Assembly: GCA_040003745.1 (NCBI GenBank)
Contig: JBDUBZ010000001.1
Span: forward strand, 1-45,003
DNA from: Terriglobia bacterium
Lineage (GTDB): Bacteria > Acidobacteriota > Terriglobia > Bryobacterales > Bryobacteraceae
Length of the DNA: 45,003 nucleotides
Direction of reading: 5' to 3'
Part shown: positions 1 to 45,003 of the stretch, one piece after another
Numbering within the stretch: the first letter of the stretch is position 1
Layout of the letters: every line of letters begins with the position of its first letter
The notes under the pieces: generated by a model
The model's database searches: none
Told to the model about the DNA's origin: nothing
What the model saw: only the letters and a program-made list of their open reading frames with translations
Position numbers and translations under genes: made by a program

Positions 1-514
1 GTTCCGACTGCGCAAAAGCCATGCCTGCGCAGACCATAACTCCTAACAACGTTGCCCTGAACGCCCCTGGACGTTTGACTGTAAACATTACGAGCTCTCC
101 TGTTCCGTTATCTTATATACTAATCGCGTCGGAAGGCAAGGAAAGTAACTGCGCCGACACAGGCAGACTCAATTTTGTAGCGCCGCAGTTCATCCACGAT
201 GAATCTGCGGATCTTTGTGTCTGGAGAAGCTGATGAAGCGGATCTTTCCCGCCTGGCGCGCTTTTCACGGCGACCCTGAGGCTGCCCTTTTCGAAGATCC
301 AGTACCAGACTCTTGGCAATCTGTGCCTTCGCGAAGAACCATCCGGCCAACCGGACACAACCTTTTCTCTTTTCTGAAGAAGCCGTGGTCAGCGACTTCA
401 GGACAATCGCTTGAGGGAGCCAAATTCCACGATCGCGAATTTTGCGAAATTGTTCCGGAGCGGGATGTTATACAGTCGGCAGCAGGGTCCAGTACTTTAA
501 AAATGGAGGAGAAG

Positions 515-1516
515 ATGAAAGTGACAGCTGGTCGATTCAGAGCTGCTTTGCTTGGGGCCGCCTTGTGCCTTTCGCCGTTGCTCGCGGCGCAGGAAGTTAG
601 TGGAAAGTGGTCGCTTGTGAATGCCACCGGGCACTTTCATCCGCGAGAGGAAGCATCCTTCGTCAGGTGTGGCGATCGTATGTATCTGCTGGGCGGCCGG
701 GGAATCGTGCCCGTGGACATTTTCGACCCTAAGACCAGGACGTGGTCGGCGGGGGCGCCGCCTCCTGTTGAAATGCATCACTTCCAGGCCGTGGCGTGGC
801 AAGGGCGCATCTACGTCGCGGGCGCCATGACGGGTAATTATCCGAGGGAGGCGCCCCTCGGCAATATCTTCATCTACGATCCAGCCAAAGACGCCTGGTC
901 CACGGGTGAGCCTGTGCCGCCCGCGCGCAGGAGAGGCGGCGCAGGCACCGTCGTCCGCGATGGAAAGCTGTACCTGACAGCGGGAATCAAAAACGGGCAC
1001 ACGGATGGCTGGGTGAATTGGTTCGACAGTTACGACTTCGCCACAAAGAAGTGGACGGAATTACCGGATGCACCCCGCGCTCGCGATCACTTTGAAGCCG
1101 CGATCATCAACGGAAAGCTTTATGCCGCCGGCGGGCGCCGTAGCTCATTCGTGACCAATCAGGTCTTTGATCTCACCATTCCGGAGATCGACGTATTCGA
1201 CTTCAGCAAAGGCAGCTGGTCGACTTTGCCGGCGAAGTGCAATCTTCCCACTCTTCGCGCAGGGGCAGGCACGGTGACGGTGGGATCGGACTTCATTGTG
1301 GTTGGCGGCGAAAGCATGAGCCATCTGCCAGCTCACTCAGAGGTCGAAGCCTTTGATACGGTGCGCCAGGTCTGGCGCTCACTGCCCAGCCTTTTGGAAG
1401 GAAGGCACGGCACTGGAACCGTCTACATGGATGGGACCCTCTACACTGCCGGCGGCGCGGGAGAGAGAGGCGGCAAGCCGCTCCTCACCTCCCTTGAGTC
1501 TCTGAAAATTCATTGA
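515..1516 (+). CDS. Secreted Kelch-repeat beta-propeller protein
   Basis: Part of ORF 215..1516. Preferred start is ATG 515, preceded by GGAGGAG (506-512). Signal-like N-terminus MKVTAGRFRAALLGAALCLSPLLAAQE. Repeated Kelch-type strands are present (MYLLGGRG, IYVAGA, LYLTAG, LYAAGGR, FIVVGGE, LYTAGG). Confidence 0.8.
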   Translation: MKVTAGRFRAALLGAALCLSPLLAAQEVSGKWSLVNATGHFHPREEASFVRCGDRMYLLGGRGIVPVDIFDPKTRTWSAGAPPPVEMHHFQAVAWQGRIYVAGAMTGNYPREAPLGNIFIYDPAKDAWSTGEPVPPARRRGGAGTVVRDGKLYLTAGIKNGHTDGWVNWFDSYDFATKKWTELPDAPRARDHFEAAIINGKLYAAGGRRSSFVTNQVFDLTIPEIDVFDFSKGSWSTLPAKCNLPTLRAGAGTVTVGSDFIVVGGESMSHLPAHSEVEAFDTVRQVWRSLPSLLEGRHGTGTVYMDGTLYTAGGAGERGGKPLLTSLESLKIH

Positions 1517-1543
1517 TTTTCCGGACTTGATTTCCGGGCTTGT

Positions 1544-4114
1544 TCAGCGCTTCACCACAACCACTACGTAAGGGGTTTCCACCTCAAGGTCGGGGTACAT
1601 TCTGCCGCCGCCGTTGCTTCCGATGGTCTCAACGAAATACATCACGTCCCAGGTGGGATTGATAAAGGAACCCGGAATCGCTCCCACATAATTTCCCGTT
1701 TTCGAGTCCAGGGTCATGTCCACGTTCAGATAGTCTTCGGTCTGGTTGACATGCCGGTATCTCAGGCGAACGGACGCCGTACCCGATGGAGCGCTGACGC
1801 GGACCGATACAGGGAAGTCCCGCCCCGGCGTGGCCGATTTTTCGGAGGTTATCTGCGCGCGAGGGGGAACGGGACTCGCAGCCATTGGCACGGCATGCAC
1901 CGATCCAGGCTTGTCCTTCGCTGCGGCGCGTTCCGCGAGAAGCTTCTCGAAATCACGGCCGAGCAGCGCGTACTCTTCTTCCCAATGACGGCTGAAACCC
2001 ACCGCATGTACGCCGAAAGCGAGGTGCTTGCTGTAGACGTCTCCCGCGGCATCCACCATTTGCTTCCACGCCTCCATCGCATGCCGTTCCGAAGCAATAG
2101 CGTCATCGAATGCGGCCAGATTGCCGGATTGCTTGTAGAGGTTATAGCTCACCCCGGCGAGAAGCCGGAACGAATGGTAGCGCGCCAGACCGGCCAGAAT
2201 CTTCAGATCCGTCGTAGTCGATAGAAATTCGTTGCCGGATCCCTTTCCGCCCGCTTTCCCGGCCTGCGCCACCTCAGACAGAATGGAATCGGCGGTTGCC
2301 GCGAACCAGCGGCTGGTCTCTTCCGGCCGGCGCATGGGTGTGGGTGTGCCGGCCAGAATGCTCTTTGCCTCATCGCGCACATTCATAAACTGCTGGATGT
2401 CGCTGCCATCCTCATTGGCGTATTGCTGGAGGCTTCCCTGCCGGTTCATCTCGGCCCAGCCGCGCGTGGTTGGAAAGTTCTGGTAGAGATAGCTGGCAGC
2501 AACAATGCGGGGCAGAACGTTGCTGGCGAGATGAAGACCTTTCATAAGATGCGCTCCGGCCGCGGGACCGAATCGACTGTCGAACTCCCGCGTCCAGACT
2601 TCCGGTTCAGCGCCGGGGTTGTAACTGACCCGGCCCCAGACCCGATAAAAATGCCAGTACCTTTCAAACTCGTAATCGTAATACCGGTCTTTGGGATTGA
2701 GAATATCGAGCGGCGGGTCGTCCTGCGGCTCGCCTAACATCTTGGTCGCGAGCATCTCATTCACTTCGAAGCTGGTGCCGTCATAGAGCCGCACCGTGCC
2801 GGCGAACCGGCGCACATATTCCGGATCGCCCCACAACAGCAGTCTGGTGGTGCCGCCATTCCAAAGCTGCCAGTGAATCCGGTAGCGCTGCGGATAGCGC
2901 AGCAGGTCGGCATAGCCGTGGCGGCGCTCCGCCTGATTCTGCGTATTGATGTGAGTTGGATGAAAGGGCATCCCCATCTGCTCCATCCAGTACTTGGTCG
3001 AGACGCGAGACTGCAGGCCGAGATCGACGGCGTCGTTGATGACCGCGTCGGGCAACTCTTTAGCGCGAAGATCGAGGCGCAGATTCGGATGATCCCGTTT
3101 GATCGCAGTAAAGACGTCGTGCCAGAACGATTGCATCTCCTCGTGCTTGAGGCCCGATTCATCGTGCATGCGGAACTGGATCGCATCCACTTCCGGGAAG
3201 ACCTCAAGAAAACGATTCAGCGCCGCTTTGGTGTAAGTCGACAGGTTGTCGGTCGTAACGCCGAAAACCAGTCCATGCACCCGCTTCCCGGCATTTTCCG
3301 AGGCGCCCGGGATGCCCCCTCCCTGTACCCCGCCGCGATAAATGTGGTCCCAGATGCCGGCCGTCACGTCGATTCCACGCTCATGCGCGATCCGGATCAT
3401 GGCTTTGAATGCCGCCACGTTCTTTGCCTGCTGCGCGGCAGTGATCCCCACCATCTCGACGCCGGTAAATCCCGGTGTGTTGAAGAAGTAGGGATATACC
3501 GGGGCCAGGAAGCCGCCGTCTTCGTAACCAAAGATCACGACGAAGCTGTTGATGCGGTCAGCCGCCAGCATGTCGAAATAGCGGGTCCAGTATCGCTCGT
3601 CGTAGAGACGCTGTTCGAAGTACGCCCGCTGCATCGTGTAGGTGGAAATGCCGCGCTCTGCGATGTAGGGCGTCTCCAATATGTCGTGCACAGATTGAAA
3701 GGGATCTGCACCGGTTGATGCGGAGATCTTCTCGGCGGTATCGATGGCCGCGTACATTAGCCCCCGGGAATCGCCGCCGGCAAGAACGACTGCCGGGATG
3801 CCATTGATGCGCCCGCGCCAGGCCGCGAGTGCTTCCGGACCTTTGGGCATAACCGCGCCCCGGCCCTTGATCGCGCGGGCGGCAGTTTCGGCGGCAGACC
3901 CGCCCACTACGATCTGGAACTTGGCGCCTTTCGGGCTGTCGATAATCTCGAACCCCCTGGCCTGAACTGCCTGGCGCAACACCTCCACACCGTGCGAGGC
4001 GGGCAGGCCCGTATTGCCATCGGTCAAAATCGCGACCTTTTGAGCGGCTGCCAGAGGCAGACCGGCCATCGAAAGATAGATCGCCGCGAACCGGATTCTT
4101 GAAAAGAATTGCAT
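1544..4114 (-). CDS. Secreted glycoside-hydrolase-like protein (family not assignable by eye)
   Basis: 856 aa ORF with a signal peptide (MQFFSRIRFAAIYLSMAGLPLAAAQ). The N-terminal domain has a GDSRGLMYAAIDTAEKI motif reminiscent of GH20b/GH67N-type domains. The central region looks like a TIM barrel. It lies 32 nt downstream of the mutarotase-lactonase gene on the same strand. Confidence 0.6.
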   Translation of the reverse strand: MQFFSRIRFAAIYLSMAGLPLAAAQKVAILTDGNTGLPASHGVEVLRQAVQARGFEIIDSPKGAKFQIVVGGSAAETAARAIKGRGAVMPKGPEALAAWRGRINGIPAVVLAGGDSRGLMYAAIDTAEKISASTGADPFQSVHDILETPYIAERGISTYTMQRAYFEQRLYDERYWTRYFDMLAADRINSFVVIFGYEDGGFLAPVYPYFFNTPGFTGVEMVGITAAQQAKNVAAFKAMIRIAHERGIDVTAGIWDHIYRGGVQGGGIPGASENAGKRVHGLVFGVTTDNLSTYTKAALNRFLEVFPEVDAIQFRMHDESGLKHEEMQSFWHDVFTAIKRDHPNLRLDLRAKELPDAVINDAVDLGLQSRVSTKYWMEQMGMPFHPTHINTQNQAERRHGYADLLRYPQRYRIHWQLWNGGTTRLLLWGDPEYVRRFAGTVRLYDGTSFEVNEMLATKMLGEPQDDPPLDILNPKDRYYDYEFERYWHFYRVWGRVSYNPGAEPEVWTREFDSRFGPAAGAHLMKGLHLASNVLPRIVAASYLYQNFPTTRGWAEMNRQGSLQQYANEDGSDIQQFMNVRDEAKSILAGTPTPMRRPEETSRWFAATADSILSEVAQAGKAGGKGSGNEFLSTTTDLKILAGLARYHSFRLLAGVSYNLYKQSGNLAAFDDAIASERHAMEAWKQMVDAAGDVYSKHLAFGVHAVGFSRHWEEEYALLGRDFEKLLAERAAAKDKPGSVHAVPMAASPVPPRAQITSEKSATPGRDFPVSVRVSAPSGTASVRLRYRHVNQTEDYLNVDMTLDSKTGNYVGAIPGSFINPTWDVMYFVETIGSNGGGRMYPDLEVETPYVVVVVKR

Positions 4115-4146
4115 GTAAACACCTCCGCGCGAATTTGTAACTTATA

Positions 4147-6027
4147 TCAATACTGCAGTGAACCTCGATCCGGTATGCGGACGCTGTAGACAGAGGTTCG
4201 GGCCGTCACGTATAGCGTCTTGAGATCGGAACCGCCGAACGCACAATTGGCGGGAGTTTCCGGGAAGTCAATCGTGCGCAGAATTTTCCCGGCGGGGGAA
4301 TAGACGGCGATCCCTTTTGCCGCTATATACAGGTTCCCGTTTTCGGCCACCCGGAGACCGTCGGGCGTGCCTTCGATGCCGGAGATGAAGACACGCTCCC
4401 TCGACGCGTCACCCCTGCCGTCCAGATCCCAGGCCAGGATCTTGCGTTCTTCGGAATCGGCGATGTAAAGTGTGCGGCCGTCGGGTGTGAGCGCGACGCC
4501 GTTGGGCCGTCCCATTTTTTGAGTGATCAGCGACAGCTTGCCGTCCGGCGAAATGTGGTAAACCCCGTTGAAGCTGAGTTCCTGAGGCTCGAGGACGGCT
4601 TTCGAAGCGGGGTCGGTAAAGTAGACGTGTCCGTCGCGCCGGACGACGATATCGTTAGGGGAATTGAGGCGCTTGCCCTGCCATTCCGAGGCGAGGACGG
4701 TTACGGAGCCGTCCTTTTCCATGCGGGAAATACGCCGGCCGTCACGCTCGGCGGAGTAGAGGCGGCCTTGCGAATCCATGGAGTTGCCATTCGCGGCATT
4801 GGTGTAGTTGCGATAGATTTCGGGGCTGGATGAGCCGGCGATCTTCATGATCCGCGAGTTGTAGATATCGCTGAAGATGAGAAAACCTTGTTTCGACCAA
4901 ACCGGCCCTTCGACGAAGGCGAAATCCCCGCCGACCTTCTCGATCCCGGCGGCGGGGGCAGGTGGCGCAGCCGTATCGACCTGGAGTTCAAGACGCCACT
5001 TCCAATCCCTGCCCGGCTGGAGTTTCACAGCGCCCTGGCCGGAATTGAGCGAGTTTTGGATGCCGAAAATCGGCTCCGGGCAGAAATAGCCGGCTTTAGG
5101 GCCGCCATAGAGATTGAAGCGGACCAGCGGCTCGCCAAGGGTGGAACTGGCCTGTTGGGTCAGGCGCAGCGAGACGCCCTGGGGATCGACAAGCCGGGCA
5201 TAGGGCTGACTGCGGTACCCGCCCATGGGCAGGGCTGTGACGGCGTCGAAATCGCCGAGGGCCACCGGCGTCTGGAAAGAGCGCGGCTTCCGCTCGCCGT
5301 TCAGGAGACCCTTGTCGTTCCGCATCATCTGGATAGTGGACGCGGTTTCGAGCGTCATTTTTCCAGGGTCGGTGCCCTTCACGAATGGCACGTTGAAGGC
5401 GATATGGTTCCCGATGGAAAACGGCATTTCGACCTTATTGGAGCTATCCGAAGTGATCTTGTAGTCGATGGTCAGATGACCGCCTGAGAGTTCGTAGCTG
5501 GCGGTGACGCGGAACGCGAACGGGTAGGACGGGCGGGTCTGTTCGGAGTCGCGCAGTTCCACCGTGACGCGCGCGCCGGACTGGTCGGCGGAACGGGAGA
5601 CTTCCTTCCAGGGAAGATTTTTGGCGAACCCGTGGCAGGGCATCTCGTAGGCCTTGCCGCCGGATGACCAGGTGCCCGGACCACAACTGTTGGCGGGGAC
5701 CGTGCCGACGGGGTATTGCGCGCCGAAGGCCGGCCAGATGAGCGGGCCTTTACCGGCAAAACCGGAGCTCGAATAGTCGCGCGCGCGGTAGAGAAATTCG
5801 GTCCACTCGCCCTTCACGCGGACTCGGTAGCTGGCCAGTTCTCCGCCCTTCGATGGGGTTACCGCAGCTTCGACACCTGCCACAACATCGCGCAGTACGA
5901 CGACTTCAGGGGAGCCGGGCCCGGCAGCAAGCTCGTCGGAGACCGTGTAGCGGATTTGGGCCGGCAGGGGCAGTGCTGCCAAAAAAAGTGCCGCGGGCAA
6001 AAGCCTGTTCACGTTCAGATAACTCAT
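4147..6027 (-). CDS. Secreted fusion protein: galactose-mutarotase-like (aldose 1-epimerase) domain plus SMP-30/gluconolactonase/LRE-like beta-propeller
   Basis: Signal peptide MSYLNVNRLLPAALFLAALPLPAQ. The N-terminal half carries LacX/aldose-epimerase-type motifs (PCHGFAKNLPW, YPFAFRV, SIGNHIAFNVP). The C-terminal half carries gluconolactonase-type motifs (VEGPVWSKQGFLIFSD, LNSPNDIVV, RPNGVALTPDGRTLYIADS). Its start overlaps the PQQ gene stop as ATGA (6024-6027). Confidence 0.8.
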   Translation of the reverse strand: MSYLNVNRLLPAALFLAALPLPAQIRYTVSDELAAGPGSPEVVVLRDVVAGVEAAVTPSKGGELASYRVRVKGEWTEFLYRARDYSSSGFAGKGPLIWPAFGAQYPVGTVPANSCGPGTWSSGGKAYEMPCHGFAKNLPWKEVSRSADQSGARVTVELRDSEQTRPSYPFAFRVTASYELSGGHLTIDYKITSDSSNKVEMPFSIGNHIAFNVPFVKGTDPGKMTLETASTIQMMRNDKGLLNGERKPRSFQTPVALGDFDAVTALPMGGYRSQPYARLVDPQGVSLRLTQQASSTLGEPLVRFNLYGGPKAGYFCPEPIFGIQNSLNSGQGAVKLQPGRDWKWRLELQVDTAAPPAPAAGIEKVGGDFAFVEGPVWSKQGFLIFSDIYNSRIMKIAGSSSPEIYRNYTNAANGNSMDSQGRLYSAERDGRRISRMEKDGSVTVLASEWQGKRLNSPNDIVVRRDGHVYFTDPASKAVLEPQELSFNGVYHISPDGKLSLITQKMGRPNGVALTPDGRTLYIADSEERKILAWDLDGRGDASRERVFISGIEGTPDGLRVAENGNLYIAAKGIAVYSPAGKILRTIDFPETPANCAFGGSDLKTLYVTARTSVYSVRIPDRGSLQY

Positions 6028-7616
6028 TTCTTAATCGCTCTGGGCTCGAAGAGGCTGAAGCCGATGATGTCGCCACCGGCCGCAAGCCCGACGTATTGTT
6101 TCCCGTCCACCGTGTAAGTGATCGGCTGAGCCGAGATCGGCTGGCCGGTGTAGAAGTGCCACAGGGTCTCGCCGGTCTTCGAATCATAGGCTACGAATTC
6201 GCCGTTCAGCTCGGCCGAAAAGAGCAGTCCGCCCGCAGTTGAGAGCAATCCGCCCCCGAAACCAGTCGAGCCGATGCGTTCCATCTCCCACCTGAGCTTG
6301 CCGGTGGTGAGATCCAGCGCCCGGACGTAGACTTTCCAGGAGTCGTCGCGGATCTCCACGTCGCCGGTGGCGCGGTATTGGAAACCGCCCGGCCGGAACG
6401 TCTCGGTGGATTTGTTGGCCAGGCCACAACCTTCCTGCGCGACCACGTAGAACAGGCCTGTATCCGGGCTATAGGCCGGAGACTGCCAATTCGCCGCGCC
6501 AATGGCGGAGGGGCAAACAACCGTACCCTTCAGAGAGGGCTCAATACCGGGAATGCGGATGGGCCGGCCCTCCGCGGTCAATCCGCTGGCCCAGTTCATG
6601 TGCTGCACAAACGGGGTGCCGGTGAGGAACTTTCCATTGGTGCGGTCAAGCAGATAGTAGAAGCCGTTGCGGTCGGCATGCGCCATCAGCTTGCGCATTT
6701 TTCCCTGGTAAGGTGCGTCCACGAGGATGGGGACTTCGACGGCGTCCCAGTCCATGGTGTCGTGAGGTGTGAACTGGAAATACCATCTCAGACGACCGGT
6801 GTCCAGATCGAGCGCGACGACGGATTCGGTGTAAAGGTTGTCGCCAATCCGGACGTCGCCGTTGAAATCCGGCGCCGGGTTGCCGATACCCCAGTAAAGG
6901 AGGTTGAGTTCGGGATCGTAGCTGCCGGTGAGCCAGGTATTACCACCCGCGGACTTCCAGGAATCGCCGGGCCATGTGTCGCTGCCGGGCTCGCCGGGGC
7001 GCGGGATGGGATTGAAGCGCCAGAGCCGCTCGCCGGTGGTGGCGTCATACGCGTCGAGAAAGCCGTTCAGACCGTGGTCGCCGGGGGCGGAACCGGCGAT
7101 GACCTTGCCGTTAACCACGAGGGGAGCGCCAGGGGACCAGTAGCCGTCGCTTGCCTCGGCCAGTTTGGCCTCCCACACAACGTTGCCGCTACCCGCATTG
7201 AGGGCAATCAGATGCGCGTCGGGCGTAGTGACATAAACCTTGTCCTTCCACACGGCAACGCCGCGGTTGGGCCCTTTCTGGATTGCCGGGATGCGGTGGT
7301 ATTCCCAGATTTGGCGACCGGTGCGGGCGTCAACGGCGTAAACCTCGTTTGGCTGGCTCACATACATGACGCCATCGACCACGATGGGCACGGTCTGGAG
7401 GCGGCTCGCGCCGGGGACGTGATAGATCCACCTGGGGACGAGCCCGTCGATGGTCGCGGTGTTGACCTGTTTGAGCGAAGAGTGGCGGCGGCTGTCGTAA
7501 CTGCCGTTGTATGAAAGCCAGTTGGCGGGATTGGCGTCCCTCAACTGGACATCGGTGACCTGTGCTTCGAGCGCCGCCGCCAGGAGCCCGAGGGCTGCAA
7601 CGATGCGGATGATCAT
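6024..7616 (-). CDS. PQQ-dependent dehydrogenase (quinoprotein, methanol/ethanol-dehydrogenase-like propeller)
   Basis: 530 aa with a signal peptide. Typical quinoprotein N-terminus (ANWLSYNGSYDSRRHSSL). Also has GGNTWLTGSYDPELNLLYWGIGNPAPD and TPHDTMDWDAV motifs and repeated W-containing blades. Its start overlaps the cytochrome c stop as ATGA (7613-7616). Confidence 0.85.
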   Translation of the reverse strand: MIIRIVAALGLLAAALEAQVTDVQLRDANPANWLSYNGSYDSRRHSSLKQVNTATIDGLVPRWIYHVPGASRLQTVPIVVDGVMYVSQPNEVYAVDARTGRQIWEYHRIPAIQKGPNRGVAVWKDKVYVTTPDAHLIALNAGSGNVVWEAKLAEASDGYWSPGAPLVVNGKVIAGSAPGDHGLNGFLDAYDATTGERLWRFNPIPRPGEPGSDTWPGDSWKSAGGNTWLTGSYDPELNLLYWGIGNPAPDFNGDVRIGDNLYTESVVALDLDTGRLRWYFQFTPHDTMDWDAVEVPILVDAPYQGKMRKLMAHADRNGFYYLLDRTNGKFLTGTPFVQHMNWASGLTAEGRPIRIPGIEPSLKGTVVCPSAIGAANWQSPAYSPDTGLFYVVAQEGCGLANKSTETFRPGGFQYRATGDVEIRDDSWKVYVRALDLTTGKLRWEMERIGSTGFGGGLLSTAGGLLFSAELNGEFVAYDSKTGETLWHFYTGQPISAQPITYTVDGKQYVGLAAGGDIIGFSLFEPRAIKK

Positions 7617-8425
7617 CGGCCCACCTCATTTTCGCCCTGCCATGTAATCTTCACTTTGGTGCGCGCCTGGACGGCGAGCATGGCCACCAGGTCCCGGTAT
7701 TGGGCCGGGGTCAACTTCTTGTCGTAATCGTGAGGCATGAGTGACTTATCGGCGTAGACGATGCCGCGGAGCCGGGCAGTGTCGAGCAGGTGCAGTTTGC
7801 CCTGCGCGTCGAGAACCTGCAGCGAGAAGGCGTCCCGGTTGCGCGCGATGCCGGTGATCTTTTCGCCCGTGGCGGTGGTCGCGGTGACAGGGCGATAGCC
7901 ATTAGGAATGGGGCGTTCTCTGGTGAGGGCGTCGCGGATCCGGTTAAGGTTGAGCTGCGCGCCGATGCTGGACAGGTCGGGCCCGATGATACCGCCCTGT
8001 CCACGGATCATGTGGCACTGGACGCAGCCCCCCGCGCCATTGAAAACGCTCATGCCGTTTGGAACGCTGCCTGGCACCACGAGGTCCGACGCGGTTGCCC
8101 GAATGGCCCGGATGAAGGTGACAATCTTCCAGATGTCGTTGTCGGGCAGGCCGGAGGCGGGCATAACCGTACCGGGAATGCCCGCTTTGAGCGTTTCGAA
8201 AATGGCCGCCTCGCTGACTCGGAAGTAGCGGCGGTTGCCGTCAAGGCCCGGGGCGCGGTCGCCATCGGCGCCGTCCGGCCCGTGGCAGCCAGTGCACGAC
8301 CGGTTGTAGATGAGACGGCCGGCCTCGGCGACCTGGGGCGAGTCGCCGAGCGGATTGGCCGGCTTGCGGATCTGGGCACTGGCAGCCGCCAGCACCAGCG
8401 TAGTCAGCAGAACAAAGAGTTTCAT
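7613..8425 (-). CDS. Dihaem c-type cytochrome, periplasmic
   Basis: Two CXXCH motifs (CTGCH, CVQCH). Signal peptide MKLFVLLTTLVLAAASAQ. The ORF track starts at TTG 8431, but ATG 8425 (MKLF...) is preferred. It is the first gene of the coupled cytochrome c / PQQ-DH / lactonase operon. Confidence 0.8.
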   Translation of the reverse strand: MKLFVLLTTLVLAAASAQIRKPANPLGDSPQVAEAGRLIYNRSCTGCHGPDGADGDRAPGLDGNRRYFRVSEAAIFETLKAGIPGTVMPASGLPDNDIWKIVTFIRAIRATASDLVVPGSVPNGMSVFNGAGGCVQCHMIRGQGGIIGPDLSSIGAQLNLNRIRDALTRERPIPNGYRPVTATTATGEKITGIARNRDAFSLQVLDAQGKLHLLDTARLRGIVYADKSLMPHDYDKKLTPAQYRDLVAMLAVQARTKVKITWQGENEVGR

Positions 8426-8429
8426 CGTC

Positions 8430-8457
8430 AAAAGCGCAAAGGGCGCGGTCCCGCGCC
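8430..8457. repeat. 28-nt GCGC-block motif, copy 1 (AAAAGCGCAAAGGGCGCGGTCCCGCGCC)
   Basis: Matches 14064-14091 at 26 of 28 positions. Lies 5 nt upstream of the cytochrome c ATG. Contains the inverted repeat GGCGCG/CGCGCC. Confidence 0.6.
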
Positions 8458-8648
8458 GCCAAAGATAAAAGATAGAAGATAAAGGATCTCACGGATCGGG
8501 GGCGCCGGGGCCGCGAATCCACGACCTCGTTGCCACGCCATTCGAGCGTGTTCTTGGCAATCCTTAAACAACGGCAGCCAGGATGTCTTCAACCTCTGTC
8601 TCTACTCAGAGATATAATATTGTAAGCAGCGCAGAAGCTCACTAATTC

Positions 8649-8717
8649 ATGAATTCTCAGATTCACGACATAGGCATTAACACGGCGGTGGCGATTATTA
8701 TCGCCAGCTCCGCCTGA
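8649..8717 (+). promoter_or_regulatory. Ile-rich leader peptide ORF (MNSQIHDIGINTAVAIIIASSA) of an ilvA attenuator
   Basis: 22-codon ORF with 6 Ile, including three consecutive Ile codons (att att atc, 8694-8702). It ends 42 nt before a strong intrinsic terminator and sits directly upstream of ilvA. Confidence 0.6.
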
Positions 8718-8759
8718 GCCAGCCTGCGAATCGAGACATTTCGTTTCACAAGTAGTTGG

Positions 8760-8797
8760 GCCCCAGACGGACTTCGGTTCGCTCTGGGGCTTTTTTT
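8760..8797 (+). terminator. Intrinsic terminator (attenuator) upstream of ilvA
   Basis: GCCCCAGA (8760-8767) pairs with TCTGGGGC (8783-8790). An inner CGGAC/GTTCG helix surrounds a TTCG loop. The hairpin is followed by TTTTTTT (8791-8797). Confidence 0.75.
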
Positions 8798-8819
8798 ATT
8801 TCCACCGCAGGAGAGACAG

Positions 8820-8855
8820 ATGAAGACGACCACTTACGCGAGGCCACCCGCATGA
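8820..8855 (+). promoter_or_regulatory. Possible 11-codon upstream ORF (MKTTTYARPPA) overlapping the ilvA start
   Basis: ATG 8820 is preceded by AGGAGAG (8809-8815). It has three consecutive Thr codons. Its stop TGA (8853-8855) overlaps the ilvA ATGATG (8852-8857). It could be coincidental. Confidence 0.3.
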
Positions 8856-10060
8856 TGAATCTGGAAAGAATCGAAGCGGCTGCGCACCGGATCGGCGGTT
8901 CGATCAAAAAGTCTCAGCTCGCATATTCGGCCGCGCTCTCGCGACTTTGCGGCAATGAAATTTACCTGAAACTTGAGAACTCCCAGATGACCGGCTCGTT
9001 CAAGGAAAGAGGTGCTCTTAACCGAATTCTTTCCCTGAGCGACGTAGAGCGCAGTCGCGGTGTGATTGCCGCATCGGCTGGTAACCACGGTCAGGGAGTA
9101 GCTTTTCATTCGATGCTTCGTGGAATCCGTGCGGAGATTTGGATGCCCCGCTCCACACCTCTTGTCAAAGTGACGGCGACCCGTGGATACGGCGCGGAAG
9201 TTGTGTTGCACGGCGCTAACTACGACGAAGCCTACGAGGCCGCACTGGAACGGTGTGCGCAACTAAATGCCACCTTCCTCCATGCCTTCGACGACGAGGA
9301 TGTCATCGCAGGTCAGGGAACCATCGGTTTGGAAATGCTGGATCAGGAACCGACCCTCGACGTTATCGTGGCGCCGATCGGTGGTGGAGGGCTCATTGCC
9401 GGAATCGCGTGCGCCGTGAAGGAACTTCGCCCCAACGTCGAAATAGTTGGAGTGCAGACGGCGCGACTCCCTTCCATGAACGCTGCGTTGGATCACGGGG
9501 AGCCGGTTACTATTCCTGCCGAACCGACTCTTGCGGACGGGATCGCCGTCCGCAAAGTCGGGAAGCTCACCCTGCCCTTGGTTGCGCACCATGTCGATAA
9601 GATCGTTACGGTCGAAGAAGAAGAAATCGCAGCGGCCATTCTGGTTCTATTAGAGCGGGAGAAAACGCTCGCCGAAGGTGCCGGGGCCGTAGCCCTTGCG
9701 GCTGTTCTTCAAGGTTGCACCGGTCATCGGGGAAAGAAGGTTGGGGTAGTGGTTTCCGGCGGCAATCTGGACGTGAACCTGCTCGCGAGAATCATTGAGC
9801 GCGGTTTGGTCCGGGACGGACGCCGTCTCAGGCTCCGCGTAAAACTACCCGACTACCCAGGCGCGCTGGAAGGTTTGGCCTCCGTTATCGCAAGGGTGAA
9901 CGCGAACATTGTAGAGACGCAACACAATCGGGCACACTATGGCGTCAGTCTAAGTGAAACAGCCATCGACATCACAATGGAGACTCGCGGTCGCGATCAT
10001 GCGGAAGAAGTGCGTGCCGCGCTCGCCGAGGGTCAATATCAATTTAGTGTTGTGGAGTGA
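8852..10060 (+). CDS. ilvA: Threonine ammonia-lyase (threonine dehydratase) with C-terminal ACT-like regulatory domain
   Basis: PLP-enzyme motifs are present (LENSQMTGSFKERGA, ASAGNHGQGVA, GGGGLIAG). Start chosen at MMNLERIEAA (8852/8855). The track ORF start 8756 would read through the terminator hairpin. GAGG (8840-8843) is a possible SD. Confidence 0.85.
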   Translation: MMNLERIEAAAHRIGGSIKKSQLAYSAALSRLCGNEIYLKLENSQMTGSFKERGALNRILSLSDVERSRGVIAASAGNHGQGVAFHSMLRGIRAEIWMPRSTPLVKVTATRGYGAEVVLHGANYDEAYEAALERCAQLNATFLHAFDDEDVIAGQGTIGLEMLDQEPTLDVIVAPIGGGGLIAGIACAVKELRPNVEIVGVQTARLPSMNAALDHGEPVTIPAEPTLADGIAVRKVGKLTLPLVAHHVDKIVTVEEEEIAAAILVLLEREKTLAEGAGAVALAAVLQGCTGHRGKKVGVVVSGGNLDVNLLARIIERGLVRDGRRLRLRVKLPDYPGALEGLASVIARVNANIVETQHNRAHYGVSLSETAIDITMETRGRDHAEEVRAALAEGQYQFSVVE

Positions 10061-10197
10061 ATGCCGATAAGTCAGGCAATGGATCGGCAGCGGGAACCGT
10101 GTTTGTTTATGGTCGCTTCCCAGTGGCCTCCGGTTGCTGACACCCACGCGTCTGCACTTTGTGCCGCACGTCGGAATCATGCCGGGGAGCGCGGTGC

Positions 10198-11562
10198 TCA
10201 GGCCACCCAGACGGTCTTTATCTGGACAAATTCGCGAATTCCCTCGTCGCCCAGTTCGCGTCCGTAGCCAGAGGTTTTGATGCCGCCAAAGGGTACACGT
10301 GGGTCGGATGCGACCATCGCATTGACGAAAGCCTGGCCGGCTTCAATCTCGTTGACGAACAACTGCTGCTCACTCGGGTCGTTTGACCAGAGGCTGGCGC
10401 CCAGACCGTAGATGGTGTCATTTGCCAGGCGAAGCGCTTCTTCGAGCGTGTCCACGATGAAGACTGAGGCAACCGGGCCGAAGAGTTCTTCGCACCCAGC
10501 GGGGGAATCGGGAGGGACATCCACGAGGACCGTCGGCGGATAGTAACTGCCGGGACCGGCCAGGGGCGCTCCGCCGATAAGAGCCCGCGCGCCGCGAGCG
10601 AGCGTCGCCCGCACCTGCGAATCCAGCTTCGCCAGAAGATCGGGCCTGGCCATCGGCCCCAGGTCGGTGGCAGGGTCCAGCGGATCACCGACTTTCAGTG
10701 CCCTCATGGCCGTCACGAAGCGAGCCACAAACTCGTCCGCAACGGCGCGCGAGACAATGAACCGCTTGGCGGCGATGCAGGATTGCCCGCTGTTGCCGGT
10801 TCGCGAGTTCACCGCTGCAGGGACGGCGCGTTCAAGGTCGGCCGAGGCCATGACGATAAAAGGATCGCTGCCACCAAGTTCGAGGACGCTTTTCTTGAGT
10901 GCCGCGCCCGCCTGAGCCGCCACGGCGCGCCCCGCAATATCGCTGCCCGTCAGCGTGACAGCGTGAACCCGCTTGTCGCGAAGAAGCGCGGGGACCTGAT
11001 CGGTTTCCAGCAGGAGGGTCTGGAAGACACCCGGCGGAAGACCAGCGTCCAGGAAGATCTTTTCAATCGCAAGCGCGCACTGCGGCACGTTTGGCGCATG
11101 TTTCAACAGCGCCACGTTCCCGGCCATCAGCGCCGGCGCGGCGAACCGGAACACCTGCCAAAACGGAAAGTTCCACGGCATGATCGCCAGAACCGCGCCG
11201 ACCGGCTCATAGCGAATATAGCTGCGCTTTGCTTCGGTGGCGATATCGGCGTCAGCCAGGCAGCGCTCCGCGTGTTCCGCATAATACCTGCAACCGCGCG
11301 CTGATTTCAGCACCTCGCCGATGGCAAACCGAACCGGCTTGCCCATCTCTGCTGTCATCAAACGCCCGAGTGCCTCAGACTCAGCTTCCAGAATTGCGGC
11401 TGCACGGAGCAGGAGCTCCGCGCGCGCTGAAAACGAGGTTCGTTTCCAGAGCGCGAATGCCTCTGATGAAAGTTGTAGTCGTTCTTCGATGGCCGCCGGC
11501 GAAAGTGCCTCAAAACTCGCGATGAGTTTGCCTGTGGCTGGATTGATGCTCTGGATCGACAT
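10198..11562 (-). CDS. gabD: NAD(P)-dependent succinate-semialdehyde dehydrogenase (aldehyde dehydrogenase family)
   Basis: 454 aa. ALDH catalytic motifs VLELGGSDPFIV and GQSCIAAKR. The N-terminus SINPATGK is typical of short SSADH-type ALDHs. Confidence 0.75.
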   Translation of the reverse strand: MSIQSINPATGKLIASFEALSPAAIEERLQLSSEAFALWKRTSFSARAELLLRAAAILEAESEALGRLMTAEMGKPVRFAIGEVLKSARGCRYYAEHAERCLADADIATEAKRSYIRYEPVGAVLAIMPWNFPFWQVFRFAAPALMAGNVALLKHAPNVPQCALAIEKIFLDAGLPPGVFQTLLLETDQVPALLRDKRVHAVTLTGSDIAGRAVAAQAGAALKKSVLELGGSDPFIVMASADLERAVPAAVNSRTGNSGQSCIAAKRFIVSRAVADEFVARFVTAMRALKVGDPLDPATDLGPMARPDLLAKLDSQVRATLARGARALIGGAPLAGPGSYYPPTVLVDVPPDSPAGCEELFGPVASVFIVDTLEEALRLANDTIYGLGASLWSNDPSEQQLFVNEIEAGQAFVNAMVASDPRVPFGGIKTSGYGRELGDEGIREFVQIKTVWVA

Positions 11563-11595
11563 TCGCTTTCCCCAATCCGGATGACTGCGGTTCTT

Positions 11596-11892
11596 TCAGG
11601 CGGGTTGCAGCACGTCGTAGAAATCGCGGACGCGCGTCTCCTGCATGAGGACAACTTTGCCGAAGATGTTTTCCTTGAACGGTTCCGGCGTCATGTGGGC
11701 ATCGTAGTAGCCCGCACGGTCGTGATACTGCTCATAAAGGAGGAACTTGCGCGGATCTTCGAGCGAGCGGTTGACGGTGTAAAGCGCGCAGCCCGGCTCA
11801 GTGCCTGAAATCGGATTCATGGTTTGCGGGCTCGCGGCGATCTCGTCGTCCTTACCTTCTTTGGCGTAATACTCGGCGGCAACTACGTACAT
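11596..11892 (-). CDS. Antibiotic-biosynthesis-monooxygenase (ABM) domain protein
   Basis: 98 aa with a ferredoxin-like ABM pattern (LYTVNRSLEDPRKFLLYEQYHDRAGYYDAHMTPEPF). It lies 33 nt upstream of the SSADH gene on the same strand. Confidence 0.65.
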   Translation of the reverse strand: MYVVAAEYYAKEGKDDEIAASPQTMNPISGTEPGCALYTVNRSLEDPRKFLLYEQYHDRAGYYDAHMTPEPFKENIFGKVVLMQETRVRDFYDVLQPA

Positions 11893-12076
11893 GTTTCTAT
11901 TTCCTTATCTTTCCCCGCGCTTCGTCGTTGCGTATTGCACGACGTTCGTATTTTATAGCGAACCGAATGTATCAACGCCGATGGAGGGAAGTCAAGCAGC
12001 GGTCATGCTTCGTGCAGCGGTCAGGCTTCGGTAGCGGGACTGTTCGAGGCTGGTTGGATGTCAGAGACGCAACAGA

Positions 12077-12893
12077 TCAGTTTTCCGTCGGAATCCGCTC
12101 CATCCGATCGATGACCAGCATCCGGAGCGGCAGCATTTTCAGTGTCACTTTCAGGCCCAGTTGCTTTTCCACCGCCTTCAGCAATTCACTTGGGTCCGGC
12201 CTGTTCTCCGGGACATCCGTCGGTGCGCTCAGCTCAATGTCATAGTTTCCCTGGATACCGGTCGCGTCCAGCAGCGGGCGATCCAGAATGTGCGTGGCGT
12301 CGATGGCCTCGAGGAAGCCGGTGACCGTCAGCCCAGACGGCGCTCCGCCGAGCTGACTACTGAAATGCCACAGGCCGGCTTCGGTTTTCGTGGTGTACTT
12401 CGGGAAGTCGGTCGCCGGTGCCGGGCTTTTCGCTGCCCGCAGCTTCGAACCCTGTTCGGAAACCCGCACTTCGAACGCCTTCAGGCCACGCGTTTCCCAG
12501 TGTGTGACCAGTCCGAAACGGGTCGCGAGCAGATCCTGAAACATTAGATTCAGCAGCTCCGAACTCGTATCGCGAGGGAAGATGACCGAAACATCGTAGC
12601 CACGCGAGCCGCGCTGCGCGGCGACCCATGCAGGCCAGACGATCTTATAGTCCGGCAATCGCCAGGCCCTGCAGACCAGGTGCTTAATGCTCGCCTTGCG
12701 AAGATCGACCCGAGTCGGATCGTATCGCGTGAACGGCCGATCGCCCGACTCGTTGACTTTGACAAGACGCGGCATCGAATTGCGGCCGCCCGGTCTCGCT
12801 TTGAGCAAAACCGCTTCCGGGCAGCAACGCGCACATTGCCAGAGCGAAACGAATCGAAACCGGCGAGACACGGGCAGCGGGTTTGCGGTTCAT
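12077..12893 (-). pseudogene. TIGR03435-family (Acidobacteria paralogous family) protein, apparent single-base frameshift
   Basis: The C-terminus LLKAVEKQLGLKVTLKMLPLRMLVIDRMERIPTEN is typical of TIGR03435. The signal peptide and RPQFDAAS lie in one frame (ORF 12684..12917, from MNRK at 12893). The body (VKVNESGDRP...) lies in another frame. Removing one T of the TT pair (plus-strand AA at 12764-12765) restores FDAASVKVNES. Confidence 0.6.
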
Positions 12894-13230
12894 TGCCTTC
12901 TCAAATGAGGATGACACAAACGCGAGCCACGCAGGAACGGAAGTAGCAGCCGACCTCGTGAATGCGCGGCGGCTTATCCCAAAAACGGCGGTCCGGGAAC
13001 AGTGCCCGATATCCGTTAATTTCGGTAGCTATCGCTGTCGCTCCCACGTCCCGAAACCCGCACGCCTCATCTGCGAACTTCGTCGAAGCCCGGCTGGTCG
13101 CCCTCCATCATGGGGTGCTTGAGCCAGTTCGCTCCCGGCGATCCGGCCCTGCCCGGGATTGCGGGCCCCATCGTGAGGCCGTCGCTAAAGTAGCTTGTTC
13201 CTCACATGGTTTCCAGAATGGCTGCGTGAT

Positions 13231-13470
13231 TCAGCCCTTCGCTGTTACTTTGCCCGCCCGTTTCGTCCCCGTTACGGCTTTTTTCGTCGCCTTCTTCTGT
13301 CGCCGTGGCAATCGGCTCTTATTCTTATTCACCAGCTTAGGCACCTTCTGCTTTTGGGGTGCGGTCATACCCACTGCCGCCGCGATGGATCCCGCAGCCA
13401 AACCAATGGTTTTGGCAGCGGCGACCAAAACGCCGTCGGTCGGCTCTTGTGTTTCCTTTTTGTTTGCCAT
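13231..13470 (-). CDS. Small Lys/Arg-rich hypothetical protein
   Basis: 79 aa ORF with a hydrophobic Gly/Ala segment followed by a basic tail (KKATKKAVTGTKRAGKVTAKG). No obvious SD. No family recognised. Confidence 0.35.
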   Translation of the reverse strand: MANKKETQEPTDGVLVAAAKTIGLAAGSIAAAVGMTAPQKQKVPKLVNKNKSRLPRRQKKATKKAVTGTKRAGKVTAKG

Positions 13471-13734
13471 GTGATGACTATTCTATCCACATCTATGAGA
13501 AAACTGGGACGTTTTCGGCCTCTGTTTGACCGTCTCCTCGGCCCGTCCGTTCAAGGATTGGATCCAGCGCTTGAATGGGTTTGCGACTCCAACGGCCAGC
13601 CTGCCAGGAGGGCGCCCGACCTTGCTAAGGAGTTCTCACGATATTGCAGGAGCATCGCCGGCGGTCACAGCCACTTTGCGTTGCACTGGCTGACTTTAGC
13701 CTTACTGCCCGGCTTTCCGCGCTTACACTACATC

Positions 13735-13776
13735 AGAGCAGGGCCGCTGTTCCAGAGAGCAGGGCCGCTGTTCCAG
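13735..13776. repeat. Perfect 21-bp tandem duplication (AGAGCAGGGCCGCTGTTCCAG x2)
   Basis: Read directly: 13735-13755 is identical to 13756-13776. Confidence 0.9.
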
Positions 13777-13879
13777 GCAAATGGGTTTGCTTTTTCAAAC
13801 AAGGTTTCAGACCGGATTGGCTTCGTTTTGTAAAAGCGAATGGGTCGCGGCGACTGCAGCGAATGGGTTTGCTTTTTCG
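13777..13879. repeat. Dispersed direct repeat GC(A/G)AATGGGTTTGCTTTTTC, two full copies plus one half copy
   Basis: Full copies at 13777-13796 and 13859-13878. The half copy GCGAATGGGT is at 13836-13845. Both full copies are followed about 15-25 nt later by TTTCAG. Confidence 0.8.
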
Positions 13880-13989
13880 TTTTCACTGGAGGGATTTCAG
13901 CAGAGCGTTCGCGGCGTCCGCGCAGAGCACTGCCGCGTGTTTCGATCCATTGGCAATTCGCCCACGTTCCGGGGACTCTGGGAATGATC

Positions 13990-14017
13990 GTGGGAAGTGA
14001 TCGGTGGGAAGTGATCG
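13990..14017. repeat. Perfect 14-bp tandem duplication (GTGGGAAGTGATCG x2)
   Basis: Read directly: 13990-14003 is identical to 14004-14017. Confidence 0.9.
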
Positions 14018-14063
14018 ATCAACTCCGGGCGCATTCTGTGATCCAATGGTAGGCCGTATGCGG

Positions 14064-14091
14064 AAAAGCGCAAAGAGCGCTGTCCCGCGCC
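14064..14091. repeat. 28-nt GCGC-block motif, copy 2 (AAAAGCGCAAAGAGCGCTGTCCCGCGCC)
   Basis: Matches 8430-8457 at 26 of 28 positions. Lies 32 nt upstream of the NUDIX-fusion gene start. Confidence 0.6.
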
Positions 14092-14123
14092 AATGGTTTC
14101 CGGGCTGGATGTATTAACTATTC

Positions 14124-14978
14124 ATGACAAACGTAGTGGCCGGACTTCTGTCGAAAAATGGTCGGATTCTGATCTGCCAGCGCCGCGCCGACCAGCCGCA
14201 TCCGCTGAAATGGGAGTTTCCCGGCGGCAAGGTGGAAGCCGGCGAATCGCCCGGGGAAGCGCTGGTCAGGGAACTGCGCGAGGAACTCGGGATTGAATCC
14301 GAACCCGCGATCGAAGCGGCGCGGTATGAGTTCACTTATCCCGGCAAAAAACCGATTCTGCTGATTTTTCTCAGAGTTCCCGCCTGGAGGGGCGTCCTGG
14401 AGAACCGCATCTTCGAAACCCTCCGCTGGGAAAAAGCGGAATTTCTGAGTAGCTACGATTTCCTCGAAGGCGACGCGCCTTTTATACTACAGATGGCCGT
14501 CAGGCCGACCGAACAAACGTCACCTCCAGCCCGTATCACTTATATGCCGCCAAGCGCTGTTTCGCCAACAACCGACACCAACATCGGACAAATACTCGCC
14601 CTGCTCGCAGGGAAAGGCTATGCCGTCACTCAGACCGGCCCAGACGGGCTCCGCATTCAGGAGACCGACAGCGGCATCGCCGTCCAGGCCGTGCTGCAGG
14701 GGGAAATTCTCTTTCTCTCCGTCGTCTGCGCGACTGTCCCTTCCTCTAAAATCACCGCCGGCCTGATGCGCAAAATGCTTGCGGCAGATAGCGGAATTTC
14801 CACCTCCCATTTCCAGCTTCACGATGCGGGCGGCGGCGAGAGATCCGTCACCCTGAATAACTTCTGCAAACTGCAGGATATGGGCGCCGACGATGAAGAC
14901 GATATCCTGTCGTGCGTAAGTTTTTTGCTGGCCGATGTTGTGCATGCAGCCGAGCTAATCGGCAAAGATCTCAGATAA
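14124..14978 (+). CDS. NUDIX hydrolase (MutT-like) fused to a C-terminal domain of unknown function at the position of yjfI in psp-like loci
   Basis: Perfect NUDIX box GKVEAGESPGEALVRELREELGI in residues 1-130. A Pro/Ser/Thr linker follows, then a roughly 130 aa alpha/beta-looking domain in the same frame with no stop. It ends 12 nt upstream of the PspA-family gene. Confidence 0.75.
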   Translation: MTNVVAGLLSKNGRILICQRRADQPHPLKWEFPGGKVEAGESPGEALVRELREELGIESEPAIEAARYEFTYPGKKPILLIFLRVPAWRGVLENRIFETLRWEKAEFLSSYDFLEGDAPFILQMAVRPTEQTSPPARITYMPPSAVSPTTDTNIGQILALLAGKGYAVTQTGPDGLRIQETDSGIAVQAVLQGEILFLSVVCATVPSSKITAGLMRKMLAADSGISTSHFQLHDAGGGERSVTLNNFCKLQDMGADDEDDILSCVSFLLADVVHAAELIGKDLR

Positions 14979-14990
14979 GGACTTATCCAT

Positions 14991-15722
14991 ATGGCATTCT
15001 TCTCAGACATATTCAATCGCGCCGGACGCGTGGCGCGCGGCCAGGCCAACAAGGGCATGGACACCATTGAGGACGCGACCTTCGAAGCCACGGTTCGCCA
15101 GACCGTGATCGACATGAAGAACGAACTGAACAACGTGGTTCGCGCTTCGGCGAGCGCGATGAGCAATTACAACCAGCTCGACGCCGAGTATCAGAAATAC
15201 GTCAAGCAGTCGCAGGAATGGAAGGATCGTGCAGGCCAGGCTCTCGATGCCGGCAATGAGGATCTCGCGAAAAAGGCTCTGGCGCGCAAGGCCGAGTCGG
15301 ATAAGCAGATTACGTCTCTCCAGGCGGGTATCGATTCAGCGCGGCAGGCGAGCGAGTCGCTCAAGTCGCAGGTGACCGATCTGAAACACAAGATCGACGA
15401 TGGCGAGCGCACCGCCAATACATTGGTGGCGCGCAAGAACGCCGCCATGGCGCAGCGCAAGGTTTCCGAAGCGCTGGCCGGTGTGGGCAAGGCCGATAAC
15501 GCGTTCGCGACGCTGGCGAATTTCGAGAAATCGGTGTCGAAGGAAGAAGCCACGGCCAAGGCTTTCGGCGAACTGGCGAGTGCGGGCAAAGATACCGATC
15601 TCGAAAACGAATTCGCGCAATTGCAGGGACATTCGGTCGATGCCGAGCTTGAGGAGATGAAGCGGCAGCGTGGGGCCACTGTCGAGATCCAGAAGACTCT
15701 GCCGCCGGCGAGCGCCCATTAA
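14991..15722 (+). CDS. pspA: PspA/IM30 (Vipp1) family protein
   Basis: 243 aa coiled-coil protein with a typical N-terminus (MAFFSDIFNRAGRVARGQANKGMD) and a LARKAE...ARKNAAMAQRKV pattern. Confidence 0.85.
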   Translation: MAFFSDIFNRAGRVARGQANKGMDTIEDATFEATVRQTVIDMKNELNNVVRASASAMSNYNQLDAEYQKYVKQSQEWKDRAGQALDAGNEDLAKKALARKAESDKQITSLQAGIDSARQASESLKSQVTDLKHKIDDGERTANTLVARKNAAMAQRKVSEALAGVGKADNAFATLANFEKSVSKEEATAKAFGELASAGKDTDLENEFAQLQGHSVDAELEEMKRQRGATVEIQKTLPPASAH

Positions 15723-15727
15723 ACAGC

Positions 15728-16294
15728 ATGTTCTTCGATCGCAAACCAGCGCCCGCGGCGGCTCAACCAGACCTCGCGCATCTGAAGGTCACTGAAGCCA
15801 AAGTCGGCGATACTCTTTCGGTGGTGGGCGCGGCAGAGGATTTCAGCGATCTCGATTTCACTATCGACCGCCGCGACCAGTATGAGGCCGGCAGTCGCCA
15901 GTGGACCGCATTCAGCGGAACCTGGCGCGACCGGCGCGTTTACCTCGAAGTCCACAACGAAGACACGGTTGAAGTGCTGGGGAACTTCGATGGACGGCGG
16001 CTGACTATCGATGAGCTGGGGCTCTCCGAGCAGGATCTGGGCGACCTCGACCAGCGTCACAACGAGACCGATTTCTTCGATTTCGAAGGCAAGTTCTGGC
16101 TCTACCGGCAGAGCCGTGAAATGGGAGTGTTCAGCGATGGCCGCGATACGGGCCGGGGCTTTTATGGCTGGGAATTTCGGGAGCAGGCTGGCAAGCGTTA
16201 CCTGAGCGTTCGCAAATTTGAGGGCGAACCGTTCACGGCTTCCATCTGGGTCCGCGTCGAGCCGGCGGACGTCTCCGTTTTCCGGGGGACCTGA
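15728..16294 (+). CDS. DUF4178/DUF2491-like protein (yjfK position)
   Basis: 188 aa, starting 5 nt after the pspA-family gene. It has a two-lobed beta-rich pattern (VGDTLSV...W..F.G...R.VYLEV; GKFWLYR...GWEF...YLSVRKFEG). The family assignment is from memory of PspA-associated domains and is not verified. Confidence 0.5.
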   Translation: MFFDRKPAPAAAQPDLAHLKVTEAKVGDTLSVVGAAEDFSDLDFTIDRRDQYEAGSRQWTAFSGTWRDRRVYLEVHNEDTVEVLGNFDGRRLTIDELGLSEQDLGDLDQRHNETDFFDFEGKFWLYRQSREMGVFSDGRDTGRGFYGWEFREQAGKRYLSVRKFEGEPFTASIWVRVEPADVSVFRGT

Positions 16295-16307
16295 CGGGGG
16301 ACCTGAT

Positions 16308-17759
16308 ATGAAAAGCAAACTGGGCGTGCTGGCCGTGGGGGCCTTAGTCCTCGCGGCGTGCGGCGGGCTGCCCCGCTCTGTTCGTAACGAAATCGCGTCT
16401 GAAAACGAGAAACTCGATTCCGCTGCCAAACAGATCGACCGCTACGAGAAAAACGTTAAGGAAGAGTTTGTCGCGGGCGCGGCGACTTCTCCCGAATGGC
16501 CGGCGCGTTTCCGCGAGGCCCGGCTGAAGTTGTCGAACGCGCGCACCGCGGCCGGCGAATTGGCGCGGCTGGAGCGGCGTGGCGATAAAGAATCCGTCCT
16601 GCGCGCGCAGCGGCTTTTAGGCGACCAGCGCCGGGAGCGCATGGCTGCCGTGGAAGAAGCCGAGGGCGTGGAGGCTTCGGCCAATCGCTGGCTCGATTTC
16701 GAGAAGAATCCTGCGCACGCCGCGGCGCAGATGCAGAGCGACTACGATGCCATACACTCGTTCGATCTGTCGCCGGTGGAAAAGGTTGTCGCCAGGGCGG
16801 AACAGGACTGGCCTTCGAAGAAGTCGGATCTTGATCGCCGGCTCGGGTCGTTGAGAGACATCAAGCAGAAGGCGGAGACACAGTTCGATACCAAGGCGCC
16901 GATTGCGACGCTGATCGCGAACGAAGAGGCGCTGTCAACTGAGGCGATGGTGCTGCCGCGCGAAGCGTCGGAGCTGACCGCGATGTCCGGCCAGCTTTAC
17001 AACTCCTGGGACAAGATCCTGGAAGATCTCGATGTCACCAACGGGGTTTATCGCGAGAAGCTGAAAACGGTTCGAACTCACTTTGTGGATGTGGCGGATA
17101 AGAAGACGGAGGTTTCCACCGACACCAGCTGGACCGATGTCTCGCCTACCGCATACCAGGCGGTGGCGAAGAACCTTGGCATGGCGATCGGCCACAAAGA
17201 CGCAGGCCTGTACGATTCCGAGGCGCAGAATGTGGCTCAGCCGCCGGGGTTCGCCTACATCGCGTCGCCGTCGGTGGGATCGAATCAGTACGGCTACTGG
17301 AGCCACAACGAAGGCGGGAGCTTCTGGACGTTTCTGCCGCAGTACCTGATCATGCGAGAGCTGTTCTGGGGGAATTCCTACCGGCCGGTCATGGTCAACG
17401 AATATAACGGCTACTACAACGCTCAGCGCGTGGGGCGCAGCTACTACGGTCAGGAAACTCCGGCGAGTCCGCCGAAGTATGGCAGCCATGGCACGTTCAC
17501 CGAGCAGCGCTATTCGAGCAGCCGTTATGTGCAGTCGGGCGGATTTAAATCGTCCGCTTATGCGTCGCGGCCCGCGCCTTCCAGCGGCCCGGCGCCATCA
17601 TATTCTCCGGGCGGACAGCGCTTCGGCAGCGCGCCCGACAGCAGCGAGGGTCATCGGTTCGGACATGGGTCGAACTCGCCTCCGAGCGGGCAGCGCTTCG
17701 GGTCGGGGGGATCGCGTCCCGCACCGTCAGGCCGGCGGTTTGGCGGGCGGCGCCGGTAG
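16308..17759 (+). CDS. Lipoprotein with coiled-coil N-terminal region and a DUF1190/YjfM-like, Gly/Ser/Pro-rich C-terminus
   Basis: Start at ATG 16308 (MKSKLGVLAVGALVLAACGG, lipobox LAAC). A hydrophobic GSFWTFLPQYLIMRELFWG segment follows. The tail has four xRFG repeats (GQRFGS, GHRFGH, GQRFGS, GRRFGG). Confidence 0.7.
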   Translation: MKSKLGVLAVGALVLAACGGLPRSVRNEIASENEKLDSAAKQIDRYEKNVKEEFVAGAATSPEWPARFREARLKLSNARTAAGELARLERRGDKESVLRAQRLLGDQRRERMAAVEEAEGVEASANRWLDFEKNPAHAAAQMQSDYDAIHSFDLSPVEKVVARAEQDWPSKKSDLDRRLGSLRDIKQKAETQFDTKAPIATLIANEEALSTEAMVLPREASELTAMSGQLYNSWDKILEDLDVTNGVYREKLKTVRTHFVDVADKKTEVSTDTSWTDVSPTAYQAVAKNLGMAIGHKDAGLYDSEAQNVAQPPGFAYIASPSVGSNQYGYWSHNEGGSFWTFLPQYLIMRELFWGNSYRPVMVNEYNGYYNAQRVGRSYYGQETPASPPKYGSHGTFTEQRYSSSRYVQSGGFKSSAYASRPAPSSGPAPSYSPGGQRFGSAPDSSEGHRFGHGSNSPPSGQRFGSGGSRPAPSGRRFGGRRR

Positions 17760-18674
17760 CCGGCAGCAATCGGGCGCGCAAAAATAGCGCGGGCCCGTCT
17801 CGATCATGCGCACAATCGCGTCGACGAACAGGGGATGTGTTCCCACGGTTTTAGCGCGCTGGAGTTCGATGCCAAGCTCTTCGGCAAGGGCTGCCGCTTC
17901 GGTGTCGAGATCGTAAAGCACTTCCATATGGTCGGAGAGAAATCCGACGGGCATGACGATCAGCTTTTTCGCATCGGTGGCGCGAAGGTAATCGAGAATG
18001 TCTGGTTCGAGCCAGGGCTGTGAAGGCGGGCCGCTGCGGCTCTGATAGACGAGCGTCGGCTCGCCCAGGCCCAGCTTTTCGTTCACCGCGCGGCACACCG
18101 CGAGTAGTTGCTCCGCGTAAGGCGACGATTGCGACATCGAAAGCGGAACGCTGTGCGCCGTGTAAACGACTTGCGCATCCGGCATCTTTAGCAGTTGTTC
18201 GCGTAAGCGATCCGTGACGGCGTCGCGGAAGCCAGGGTCGTCTGCAAACGGCGGGAGCTTATCGATAGCGGGCGCTCCGGGAACTGCGGCCTGGGCGCGC
18301 TCGATGTCCTCCCGATACTGACGGCATCCCGAGTACGATCCAAAAGCCGAGGTGGCGAGCGCAAGGGCATGGCGTACACCGTCATCGCGCATCTGACGAA
18401 CGGTATCGGCCAGCAGGGGATGCCAGTTGCGATTGCCCCAGTAGATGGGAAGTTTGATCAGAGGCTCCAGCGCGGCGATCAGATCGCGGTTCTGCTCATT
18501 AATGGGACTGACACCATCGAAGTGGTAATAGTGCTCGGCTACGGCGAGCAGGCGCTCGCGCGGGACGTTGCGGCCCCGCAGCACGTTTTCAAGAAAAGGG
18601 ATTACGTCGGCGCGTTTTTCCGGCCCCCCAAAAGAGATCAGCAGAAAAGCGTCGTAAGAACCGGAGCCGGGCAT
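17727..18674 (-). CDS. hemH: Ferrochelatase (actinobacterial/CpfC-like, with C-terminal Cys cluster)
   Basis: Motifs YDAFLLISFGGPE, YTAHSVPLSM and FLSDHMEVLYDLD. Cys residues lie in SGCRQY and in the C-terminal CAPDCC. Its 3' end overlaps the convergent lipoprotein gene by 33 nt. Confidence 0.85.
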   Translation of the reverse strand: MPGSGSYDAFLLISFGGPEKRADVIPFLENVLRGRNVPRERLLAVAEHYYHFDGVSPINEQNRDLIAALEPLIKLPIYWGNRNWHPLLADTVRQMRDDGVRHALALATSAFGSYSGCRQYREDIERAQAAVPGAPAIDKLPPFADDPGFRDAVTDRLREQLLKMPDAQVVYTAHSVPLSMSQSSPYAEQLLAVCRAVNEKLGLGEPTLVYQSRSGPPSQPWLEPDILDYLRATDAKKLIVMPVGFLSDHMEVLYDLDTEAAALAEELGIELQRAKTVGTHPLFVDAIVRMIETGPRYFCAPDCCRLPAPPAKPPA

Positions 18675-18683
18675 GCCTCCAGT

Positions 18684-18929
18684 TTATTTGTGGCTGTTAT
18701 CCGGAGTGGCGTCGAGCGCGCGGCGCACTTTTTCACGCGTGTCGCGCAGGCCCTTATCGATTTCTTTACCGGCCTTTTCCGTGCCGGCTTTGGCTTCGTG
18801 AAGGGCCTCGTTGGCGTCCTTCTTGATCACTTCACCGGTCTGCTTTGCCTGCTCGCGTGTGCGCTGCTCGTCGGTGGCGGTACAAGCCGTCAGGGTGAAA
18901 ACGAAGAACGCGAACGCAATGTACTTCAT
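18684..18929 (-). CDS. Small lipoprotein (hypothetical)
   Basis: Start at ATG 18929 (MKYIAFAFFVFTLTACTATDEQ, lipobox LTAC). The mature part is charged and helical. The track ORF extension to 19109 overlaps the neighbouring gene. Confidence 0.6.
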   Translation of the reverse strand: MKYIAFAFFVFTLTACTATDEQRTREQAKQTGEVIKKDANEALHEAKAGTEKAGKEIDKGLRDTREKVRRALDATPDNSHK

Positions 18930-18946
18930 AGCAGGTACAGTGTAAC

Positions 18947-19345
18947 TCAACGCCCAATCGCTGAAATTACGGCCCGGCCGGTCCCGACAGCGACCGCGTC
19001 TTCGAGCAGCGCCGCAAGCAATGGCGGAAGCTTCACGCGCCGCCGATACTCGAAACCGCCATACGCCGAAGCGACTGCGGCCGTTGCGCCCACCATCGCG
19101 GCAAACCACCGGGTAGCGGACGATGCCCGCTTACCGCAGATCGTGTAACCGCAGAAGGCGCCGGAAGCGGCGCGAAACACGAGCGAAGGCGTCTCGGTCC
19201 GGTTGGGAATAAACGGAAGTTTATCGGCGATCAGTTCGCCTGCAGCCAGGACCTTCAGGACGGTGGAGTCTTTTACGAAGGCTGGTCCGGAAAACGAGCG
19301 CAATCCACTGACCGCGCCGATGCCTGCCGCGCATAACAAGCTCAT
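18947..19345 (-). CDS. DUF4126-like membrane protein
   Basis: 132 aa with Gly-rich TM segments and an ELIADKLPFIPNRT motif typical of DUF4126. Confidence 0.6.
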   Translation of the reverse strand: MSLLCAAGIGAVSGLRSFSGPAFVKDSTVLKVLAAGELIADKLPFIPNRTETPSLVFRAASGAFCGYTICGKRASSATRWFAAMVGATAAVASAYGGFEYRRRVKLPPLLAALLEDAVAVGTGRAVISAIGR

Positions 19346-19374
19346 GCGTCGATTGTCGCACCGGGAACGAGATT

Positions 19375-20979
19375 TCAGGTGATGGAAAGGGGACCATCCG
19401 CACGAGATAACGCCATGACGATCGCCTCGCGCCGATTGTTCGCCGTGGTTACGGCGGAATCGAGCCCCACCCAGTAGAAGACCGCGCCAATCGCCGCCGC
19501 GACAAGCATGAGGCCCGCGAAAAGCAGCTCGCTGCCGAAAAACCAGCGGGACCAGTAGGCGAGTACCAGCGGCAGCAGCAGAAAAGGCGCCATGAAAATG
19601 GTCAGCGCCTGCATCTTATTCGACATCTGGTTCATCTTCTCGGGGTCGAGCGGACGCGGAATGCGGACCGAGAAAATATTGCCCATGGCGAACCAGTAAA
19701 GAGAAGTAATAACCATAACGACCACCGTCTCAAGGATCCGTGCCGGGCTTGTCGGCAGATGAAAAACGCGGCCCACCAGAGCTTCGACGGCGATCTGTGG
19801 AATAAGCAGAAACACCACGGCGACATTCTTCGCCATCAGCACGTCGCGAAAACGGATGGGCCAGCAGAAGTATCCCTGGACCGCCGAGCGATCGAAGCCA
19901 AACGAGTTCCAGAAGCTGATCTGCCCCAGCATCAGCAGGCCGTAGAGAGTCAGCATCGGGAGAGCGATCTGCAGGGAAAAAGAGTGCTTCGCAGGGTTTC
20001 TGAGCAGAGGCAAAAGCATGATGATTCCGAAGAAGCACGACATGAGGTAAATGAGACGGAAGCGTGGAATACGCGCAAACGACCGAAGTTCTTTTTCGAC
20101 CAGGGCGGCCATCGGATCGGGCAGAAACCGCCCGGGAAGGCGGAAGAATCGTTCGCTGACGCCATCGGCCTTCGAAGGCTGCGTGCGGCGCCCAGAGCTG
20201 CGCTGTGATGCGGATTCGTCATAGCGAATAGTGCGCTCAAACTGCCAGCGGCTGAAGGCCAGGGCGATGACGAGCCAGGCGAGTCCGGCGAGCGCCGCCC
20301 AGGCGCCCCGGGCGTGCAGCATCAGATGAGCGGCGGCGCCCCACGGCCACACTATTTGAGAAGGCGCCATCCGTAGCAGGAAGGGGACCTTCACGTTCGA
20401 ATAACGCAGAATCTGGGGCAGCACACTGACCATAATGATCAGGAAAAACATCGCTTCTTTGAGTCGGGTCCGAAGAAACAGGCGTTCCAGCAGGTTTCGC
20501 GTTCCCGCGGAAAGCAGGATATTTGTCAGCGCAAAGAGCACCACGCCCCCGGCCACAAACGGCGACCTGGCTGCCCCGTATTGCGGATTTCGCAGCAGGC
20601 CGATCGCGGCCCCGCCCACTACGATCATCATCTCCGCGCAGGTGGTGAGGCGCAGCATGACTTCCACGGTGAACAGCTTGTTGTGGGGAATCGGGTAAGC
20701 GAGCAGTTTCCGCAGGTCGAGCGAGGCTCCGAAGCTGGCCGATATGACTGGCGCCAACTGCCAGTAAAGCATCACGAGCATCAATCCGCTTGACAGCACC
20801 GGGATGAAATAAGGCGCCTCATCCGGCTCGGAAAAGAAGAGCAGAGCCCCCCAGGCGAGGAATGCCCACATACCGTAAAAAAACAGCCCCGTAAGCCACG
20901 AGAACAGCGCGGAATAACGGCCCGTTCCTTTGCGGAGGCGCATGCTGAGCAGTTGTGCCCGAAGGATCGCCCAGATCAT
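19375..20979 (-). CDS. Polytopic membrane protein, putative ABC exporter permease
   Basis: 534 aa with many hydrophobic segments. It lies immediately downstream (43 nt) of an ABC ATPase gene on the same strand. Confidence 0.65.
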   Translation of the reverse strand: MIWAILRAQLLSMRLRKGTGRYSALFSWLTGLFFYGMWAFLAWGALLFFSEPDEAPYFIPVLSSGLMLVMLYWQLAPVISASFGASLDLRKLLAYPIPHNKLFTVEVMLRLTTCAEMMIVVGGAAIGLLRNPQYGAARSPFVAGGVVLFALTNILLSAGTRNLLERLFLRTRLKEAMFFLIIMVSVLPQILRYSNVKVPFLLRMAPSQIVWPWGAAAHLMLHARGAWAALAGLAWLVIALAFSRWQFERTIRYDESASQRSSGRRTQPSKADGVSERFFRLPGRFLPDPMAALVEKELRSFARIPRFRLIYLMSCFFGIIMLLPLLRNPAKHSFSLQIALPMLTLYGLLMLGQISFWNSFGFDRSAVQGYFCWPIRFRDVLMAKNVAVVFLLIPQIAVEALVGRVFHLPTSPARILETVVVMVITSLYWFAMGNIFSVRIPRPLDPEKMNQMSNKMQALTIFMAPFLLLPLVLAYWSRWFFGSELLFAGLMLVAAAIGAVFYWVGLDSAVTTANNRREAIVMALSRADGPLSIT

Positions 20980-21022
20980 TTCTTTGCCTGGAAGGTATAC
21001 CAGTGGATGATGGCCGAATTTA

Positions 21023-21796
21023 TTAAGCTAGCCATTCGAGCCTTTCATAGTGATGGTCGGCCCCTACGGTCTGGACGAAAACGTCTTCGAGGGTCCGCGA
21101 TCCGGAGCGTAATTCGTCCATACTGCCTTCGGCGACAATTTTCCCGGCATTGATAATGGCCGCGTGGTCGCAGAGGCGTTCCACCACTTCCAGAACGTGC
21201 GAGGTGAGGAAGATGGTGGCGCCGTTGCGGACCTGGTCGACCAGGATGTCCTTCATGAGCCGCGCGCCCACGGCGTCCACACCTTCGAAGGGTTCATCCA
21301 TGAGGAAGAGTTCGGGCTTGTGGATCAGCGAGGCCGCCATGGCGACCCTCTTCCGCATGCCCTTCGAATAGCTGGCGATGATTTTGCGGCGCTCGCCCGA
21401 GAGTTGGAACAATTCAAGAAGCTCATCGGCGCGCTGGCGGGCAAGGGTGCGCTCGAGGCTGTACATCCGCCCCACGAATTCGAGGAATTCCGCCCCCGTG
21501 AGCCGGTCGAAGAGCAGGGATTCATCGGGCACCAGGCCAATGCGCTGCTTGATGGCGAGTTCCTGGCCAGGCATCGGCATCCCCAGCAATTCAATCGAGC
21601 CGGATGTTGCGGGAATGAGACCGGTCAGCATTCGGATGGTGGTGGATTTGCCCGCGCCGTTCGGACCCAGGAAGCCGAAGAAAGACCCGCGTGGCACGGT
21701 CAGATTCAGACCGTCGACGGCAGCTTTGGAATCGTAAACCTTGCGCAGATCGCGGACGGCGATGGCGGGTGCGGTAGCGAGCCCGGAGTGGAGCAT
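21023..21796 (-). CDS. ABC transporter ATP-binding protein
   Basis: Walker A GPNGAGKST, signature-like YSKGMRKRV, Walker B LFLMDEPFEG, and an H-loop in TSHVLE. Confidence 0.85.
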   Translation of the reverse strand: MLHSGLATAPAIAVRDLRKVYDSKAAVDGLNLTVPRGSFFGFLGPNGAGKSTTIRMLTGLIPATSGSIELLGMPMPGQELAIKQRIGLVPDESLLFDRLTGAEFLEFVGRMYSLERTLARQRADELLELFQLSGERRKIIASYSKGMRKRVAMAASLIHKPELFLMDEPFEGVDAVGARLMKDILVDQVRNGATIFLTSHVLEVVERLCDHAAIINAGKIVAEGSMDELRSGSRTLEDVFVQTVGADHHYERLEWLA

Positions 21797-21991
21797 GGGT
21801 ACGAATCATGGTAGCGAACGTTGAGGCCAGAGGCGGCCGCTGCTTCCGCATGCGTGTTCCCAGTGGAAGTACTTGTCGACATCAGGGAGGCAGGTCGGCT
21901 AGTCAATCCTGCAAGCCCAGCTGTGCAATCCAGGCGAGGGCGTGAAAAGCTGCACGGCCCTCCAATTGCTTCTGCCCCCGCGAGGCTTTAT

Positions 21992-22642
21992 ATGATACAG
22001 AAATCACTTGTAATCATTGTTTTTGGATTATCCCTGGCCACCGGCATTTTCGGCGACACGCTGGTCTTCAGAAACGGTTCGCAAGCGTCTGGGAAATTGG
22101 TTACTGTTGCGCGGAATGGCGTGGTGGTTTTCGCGGAAGAGGGCGGGCAGAACCATCGTTACAACCTGAATGACGTGGGCAGGATCGAGTTCAATGCCGC
22201 CGGACAAGGTAACCGGTACAATTCCGATAACTACGGCAACGACCAGCATTCCGTTTACGACAAGTACGGGAATCGCCCGGATTATCGCGACAATCAGCCC
22301 CAGGGTGGCGCCATCAACGCCAAGTATCAGGACATGGCCCGCGCCGGCATTGGTCTTGGCCAGCCCATGTCCCCTGAACAGACTTCCTCCGATGGCGAGG
22401 GCCGTTTCCGCGTCTACCAGAACAGCACGGTGTATTGGAGTCCGCGCACGGGCGCGCATGAAGTCCATGGAGCGATTCGTGAGCAGTACATGCAGCTTGG
22501 AGCGGAAAATAGCCGCCTGGGTTATCCCATCTCGGACGAAGAGCCGGCCACCGACGGCTCCGGCGGCAGGATGAACAGGTTTGAACACGGCGTGATCAAC
22601 TGGAATTCAAGGACCGGCGCCGCCCAGCAATTCGGAAGGTAA
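21992..22642 (+). CDS. Secreted LGFP-repeat protein
   Basis: Start at ATG 21992 (MIQKSLVIIVFGLSLATGIFG). A low-complexity N/Y/D-rich linker follows. C-terminal LGFP-type repeats are present (GLGQPMSPE...FRVYQNSTVYW; LGYPISDE...RFEHGVINW). Confidence 0.7.
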   Translation: MIQKSLVIIVFGLSLATGIFGDTLVFRNGSQASGKLVTVARNGVVVFAEEGGQNHRYNLNDVGRIEFNAAGQGNRYNSDNYGNDQHSVYDKYGNRPDYRDNQPQGGAINAKYQDMARAGIGLGQPMSPEQTSSDGEGRFRVYQNSTVYWSPRTGAHEVHGAIREQYMQLGAENSRLGYPISDEEPATDGSGGRMNRFEHGVINWNSRTGAAQQFGR

Positions 22643-22670
22643 CTAATAAATGGGGCGCAACTGCTCAGAT

Positions 22671-22699
22671 GCCCCGCCGGTCTTACAGACCAGCGGGGC
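22671..22699 (+). terminator. Stem-loop between convergent LGFP and vapC genes
   Basis: GCCCCGCCGGTCT (22671-22683) pairs with AGACCAGCGGGGC (22687-22699) with one C/A mismatch and a 3-nt loop. The downstream tail is only weakly T-rich. Confidence 0.35.
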
Positions 22700-22708
22700 G
22701 CTTCCATT

Positions 22709-23089
22709 TCAAAGCAACTGCGTGCCGGCAGCCTTACTCAGATGTTTGTCGAAAGTCCCCAGAAGAAGGTTTCCCGCCTTTCGCGCCAGTTGCAGAATCA
22801 GACAATCTGAAAACCCAGGCGCCGGCTCGGCGAGTAAGAACTGGAGCGCTGCCGCCACGCTCTCCGTATCCTGCAAAACCAGATTCTGATGATTCAGCAG
22901 CATCTCAATCGCCCGAGCCTGCCCTTCACGATCCAACTCGTAAACGCTGCCGAGCCCCCAGACCGCTTCGGCCAGTACGACTACGGAAACCCATGCTCCC
23001 TGTGCTACGAATTCCTCGGCGGCGGCGGTCTGGCGGGAATCGTCTCTGACGATCAACCGCACCAGCACATTGGTGTCGATTGCGCGCAT
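22709..23089 (-). CDS. vapC: PIN-domain toxin (VapC family)
   Basis: Start at MRAIDTNVLVRL (ATG 23089). The conserved acidic residues are present (D5, EE in AAAEEF, D in GFSDCLILQLA). Confidence 0.8.
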   Translation of the reverse strand: MRAIDTNVLVRLIVRDDSRQTAAAEEFVAQGAWVSVVVLAEAVWGLGSVYELDREGQARAIEMLLNHQNLVLQDTESVAAALQFLLAEPAPGFSDCLILQLARKAGNLLLGTFDKHLSKAAGTQLL

Positions 23090-23414
23090 AATGCTTCGGA
23101 CGTAGCGGCGCACGCCCTCCTTCAATTCCCTCAGGCTTCGTGGCGGCGGATCCTTTGTTCAACAGTGCCGTATGTATGTCCGCTGAACTGAGTGTCCCAG
23201 CGCGCCTGACGAACATCCTGTCACCCTCTTCTTCCCATTTGAGAACAGACCCGGGGCCCACGCCGAACTTCCGCCGGACAGCGGCCGGAATCGAAATCTG
23301 GCCCTGCGCCGTGACTCTGGGTTGCGCAACCGTGATAACCAATATCACCCCGGTAATGCGCAGCTTAGCTGCGGCTGCCCGCCCTCCCGGTTGATACAGT
23401 TGAAGTGAATCCAT
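22926..23414 (-). CDS. vapB: AbrB/SpoVT-type antitoxin (VapB-like) with anomalous 3' end
   Basis: The swapped-hairpin DNA-binding motif RVTAQGQISIPAAVRRKFGVGPGSVLKWEEEGDRMFVRR is clear. As an intact ORF it runs 164 nt into vapC in another frame. The expected antitoxin C-terminal motif (SLRELKEGVRRYVRS) is encoded in the vapC frame instead. The start is uncertain (ATG 23414 or GTG 23348). Confidence 0.5.
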   Translation of the reverse strand: MDSLQLYQPGGRAAAAKLRITGVILVITVAQPRVTAQGQISIPAAVRRKFGVGPGSVLKWEEEGDRMFVRRAGTLSSADIHTALLNKGSAATKPEGIEGGRAPLRPKHYARNRHQCAGAVDRQRRFPPDRRRRGIRSTGSMGFRSRTGRSGLGARQRLRVGS

Positions 23415-24843
23415 GACCTTTTCCGATTCCTTTTTCGCCGGCAAATTCGGCATCTCCAGCCGGGATCTGGAAAACTATCTCGCCGAGGCTCTCTCCCGCG
23501 GCGGCGACTATGCCGACCTCTATTTCGAGTATCTTGCCACCAGTTCCATCAGCATCGATGAATCGATCGTCAAGAGCGCCACGCAGGGTGTTTCGCTGGG
23601 CGTGGGCGTGCGCGTGATCGCCGGTGAGCGCACCGGTTACGCCTACTCGGACGACCTGAGCCCCGAGAAGATCAAACATGCCGCGCAGGTTGCCGCCATG
23701 ATTGCTTCCGGCCCCGCGAAGACGGATAAAGTCGGTCTGCATGAGGGCCCGAAGCGCAACCTGTACCCCGTTGTGACCGCGCCGAATGAGACGGCTTTCA
23801 AGGAGCGCGTGGAACTGGCCCAGCGCGCCGATCGGGCCGCGCGCGGCTATGACCCGAGAATCTTCCAGGTGCAGGTCACCTACGCCGACAATCTGCGAGA
23901 AGTCCTTGTCGCCACGAGCGAGGGTGTCCTGAATTTCGATCGCCAGCCACTTGCCCGCATCGGCGTCCTGGTTCTGGCGCGCGAGGGAGAGGCCGCTCCT
24001 CAACAGGGCCATGCAGGGGGCGGAGGGCGCTACGAACTCGACTGGTTCCGCAACGAGCGGACTCCCGAATACTTCGCAACCGAAGCCGCCCGTCAGGCGA
24101 TCGTCCAGCTCCATGCCACCGACGCCCCGGCGGGCGAGCAGATCGTGGTCCTTGGACCCGGCTGGCCTGGAGTGCTTTTACATGAAGCGGTAGGCCACGG
24201 CCTCGAAGCCGACTTCAATCGCAAAGGTGTTTCGGCCTTCAGCGGACGTGTGGGGCAGCAGGTGGCGAGCCCGCTTTGCACCGTGGTCGACGACGGCACT
24301 ATCGGCGGGCGGCGCGGCTCTTTGAATGTGGATGACGAAGGCAATGAAACGCAGCGCAATGTCCTGATCGAAAACGGAATCCTGCGCGGCTACCTGCAGG
24401 ACAACCTTTCAAGCCGCATCCTCAAGACCGCGCCAACGGGCAGCGGACGCCGCGAGGGTTACGAGCACATCCCCATGCCGCGTATGACCAATACGTTTAT
24501 GCTCGCCGGCGAAAGCGATCCCGCCGATATTATCCGGTCGGTTCCGCGCGGGCTCTACTGTGCGAACTTCGGCGGCGGCTCGGTCGATATCACGAGCGGC
24601 AACTTCGTCTTTTCCGCTTCGGAAAGCTACCTGATCGAAGACGGAAAACTTACGCGGCCGGTGCGTAACGCCACGCTGATCGGCAATGGTCCCGAGGCGA
24701 TGAAATACGTCAGCATGGTGGGCAACGATCTGAAACTGGATGAAGGCGTCGGCATCTGCGGCAAGGAAGGCCAGAGCGTTCCTGTGGGCGTGGGCATTCC
24801 CACCGTGCGCATCGATCGCATGACCGTCGGGGGAACCGCTTGA
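23413..24843 (+). CDS. tldD: Metalloprotease TldD
   Basis: 476 aa. HEAVGHGLEADF zinc motif and a C-terminal GxC..GQS region typical of TldD. Confidence 0.85.
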   Translation: MTFSDSFFAGKFGISSRDLENYLAEALSRGGDYADLYFEYLATSSISIDESIVKSATQGVSLGVGVRVIAGERTGYAYSDDLSPEKIKHAAQVAAMIASGPAKTDKVGLHEGPKRNLYPVVTAPNETAFKERVELAQRADRAARGYDPRIFQVQVTYADNLREVLVATSEGVLNFDRQPLARIGVLVLAREGEAAPQQGHAGGGGRYELDWFRNERTPEYFATEAARQAIVQLHATDAPAGEQIVVLGPGWPGVLLHEAVGHGLEADFNRKGVSAFSGRVGQQVASPLCTVVDDGTIGGRRGSLNVDDEGNETQRNVLIENGILRGYLQDNLSSRILKTAPTGSGRREGYEHIPMPRMTNTFMLAGESDPADIIRSVPRGLYCANFGGGSVDITSGNFVFSASESYLIEDGKLTRPVRNATLIGNGPEAMKYVSMVGNDLKLDEGVGICGKEGQSVPVGVGIPTVRIDRMTVGGTA

Positions 24844-26201
24844 GCGGCTTGCGTTTCGACGCGCTGCCCGAACTCGCGCAGGGCGTGATCCGGCAGGCAC
24901 TGGCGGCGGGTGCGAGTGACGCGGAGTGCACCATTTCCGAGGGCACCGAATTTTCCGCCAGCGTGCGCATGGGCGAAGTGGAAACGCTGAAAGAGGCGGG
25001 GTCGCGCGGCGCCGGTCTGCGCGTGCTCATCGGCCGCCGCATGGGAGCTTCCTATACCTCCGACCTCAGCGCGGAAGGCATTCGGCATATGGTGAATTCG
25101 GCCATCGACCTGGCTTCAGTGACCACTGAAGATCCTCATGCGTCGCTGCCCGATGTGGATGAGCTCGGTTCCATCGACGCCGATCTGCGGCTTTTTTCCG
25201 AAGACGTCGCCGGTCTCGATACCGAGAAGAAAATCGATGCCGCGCGCCGCGCCGAAGCCGCGGCTCTGGCCTATGACCCGCTCATCGCGAATTCCGAAGG
25301 GGGCTCATTCGACTCCCATATCGGCGGGCGCGCCTTTGCGAATTCACGCGGTTTCACCGGCGCGTACCGGGGCACGTACTGTTCCGTTTCCGCCGTCCCG
25401 GTCGCCGTGAGAGACGGCGCGATGGAGCGGGATTACTGGTCGACGCTCGCGCGCGATTTCGCGGGCCTCGAAAACTTCGAAGAAGTAGGCCGGATTGCGG
25501 CCCGGCGCGCCCTGCGCCGTCTGGGCGCCGTCAAAGTAGAGACGCAGCGCGTGCCCATCATCTTCGAACCGCGCGTGGCCCGCACCCTGCTCGGCAATCT
25601 GTTCGAGGCCGTCGAGGGCCGTTCCATCTATCGTCAGGCGTCGTTCTTAGCGGGCAGGCTGGGCGAGAAGATTGCCGACGAGCGCATCACGTTAATCGAC
25701 GATGGCACGATTCCGCGCCTGTTTGGTTCCCAGCCCTTTGACGATGAAGGCGTGCCTACGCGCCGCACGCCGGTGATTGAGCGTGGCGTGCTGAAGAACT
25801 ACCTGCTGAATACCTACACGGCGCGCAAACTGGGCATGAAAACGACCGGCAATGCGTCCCGGGGCATCACCGGCAACGCGGGTATCGGGCACGGCAATTT
25901 CTTTCTCGAAAAGGGGAGCAAGTCTCCCGAAGAGATCCTGCGCAGTGTGAAGAACGGTCTTTTTGTGACGGAACTGATTGGCGACGGAGTCAATACCGTC
26001 ACAGGCGATTATTCGCGCGGAGCCGTTGGCATGTGGATACGCGATGGGGAACTGGCCTTCCCGGTTTCGGAGATCACCATCGCCTCCACATTGCAGCAGA
26101 TGCTGAACGGTATTGCGGAGATTGGCAGCGACCTGGAGTTCCGCGGGTCCGTCAGCGCCCCGACCATCATGATCGGAGAGATGACCGTTGCAGGACGTTA
26201 A
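24840..26201 (+). CDS. pmbA: TldD/PmbA-family protein (PmbA/TldE partner)
   Basis: 453 aa with family similarity but no HExxxH. The TTG start overlaps the tldD stop (TTGA, 24840-24843). Confidence 0.8.
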   Translation: MSGLRFDALPELAQGVIRQALAAGASDAECTISEGTEFSASVRMGEVETLKEAGSRGAGLRVLIGRRMGASYTSDLSAEGIRHMVNSAIDLASVTTEDPHASLPDVDELGSIDADLRLFSEDVAGLDTEKKIDAARRAEAAALAYDPLIANSEGGSFDSHIGGRAFANSRGFTGAYRGTYCSVSAVPVAVRDGAMERDYWSTLARDFAGLENFEEVGRIAARRALRRLGAVKVETQRVPIIFEPRVARTLLGNLFEAVEGRSIYRQASFLAGRLGEKIADERITLIDDGTIPRLFGSQPFDDEGVPTRRTPVIERGVLKNYLLNTYTARKLGMKTTGNASRGITGNAGIGHGNFFLEKGSKSPEEILRSVKNGLFVTELIGDGVNTVTGDYSRGAVGMWIRDGELAFPVSEITIASTLQQMLNGIAEIGSDLEFRGSVSAPTIMIGEMTVAGR

Positions 26202-26643
26202 AATCTCGCCCGCGAGTATTGTTATCGGGCTCGCCGGAGTTCTCATTCTCGGAGTCTTCGGCTGGCTGACATTCGGCTACAAGCCGGCTCCCCCGGTGCC
26301 GCCCGTGCTCACCGAAGAAGCGAAGCAATACCGCACGAGCCTTGGGTTGACCAATGTACACATGCAGGCGGCCGAGAGCTACGTGCAGTCGAGGCTGGTC
26401 GAGATTCTGGGCGATATCACGAACAAAGGAAACCGGCGGGTGAAGGCCATTCAGGTGACCTGCTTATTCACCGACTATTCAGGCCACGAAATCGCCCGGG
26501 AAAGAGTCTATGTGTTCGGCCCCTCGACGGGCACGCTCGAGCCGGGTCAGACGAAGACCTTTCGCATGGCTTTCGACACCATCCCGGAGAGCTGGAACCA
26601 GGCGCTCCCCACGCTCATTGTGGCGCAGATTCAATTCGAGTAG
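26188..26643 (+). CDS. Single-pass membrane protein with C-terminal beta-sandwich-like domain (hypothetical)
   Basis: 151 aa. TM segment IVIGLAGVLILGVFGWLTF. The TTG start overlaps the pmbA 3' end by 14 nt. The C-terminal pattern (ITNKGNRRVKAIQVTCLFTD...) resembles DUF3426-like domains; this is not verified. Confidence 0.5.
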   Translation: MQDVKISPASIVIGLAGVLILGVFGWLTFGYKPAPPVPPVLTEEAKQYRTSLGLTNVHMQAAESYVQSRLVEILGDITNKGNRRVKAIQVTCLFTDYSGHEIARERVYVFGPSTGTLEPGQTKTFRMAFDTIPESWNQALPTLIVAQIQFE

Positions 26644-26855
26644 CCTTGCTTCCGGGGCGAAATCCTCAATAGTAATCCGCGCAGCTCAGATAATATCCGC
26701 ACTGGACGCAGAACAGCTTGCACTTACGGCTTTCCAGTTTCATGGAACAAACCGGGCAATAGAGCATGGGATCGGCGGACGATGGTTCGGGATTGGGAAC
26801 TGCCGAAGACGCTTGCGGCGGAGTCACGTATCATTATAGGCATCGGGAATTGCGA

Positions 26856-28688
26856 ATGAAAATCAGATCCCTTGTCCTTCTCCTGGCAGCGGTCCTCGCC
26901 TTCGCCCAGAAAGCGCAACAGCCCGAGCGGCTGGTCCAGTATCCGATCAGGGGTACTCACGGCTCCGTCGCTGCCGGCAGCCCCTACGCTACTGAAGCGG
27001 GCATGCGCATGTACTACACGGGCGGCAACGCCGTCGACGCGGGTGTTGCGACGATTTTCGCCGCCGCCACCACGGAATATGAGCGCGTGGGATGGGGCGG
27101 GGAAGCGCCGCTGCTGATCCGCACTAAAGACGGCCGCGTGCATTCGATCGCCGGCGTCGGGACTATGCCGATGCTTGCGAGCGCCGACCTCTTCCGCAAG
27201 CGCCCGCTGCAGCTCGGCGAGATTCTCGAAGAGCCCGAGAAGAACGGTCTCAAAGGCATGATTCCAGTCGCGGGGCTCATGTGCGCGCTGGTGCCCGGTA
27301 TGCCCGATGCGGCGCTGGTCGCCCTGCGCGAATACGGCACGAAATCGTTCAACGATGTGATCGCTCCCGCCATTGAATACGCCGATGGCCAGGCAATTGA
27401 CGAGATCCGTTCTGGCGCCATCGACGCCAGCCGCGAGTTCTTCACGCTCTGGCCGAGTTCCATGGAACACTTCGTTCCGGATGGTCATGTCGCGCGGCCT
27501 GGCGAAATTTTCCGCCAGCCCGATCTGGCCCGCACTCTTCGCGCCATGGCCGCCGCGGAGAAGAAAGCCCTCGCATCCGGCGCCACGCGGCAAGCCGCTA
27601 TCGACGCCGTTCGGGACTACTTCTATCGCGGAGAAATCGCCCGCAAGATCGATGCCTTCAGCAAGGCGAATAAAGGCCTGCTTCGTTACGAGGATATGGC
27701 CGCGTTCCATCTTGCACCCGAAGAGGCGCTCTCTACCGAGTTCCACGGTCTGCGTATTTACAAGCCCGGCTTCTGGAGTCAGGGACCGGCCATGATCGAG
27801 ACGCTCAATATGCTGAGCGGCATCGATTTCAGCGGCATGAAGTACAACTCGGGCGATTACATCAATACTGTAGTCGAGGCGCTCAAGCTGGCCTACGCGG
27901 ATCGCGACACCTACTATGGCGACCCGAAGTTCGTCACCGTTCCCGAAGAGACGCTGCTTTCCATGAAGTATGCCGCCGAGCGCCGCGCGCTCATCGGTAA
28001 GAACGCCTCCCTTGAATTTCTGCCGGGCAAAATCGGCGACCATCCGCCCCTGCATCCATCGCAATCCCGGATCGCGCGCACGAAGATTAACGATTTTCTG
28101 ATGGCGCACGATACCACCTGCGTGGACGCGATCGACAAAGACGGCGTGATGTTTTCGGCCACGCCATCGGGGGCATGGCTGCCCTCTGTGGTCGCGGGAG
28201 ATACCGGCATCCCTCTCACGGAACGCGCCCAGAGCTTTCTGCTGGTGCCGGGTCATCCGAACGAGCTCGCGGGCGGTAAGCGTCCGCGCGTGACCCTGAG
28301 CCCCACGCTGGTTACGCGCTCCGACGGCTCTCCTTATGCCGTGCTCTCCACGCCCGGCGGCGATAACCAGGAGCAGTCCTTGATTCAGGTGCTTCTCAAT
28401 GTCGTATTCTTCCGCATGAATTCCGAACAGGCCATCGAATCGCCGCGGTTCCAGACGCGTCACCTTGTCTCGAGCTTTGATAATCACGCGATGAACCTGG
28501 GCGATCTGCTCCTCGACGAGCGGATTTCTGGCGCCGTGGCTCAGGATCTCGCCGCGCGGGGACATAAAGTCGAAATACGGTCGCGCTGGAACAGCGGAGC
28601 CGCGCCGGTACTGATTCGTGTGACCCCCGGCGGAGTCATCGAAGCCGGGGCTGACCCGTGGGGCTACCGGTCCATGCGGGCCTGGTAA
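26856..28688 (+). CDS. Gamma-glutamyltransferase family protein (Ntn hydrolase), secreted
   Basis: Start at ATG 26856 (MKIRSLVLLLAAVLAFAQ). The autoprocessing/catalytic Thr context is HDTTCVDAIDKDG, and there is a PGGDNQ motif. The 613 aa antisense ORF is a GC shadow. Confidence 0.8.
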   Translation: MKIRSLVLLLAAVLAFAQKAQQPERLVQYPIRGTHGSVAAGSPYATEAGMRMYYTGGNAVDAGVATIFAAATTEYERVGWGGEAPLLIRTKDGRVHSIAGVGTMPMLASADLFRKRPLQLGEILEEPEKNGLKGMIPVAGLMCALVPGMPDAALVALREYGTKSFNDVIAPAIEYADGQAIDEIRSGAIDASREFFTLWPSSMEHFVPDGHVARPGEIFRQPDLARTLRAMAAAEKKALASGATRQAAIDAVRDYFYRGEIARKIDAFSKANKGLLRYEDMAAFHLAPEEALSTEFHGLRIYKPGFWSQGPAMIETLNMLSGIDFSGMKYNSGDYINTVVEALKLAYADRDTYYGDPKFVTVPEETLLSMKYAAERRALIGKNASLEFLPGKIGDHPPLHPSQSRIARTKINDFLMAHDTTCVDAIDKDGVMFSATPSGAWLPSVVAGDTGIPLTERAQSFLLVPGHPNELAGGKRPRVTLSPTLVTRSDGSPYAVLSTPGGDNQEQSLIQVLLNVVFFRMNSEQAIESPRFQTRHLVSSFDNHAMNLGDLLLDERISGAVAQDLAARGHKVEIRSRWNSGAAPVLIRVTPGGVIEAGADPWGYRSMRAW

Positions 28689-28707
28689 AAAGCCCCGCCT
28701 GATTCAC

Positions 28708-28754
28708 GTGATTTCCCCAGATTGGTAGTTTTCCCAGGACAGGTGATTTCCCCA
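28708..28754 (+). promoter_or_regulatory. Direct repeats GTGATTTCCCCA x2 flanking a related TTTTCCCA, immediately upstream of the DUF72 gene
   Basis: Identical 12-mers at 28708-28719 and 28743-28754. The second ends 2 nt before the GTG start at 28757. Confidence 0.4.
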
Positions 28755-28756
28755 AG

Positions 28757-29710
28757 GTGGATACCCTCTTCGATCTGGATCCGCCACGCCGGTTTGATTC
28801 CGAACGTCTTCGCGAGCGCCTTCTCGCGCTCTCGAACCGGGGCATCTACATCGGAGGCAGCTCCTGGAAATACCCCGGCTGGCTCGATCAGATCTATTCG
28901 CGATCTCGATATCAGGTCCGCGGGAAGTTCTCAAAGAAGCTTTTTGAAGACACGTGCCTGAGCGAATACGCCACGGTTTTCCCGGCCGTCTGCGGCGATT
29001 TCGCCTTCTATCAATTTCCTTCCGAAGCGATGTGGGCCAGGCTGTTCCGGCAGACGCCCGACCACTTCCGGTTCGGCTTCAAAGTGCCCGAGCAGATTAC
29101 CGTCCCGTGCTGGCCGGTGCATCCGCGTTACGGCGCGCTCGCGGGTCTCGACAATCCCACGTTCCTCGATTACCCGCTCTTTGAACAGGCGTTCCTGCGC
29201 GTGCTCGAGCCGTGGCGCAGGCAGGTCGGCGTGCTGATCTTCGAGTTTGGAACCATGCGCGGAAACATCGATCCGATCCCCACGCTCGATACCTTTCTGT
29301 CGCGTGTGCCGGGGGGTTGGCGCTGCGCGGTTGAGATCAGGAACGCCGAGTTTCTGGGACCGCGTTACTTCGACTGCCTGCGCGCCCACAATGTGTCGCA
29401 CGTCTTCAATTCCTGGACCCGCATGCCGGAGCCCGCCGAACAAATCGCGATGCGGGGATCCATGACATCCGATCTCATCGTGGCCCGCGCGCTGCTGCGG
29501 CGCGGACGCCCTTACGAAGAGGCGGTGCGCCTGTTCTCCCCCTATGACCGCGTCCAGGAAGTGAATCAGCCGGTGCGTTCGGCCATGCGTGAGCTGATCG
29601 ATATCGCGATGGTCAATGGCCAGCCCGCCATTATCTTTGTCAACAACCGCCTCGAAGGGAACTCGCCCGGTACGATCGTCGCGATCACCGATCCGGAGCA
29701 GATCATCTAA
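28757..29710 (+). CDS. DUF72 (UPF0759) family protein
   Basis: The GSSWKYPGWLDQIY motif and overall pattern are typical of DUF72. GTG start. Confidence 0.7.
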   Translation: MDTLFDLDPPRRFDSERLRERLLALSNRGIYIGGSSWKYPGWLDQIYSRSRYQVRGKFSKKLFEDTCLSEYATVFPAVCGDFAFYQFPSEAMWARLFRQTPDHFRFGFKVPEQITVPCWPVHPRYGALAGLDNPTFLDYPLFEQAFLRVLEPWRRQVGVLIFEFGTMRGNIDPIPTLDTFLSRVPGGWRCAVEIRNAEFLGPRYFDCLRAHNVSHVFNSWTRMPEPAEQIAMRGSMTSDLIVARALLRRGRPYEEAVRLFSPYDRVQEVNQPVRSAMRELIDIAMVNGQPAIIFVNNRLEGNSPGTIVAITDPEQII

Positions 29711-29803
29711 ATATCAGACTGATCCTCCCAGTTGATTTGAATGCAATAGTCGCGTCCTCCACAGCTGGATTTCAACGTCTGCCGGCGAGCCGGGACATGT
29801 GCT

Positions 29804-30436
29804 TTACTTCATCGGGCGGATCATAAGACTCTTCTGCTTACAACCCGGCAGTGAATTCGAACATTGCTGAAGGATCCCCAGCGTCTTGCTGAAACACGCC
29901 CTGATCTCAACCAGCTCGCCCGACTGGCAATCCACCCGGAAGGCACTCGGCGGAGCCCTGTTCGCACTCGCAAAAGCGCTCGCAATTTGCGCCGCGCTCA
30001 TGGTAAGAGCCGTTGGCACTCTGGTAAACACAGCTGGTATCTGAACCATCTTACGGTCCTTCGCAACCAAAGCGAAATAGTCTGCCGGCTTGAGGTTGCT
30101 GCACGATCCATGACAGGTCCACTCGTGCTGAATCAGCGACAAACCGAACATCAAGCCCATGACCGGGGTTGAATCGCCCGCTCTAACCGATCCCGGCGTG
30201 CCGCACAGCTCAGGCGAACGGCCCGTGGAATTTTGCGGCCACAAGCCATGCACTACAAACCCGAGCTCCGCACGGTCTCTGCACTCATCCCGACTGGCCG
30301 CATGCTGTGCGCAAAACGCCGGCTTCCACGATAACGACAACAGGTAGTAATCGAAACTGCCGGGCGCGTCCCCCGTCGTCTGGCAGGTCTGTGCCATCCC
30401 CGAGGCGCAGATCAGAAAAATCGCCGTTAACCGCAT
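29804..30436 (-). CDS. Ribonuclease T2 family protein, secreted
   Basis: Signal peptide. CAS I motif FVVHGLWPQ and CAS II motif IQHEWTCHGSC. Confidence 0.8.
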   Translation of the reverse strand: MRLTAIFLICASGMAQTCQTTGDAPGSFDYYLLSLSWKPAFCAQHAASRDECRDRAELGFVVHGLWPQNSTGRSPELCGTPGSVRAGDSTPVMGLMFGLSLIQHEWTCHGSCSNLKPADYFALVAKDRKMVQIPAVFTRVPTALTMSAAQIASAFASANRAPPSAFRVDCQSGELVEIRACFSKTLGILQQCSNSLPGCKQKSLMIRPMK

Positions 30437-30553
30437 AGGCGCTCAATCGTATCAGATAACTGCTTTGTCAGGATTCCGGGGCCATCGTGCGCAATTCATT
30501 GCAATATAGCCCCGGGTCCGCGCGATTATAATGGCCGCAAAACGGTTGGCCGG

Positions 30554-31141
30554 TTAGTAGGTCTTTTCTGAGCCAGAGCCCGTATACCGCGTAGTTGTCG
30601 TGTCCACGCCATGGGTGCTCACGGCTTTTTCACCAGCCGAGGAAATGTCCTCGCCGCCCGCTGCTTTCAAGATATCCTCGGCGCGCTTAACCCAGTCCGA
30701 GTCGTCGCAATGGACGGAAACCAGAATACCGCCGTCTTTGACGCGGCCCTCGTATCTCTTGGCTTCATATTCGGGGATTCCCATGCCAACCAGCGCTCCG
30801 ATTAAACCGCCGGCCGCCGCACCAACTCCGAGTCCGGCGAGGGCTCCCATAATCGGGCCGGCCGCGATGAACGGTCCAAGGCCCGGAATCGCAAGTGCTC
30901 CAATTCCCGCCAGCAGGCCAAGCGTACCGCCAAGGGCTCCGCCAGCCGTTGCGCCGGTCGCGGTGCCTTCAGGGGCCTTGGTATTCTTCTCCGTTGCGAG
31001 TTCCCTCGTGGATTGTTGATCGGGCCCGAGGACCGATACGTCGTCACCCCGAAAATTTTTCGCAAGCAACATGTCAACGGCGTTTTCCGCCCGCTGATAA
31101 CTCGTAAAAATCCCGAATACTGCCGTATTTTTTCCAGCCAT
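30554..31141 (-). CDS. General-stress-protein-like (YflT/17M-like) protein with glycine-zipper membrane segment
   Basis: The N-terminal AVFGIF..AENAVDML pattern, a long Gly/Ala zipper and GIPEYEAKRYEGRVKDGGILVSVH are typical of YflT-like stress proteins. Confidence 0.55.
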   Translation of the reverse strand: MAGKNTAVFGIFTSYQRAENAVDMLLAKNFRGDDVSVLGPDQQSTRELATEKNTKAPEGTATGATAGGALGGTLGLLAGIGALAIPGLGPFIAAGPIMGALAGLGVGAAAGGLIGALVGMGIPEYEAKRYEGRVKDGGILVSVHCDDSDWVKRAEDILKAAGGEDISSAGEKAVSTHGVDTTTTRYTGSGSEKTY

Positions 31142-31162
31142 AAATTCTCCTTTTTCGATTTA

Positions 31163-31570
31163 CTACTTCTTCTTCGCGGGCTTGACCGTGAGCTCGTTTG
31201 TAACGTTCCCGGCCCCGGCCACTTCTGTCGCTTTGCTTTCAACCGCCTTACTTTCGTCGTCCGTGTGCACGGGTCCTTTCAGCGTGACCTTGCCATTTTG
31301 CGCGATCACTTTGACGTTGTGGGCATAAGTAGAAAGCGATTTATCCGCCACAATCGACTTGCGGATTTCCTTCATGATCTGAAGGTCGGACTTGTCGTTC
31401 TTAGCCTGATCCGCCGTCGGCTCTCCAGCCTTTCGGTCCCGCTTGTTTACGCCGGTGTTATCGGGTTGCCTGCCAGGAGCTTGCGAAAAAGCCGGAGCGG
31501 CGCAGAGCGCGCCCAGCAGTGTCGCAGAAACGAGAAATCTGTTCAGTCTGGTTACCATAATCCTCCGCAA
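31163..31570 (-). CDS. BON-domain (OsmY-like) periplasmic protein
   Basis: Signal peptide. BON pattern IRKSIVADKSLSTYAHNVKVIAQNGKVTLKGPVHTDDE...VAGAGNVTNELTV. An alternative start lies at Met5. Confidence 0.7.
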   Translation of the reverse strand: MRRIMVTRLNRFLVSATLLGALCAAPAFSQAPGRQPDNTGVNKRDRKAGEPTADQAKNDKSDLQIMKEIRKSIVADKSLSTYAHNVKVIAQNGKVTLKGPVHTDDESKAVESKATEVAGAGNVTNELTVKPAKKK

Positions 31571-31722
31571 GTGAGAAGCAAGATCGTTTCCATGGTTCTC
31601 ATAAGTACGAAGGCCGGGAATTTTTTTGAATTAAAATGTTGCCGGCCAGCCGCCATTCCGCGGTAGTAGCCCATCTGGCGTCGAACCCCCTGGTGAGAGA
31701 TGATTAAATTACAGGAGATCTA

Positions 31723-32727
31723 ATGGGACGCACTCTTCTTGAACAACTCCGTGAAATGACCGTCGTCGTTTCCGACACAGGCGATATCGAAGCCATTGAG
31801 CGCTTCCGGCCGCGCGATGCCACGACCAATCCATCCTTGATCACGGCTGCCGCTGAGATGCCAAAATATGCCGAAATCGTCGATGGCACCCTTATGCAGG
31901 CCCGTAAAGAACTGGGCGATTCAGCCGATCCCGGCAAAGTGGCATCCCTCGCCTTCGAGCGTCTCGCCGTGGCCTTCGGGAAACGGATTCTGAAAATTGT
32001 GCCGAAGCGTGTTTCGACCGAAGTCGACGCCCGTCTTTCTTACAAAACGGACGCCACAGTCGCCAAGGGCCGGGAAATTATTGCGCAGTATGAAGCCGAT
32101 GGAGTCCCTCGCGACCGCGTGCTGATCAAGATCGCATCTACGTGGGAAGGAATTCGCGCCGGCGAGATTCTCGAAAAAGAAGGGATCCACTGCAATCTGA
32201 CGCTGCTCTTCGGGCTTCATCAGGCGATCGCCTGCGCCGAGGCCGGCATCACGCTCATCTCTCCGTTTGTGGGCCGCATTCTCGACTGGTACAAAAAGGA
32301 CACGGGGCTGAATTACGCGCCCGCCGAAGATCCTGGTGTCATCTCCGTGGGCAGCGTCTACAACTATTACAAGAAGTTCGGCTACAAGACCGAGGTGATG
32401 GGCGCCAGCTTCCGCAATATTGGTGAAATAACCGAGCTTGCCGGCTGCGATCTGCTCACCATCTCTCCCGCGCTGCTCGCCGAGCTCGATTCCACTGAAG
32501 CGGATCTGCCCCGCAAGCTCGATCCCGAAAAGGCCAAAGGCATGGCGATTGAGCGGATTCCCATGGACAAAGCCACCTTCGACCGTATGCATGCCGAAAA
32601 CCGCATGGCGTCGGATAAGCTGACCGAGGGCATCGCTGGGTTCACGAAAGCGCTTGAGAATCTTGAGACCATACTCGCCCACCGGATAGCCGCTCTCGAT
32701 GAGCAGGCCCAGCCGGCGCTCGTCTGA
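31723..32727 (+). CDS. tal: Transaldolase
   Basis: Motifs [18 protein letters not shown] and catalytic-Lys context KIASTWEGI. 334 aa. Confidence 0.9.
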
Positions 32728-33709
32728 GTCTGTGCATTCCGTACGGGACTGCACACCCACATTGGAACTGTGCCATGTGGTGCGGGATTTTCCCGGCCAC
32801 CGCGCCGTGGATAGAATTTCGCTGCAACTGGAGCCCGGCGGTTTTTATTCGCTGCTTGGTCCCTCGGGGTGCGGCAAGACGACAACCCTGCGGCTGATCG
32901 GTGGCTTCGAAACGCCGGATGCGGGCGAAATTCTGCTTAATGGAATTGGGGTCGGCAGTCTCAAACCGTGGCAGCGCAATGTCAGCACAGTCTTCCAGAA
33001 TTATGCTCTGTTTCCGCATCTGACGGCGCTTGGCAACATCGAGTTCGGCCTGCGCGAGCGGGGCGCCGCGAATTTCAGACAGGCCGCTAAAGACGCGCTC
33101 GCCCTGGTTCAGCTCAGCGACAAGGCATCGCGATATCCAGCTCAGCTCTCCGGCGGCGAGAAGCAGCGCGTGGCGCTGGCGCGCTCGATCGTGCTCCAGC
33201 CGCAGTTGCTGCTGCTTGACGAACCACTGGCTGCCCTGGACCCGAAACTGCGCGCCCAGATGCGCGGCGAACTCAAGGCCATGCAACGCCAGACGGGGAT
33301 AACCTTCCTTCTCGTAACTCACGATCAGGAAGAGGCCTTGTCGCTTTCGGATAAACTTGCCGTGATGAATCGCGGCCGAATAGAACAATTCGGAACTCCC
33401 GAAGACGTCTATCTTCGCCCGGCAACTCCGTTCGTCGCGGGTTTTATCGGGGATGTGAACTGGTTCGGAAGCGCGGGCGTGCGGCCGGAATCCATCAGAG
33501 TGACCACGGCGGCGGTTGCCGGGCCGAGAAGTTGCCCGGCGTCCGTCGAAAGCACTCTCTTTCTGGGCAACTGTACGCAGGTGCATGCGAAGTTCGCAAG
33601 CGGCGTACAGGTCGTGTCCCGCCTGACGCCGGCGTCGGCTGCGCGCTTTGCGCCGGGCGAGAATGTCTTTATTCAGTGGGACGAAGCCGATGAGCTGCAC
33701 TTCGAATGA
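32699..33709 (+). CDS. potA: Spermidine/putrescine-type ABC transporter ATP-binding protein
   Basis: Walker [10 protein letters not shown], signature LSGGEKQRV, Walker B LLLLDEP. ATG 32699 overlaps the tal 3' end. The alternative GTG 32732 lies just after the tal stop. Confidence 0.8.
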
Positions 33710-34536
33710 ATTTGCGCAGATGGTTTCTGCTCCCCGCCCGCGTGTGGATGGCGCTATCTTTCGCGGCTCCGCTCGCCTTCGTCTGCGGCTACGCTTTTCT
33801 GACCCGGGGTGATTTTGGCGGCGTCGATCGGCCCTGGACACTGGAAAGCTTCGCCCGCCTGGCCGACCCGATTTACCTCGGCATCCTCTGGCGCTCCGTC
33901 TGGATCGCCGCCGCCGCGACCGCGTCCTGTGTGCTCCTCGGCTTCCCCCTTGCCCTCTTCATTGCCAGGGCGGGGAAGCGGCGCAACCTCTACCTGCAAC
34001 TGGTGCTGCTGCCCTTCTGGACCAGCTTTCTGGTTCGCACCTATGCCTGGCTGTTCATCCTTCGCGAGACGGGACTGGTGAACACAATTCTCATGGGGCT
34101 GCATGTCATCCATTCGCCTATCCAGCTCCTGTATAACGACGGGGCGGTGCTGCTCGGCCTGGTTTATAACTTCCTGCCATTCTTCGTGCTGCCGCTCTAC
34201 GCGACGCTCGAAAAGATGGATCCCTTACTGCTCGAAGCCGCCGCCGACCTGGGCGCGAAGCCGCGCCGGGTCTTATGGCGCGTGATCGTTCCGCTTTCCG
34301 CACCCGGCATCGCCGCGGGTTCGGTGCTGGTCTTCATCCCCTGCCTGGGAGCGTATCTGACGCCCGATCTGCTCGGTGGCGGTAAATCGATCATGCTGGG
34401 CAACCTGATTCAGAACCAGTTCACGACTTCCCGCGACTGGCCCTTCGGGTCTGCCGCTTCCATCGTGCTGATGCTGACCGGGGCGCTGCTGCTTTCCGCC
34501 CTGCTGCGCAGCCGCGCCGCGCGCGAGCTCTTGTGA
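33706..34536 (+). CDS. potB: ABC transporter permease (PotB-like)
   Basis: Six-TM pattern with an EAA-type loop (LLEAAADLGAKPRRVLWRVIVPL). ATGA overlap with potA. Confidence 0.8.
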   Translation: MNLRRWFLLPARVWMALSFAAPLAFVCGYAFLTRGDFGGVDRPWTLESFARLADPIYLGILWRSVWIAAAATASCVLLGFPLALFIARAGKRRNLYLQLVLLPFWTSFLVRTYAWLFILRETGLVNTILMGLHVIHSPIQLLYNDGAVLLGLVYNFLPFFVLPLYATLEKMDPLLLEAAADLGAKPRRVLWRVIVPLSAPGIAAGSVLVFIPCLGAYLTPDLLGGGKSIMLGNLIQNQFTTSRDWPFGSAASIVLMLTGALLLSALLRSRAARELL

Positions 34537-35294
34537 GAAGCCGCTGGCTTGCCGTGTATTCCGGGGCGCTGCTCGCGTTTCTGCATGCTCCGTTGCTGGT
34601 GTTGATCGTTTTCAGTTTCAACGCCAGCCGCTTCACCGTCTGGGAGGGGTTTTCCCTGCGCTGGTATGGGGCGGCCGTGAACGATCCGCAATTGAGCGAA
34701 TCGCTGGTCAACAGCCTCATCATCGCGGGTGTTTCTTCTGTGCTCGCAACCCTCATCGGGACGCTCGCCGCTTATGCCATCTGGAGGCGCGCCGCACCAG
34801 TCTTTTCAGGGTCGCTCTATCTTTCGCTGATCACGCCGGAAATCGTCAGTGGCGTTTCGTTGCTGGCGCTGTTCCAGTGGTTCTTCCGGTTCGCCCATCT
34901 CAAACTGGGCATGTATACAGTGGTCATCGCACACGTGGCGTTTTCCCTTGCCTATGTCGCGATCGTGATTTCCGCCCGCCTCAAAAGCTACGACCGATCG
35001 CTCGAAGAAGCCGCGCTCGACCTGGGCGCCACCGAATGGCGGGCTTTCCGCAAAGTTACGCTGCCGTTTCTCGCGCCCGCGGTGGCTGCGGCGTTCCTGC
35101 TGGCGCTGGTCGTCTCGTTCGACGACTACGTCATCACCAGCCTGGTCGCGGGCGTCGATTCCGAAACCCTGCCCATGGTCATCTATGCCATGGCGCGGCG
35201 CGGCGTCAGCCCCGTCGTAAACGCGGTGTCCTCACTCATCCTGATCGCCTTTGGAGGCATCATTCTGATTTCGCAAAGGTTGCAGAGGCAATGA
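34533..35294 (+). CDS. potC: ABC transporter permease (PotC-like)
   Basis: EAA-type loop (LEEAALDLGATEWRAFRKVTLPF). 4-nt overlap with potB. Confidence 0.8.
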   Translation: MRSRWLAVYSGALLAFLHAPLLVLIVFSFNASRFTVWEGFSLRWYGAAVNDPQLSESLVNSLIIAGVSSVLATLIGTLAAYAIWRRAAPVFSGSLYLSLITPEIVSGVSLLALFQWFFRFAHLKLGMYTVVIAHVAFSLAYVAIVISARLKSYDRSLEEAALDLGATEWRAFRKVTLPFLAPAVAAAFLLALVVSFDDYVITSLVAGVDSETLPMVIYAMARRGVSPVVNAVSSLILIAFGGIILISQRLQRQ

Positions 35295-35317
35295 CGGCAG
35301 CCAGGGAAATGAAATAA

Positions 35318-36319
35318 ATGCAGCGCCGCGGCTTTCTCTTCGCGGGCGCCGGAGCGCTTTCGTGCGCCCGCGACAAGCGGCCGCGGCTCAACGTTTATAA
35401 CTGGTCGGCCTACATCGATCCCGCGATGCTGGCGCGCTTTGAAGCCGAGCGGGGCATTCGTATCCGCTACGGCACCTATGAGAGCAATGAAGAGATGCTG
35501 GCGAAAATCGCCAGCGGAAATTCAGGCTGGGACGTGGTCTTTCCCACCCACAGCCGCCTCGCGCCCATGGCGGCTCATGGGTTGATCGCACCGCTCGATC
35601 ACAGGCGGCTGCCGGGCCTGCAAAATCTCGACGTAAGGTTCCAACGCCCCGTGTGGGATCCGACCATTCAATGGGGCGTCCCCTACATGTGGAACGCCAC
35701 CGGGATCGCGTATAACAAGGCGGAAGTGCCCCAGCCGCACGGATGGGAGGCCCTGTGGTCCCCCGCGCTGCGCGGTCGCATGACCATGCTCGACGATCCC
35801 GAAGACGTGATCGGTGCTTGTCTCGAAAAGCTGCACTTCCCCTTCAGTTCCGGAGACGAAGCTCAATTGACGGCCGCCGCAGCCGAAGCCATTCGACAAA
35901 AGCCACTGCTGCGCGGTTATATCAACGCGGAAGTTCGCGATCAGCTCACCGCCGGCGATGTTCTCGCCTGTCAGCTTTGGTCCACTACCGCGGCCCAGGC
36001 CATAAGGGCCAACCGCAATCTGGGTTTTGCGTTCCCGGAAGAAGGCTATCCGCTCTACTGCGATTGCGCTGTGGTGTTGCGGGAAAGCACCCGTTATGAG
36101 CTCGCTCACGAATTCTTAGATTTTCTCCTCAGGCCCGACGTAGCACTGGCTAACTCCCGGGTTGCCGATACCGCCACAGCTGTTAAAGTCGATGACTCTC
36201 ACGACGTTGTACTGTATCCACCAGGAAGTATTTACAGGACTGGCGTGTGGGTGGCCGCTTTGCCGGTTCAGGCGCAGAAGATACGCGACATCCTCTGGAC
36301 GCGGATCAAGGCAGTATGA
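35318..36319 (+). CDS. potD: Polyamine-type periplasmic substrate-binding protein (PotD/PotF-like)
   Basis: The LNVYNWSAYIDP..., WDVVFPT and VPYMWNATGIAYN motifs are typical of PotD/F. Confidence 0.75.
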   Translation: MQRRGFLFAGAGALSCARDKRPRLNVYNWSAYIDPAMLARFEAERGIRIRYGTYESNEEMLAKIASGNSGWDVVFPTHSRLAPMAAHGLIAPLDHRRLPGLQNLDVRFQRPVWDPTIQWGVPYMWNATGIAYNKAEVPQPHGWEALWSPALRGRMTMLDDPEDVIGACLEKLHFPFSSGDEAQLTAAAAEAIRQKPLLRGYINAEVRDQLTAGDVLACQLWSTTAAQAIRANRNLGFAFPEEGYPLYCDCAVVLRESTRYELAHEFLDFLLRPDVALANSRVADTATAVKVDDSHDVVLYPPGSIYRTGVWVAALPVQAQKIRDILWTRIKAV

Positions 36320-36555
36320 GCTTATTTATACCTTTGATCGCGCCAGTTTTTCTTCTCTCGTAGTAGTTCTGATTCTCGTGACCTGCATAAGCGACACTGG
36401 TGCTTTCTAATGTGCGGAGTCGCGCATAGTGCAGGTTCTAGCTCATTGTTCCGAACTGCCTCTTTAACCTAAAATTGAAGGAGAGTTGCTTCCTTCAGGA
36501 GAAGCTAAGTCAATAGCACTTTTAAGGGATGCAATCAGTAAGGAGAAGTCGCAAC

Positions 36556-37329
36556 GTGAAAATATTTTCAATACAAAAATCGGTCTTATATCTGGTTGCC
36601 TTTGGAGGCAGTTTATTCATACCAGGCGCTTTCGGGGCTGCTATCGTGGGCACTCTGCAAATCGGAAACGGAGTGGTTGCGGTCAACGGGTCGCCTGTCA
36701 GCGGCTGCATCGACTTTTACAACCTCAACCCAGGCTGCGGGACACCTGGCATGTTTACTGTGAATGCTCCGCCTGACGGCGTCTTTGCTGCCGCGCTCGG
36801 TACCAGCGACAACGTTATCAAAGACATGCAGCAGACATTTCCGATTGCCAAGTTTATTTCCCTGCCGAGCATAAACGTATTCTTCGATCTCCCCTCTCTT
36901 ACTGTGAATCCGTTTATTGCGGGGGATTGCAGCGCCACCGCGACGGGGATCAATCAATCCTGCTCGCCTGCCGGATCGCCGTTCACCATCGTAAACAGCA
37001 CCACGATGGATGCCAATGGCAAAGCCAACAGCGCGACCGTCAAGCTGGACGTCAATCTGTTCGGATACCAGGGGACGACGGCTGATGGCATGACCGGGTA
37101 CCGGGGAACGTTCACAACACAAATCACACTGGTCGATGGGGGCAGTGCCAACATTGCGACCATACTGGCAGCTCTCAACAAGGGCGAAACACTCTCGGGC
37201 AATTCCTATTCGGCAACGCTTTCGCCGAACGGCGTCATACCGGAGCCCGGCTCCTGGGTCATGCTCTTGACCGGGATTGGAATGCTGGCCATCGGGATGA
37301 TAGCGAAGCGCCGCGCTTCGCGCGTCTGA
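36556..37329 (+). CDS. PEP-CTERM sorting-domain protein
   Basis: C-terminal VIPEPGSWVMLLTGIGMLAIGMIAKRRASRV (PEP motif, TM segment, basic tail). Start chosen at GTG 36556, 7 nt after AAGGAGAAG. N-terminal signal sequence present. Confidence 0.8.
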   Translation: MKIFSIQKSVLYLVAFGGSLFIPGAFGAAIVGTLQIGNGVVAVNGSPVSGCIDFYNLNPGCGTPGMFTVNAPPDGVFAAALGTSDNVIKDMQQTFPIAKFISLPSINVFFDLPSLTVNPFIAGDCSATATGINQSCSPAGSPFTIVNSTTMDANGKANSATVKLDVNLFGYQGTTADGMTGYRGTFTTQITLVDGGSANIATILAALNKGETLSGNSYSATLSPNGVIPEPGSWVMLLTGIGMLAIGMIAKRRASRV

Positions 37330-37368
37330 CCGCGTTCACGAGGCTGAAAGAAAGCCGCCCGGCGGATG

Positions 37369-37407
37369 ATGAACAGGGGTGAAATATCCCCTGTTCATTT
37401 TTGTTTT
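37369..37407. terminator. Bidirectional intrinsic terminator between the PEP-CTERM gene and the glycosyltransferase gene
   Basis: Perfect 11-bp stem: ATGAACAGGGG (37369-37379) with CCCCTGTTCAT (37388-37398), and an 8-nt loop. It is followed by TTTTTGTTTT on the plus strand. The right arm contains the glycosyltransferase stop codon (37395-37397). Confidence 0.75.
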
Positions 37408-38645
37408 GTGACGTTCACGATCGTGTCGGCTGCGGCCTTAGTGCCGCCCGCTGTCCGGATGCTCTCCGCGATGCGCCGGGCGTTTGCGGCGAACGACTCC
37501 CCTGCCAGCACTTTGCGCACGGCTTCTCGAAGACGGCCGGGATTCAGCGACCCGAAGGAAACAATCTCTCCAGCGCCCGTGTATCTCAACCTTTCCGCAA
37601 TGGCAGGTTGTTCGTAGGTAATTGGAATCGCCACCGCCGGTACTCCGCAGCTCAGGGAATCGAGCACCGTGTTCAGCCCGGCGTGCGTAATCGTAAGACG
37701 CGCGCGGGCGAGCACTTCCAGTTGCGGCGCATAGCCAACCACCAATGGTCCGCGCGGGAGCGCAGCTACGTCGGCCTCCGTCAGGCCTCCGCCGTGTGTG
37801 ACGACCAGTTGAACATCAAGGTCCGCACAAGCCTCCGCAAAGCAACGGAACACTGGCAGACGATTGTTTTGGAGTGTTCCGAGCGAGGCATAGATCAAGG
37901 GGCGGCCATCGAGCCTTTCCCAGGGAAACGGAATCGGCGCGGGCAGCGGTCCCCGAAGCGGACCGGCGTAATGAAAGTTTGCAGGCAGCCGGCTCCGGGG
38001 ATAATCGAACAGCTTTGGTTGCTGACTGATCTGTGCCAATGGTGAAAAGGTCTCTTCCATCGTCGCCATTGGGCGCAAGCCCCAGTCCCGGCGGCAGCCG
38101 TTCAGGATGGTCGTGACCGGTTTCAAAAACCGGTCGGATATCGCATATCCCAGACGATTCCGTGCGCGCCCAAACCACGAGTCGTTATAACTCCAGTCTG
38201 CAAACGCGGGCGGAAGAGACGGCTCCCGGTTGAGCGCTAATGCGTTGCACACAGTTACAAAAGGTAAGTCCAGATATTCCGCTATCGAGCCCCCCGCCCC
38301 TTCGGTCTGATCCACGAGCAGCGCTGTAACGCCGGCGTTCCCGATCGCCCGCGGCCCGTCCCGAAGCATCATCTCAGTGGTTTCGGCGATCATACGGATT
38401 GTGAATCGCAGGGCGGCGAGGCCCTGATAGCGGCTGAGTTGAGCCAGCGCCACCGGCAATGAACCGGCAGGATGGCTGCCGCGTCCCACCGAAATGTATT
38501 CGAGGCCTTCGCGCCGCGCCCGCTCCTCAAGATCGGGCATGTGAATCAGCGAAACGCGATGGCCCCTGCCGATGAGTTCACGTCCAAGCGCGCCGAACGG
38601 ATGCAGATGACCGGGGACGGGCGGGCTGATGATCCCGAAATGCAA
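37395..38645 (-). CDS. GT1-family glycosyltransferase (MGT/UDP-glycosyltransferase type, CrtX-like)
   Basis: N-terminal GIISPPVPGHLHPFGALGRELIGRGHRV. C-terminal nucleotide-sugar motif THAGLNTVLDSLSCGVPAVAIPITYEQPAIAERL. Start chosen at TTG 38645 (LHFGII...), 1 nt after the desaturase stop. The longer track ORF to 38918 overlaps the upstream gene. Confidence 0.8.
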   Translation of the reverse strand: MHFGIISPPVPGHLHPFGALGRELIGRGHRVSLIHMPDLEERARREGLEYISVGRGSHPAGSLPVALAQLSRYQGLAALRFTIRMIAETTEMMLRDGPRAIGNAGVTALLVDQTEGAGGSIAEYLDLPFVTVCNALALNREPSLPPAFADWSYNDSWFGRARNRLGYAISDRFLKPVTTILNGCRRDWGLRPMATMEETFSPLAQISQQPKLFDYPRSRLPANFHYAGPLRGPLPAPIPFPWERLDGRPLIYASLGTLQNNRLPVFRCFAEACADLDVQLVVTHGGGLTEADVAALPRGPLVVGYAPQLEVLARARLTITHAGLNTVLDSLSCGVPAVAIPITYEQPAIAERLRYTGAGEIVSFGSLNPGRLREAVRKVLAGESFAANARRIAESIRTAGGTKAAADTIVNVTKQK

Positions 38646-38646
38646 A

Positions 38647-39702
38647 TCAATCTCTCGCTTTGCCCGCGATAAGGCCGTGCAGAGCGCGATACAGGCTCGC
38701 GCTGCGGGTTGTGCAATAACTCGAATCCGGCGGCAGAGCCGCTCGCAATCGCCGGTGGGCCGCGGCCAGATTGTGATACGGAATGCCGGGAAAGTAATGG
38801 TGCAGCGCGTGATAGCGCAAGCCAACCGGTGCCCAGAGTTCAGTCCACAGGCGCCCGGGGACATCGACCGAATCGCGCAGCTGTCCTTCGCGGTCGAGCG
38901 GCCCGCCCTCGCTCTCATAGCGGTGCGCCGCCAGCGTGCGAAGGGTGTTCAGGAAACTCGCAGCGCTCACGACTGCGAACCACGTCACGAAAACACGCAT
39001 CGGAAGTAACGCGGCCGCCACAGCCCACAGCAGCAGCAGCAGCGCCGTGTCCCGCCGGATCTTCCGCATCAATTCCGGTGTGACCTCGCGGCGGTACGCC
39101 AAATTCATCGTGAGAGCCGAAGCGTGCCTGGCCAGCCAGCGCTGCAATCGCGGAATCAGAAGACTGAGGGGGCCCACGACCAGAAAGCGCACCAACAGCG
39201 CCGCTGGAATCAGAAAACTCTCGAGGGCGAAGACCACGGTCATGCCGCGTGAACGCGCGAACGGAAGATACTCCGGATCTCCCGACGTGCCGTAGCTTGA
39301 AAGGCTGTGATGCGCCTGATGAACACCCACGTACATGAAGGATGGCATCAGCAATGGAAACCCCGCGAGCAGGTTCCAGGTCGTCTCAAACCCGCTCAGC
39401 GCGCTTCGCTTTATATGGCTGATCTCGTGCAGAAAGCACAACGCGCGATAGAGAGCCAGCACGGCAACGGTTCCGAAGATCGGTGTGGCGATTGAAACCG
39501 GCCGCGCGGCGGCGTAACCAAATGAGACCCAGCCGACACACGCGCTCAGGATCAGATCGGGCCAGTAGAAAGCCGGGCGCGGAATGTGCAAGTCCCGTAC
39601 CAGACTTTTCGCGTGACGGTCTGCCTGGTCGAAAGGCATTGACTCGACGGCCGGGGACTCAAAGCCCGTTGACCTCACAGCATTGACCTTCACAACGCCC
39701 AT
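38647..39702 (-). CDS. Membrane fatty-acid-desaturase-family di-iron enzyme (desaturase/hydroxylase)
   Basis: Three His boxes (HEISH, HQAHH, HALHHYFPGIPYHNL) and several TM segments. The ATG lies 1 nt after the upstream gene's TAA. Confidence 0.75.
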   Translation of the reverse strand: MGVVKVNAVRSTGFESPAVESMPFDQADRHAKSLVRDLHIPRPAFYWPDLILSACVGWVSFGYAAARPVSIATPIFGTVAVLALYRALCFLHEISHIKRSALSGFETTWNLLAGFPLLMPSFMYVGVHQAHHSLSSYGTSGDPEYLPFARSRGMTVVFALESFLIPAALLVRFLVVGPLSLLIPRLQRWLARHASALTMNLAYRREVTPELMRKIRRDTALLLLLWAVAAALLPMRVFVTWFAVVSAASFLNTLRTLAAHRYESEGGPLDREGQLRDSVDVPGRLWTELWAPVGLRYHALHHYFPGIPYHNLAAAHRRLRAALPPDSSYCTTRSASLYRALHGLIAGKARD

Positions 39703-39703
39703 T

Positions 39704-41239
39704 TTACGGTTTGGCCTGAAGATAGCGCCCCGGCGCGAGGATATTGTTGGGATCGACGGCCCGCTTCAGCGTCCGCAGCAATGCGCTGCCGCCATTCATC
39801 GACTGAATGCCGAGCCGATAGGGGTAAAACCCGCGCTCCGCCAGCGCAGCTTCCGTGGCGCGATAACAAGCCATCGCGCGCTCGTCTTCACCTTGCACCT
39901 CGCGGTCATAGGCAATGGAGATGACGCACGCGACGGATCTTTCCGTGATCATCGTGAGCGAAATGAGCGGTTCAAAGCCGTGCGCCAGCAGCGTGCTTTC
40001 GGCGATACCCACGAGTTCGGAAACGCTTGCGCCTTCCGCCGGAGCCACGGGCGCGAGCCAGATCAGGCCGCACCGGTCGCGATCGGGATTGGGGTCGGCC
40101 GGCGCCGGCGTCTTCTTGCGCCAGTACGCGCTCCCAAGCATAGCCGTGGTGGGTTCGCCCTTCATAAGCCCAAAGACAGGCCGTACGATTTCGAGCGTCT
40201 TCGAAAGATCGAGGCCCGTTGCCCAGCGATACGGGCGCGAAAACCGGGCAGCCAGCGCGAGCGTACGGTCGTCCAGAAACTGAATCTTCGAAACTTTCCC
40301 CTTCAACGCCCGCCGCAGCATCCGCCTCGCCTCGGCCACCTGCGCGCGCGTGCCGTAAAGCGCTCCCGAGCCGTTCCATCGCCCGAACTTCAGCTTCGCC
40401 GCGTAGCCTTTCATCGTCTCCGGCATTAGCGGCGTTGTTTCGCCTTCGGGAAACTGCTGCAGGCCATTCAGCACTTTATAGTCGTTCGCAATGTGAACCG
40501 TGCTGCGCAGCGTACCGTTCATCCGCAGGGGCCGCAGCGCGTCTATGAACTCTCCAAGCGCTTTCTGTTCGGGCGATTGAAAGAACCACGCCTGGAAGTA
40601 TTCGGGCGCCGGCATCAGCCAGATCGACATTCGCATTACGATGCCCAGATTCGATTGCGAGAAAAGTCCGTCGAGCGATGGGCCTGAACCCCACCGGTAC
40701 ACCTCCGCCGCCTTCGCCTGAGGCATTCCCGCGAACCCTGTTCCGGCAATCTCGCCACTGGGAAGAACCACCTGCAAGCCGCAGACGTTCGCGAAATGGT
40801 CGCCGTAAGGGGTATGGCCGAACCCGCGCTCCACTGCGTTTCCAATCAGGCTGCAATCCGGGCTCGAACCCGTCGCGTCCATCCACAGCCCCGAGCCGCG
40901 CTCTTTCAGGAACGCAAAAAGCTGCCGCTGCGTGACGCCCGGCTCCACCGTCACGTAGCCCAGCCGCTCGTTAAGCTCCACAATGCGATTGATGCGGCTG
41001 AGATCGAGCAGCACGCACCCATCGGCAGGTGGGACTCTCGACCCATAGCCCCAGTTCCTGCCACTGCTCACGGGATAAACGGGCGTGCCGCTGCGATTCG
41101 CCTCACGCATGCACTCCTGTACTTCCTCGAGAGAACGCGGCTGCAGAATTCCGCGAATCGACTGGGTGGTGAAAAACGTGGCCGTCTGCGCCTCGCAAAG
41201 ACGCTGAGTATCCGTATCGGCGGGAAGGCTGGGGCTCAC
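39704..41239 (-). CDS. FAD-binding oxidoreductase, VAO/PCMH family
   Basis: PCMH-type FAD-binding domain (PRSLEEVQECMREANRSGTPVYPVSSGRNWGYGS...LDLSRINRIVELNERLGYVTVEPGVT). C-terminal RAVDPNNILAPG. GTG start at 41239. Confidence 0.8.
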   Translation of the reverse strand: MSPSLPADTDTQRLCEAQTATFFTTQSIRGILQPRSLEEVQECMREANRSGTPVYPVSSGRNWGYGSRVPPADGCVLLDLSRINRIVELNERLGYVTVEPGVTQRQLFAFLKERGSGLWMDATGSSPDCSLIGNAVERGFGHTPYGDHFANVCGLQVVLPSGEIAGTGFAGMPQAKAAEVYRWGSGPSLDGLFSQSNLGIVMRMSIWLMPAPEYFQAWFFQSPEQKALGEFIDALRPLRMNGTLRSTVHIANDYKVLNGLQQFPEGETTPLMPETMKGYAAKLKFGRWNGSGALYGTRAQVAEARRMLRRALKGKVSKIQFLDDRTLALAARFSRPYRWATGLDLSKTLEIVRPVFGLMKGEPTTAMLGSAYWRKKTPAPADPNPDRDRCGLIWLAPVAPAEGASVSELVGIAESTLLAHGFEPLISLTMITERSVACVISIAYDREVQGEDERAMACYRATEAALAERGFYPYRLGIQSMNGGSALLRTLKRAVDPNNILAPGRYLQAKP

Positions 41240-41257
41240 GTCCTTGAATATAGCTGC

Positions 41258-42109
41258 TCAGGCCGCCAGTCGCATGCCGCCCGGCGCTATTTCGGACACT
41301 GCCGCGAGAGAGGGAACCCCGCTGATGACCCGCCGCCGCGAAGGGCGCTCGGGGCATATCACCGGAACTGCCGCGAGCGTCCGGCGGATGCACTCGATCG
41401 AATCTTCATAACGAGGGTTCGGTTTGCGCGAATCGTAGCGAAGCATGTGCATCCGACAGTCGTAGTGGGCGTCGTAATAGGGTGGAATCTCCGTGCCAGC
41501 CCACTGCACCGAACCGCCGCCCAGCCGGCGCAGGATCGATGCCGAGCCATTTCTCTCCGTGGCGGTGCTGAGCCCGATGGCTCCGCCGATCAGGCGGGAC
41601 CATGCATACGTCACCAGTACGCTCCGCAGACACTCGGCCGTGCAGCGAATTTCGGGTGCGATCGCCCAGCCGCCTACTTCTACAAACGAGCATCCACGCC
41701 TGCGGGCCAGCCAAAGGTCATCTTCCACCCCGGCCCGTGTTATGGTTCCCCATGCATCGGATAAAGCGAGTGAGCTTTGGCTGACGCAAAGGTCGTCGAA
41801 GCGTGTTCCGGTTCCGTGCTGAAGATAGCGAGTACATCCGAGAACCTCGCCTGCCCTGCCCAGCGTCAACAGATGCCAGCTCTGATCGTCCGTAGGCAGG
41901 ATGTGGCGCCCGTCCCGTGAAAGCTGTTCTTTAGTGATTGCGCCGTCTTCCAGATAAAGCCGGCCCCGCAGGCGCTGCATTTTCGATTTCAACGAATCGT
42001 ATAAGGTGTAATTCTGGCGCGCGGCGGAAAAAACGCCCCGCGTGTCTACCCCAGCCGGCGCCAAAAAAGCAAGAGACCGACGGCTAGTACCGGGCATGGA
42101 AACGTTCAA
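41258..42109 (-). CDS. GNAT-fold acyltransferase resembling LuxI/FeeM-type N-acyl amino acid (autoinducer-like) synthases
   Basis: The pattern LRGRLYLEDGAI...DGRHILPTDDQSWHLL...EVLGCTRYL...VEVGGWAI...ATERNGSASILRRLGG...YYDAHYDCRMHML matches the layout of the autoinducer-synthase/NAS superfamily. The assignment is by eye only. TTG 42109 lies 11 nt after GGAGGA; the alternative is ATG 42097. Confidence 0.45.
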   Translation of the reverse strand: MNVSMPGTSRRSLAFLAPAGVDTRGVFSAARQNYTLYDSLKSKMQRLRGRLYLEDGAITKEQLSRDGRHILPTDDQSWHLLTLGRAGEVLGCTRYLQHGTGTRFDDLCVSQSSLALSDAWGTITRAGVEDDLWLARRRGCSFVEVGGWAIAPEIRCTAECLRSVLVTYAWSRLIGGAIGLSTATERNGSASILRRLGGGSVQWAGTEIPPYYDAHYDCRMHMLRYDSRKPNPRYEDSIECIRRTLAAVPVICPERPSRRRVISGVPSLAAVSEIAPGGMRLAA

Positions 42110-42392
42110 AATATTACGATTCCTCCACTAGAATTGTATGTTTTAGTACACATATAGTCGGACGTGAAAAACTCGCAACTTTATTTTGGTTCCATAAAAA
42201 TATTGGAATTCGGATCGGAATTGTGATCTGTTACACAGTTTGGCTATCTAACTTGCACCATAGTACGGGTACCAGGCACTCCGGTCAATCCCTTAAATAC
42301 GGAATATTGCGTGTTTTCTGAATTAATATTCACTTCTCCGGATAAACGATGACATAGTCGCACTATTTAGGTAATTACAAATACATAAAACA
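42110..42392. other. AT-rich (about 36% GC by hand count) non-coding region upstream of the 4-gene operon
   Basis: I hand-counted 102 G+C in 280 nt (42111-42390), against visibly GC-rich flanks. No convincing ORF. Confidence 0.8.
42222..42237. promoter_or_regulatory. CRP/FNR-family-like palindrome TGTGATCTGTTACACA
   Basis: TGTGA-N6-ACACA compared with the CRP consensus TGTGA-N6-TCACA (9 of 10 core positions). It is flanked by AAT/GTT and centred about 120 nt upstream of the operon start codon. Confidence 0.35.
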
Positions 42393-42673
42393 ATGCTACG
42401 ACTCGATCTGGGCGCTGCTTTTGTGACAGTCTTTGAGGTCGTCGAGCTCGTAGTTCCGAATTTCCGGAACTTGAGCGCGCCACCTCTCTACTATTTCGCC
42501 ATCAGCCTGTTTACTTCTTCTGTCTACAGCGTGCGGGAGGTTGGATTTGCGTGCGCATCGCCGCACAGAGGAGGCATGCCCGCCATCTGGCTGGGGGCAA
42601 GTCTGGCAACACGCCGGGTGCGAGTCACCTCCGTGCCAAACCCAAAGGCCCGCGCCGCGGCAGGGGCTGAGGT

Positions 42674-43354
42674 TCATTTGCCCAGAAGGTCGGGGCGCCA
42701 CTTTTTGGTCTTCTCGATAGCGGCCAGCCCCCGCCATTTGCGAATTTCCGCGTGATTACCGCTGAGCAGGATCTCGGGAGCTTTCCATCCCCGGAAATCC
42801 GCAGGCCTGGTCCATTGCGGGCAGTCGAGAATGCCTTCCTCGAAGGATTCGTTGACCGACGATTCGCTGTTTCCCAGCACCCCCGGCAGAAGTCGCGCTA
42901 CGGCATCGATCACAACGGCCGCGGCCAGTTCACCGCCGCTCAGCACGAAATCTCCAATGGAGATCTCGTCGTCTGCCAGATGCTCCGCCACGCGTTCATC
43001 CACGCCTTCGTAACGCCCGCAGATCAGCAGCAGTTCTTCGCAGGCGAGAAATTCGCGCGCTACGTGCCGGTCGAAGCGGCGGCCCTGCGCGGAGAGCAGA
43101 ACCACCCGGCGCTGGGGAGTTCGCTCCGGCCAGATACTTTCCACCGCGCTGAAGATGGGCTCGGGCTTGAGCAGCATACCCTCGCCGCCGCCGAAGGGCC
43201 GGTCGTCCACCGTGCGATGCACGTCGTGCGTCCAGTTGCGAAGATCGTGGATGGCGATCGAGAGAATTCCGGTCTGCGCGCCCCGCGCCACCACGCCATG
43301 CTGAAACGGCCCGGTGAAGAACTCGGGGAATATGGTGAGCAGGTGAAACTTCAT
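42674..43354 (-). CDS. trmD: tRNA (guanine37-N1)-methyltransferase
   Basis: ICGRYEGVDERV, SIGDFVLSGGELAA and GNHAEIRKWR motifs. Confidence 0.9.
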   Translation of the reverse strand: MKFHLLTIFPEFFTGPFQHGVVARGAQTGILSIAIHDLRNWTHDVHRTVDDRPFGGGEGMLLKPEPIFSAVESIWPERTPQRRVVLLSAQGRRFDRHVAREFLACEELLLICGRYEGVDERVAEHLADDEISIGDFVLSGGELAAAVVIDAVARLLPGVLGNSESSVNESFEEGILDCPQWTRPADFRGWKAPEILLSGNHAEIRKWRGLAAIEKTKKWRPDLLGK

Positions 43355-43902
43355 TCCTGCGTGAGAGTCTCGAGGCCTTCGGGCAGCGCCACACGGATCA
43401 GGCGCTCGGCCGGGCGAATATCCGTACAGATCGCTTTGACAAAAGGAATCAGCAGGCGGCCGTCATCGATTTCGAGCATAGAAGGCCCGCCGTAATCGTC
43501 GAAGCCCGTTACCACACCGATTTCGCGATCCGACACGGCATCGAGCACTCTGCAGCCCACCAGGTCCGAATGGAAGTATTCGCCCGGATCGAGCGCCACC
43601 CGCTCCCTGCCGGGCACGCGCACTTCGAGACCGCGCAGTTTTTCCGCGTCGTCGATGGAATCGACGCCCTTAAATTTGAAAATGAGCGTACCCTGGTGGT
43701 CCCAGACGCTCTCGATCTCAAAAGGCCTGCCATCTCCGGTTTCCCCAAACAACTGGACGAGTTTCAGACCGGGAAACCGATCCGGCTTACTCGAAAGAGA
43801 ATGCGCGGTCACTTCGCCCTTGTTGCCCCGCGCGCGTCCCAGAACGGCGATGGTCACCCATTCAGGAACAACCAACCCGCCCGGTGCGGCGTCGTTATTC
43901 AA
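43351..43902 (-). CDS. rimM: 16S rRNA processing protein RimM
   Basis: RGNKGEV motif and a PRC-barrel C-terminus. 4-nt overlap with trmD. Confidence 0.85.
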
Positions 43903-44125
43903 GAATTTCCAGCGTAAAGCGGCGATGCAGCTTCATGCCGGCGGCGCCGAGAATGGTGCGGATGGAACGTGCGGTCCGGCCCTGCTTCCCGATGACTTTA
44001 CCGAGATCGCCCGGCGCGACCTTCAGCTCGAGCACCGTGATCTGCTCGCCCTCAATGGAACTGACCACCACGTCGCCCGGCTGGTCGACCAGCGCCTTCG
44101 CAATGTCTTCAATTAGTTGTTTCAT
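43895..44125 (-). CDS. KH-domain RNA-binding protein (UPF0109/YlqC-like)
   Basis: 76 aa with the KH GXXG motif [16 protein letters not shown]. Conserved position between rpsP and rimM. Confidence 0.85.
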
Positions 44126-44182
44126 GAATGTAACCAGCGTCTACCGGTAAAAACCACCGGGCACATCCCGTACGCCGCCTGA

Positions 44183-44434
44183 TCAGGCAACCGCGGGTAC
44201 GGGAGGATTCTTCTTCACCAGCCGCGCCACCGTGTCGGACATCTGCGCGCCGTTCTTGATCCAGTGATCGATGCGCTCGTGTTCGAGCTTCACCTTCGCC
44301 GGTTCCGTGAGCGGATTGAAATGTCCCACCACTTCGATATTGCGGCTGTCGCGGGCGCGCTCTTTCTCAATCACCACGATGCGGTAAAACGGCTTCTTTT
44401 TGGCTCCGAAACGGGCCAGTCTGATCATCAGCAT
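44183..44434 (-). CDS. rpsP: 30S ribosomal protein S16
   Basis: MLMIRLARFGAKKKPFYRIVV... is canonical S16. Confidence 0.9.
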   Translation of the reverse strand: MLMIRLARFGAKKKPFYRIVVIEKERARDSRNIEVVGHFNPLTEPAKVKLEHERIDHWIKNGAQMSDTVARLVKKNPPVPAVA

Positions 44435-44472
44435 TTCTTATGTGTTCCTTCAACCTTGTCTAAAATCCGGTT

Positions 44473-45003
44473 CTAAAAGCCTGGTAATCCGAGCTTGCCC
44501 AGACCGCCCATCTTCCCCATTTTTTTGCCAAGGAAGCCCAGGTTGCCGGAAAGGCTCTTCATCATTTTGCGCGCCTGCCCGTATTGTTTGAGCAGACTGT
44601 TAACATCCTGCACGGAAGTTCCGCTGCCGCGCGCAATGCGCCGCCGCCGGCTTCCGTTAATAATCATATGGTTATCGCGCTCGCGCGGCGTCATCGAATC
44701 GATAATCGCCACAATGCGGGTCAGTTCTTTTTCGTCCGGCTGCGCGTTCTGCAGCTCTTTCATGATGCCGACCTTCGGCATCATCTTCAGAATGGAATCG
44801 AGCGAACCGAGCTTACGCAGCGACTTCAGCTGATCGCGAAAATCTTCCAGCGTAAACTCATTGTCGATCAGCTTGCGCTGCATCTCCTCCTGCTGTTTGG
44901 AGTCGAATGCTTCCTGCGCTTTCTCGACGAAACTGACAATATCGCCCATCCCCAGGATGCGCGAAGCCGCACGATCGGGATGGAATGGCTCAAATGCATC
45001 GGC
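44473..45003 (-). CDS. ffh: Signal recognition particle protein Ffh, C-terminal part (partial, continues beyond the window)
   Basis: M-domain motifs FHPDRAASRILGMGDIVSFVEKA and RRRRIARGSGTSVQDVNSLLKQY. The frame stays open to position 45003. Confidence 0.9.
   Translation of the reverse strand, partial: ADAFEPFHPDRAASRILGMGDIVSFVEKAQEAFDSKQQEEMQRKLIDNEFTLEDFRDQLKSLRKLGSLDSILKMMPKVGIMKELQNAQPDEKELTRIVAIIDSMTPRERDNHMIINGSRRRRIARGSGTSVQDVNSLLKQYGQARKMMKSLSGNLGFLGKKMGKMGGLGKLGLPGF

Follow-up and report, generated by a model that had tools for sequence, protein, structure and literature searches.

A predicted periplasmic sugar-oxidation operon built around a D-x-D quinoprotein dehydrogenase and a dihaem cytochrome c

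The window (the whole stretch of DNA analysed, 45,003 nt) carries on its minus strand a run of four genes whose products all have signal-peptide-like N-termini. Listed in the order of transcription, with the sites discussed below, they are:

7613..8431, minus strand: dihaem cytochrome c, 272 aa, with a signal peptide; start TTG at 8431, alternative ATG at 8425
8282..8296, minus strand: first CxxCH haem-binding motif of the cytochrome, CTGCH (C46-H50)
8012..8026, minus strand: second CxxCH haem-binding motif of the cytochrome, CVQCH (C136-H140)
7613..7616, minus strand: ATGA in which the stop codon of the cytochrome and the start codon of the PQQ dehydrogenase overlap
6024..7616, minus strand: PQQ-dependent eight-bladed propeller dehydrogenase, 530 aa, signal peptide at about residues 1-18
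7248..7292, minus strand: loop I109-W123 (IPAIQKGPNRGVAVW), which has the Cys-Cys ring deleted and holds the PQQ-binding R118
7077..7079, minus strand: D180, an Asp that aligns with the metal-binding Glu of MxaF (E177)
6879..6881, minus strand: N246, the metal-binding Asn (MxaF N261), by alignment
6744..6752, minus strand: D289-W290-D291, the catalytic base Asp and the Asp at the PedH/XoxF lanthanide-ligand position, by alignment
6669..6671, minus strand: R316, the active-site Arg (MxaF R331), by alignment
6426..6515, minus strand: C368 and C397, the sole two cysteines, matching the distal non-vicinal pair C386/C415 of MxaF
4147..6027, minus strand: secreted fusion of an aldose 1-epimerase (PF01263) and an SMP-30/gluconolactonase (PF08450)
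5002..5895, minus strand: aldose 1-epimerase domain of the fusion, about residues 45-342 (PF01263, E 3e-18)
4162..4947, minus strand: SMP-30/gluconolactonase domain of the fusion, about residues 361-622 (PF08450, E 7e-50)
1544..4114, minus strand: secreted 856-aa protein, possibly a distant GH138-like glycosidase, 32 nt downstream of the fusion gene

The initial annotation had described the dehydrogenase gene as translationally coupled to an upstream dihaem cytochrome c, and we recovered both the ATGA (7616..7613) and the two CxxCH motifs. The PQQ gene is in turn joined to the mutarotase-lactonase gene, downstream of it, by a second ATGA (6027..6024).

The PQQ enzyme matched PF01011 (E 2.3e-86; 291 bits, cut-off 26.7) and passed the cut-off of the methanol/ethanol family TIGR03075 (507.3 bits vs 480.05). 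Its top-scoring curated model was TIGR04528 ('acido-empty-quinoprotein group A'), which aligned over the full length with 563.8 bits and thus missed the cut-off of 650 bits. Ten relatives, including the orthologue P0032, also scored below this threshold (413-573 bits), indicating that the query group is a sister of TIGR04528 rather than a member of it. The model for the membrane-bound glucose/quinate/shikimate dehydrogenases (TIGR03074) reached 188.5 bits, its cut-off being 832.65, and the query has no N-terminal multi-span membrane domain, just an 18-residue signal-like N-terminus ahead of the propeller. Among proteins in the PDB, PedH (6zcv) was the best sequence match (E 5e-104, ~36% identity). 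The AF2 model of the enzyme (pLDDT 84.7, pTM 0.85) is an eight-bladed beta-propeller with Foldseek TM scores of 0.82-0.85 to PedH, ADH II, XoxF and MxaF, the best match again being PedH (TM 0.85). All our trees were distance-based (NJ). In the tree with the reference enzymes the query stood apart from MxaF/XoxF, PedH/ExaA, ADH IIB, the sorbose-dehydrogenase group and the membrane-bound glucose dehydrogenases (mGDH); it was placed neither with the XoxF clades nor with type 2b. The separate branch and the sub-threshold score of the best model bear out the earlier suspicion of a poorly characterised clade. Our best reading of the sequence is that of a soluble periplasmic quinoprotein from an uncharacterised acidobacterial clade, close to TIGR04528 yet under its cut-off.

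The active-site stretch TPHDTMDWDAV begins at residue 283, and the codons of D289-W-D291 lie at 6752-6744, as first reported. A HMMER pairwise alignment with PedH (6zcv) set 'tphdtmdwdavev' opposite 'tphdgwdfdgvne' without gaps, and MAFFT L-INS-i, run with MxaF (1h4i), ExaA (1flg), ADH IIB (1kb0), XoxF5 and E. coli Gcd as references, gave the identical register at the D-x-D site. The second Asp, two positions past the catalytic one, is therefore aligned with the lanthanide ligand, which the initial annotation had proposed by eye. The site reads D-W-D in the query, D-F-D in PedH and D-Y-D in XoxF5, and D-Y-A, D-F-S and D-Y-T in MxaF, ExaA and ADH IIB, respectively. All three query residues are invariant in 58/58 close homologues and throughout the family tree, where 80/80 sequences (79 loci and the query) carry them. 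When we tested the query against the MxaF set R109, W243, N261, D303, R331, N394 and E177, we found R118, W228, N246, D289, R316 and N376 present and invariant in the 58 close homologues; the query has a Gly where MxaF has W476. The canonical Glu ligand (E177) is an Asp in the query (D180), a conservative swap that the initial annotation had overlooked and that is invariant in 58/58 homologues. Thus, the remaining ligand set of XoxF and PedH (Glu and Asn) is incomplete, with N246 as the Asn and D180 in place of the Glu, and the shorter side chain suggests a site geometry different from that of XoxF/PedH. The residue preceding the first metal ligand is Gly in the query, PedH and XoxF5, and Ala or Asp in MxaF, ADH IIB and ExaA.

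A four-residue deletion in the HMMER alignment falls exactly on the 'pccd' of PedH. The ring-equivalent region, originally placed at about 7260-7292, comprises residues 109-123 and, as had been noted, has no Cys pair; nor is there a CC dipeptide anywhere in the protein, whose two cysteines are both invariant in the 58 close homologues. The alignment shows CC in all methanol/ethanol references and its absence from the query, mGDH and the sorbose-dehydrogenase group. Across the family representatives, an Asp at the Glu-ligand position co-occurs with the loss of the ring.

The cytochrome matched Cytochrome_CBB3/Cytochrom_C over residues 35-109 and TIGR02603 ('putative heme-binding domain') over residues 124-253, the latter with 69.3 bits (cut-off 68.15). 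Weak matches extended to cytochrome cL, PedF and the dihaem protein 7zs0 in the PDB. Unlike the monohaem XoxG cL and PedF c550 it is dihaem, and it scored below the cut-offs of their models (TIGR03872 MoxG, 31.1 bits vs 147.8; TIGR04494 PedF, 24.8 bits, cut-off 122). Of 82 related loci, about 74 have a homologue of this dihaem cytochrome beside the PQQ gene, including loci where PQQ identity drops to 46%. Further, P0123 is a fusion protein whose N-terminal 240 aa match the cytochrome at 36% identity (E 2e-39), and the N-terminal extensions among the nearest representatives carry two CxxCH motifs in nine cases and one in 30. We predict that the dihaem cytochrome c is the electron acceptor of the PQQ enzyme.

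The nearest NCBIfam name ('acido_non_PQQ', 'empty quinoprotein') expresses a curator's doubt about PQQ supply and counts against a working PQQ enzyme. An 'empty' propeller with another role, in a host unable to make PQQ, would also agree with the Gly in place of MxaF W476 and with the absence of pqq genes from the window. Against it stand the invariance of the catalytic Asp, of the metal ligands and of most residues that contact PQQ, and the conservation of a dedicated cytochrome c partner that is sometimes fused to the enzyme. In many Gram-negative bacteria, moreover, PQQ is scavenged instead of being synthesised (PMC12124388). We consider an empty propeller very improbable and presume that the host acquires PQQ by some route.

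The neighbourhood of the PQQ gene points to carbohydrates. The best PDB matches of the fusion protein encoded downstream are the exported gluconolactonases 3dr2 and 3e5z. Its lactonase domain shares 65% of its residues with the one at the C-terminus of P0048 (794 aa), which in the alignment joins a PQQ dehydrogenase and a lactonase in one chain; P0062 (789 aa) has an equal domain content. An epimerase, with or without the lactonase, adjoins the PQQ gene in 13/13 loci of the query's monophyletic subclade, so that cytochrome, PQQ enzyme and aldose-epimerase(-lactonase) make up a conserved cassette. The sister clade (60-67% identity) has the same cytochrome without the epimerase-lactonase, and its neighbours are varied (FMN dehydrogenase, GH88, CBM9-cytochrome fusion), suggesting that the substrate may differ even between close relatives. 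Whether the 856-aa protein is part of the sugar module is uncertain. A Pfam search with it returned no match; it resembles the alpha-D-galacturonidase model NF049878 over its N-terminal 170 residues only (E 7.5e-8) and the GH138 structure 6hzf at E 0.7, and among the related loci it is kept only in L008 (73%).

By sequence, alcohol enzymes come closest to the PQQ enzyme (PedH, 352 bits), and the known sugar enzymes score lower (4mh1, 212 bits; TIGR03074, 188 bits). This closeness to alcohol enzymes, like the Gly at MxaF W476, weighs against the reading we favour. PedH, type II ADHs and XoxF are its best sequence and structure matches, and together with the methanol/ethanol family score and a sister clade devoid of sugar genes they could indicate a PedH/ExaF-like dehydrogenase of volatile alcohols or aldehydes, with a mutarotase-lactonase neighbour unrelated in function. 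We regard this as unlikely, given that the two genes overlap stop to start, that the neighbour is kept throughout the query's own subclade and that homologues have the lactonase fused to the dehydrogenase. In addition, the query does not cluster with PedH/ExaA in the NJ tree and is missing the Cys-Cys ring seen in every aligned characterised alcohol enzyme. We counted the absence of this ring from the sugar-oxidising mGDH and from the structures of sorbose dehydrogenase and PsADH in favour of a sugar substrate. The initial annotation had surmised from the operon partners that the substrate is probably not a simple alcohol. It is probably a sugar, defined here at the level of class; the conserved cassette and the dehydrogenase-lactonase fusions both argue for it.

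On balance, we favour a periplasmic sugar-oxidation module of three coupled genes centred on a soluble, cytochrome c-linked dehydrogenase that converts aldoses to aldonolactones. The PQQ enzyme would oxidise a free aldose at its anomeric C1-OH, yielding the aldonolactone, with D289 as the catalytic base and a metal ion, held by D180, N246, D291 and PQQ itself, polarising the C5 carbonyl of PQQ. Reduced PQQ would be re-oxidised by the dihaem cytochrome c in two one-electron steps, and the electrons would then feed the respiratory chain. In the fusion protein, the mutarotase domain could provide the right anomer and the lactonase domain could hydrolyse the lactone to the aldonate.

The metal in this site is a separate matter. 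The initial annotation had taken D-x-D as a hallmark of lanthanide dependence; the register of the motif held, its distinctiveness did not. D-x-D occurs in about 128 of the 144 nearest representative relatives (~89%), whatever the other changes in the site, in 79/79 related genomic loci and in E. coli Gcd (D466-M-D468), an enzyme reported to be active with Ca, Mg, Zn or Sr (PMC11996626). In these alignments D-x-D is the default state around the query and no distinguishing mark, and its presence in relatives and in a Gcd that works with Ca or Mg leaves lanthanide use no more than plausible. A site with three carboxylates would be compatible with a trivalent lanthanide, but sequence alone cannot separate a lanthanide from Ca/Mg.

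We put the likelihood of a lanthanide-dependent sugar enzyme, in which D291 would bind La, Ce or Nd as D325 does in PedH (6zcv chain numbering), just short of even. Consistent with it are the invariance of D291 and its register with the lanthanide-binding Asp, whose mutation inactivates XoxF1 and ExaF (bioRxiv 10.1101/2020.02.25.964783), the Gly before the first ligand as in PedH and XoxF5, the three carboxylates of the predicted site, and bulk surveys that predict lanthanides for most such clades, including putative acidobacterial glucose/sorbose dehydrogenases (PMC11996626). Besides the poor discrimination of the motif and its presence in E. coli mGDH, the shorter Asp at the Glu position, with a geometry unlike XoxF/PedH, speaks against this, as does the lack of lanthanide-uptake or lanmodulin-like genes in the window; experimental confirmation is, moreover, limited to the XoxF clades and type 2b (bioRxiv 10.64898/2026.07.10.737718). 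A divalent Ca or Mg cofactor as in mGDH, supporting the same chemistry, is a serious possibility that we rate below an even chance. D-x-D would then be ancestral and uninformative on lanthanides, which would suit its near-universal occurrence in very diverse relatives, the far greater availability of Ca in soil, and Gcd itself, a Ca/Mg enzyme in which D354-N355 aligns over G179-D180 of the query in addition to the shared D-x-D. Yet in each enzyme examined for it (XoxF, ExaF, PedH) the extra Asp accompanies lanthanides, it is missing from the characterised Ca enzymes (Ala in MxaF, Ser in ExaA, Thr in ADH IIB), and Ca-loaded XoxF1 is almost inactive (bioRxiv 10.1101/2020.02.25.964783).

The proven lanthanide PQQ enzymes so far belong to the XoxF clades and ExaF/PedH type 2b (bioRxiv 10.64898/2026.07.10.737718), and surveys based on the Asp motif extend the prediction to most environmental PQQ dehydrogenases, including putative sugar enzymes (PMC11996626). 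It is possible, if rather doubtful, that this clade represents the first lanthanide-dependent carbohydrate enzyme, a ring-less soluble aldose dehydrogenase with an Asp/Asn/Asp site and a dedicated dihaem cytochrome c. If so, there would be a link between rare-earth availability and the breakdown of sugars by abundant soil Acidobacteria, which would also have to scavenge PQQ, and the paired loss of Cys-Cys and switch from Glu to Asp would mark a distinct design of electron transfer and metal site among quinoproteins. Should the enzyme depend on Ca/Mg, motif-based counts of the 'lanthanome' would be inflated, an equally useful outcome. With its own cytochrome, mutarotase and lactonase providing an unusually clear functional context, the operon is a compact test case for the motif as a metal predictor outside the alcohol clades and for lanthanides in the carbohydrate turnover of soil Acidobacteria.

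Several known systems share parts of this arrangement. The query has in common with PedH/ExaF (type 2b, 6zcv) the eight-bladed PQQ propeller, the catalytic Asp, Asn ligand, Arg and extra Asp in register, a periplasmic location and a cytochrome c acceptor (predicted for the query). It differs in the missing Cys-Cys ring, the Asp in place of the Glu ligand, the separate NJ clade, the partner (PedF is a monohaem c550, that of the query a dihaem cytochrome of 272 aa) and the operon, which holds a mutarotase-lactonase instead of aldehyde-handling genes. E. coli Gcd (mGDH, TIGR03074) shares the predicted periplasmic conversion of aldose to aldonolactone, the lack of the ring and D-x-D, and resembles the query at the Glu-ligand position of the MAFFT alignment; identity is, however, only ~25%, and its electron acceptor is ubiquinone rather than a cytochrome c. 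L-sorbose dehydrogenase (4mh1) and the Pseudogluconobacter PQQ-ADH (4cvb) are likewise soluble, periplasmic, eight-bladed and ring-less, and act on sugars, but they are 25-27% identical to the query, form a separate clade, carry D-x-E and lack both the Glu/Asp and the Asn ligand at the aligned positions. TIGR04528 groups acidobacterial quinoprotein homologues as well, under a model that carries no function. Type II quinohaemoprotein ADHs (1kb0, 1kv9, 1yiq) also combine a PQQ propeller with c-type haem, as some relatives of the query do in a single chain. Their haem domain is single and C-terminal, whereas the query has a separate dihaem protein that is N-terminal in the fusions; they are of the Ca type, with a CC ring and D-Y-T, neither of which the query has. 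Finally, the six-bladed sGDH and Asd-YliI enzymes are soluble periplasmic PQQ aldose dehydrogenases and thus functional analogues with a different fold (six rather than eight blades). A 2026 preprint predicts lanthanide binding for many six-bladed PQQ propellers and pairing with dihaem cytochromes for some (bioRxiv 10.64898/2026.07.10.737718).

Four genes follow one another on the minus strand of the window, and the query of this analysis, a PQQ dehydrogenase, is the second of them:

7613..8431, minus strand: cytochrome c, 272 amino acids, with two CxxCH motifs
6024..7616, minus strand: PQQ dehydrogenase, 530 amino acids (the query)
4147..6027, minus strand: fusion of an aldose 1-epimerase (mutarotase) and an SMP-30/gluconolactonase domain, 626 amino acids, secreted as a single polypeptide
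1544..4114, minus strand: secreted protein, 856 amino acids, with no Pfam domain

All four encoded proteins have signal-peptide-like N-termini, and ATGA stop/start overlaps join the cytochrome and PQQ genes (7616..7613) and the PQQ and 626-aa genes (6027..6024). The query reads TPHDTMDWDAV from residue 283, with the codons of D289-W-D291 at 6752..6744, and carries the loop IPAIQKGPNRGVAVW at residues 109-123 (7248..7292). Its only cysteines are C368 and C397, and the CC dipeptide of the vicinal disulfide ring over PQQ is absent. Rechecking of the gene calls, motif codons, cysteine content, overlaps and CxxCH motifs bore out every sequence statement of the initial annotation, which had described a lanthanide-type D-x-D enzyme without a Cys-Cys pair that was coupled to a dihaem cytochrome c.

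The second Asp of the D-x-D motif is in register with that of lanthanide enzymes. A HMMER alignment of the query with PedH (6zcv, a lanthanide type 2b enzyme; E 5e-104) placed 'tphdtmdwdavev' opposite 'tphdgwdfdgvne' without gaps, and a four-residue deletion of the query fell exactly over the PedH 'pccd'. An L-INS-i alignment that included MxaF (1h4i, reference sequence verified at 599/599 residues), ExaA (1flg), ADH IIB (1kb0), an annotated XoxF5, sorbose dehydrogenase (4mh1), PsADH (4cvb) and E. coli Gcd gave the same register: D-Y-A in MxaF (D303/A305), D-F-S in ExaA and D-Y-T in ADH IIB, with D-F-D in PedH, D-Y-D in XoxF5 and D-W-D in the query. An out-of-register Asp, which would have spoken against the interpretation in the initial annotation, was thus looked for and not seen by either method. 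All 58/58 close homologues share the D-W-D motif, as does every sequence of the family tree (the query and 79 loci).

What was weakened was the use of this residue as a hallmark of lanthanide dependence. The scan of 1.84 billion representative proteins returned 42,897 relatives, and among the best 150 of them D-x-D was present in about 128 of the 144 representatives that cover the active site, regardless of whether the Cys-Cys ring or the Glu ligand was retained. The membrane glucose dehydrogenase of E. coli also carries it (D466-M-D468), as Voutsinos et al. explicitly remark, and this enzyme is reported to be active with Ca, Mg, Zn or Sr (PMC11996626). On the other side, mutagenesis showed that the extra Asp is essential to the lanthanide function of XoxF1 and ExaF (bioRxiv 10.1101/2020.02.25.964783). 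Confirmed lanthanide use is confined to the XoxF clades and type 2b, and in eleven other families such use is a prediction (bioRxiv 10.64898/2026.07.10.737718). Given the near-ubiquity of the motif among relatives, the E. coli enzyme and the few confirmed families, D-x-D is not very diagnostic around the query; it permits lanthanide use without establishing it, and we place the likelihood that the query uses a lanthanide a little short of even.

The metal site is more distinctive at another position. The metal-binding Glu of MxaF (E177) is replaced by an invariant Asp, D180, in the query and its homologues. The query retains the PQQ and catalytic residues R118, W228, N246, D289, R316 and N376, and has Gly at the position of MxaF W476. 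In 138 of the representative relatives P0121-P0270, we counted 54 proteins with ring and Glu, 44 with neither ring nor Glu but with Asp, 22 without the ring and with Glu, and 9 with ring and Asp, a linkage of ring and ligand states (Fisher p 1e-9) that is uncorrected for phylogeny. Across the wider family, proteins that keep the ring tend to keep Glu and those that lost it tend to carry Asp (the same counts, 54/9 versus 22/44).

The query passed the TIGR03075 model of the methanol/ethanol family (507 versus a cut-off of 480) and scored higher, at 563.8, with TIGR04528 ('acido-empty-quinoprotein group A') but under its 650-bit cut-off, as did the ten relatives tested. In a neighbor-joining tree, the query clade lies inside a large group, none of whose members has been characterised, and apart from MxaF/XoxF, PedH/ExaA, ADH IIB, the sorbose-dehydrogenase group and membrane-bound glucose dehydrogenase; the grouping with Ca-type enzymes that would have spoken against the initial interpretation was not seen. 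The fold itself is ordinary: an AF2 model (pLDDT 84.7) is an eight-bladed propeller whose top match is PedH (TM 0.85). Among published PQQ-ADH types, we found no clade description that matches these features in the literature examined. As a lead only, the wider D-W-D group may have its closest characterised relative in polyvinyl-alcohol dehydrogenase, an enzyme with a haem domain at its N-terminus. The best match on an annotated plasmid (43% identity) was set aside as a different subfamily: it is an unannotated ORF of Sinorhizobium fredii SMH12 plasmid psfSMH12a (locus L001, 5380-7566) that encodes a cytochrome c-PQQ fusion with a Cys-Cys ring and D-W-D; the gene table of the PLSDB record is essentially absent.

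The N-terminal part of the partner cytochrome is a class I haem domain with distant likeness to cytochrome cL and PedF. The second haem domain (residues 124-253; 7673-8062, minus strand) matches TIGR02603 ('putative heme-binding domain') just over the cut-off, a module atypical of the cytochromes known to partner quinoproteins; it also matches the PDB 'hypothetical dihaem protein' 7zs0. Of 82 related loci, about 74 have a homologue of the cytochrome beside the PQQ gene, and this persists at PQQ identities as low as 46%; the loci come mainly from Bryobacterales/Solibacteraceae and in some cases from Gemmatimonadota and Vicinamibacterales. Furthermore, the N-terminal 240 residues of one homologous dehydrogenase (P0123, 762 aa) are a homologous dihaem module (36% identity, E 2e-39), and 39 representatives among the best 150 of the 42,897 relatives are extended at the N-terminus by a stretch that contains one or two CxxCH motifs. 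Conserved adjacency and N-terminal fusion together provide strong genomic evidence that the cytochrome would be the electron acceptor of the query. Dihaem N-terminal fusions were found chiefly in ring-less proteins (8 versus 1 in P0121-P0270, uncorrected for phylogeny).

The downstream epimerase-lactonase points to sugars as the probable substrate class. Closest to the SMP-30/gluconolactonase domain of the 626-aa protein are 3dr2 and 3e5z, both exported gluconolactonases. In 13 loci the PQQ gene is followed by an epimerase, with or without a lactonase; the loci with full-length matches group with the query in a single clade. P0048 (794 aa) joins dehydrogenase and lactonase in one chain, its lactonase domain being 65% identical to that of the window; P0062 (789 aa) shows this domain content too. 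In some relatives, such as locus L005, the epimerase is a stand-alone protein. In the mechanism we propose, the mutarotase domain would anomerise free aldose in the periplasm, the PQQ enzyme would oxidise it at C1 with D289 as the base and the metal held by D180, N246, D291 and PQQ, the lactonase domain would hydrolyse the lactone, and the dihaem cytochrome would re-oxidise PQQH2. Gene structure, conserved residues, alignment register, neighbourhood and fusions are direct observations in this scheme; the class of substrate, the path of the electrons and the metal are inferred from them. The sister clade (60-67% PQQ identity, same cytochrome) is without sugar genes and has varied neighbors, and these differing downstream genes suggest that substrates probably differ between close clades. 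In sister-clade loci L017 (8511-9761) and L046 (9043-10260), an FMN-dependent dehydrogenase or GH88-like gene replaces the epimerase-lactonase downstream. Upstream of another sister-clade PQQ gene (L013, 4200-6980), a 926-aa ORF combines cytochrome c with a CBM9-like carbohydrate-binding domain, a hint that electron transfer in that clade may be linked to polysaccharides. We also considered the 856-aa protein as a guide to the sugar and rejected it: its N-terminal 170 residues match the alpha-D-galacturonidase model NF049878 weakly (E 7.5e-8) and the GH138 structure 6hzf more weakly still (E 0.7), and among related loci the gene is conserved in L008 only (73% identity), while L026 gives a weak match. 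The substrate cannot be narrowed to a particular sugar.

Lanthanide-dependent sugar dehydrogenases in Acidobacteria have already been predicted from the motif (PMC11996626), and NCBI already has, in TIGR04528, the model of a family sister to the query. We found no description of the combination of ring loss and Glu-to-Asp replacement, a dedicated and sometimes fused dihaem cytochrome, and translational coupling to a mutarotase-lactonase. The query operon is well suited as an experimental test case but is no surprise.

A Pfam scan of the 34 predicted proteins of the window identified no PQQ biosynthesis, TonB receptor or lanthanide-handling genes; scavenging of PQQ is widespread among Gram-negative bacteria (PMC12124388). 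Predicted promoters and terminators in 1-9200 were no more numerous than in shuffled sequence and are therefore uninformative. Scanning the window against Rfam and for tRNAs gave no matches. Elsewhere, and with no evident link to the PQQ finding, the window encodes a Kelch-repeat propeller protein whose gene converges on the operon (215-1516, plus strand), a DUF3738 protein (12077-12871, minus strand) and a TldD/PmbA metallopeptidase pair (23413-26201, plus strand).

Follow-up and report, generated by a model that had tools for sequence, protein, structure and literature searches.

The four closely packed minus-strand genes described here, which lie in a 45,003-nucleotide stretch of Terriglobia bacterium DNA (hereafter the window) beside a convergent gene for a PEP-CTERM protein, form a real, conserved Acidobacteriota operon. 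Our analysis favors, with a probability of about 0.55, a cassette that would make a tyrosine-derived N-acyl lipid by acylation, enamide formation, desaturation or hydroxylation of the chain, and glycosylation. An earlier note on this DNA had suggested an N-acyl, possibly aromatic, amino acid as the starting compound, followed by oxidation, desaturation or hydroxylation, and glycosylation; this is kept as the best reading, with an aromatic amino acid. The same note called the enzyme combination undescribed, which holds for the full combination, for which there is no published precedent, but not for its first two steps, which have published precedents in FeeM/FeeG and CndG, nor for a glycosylated enamide, exemplified by hyellamide.

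Operon organisation and conservation

The ORF coordinates confirm the tight packing noted earlier, with gaps of 18, 1, and 1 nt between genes 1 and 2, 2 and 3, and 3 and 4, and a terminator scan of the window gave no conspicuous terminator-like site inside the four-gene unit. Gene content and order recur in numerous species-level genomes even though protein identity is only 40-65%, which is more than chance would produce. Co-localisation was counted on the full-flank loci of 54 species-level Acidobacteriota genomes. Here, the synthase-like gene 1 is accompanied by a specific PEP-CTERM family in 93% of loci and by an adjacent flavoenzyme in 83%, so that synthase, PEP-CTERM protein, and flavoenzyme are the constant core, while all five genes occur together in 41%. 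The expectation of a single co-conserved unit is therefore borne out for gene order but not for the desaturase and GT1 module, which is found in ~44% of these loci and also stands alone. Neighbors in relatives include MacAB-like and LolA-like/DUF1302 ABC systems and a PEMT/ICMT-like methyltransferase, which fit an exported lipid product, and some relatives carry two GT1 genes. As the earlier note stated, the window has no ACP, adenylation, or PKS/NRPS genes in the ORFs covered by the Pfam scan, which did not include four larger ORFs, those at 29804-32727; for the genes at 32699-36319 and 42674-44949, identification was only by eye or through synteny with locus L001.

The acyltransferase and the flavoenzyme

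Gene 1 (41258-42109, minus strand) encodes an acyltransferase of 283 aa that resembles N-acyl amino acid synthases, with a TTG start. The database gene call uses a shorter start (240 aa); the long start is supported by homologues of ~288 aa with a conserved N-terminus, by residues 12-16 forming a confident strand in the AlphaFold model, and by a GGAGGA motif 11 nt upstream. The protein has no Pfam or NCBIfam match at E≤0.01, and the HMM check proposed in the earlier note (Acetyltransf_5, TIGR03694, Autoind_synth) likewise returned nothing at that threshold, with no match at all to TIGR03694 and E=0.077 for the FeeM HMM, so the family stands as a distant sister to these rather than within them. 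Among 40 relatives, weak matches are found to FeeM (29), TIGR03694 (24, best 5e-5), Acetyltransf_5 (23, best 9e-6), and the AHL synthase TraI (23). It is an unannotated Acidobacteriota family, with 482 database matches, every one named 'hypothetical', and 832 clusters at 50% identity. The LuxI/FeeM-type GNAT fold proposed for gene 1 is upheld by the AlphaFold model (pLDDT 87), whose top PDB fold matches are BjaI, LasI, RpaI, and FeeM (2g0b) at E 1e-6 to 5e-5 and TM 0.60-0.69, with the AHL synthases outscoring FeeM by a small margin. Residues invariant in the homologue alignment include R48, D66, D74, W78, H79, R94, and E144. We infer tyrosine as the amine substrate solely from the neighboring gene.

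That neighbor, gene 2 (39704-41239, minus strand; 511 aa, GTG start), follows gene 1 directly, on the same strand, in 39 pairs, with gaps mostly of 0-46 nt. It encodes an FAD flavoenzyme of the VAO/PCMH family, as predicted earlier, matching PF01565 (1.5e-29) and, by sequence, the PDB entries for nsVAO (9FGE, 7e-79), VAD (8S7R, 6e-74), PCMH (7e-72), and VAO (6e-60). Y65 (in GRNWGYG) and Y474/R475 (in YPYR) align with the phenolate-binding Tyr/Tyr/Arg, a triad invariant in 48-49 of 49 orthologues, and together with the PDB matches this places the protein in the 4-phenol-oxidising subgroup. The residue at the histidyl-FAD position is Leu392, which parallels the non-covalent nsVAO. Where oxidases have Asp/Leu beside flavin N5, gene 2 has the small residues Gly124 and Ser125, and the enzyme may thus be a dehydrogenase with some other electron acceptor rather than an oxidase; no cytochrome c gene adjoins it.

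The pairing of synthase and flavoenzyme resembles that of FeeM and FeeG, which are partners in the fee eDNA cluster. FeeG and CndG are VAO/PCMH 4-phenol oxidases that convert N-acyl-tyrosine to an enamide by oxidative decarboxylation via a quinone methide (PMC11350588, PMC8762209), and in the hyellamide cluster a FeeG homologue and a glycosyltransferase together yield a glycosylated enamide derived from N-acyl-tyrosine (PMC11959600). We propose that gene 2 is a FeeG/CndG-like oxidase acting on N-acyl-tyrosine, its likeness to FeeG, CndG, and HyeB being drawn through the common subgroup and not through direct sequence comparison.

The desaturase-like enzyme and the glycosyltransferase

Gene 3 (38647-39702, minus strand; 351 aa, ATG start) encodes an integral-membrane di-iron enzyme of the fatty-acid-desaturase/hydroxylase family. 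Its start is uncertain, with the database gene call beginning further in (314 aa). The His-box desaturase-like assignment made earlier is sustained by the match to PF00487 (1.7e-28) and by three His boxes (H92xxxH96, H128xxHH132, H298xxHH302) which, like H260 and H310, do not vary across 24 orthologues; the protein has hydrophobic stretches at ~71-91, 153-186, and 217-251. Named NCBIfam models cover the third His box only (GntB 5.6e-7, CrtR 0.024, DesA 0.3), and sequence search returned no solved homologue. Gene 4 (37395-38645, minus strand; 416 aa, TTG start) follows gene 3 in 22 of the 24 full-flank loci that have gene 3. Its longest ORF reaches 38918, a start that would overlap gene 3 by 270 nt. 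The protein is an MGT-like, GT1-family nucleotide-sugar glycosyltransferase, an assignment that agrees with the earlier one and is founded on Pfam matches (UDPGT, EryCIII-like_C, Glyco_tran_28_C) and sequence matches to PDB GT1 structures down to 1e-34; the TIGR01426 MGT score of 172.5 bits is under the cut-off of 260. Motifs are PGHLHP at the N-terminus and THAG...YEQP at the C-terminus.

The PEP-CTERM partner

The convergent gene (36529-37329, plus strand) encodes a 266-aa protein that scores above cut-off for PF07589 (21.2 bits against 20.7) and TIGR02595 (18.2 against 16), in agreement with its earlier identification as a PEP-CTERM protein. Its parts are a signal peptide, an N-terminal domain of ~200 aa that is specific to the family and has a GSPF motif and a conserved pair of Cys, and an IPEP, TM, and KRR tail; a VPEP/TM/basic tail is present in 48 of 49 clustered relatives. 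No other partner of gene 1 is as constant as this protein: when the tail is left out, an HMM of the N-domain detects the family in 50 of the 54 full-flank loci, and of the 83 ORFs with a PEP-CTERM tail in 1.41 Mb of loci, 64 are members of this single family. An association of N-acyl amino acid synthases with PEP-CTERM/exosortase systems was reported by Craig et al. 2011, as given in the passages citing that work in PMC7293339 and PMC4897644. Of the tracking with PEP-CTERM/exosortase systems anticipated for this locus, the PEP-CTERM link is far stronger than first seen, while an exosortase gene lies within 10 kb at one related locus only.

Proposed pathway and alternatives

In the pathway that we propose from fold and genomic context, the gene 1 product would be a cytoplasmic acyltransferase that moves a long fatty acyl group from an acyl-ACP or acyl-CoA of primary metabolism to the amino group of L-tyrosine, with the invariant Glu144 as candidate general base. 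Judging from active-site conservation and from FeeG and CndG, gene 2 would then act as a 4-phenol oxidase with non-covalent FAD, holding the phenolate through Tyr65, Tyr474, and Arg475 and taking a hydride from the benzylic carbon to form a p-quinone methide. This intermediate would probably decarboxylate to N-acyl-4-hydroxystyrylamine (the enamide); collapse to an alpha,beta-dehydro- or beta-hydroxy-tyrosine is less likely. Where present, the putative gene 3 desaturase would desaturate or hydroxylate the acyl chain of the tyrosine-derived lipid, and the GT1 would add a sugar to putative acceptors, the phenol or the new hydroxyl, with two sugars perhaps attached in relatives that have two GT1 genes. 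The pathway would end in a glycolipid of the membrane or surface, with a role tied to the dedicated, exosortase-sorted PEP-CTERM surface protein family beside the locus.

The same architecture could also work without decarboxylation, with gene 2 giving N-acyl-alpha,beta-dehydrotyrosine or N-acyl-beta-hydroxytyrosine and the carboxylate kept; the product would then be a glycosylated analogue of the thalassotalic acids or stieleriacines. We regard this as unlikely. In its favor, 4-phenol oxidases form the quinone methide from which all three outcomes start (PMC7617285, PMC11350588), bacteria are known to make N-acyl dehydrotyrosines (PMC12479983, PMC7378531), and the PEMT/ICMT-like, carboxyl-type methyltransferase that adjoins synthase paralogues in some relatives would make sense if the carboxylate were retained. 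In known dehydrotyrosine producers, however, a TyzC-like nitroreductase with a ThiF protein, rather than a VAO enzyme, is credited with the double bond (PMC12479983). Pfam/NCBIfam found neither protein in the gene cluster of the window, nor was either among the scanned recurrent neighbor families of related loci, where most neighbor genes carry no annotation, and the sole characterised VAO-type enzymes on N-acyl-tyrosines, FeeG and CndG, decarboxylate. It is more doubtful that two modules are merely adjacent, with synthase, flavoenzyme, and PEP-CTERM protein serving one molecule and desaturase and GT1 a different membrane lipid. The desaturase is absent from 56% of full-flank loci, desaturase-GT1(-GT1) sets occur without adjacent synthase or flavoenzyme (L085, L086/L087), and the desaturase family is far larger than that of gene 1 (at least 3653 matches against 482), so this pair might act on another lipid. 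The close spacing of the window genes and the lack of a prominent internal terminator-like site argue otherwise, as do the presence of the flavoenzyme in all 24 of the full-flank, synthase-anchored loci with a desaturase and the survival of the association in Vicinamibacteria despite rearrangement to a divergent layout.

That gene 1 is instead a LuxI-like signal synthase, or a 4-hydroxyphenyl-alkanoyl transferase of the aryl-HSL type with the phenol in the acyl part of a diffusible signal, seems improbable. In favor of it, CoA-dependent AHL synthases head the fold matches of gene 1, the p-coumaroyl-HSL synthase RpaI among them, the AHL synthase model matches weakly in relatives as noted above, and a two-component system recurs near some related loci. 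Yet in an alignment with LasI, the only LuxI-type enzyme compared by sequence, the Trp conserved in the N-terminal, SAM-binding region falls on the invariant Ala57 and the ExSR-type Arg after Glu144 is absent; moreover, no LuxR-type autoinducer receptor gene is adjacent, the membrane desaturase and lipid-type exporters suggest a long-chain lipid, and the PEP-CTERM link characterises N-acyl amino acid synthases and not AHL synthases. The carotenoid or terpenoid glycoside-ester locus raised earlier, with a CrtX-like GT, a CrtW/CrtR-like His-box enzyme, and an acyltransferase, is rejected as very remote. GT1 and His-box enzymes are known from carotenoid glycoside pathways and gene 3 has its weak CrtR match, but gene 2 encodes a 4-phenol oxidase instead of a carotenoid enzyme, and the acyltransferase has a LuxI/FeeM fold. 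Neither phytoene synthase, phytoene desaturase, nor cyclase was found in the Pfam-scanned window ORFs (29804-32727 lying outside the scan), and no carotenoid-type gene family recurs in the 79 related loci.

Non-coding features

A hairpin with a 12-bp stem and 8-nt loop (37368-37399) lies between the convergent genes and overlaps the stop codon of the GT1 gene. The bidirectional terminator claimed here is confirmed as a hairpin with a T-run on the plus strand, but the scan scored a terminator on that strand only, so bidirectional action is plausible as a possibility. Upstream of gene 1, an AT-rich leader and promoter region (42110-42400, minus strand; 36% GC) contains a sigma-70-like site at 42288-42260, and the low-GC region reported before the operon is reproduced, with a GC content of 0.36 at 42100-42399. 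The leader has no Rfam match, and no motif shared with the leaders of relatives was found, although AT-rich leaders also precede the gene 1 orthologues there.

Operon organization

Four minus-strand ORFs encode a synthase-like acyltransferase (gene 1, 41258-42109), a VAO/PCMH flavoenzyme (gene 2, 39704-41239), a predicted membrane desaturase or hydroxylase (gene 3, 38647-39702) and a GT1-family glycosyltransferase (gene 4, 37395-38645), while the gene for a PEP-CTERM protein (36529-37329) is convergent to the operon. The spacing of 18, 1 and 1 nt between the ORFs confirms an earlier note on this sequence, which had described four packed genes next to a PEP-CTERM gene. The operon leader, 290 bp at 36% GC upstream of gene 1, contains a sigma-70-like site and a GGAGGA motif ahead of the TTG start of gene 1; Rfam returns no match over 36000-43000, and the leaders aligned from 8 loci share no common motif. 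At the opposite end, a hairpin with a 12-bp stem (37368-37399) overlaps the last stop codon of the operon and lies between it and the PEP-CTERM gene. This element had been taken for a strong bidirectional terminator, and the hairpin between the convergent genes is indeed present, but because it scores as a terminator on the plus strand only, the term bidirectional is unproven. For gene 1 and gene 3 the automatic gene caller of the protein database proposes shorter readings, of 240 aa and 314 aa. The longer version of gene 1 is correct, since its homologues are ~288 aa long and its N-terminal 43 residues are both conserved and within the confidently modelled fold. Among the scanned ORFs of the window, a set that excludes four larger ORFs at 29804-32727, there are no exosortase, ACP, adenylation or PKS/NRPS genes, as had been remarked for the last three classes.

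Conservation across Acidobacteriota

A pattern scan with one genome per species recovered 126 relatives, from which the best 79 loci were kept, all of them from Acidobacteriota MAGs (Bryobacterales, Terriglobia, Vicinamibacteria and Acidobacteriaceae). HMMs made from the proteins of the locus served to count co-localization at up to 10 kb from the synthase (the gene 1 homologue), in the 54 loci with full 10-kb flanks. The PEP-CTERM family, detected with an HMM of its N-domain only, accompanies the synthase in 50 of these loci (93%), the flavoenzyme in 45 (83%), the GT1 in 29 (54%) and the desaturase in 24 (44%), with all five genes found together in 22 (41%). The gap between synthase and flavoenzyme is mostly 0-46 nt across loci. 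What is conserved as a unit is a core of synthase, PEP-CTERM protein and flavoenzyme, to which an optional desaturase-GT1 module is added. The suggestion that the four genes are co-conserved in order thus holds in part: the order synthase, flavoenzyme, desaturase, GT1 and convergent PEP-CTERM gene recurs at 40-65% identity, but the desaturase-GT1 pair is optional. Among ORFs with PEP-CTERM-like tails in 1.41 Mb of loci, 64 of 83 belong to a single N-domain family, and the PEP-CTERM link is therefore family-specific and no by-product of a large number of PEP-CTERM genes.

A further check proposed in the earlier note was whether the four genes track exosortase genes; they track the PEP-CTERM family but not the exosortase itself. 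EpsH and EpsI genes occur in one related locus (L004, 2716-4258), ~6 kb upstream of a synthase-flavoenzyme-desaturase-GT1-GT1 cluster, and tblastn and jackhmmer searches with the L004 EpsH/EpsI, a one-seed approach of low sensitivity, detect no exosortase near the other loci or in the window.

The Vicinamibacteria carry the same genes in a divergent layout. In four of their loci (L058, L061, L064 and L065) the GT1 and desaturase genes point away from the synthase and flavoenzyme genes, and near these clusters lie an AMP-binding (adenylating) enzyme and a 2-oxoacid_dh-type acyltransferase; in this lineage a dedicated enzyme may serve to activate the acyl donor. Five other loci (L039, L047, L060, L028 and L045) have, upstream of the synthase gene and adjoining a synthase paralogue, genes for an HlyD-like adaptor, an ABC ATPase, an FtsX/MacB-like permease and a PEMT/ICMT-family membrane methyltransferase, a block which suggests that an N-acyl amino acid is exported and possibly also carboxyl-methylated. 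A further set (L021, L023, L033, L048 and L051) has, downstream of the flavoenzyme, four other genes in place of the desaturase-GT1 module. They encode an ABC ATPase, an FtsX-type permease of 864 aa, a LolA_like protein for lipoprotein sorting to the outer membrane and a DUF1302-like outer-membrane protein, and together they look like a path by which lipid is exported to the outer membrane. These recurrent neighbours (MacAB-like and LolA-like/DUF1302 ABC systems and the PEMT/ICMT-like methyltransferase) fit an exported product of carboxyl or lipid type. The large unannotated ORFs that follow the desaturase or GT1 gene in loci L002 and L086 were considered as a recurring component and rejected, as they form two unrelated families.

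At least two synthase paralogues are present in 28 of the 79 loci. A frequent layout, in which a synthase gene is followed by a gene for a 122-aa protein, a PEP-CTERM gene on the opposite strand, and a second synthase with its flavoenzyme, is seen at about 7.4-10.8 kb in L015, L021, L024, L030, L033, L043, L048, L051, L054, L062, L070 and L071. The 122-aa protein has no Pfam match, and clustering of the paralogues gives no clean split by adjacent flavoenzyme.

The synthase-like acyltransferase

Against Pfam and NCBIfam, gene 1 has no match at E<=0.01, and up to E=10 the only match is FeeM (PF21926), below its gathering threshold (13.2 bits vs a cut-off of 27, E=0.077). The models with which the earlier note had proposed to check it fail on the window protein: Autoind_synth and Acetyltransf_5 (PF13444) do not match, and TIGR03694 gives nothing at E<=10 and hence stays below its curated cut-off. 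Among 40 relatives scanned singly, weak matches are found to FeeM (29), Acetyltransf_5 (23, best 9e-6), TIGR03694 (24, best E 5.4e-5) and Autoind_synth (9, best 0.014), and the model of the AHL synthase TraI matches 23. For the window protein itself the curated HMMs yield no more than the sub-threshold FeeM match, and fold comparison and family-wide scans are needed instead. A profile search of the PDB with the gene 1 family returns LasI as the sole match (E=0.13). With the family alignment as input, AlphaFold gives a confident model (pLDDT 87), whose best PDB fold matches are BjaI, LasI, RpaI, MesI, TofI and FeeM (2g0b), with E-values of 1e-6 to 3e-4 and TM of 0.60-0.69 on the target. With this confident model and these matches, the LuxI/FeeM-type GNAT fold predicted for gene 1, as proposed in the earlier note, is confirmed. 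[quoted passage not shown] Gene 1 has an invariant Glu144 on the central strand 141-150, a candidate counterpart placed by the family alignment and the AlphaFold model.

We treat the gene 1 family as a distant sister family outside the curated NAS and AHL-synthase families. It has 482 matches in the 90% database, all named 'hypothetical protein', and a representative-library search yields 832 clusters when grouped at 50% identity, of which 367 score below 1e-30; the best 150 matches of that search include no distant bridging relatives. The last ~25 residues of gene 1 (window 41258-41340) are disordered in the model. Most family members end in a conserved tail of the type ...W..(E/G)GVAPAA (columns 301-319 of family alignment A1), and the window protein ends in ...IAPGGMRLAA; this may be a docking or recognition tail.

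The flavoenzyme

Gene 2 matches FAD_binding_4 (PF01565, 1.5e-29), and its PDB sequence matches to nsVAO (7e-79), VAD (6e-74), PCMH (7e-72), VAO (6e-60), EUGO and others range from 7e-79 to 1e-54. Other classes of the VAO family match at 1e-17 or weaker, the next class being D-lactate dehydrogenase (5e-17). By sequence, gene 2 is a clear member of the 4-phenol-oxidizing subgroup of VAO/PCMH flavoproteins, in line with its earlier assignment as a VAO-type enzyme. The phenolate in VAO is bound by Tyr108, Tyr503 and Arg504. Aligned to these positions are Tyr65 (in GRNWGYG) and Tyr474/Arg475 (in YPYR) of gene 2, which are kept in 48-49 of 49 orthologues. The flavin-N5 pair of dehydrogenases is Pro/Ile plus a small residue. 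That of gene 2 is Gly124/Ser125 rather than the Asp/Leu typical of oxidases (PMC7617285), which leaves its electron acceptor uncertain. The position of the histidyl-FAD link is occupied by Leu392, which is Leu in 96% of the orthologues, as in the non-covalent nsVAO, so that gene 2 lacks the residue for a covalent 8-alpha-histidyl FAD, the Tyr-link position being unmappable; covalent FAD is not obligatory for the subgroup (PMC7617285). The 75-residue stretch 315-390 does not align to any solved 4-phenol oxidoreductase. This stretch and the Gly124/Ser125 pair may point to a cap reshaped to take a lipid substrate and to an unusual electron acceptor.

The closest solved structures, nsVAO from Novosphingobium (9FGE) and VAD from Marinicaulis (8S7x), resemble gene 2 in their FAD domain and carry the same Tyr/Tyr/Arg triad. 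In contrast to gene 2, which is coupled to an acyltransferase, both are catabolic on small (lignin) phenols (PMC7617285).

The desaturase, glycosyltransferase and PEP-CTERM protein

Gene 3 matches PF00487 with 100.5 bits (cut-off 29.7) and has invariant His boxes HxxxH, HxxHH and HxxHH along with three to four hydrophobic segments. It belongs to the membrane desaturase/hydroxylase superfamily PF00487; PDB sequence and NCBIfam comparisons find no close characterized relative. Gene 4 matches UDPGT, EryCIII-like_C and Glyco_tran_28_C in Pfam as well as GT1 enzymes in the PDB, and is a GT1 enzyme nearest to macrolide-type glycosyltransferases, although it is not a trusted MGT member (TIGR01426, 172.5 bits vs a cut-off of 260). 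Both assignments agree with the first reading of the sequence.

The PEP-CTERM protein passes PF07589 (21.2 vs 20.7) and TIGR02595 (18.2 vs 16), and its tail, IPEPGSWVMLLTGIGMLAIGMIAKRR, consists of a PEP motif, a TM helix and a basic cluster. The homologue search found 4 proteins, and the resulting AlphaFold model is unusable (pLDDT 39). The idea that gene 2 acts on a peptidyl-tyrosine just upstream of the PEP motif was dropped because that position is Tyr, Trp or Phe across family members.

A proposed pathway and its alternatives

We propose that the cassette makes an N-acyl-tyrosine that is oxidized, modified on its chain and glycosylated to a lipid, and we hold the four steps jointly at a probability of about 0.55. 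Gene 1 would N-acylate L-tyrosine with a long acyl chain from primary metabolism. Gene 2 would then oxidize the N-acyl-tyrosine via a quinone methide, most likely with decarboxylation to an enamide, after which gene 3 would desaturate or hydroxylate the acyl chain and gene 4 would glycosylate the phenol or the new hydroxyl. The analysis shows in what order the genes lie and how conserved they are, together with their folds, families and active-site residues; which substrates are used, how the oxidation ends, the regiochemistry of genes 3 and 4 and any role played in concert with the PEP-CTERM protein are inferred. In general outline this is the pathway of the earlier note, whose gene calls were right. 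To call the pathway wholly undescribed goes too far, since the synthase-plus-VAO step has been described before, as have glycosylated enamides.

The same pathway could run without decarboxylation and yield a dehydro- or hydroxy-tyrosine, which we consider unlikely, though the likeliest of the alternatives. The N-acyl dehydrotyrosine pathways (stieleriacines, thalassotalic and kyonggic acids, tyrazolones) likewise place a synthase first and oxidize the tyrosine side chain, and genes for a PEP-CTERM protein and a fatty acid desaturase are present in the putative Stieleria cluster as well (PMC7293339). Those products, however, are attributed to pairs of nitroreductase (TyzC-like) and ThiF-like proteins (PMC12479983), in whose place the window has a VAO/PCMH enzyme, and the window adds a GT1. 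A reading as two independent modules that lie side by side seems rather improbable to us; the desaturase-GT1 module is also found alone and the desaturase family is much larger than the synthase family, and in the full-flank loci the desaturase always occurs with the flavoenzyme and in 22 of 24 cases with the GT1.

That gene 1 is instead a LuxI-like or aryl-acyl signal synthase, a reading that its fold class brings to mind, is quite improbable: the window protein has no Autoind_synth match, the conserved SAM-binding Trp of LasI aligns to an invariant Ala57 in the gene 1 family, and no LuxR-type receptor gene is adjacent. A carotenoid glycoside locus (CrtX/CrtW/CrtR), raised earlier as the alternative, was rejected and retains a negligible probability, as no crt genes turn up among the scanned ORFs of the window or the recurrent neighbours in related loci and CrtR matches gene 3 only at E=0.024, over a single His box.

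Comparison with known systems

The decarboxylating pathway we favour has its nearest precedents in FeeG, which accompanies the synthase FeeM within the fee eDNA cluster, and in CndG from chondrochloren biosynthesis, both of the 4-phenol-oxidizing subgroup (PMC11350588, PMC8762209). Both convert an N-acyl-tyrosine to an N-acyl-4-hydroxystyrylamine by oxidative decarboxylation via a p-quinone methide (PMC11350588 section 5.2.1; PMC8762209), and the fee cluster turns long-chain N-acyl-tyrosine into enamide and enol esters. As in these systems, a LuxI/FeeM-fold synthase is paired here with a 4-phenol-oxidizing flavoenzyme, and the same quinone-methide decarboxylation is proposed; this putative FeeG/CndG-type role follows from subgroup membership and from the coupling of gene 2 to a synthase-like gene. 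Unlike the fee system, gene 1 is too divergent for the FeeM Pfam threshold and the window has no dedicated FeeL-like ACP gene; it adds to the FeeM/FeeG and CndG scheme a membrane desaturase, a GT1 and a dedicated PEP-CTERM protein, in an acidobacterial host.

The hyellamide (hye) cluster of Hyella patelloides combines a FeeG-type flavoenzyme and a glycosyltransferase in one locus, and its predicted product is likewise an N-acyl-tyrosine-derived enamide with a sugar, in a pathway that is itself only proposed (PMC11959600). Its acyltransferase, however, is of SGNH/GDSL type and not of LuxI/FeeM fold, and this cyanobacterial cluster has a sugar O-acetyltransferase and lacks a desaturase or PEP-CTERM gene (PMC11959600). 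We found no paper on the gene 1 family, nor any on Acidobacteriota that describes the synthase-plus-VAO step combined with a desaturase, a GT1 and a PEP-CTERM protein.

The PEP-CTERM link

A link between N-acyl amino acid synthases and PEP-CTERM/exosortase systems was reported in 2011, as the passages of PMC7293339 and PMC4897644 citing Craig et al. have it. The TIGR03694 acyltransferases resemble gene 1 in fold class and in genomic association with PEP-CTERM biology, but the window protein has no match to their model, the family's best E-value being 5e-5, and what gene 1 is associated with is a single, specific family of PEP-CTERM substrates and not the exosortase gene. To our knowledge, the synthase-exosortase link has never been explained since 2011. 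It is a speculative and improbable idea that the lipid or glycolipid of the cassette is not a free metabolite but takes part in exosortase sorting together with the co-encoded PEP-CTERM protein, either as the acceptor that receives the protein once it has been cleaved at the PEP motif, or as a lipid specifically bound and carried to the surface by the PEP-CTERM family. This would explain why the synthase co-localizes more steadily with one PEP-CTERM family (93%) than with any tailoring enzyme and, if true, would give the link a molecular meaning. Independently of it, the near-obligatory pairing with a single PEP-CTERM family offers a tractable handle on the synthase-exosortase sorting question.

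In soils, Acidobacteriota rank with the most abundant bacteria, and we know of almost nothing on their small-molecule and surface-lipid chemistry. The locus defines a sizeable acyltransferase family, of about 830 clusters at 50% identity in at least 126 species-level genomes, and all its names in the homologue list are 'hypothetical protein'. HMM-based annotation would probably miss the window protein, which reaches no curated NAS or AHL-synthase threshold in Pfam or NCBIfam.

Other genes of the window

By ORF reading and synteny with the related locus L001, trmD, rimM, rpsP and ffh lie on one side of the operon, and a pot-type ABC transporter on the other; farther off lie a PQQ dehydrogenase, TldD/PmbA and other unrelated genes. 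Large ORFs of 513-856 aa at 1544-4114 (minus), 19375-20979 (minus), 16218-17759 (plus) and 26724-28565 (minus)/26766-28688 (plus) have no Pfam match at 1e-5; the last two overlap on opposite strands, which makes the real gene at 26724-28688 ambiguous. At 6024-8431 (minus), the stop codon of a PQQ-dependent dehydrogenase gene overlaps the start codon of the cytochrome c gene that follows, and a gluconolactonase/aldose-epimerase fusion adjoins the two. This unit serves periplasmic sugar or alcohol oxidation and is unrelated to the operon.
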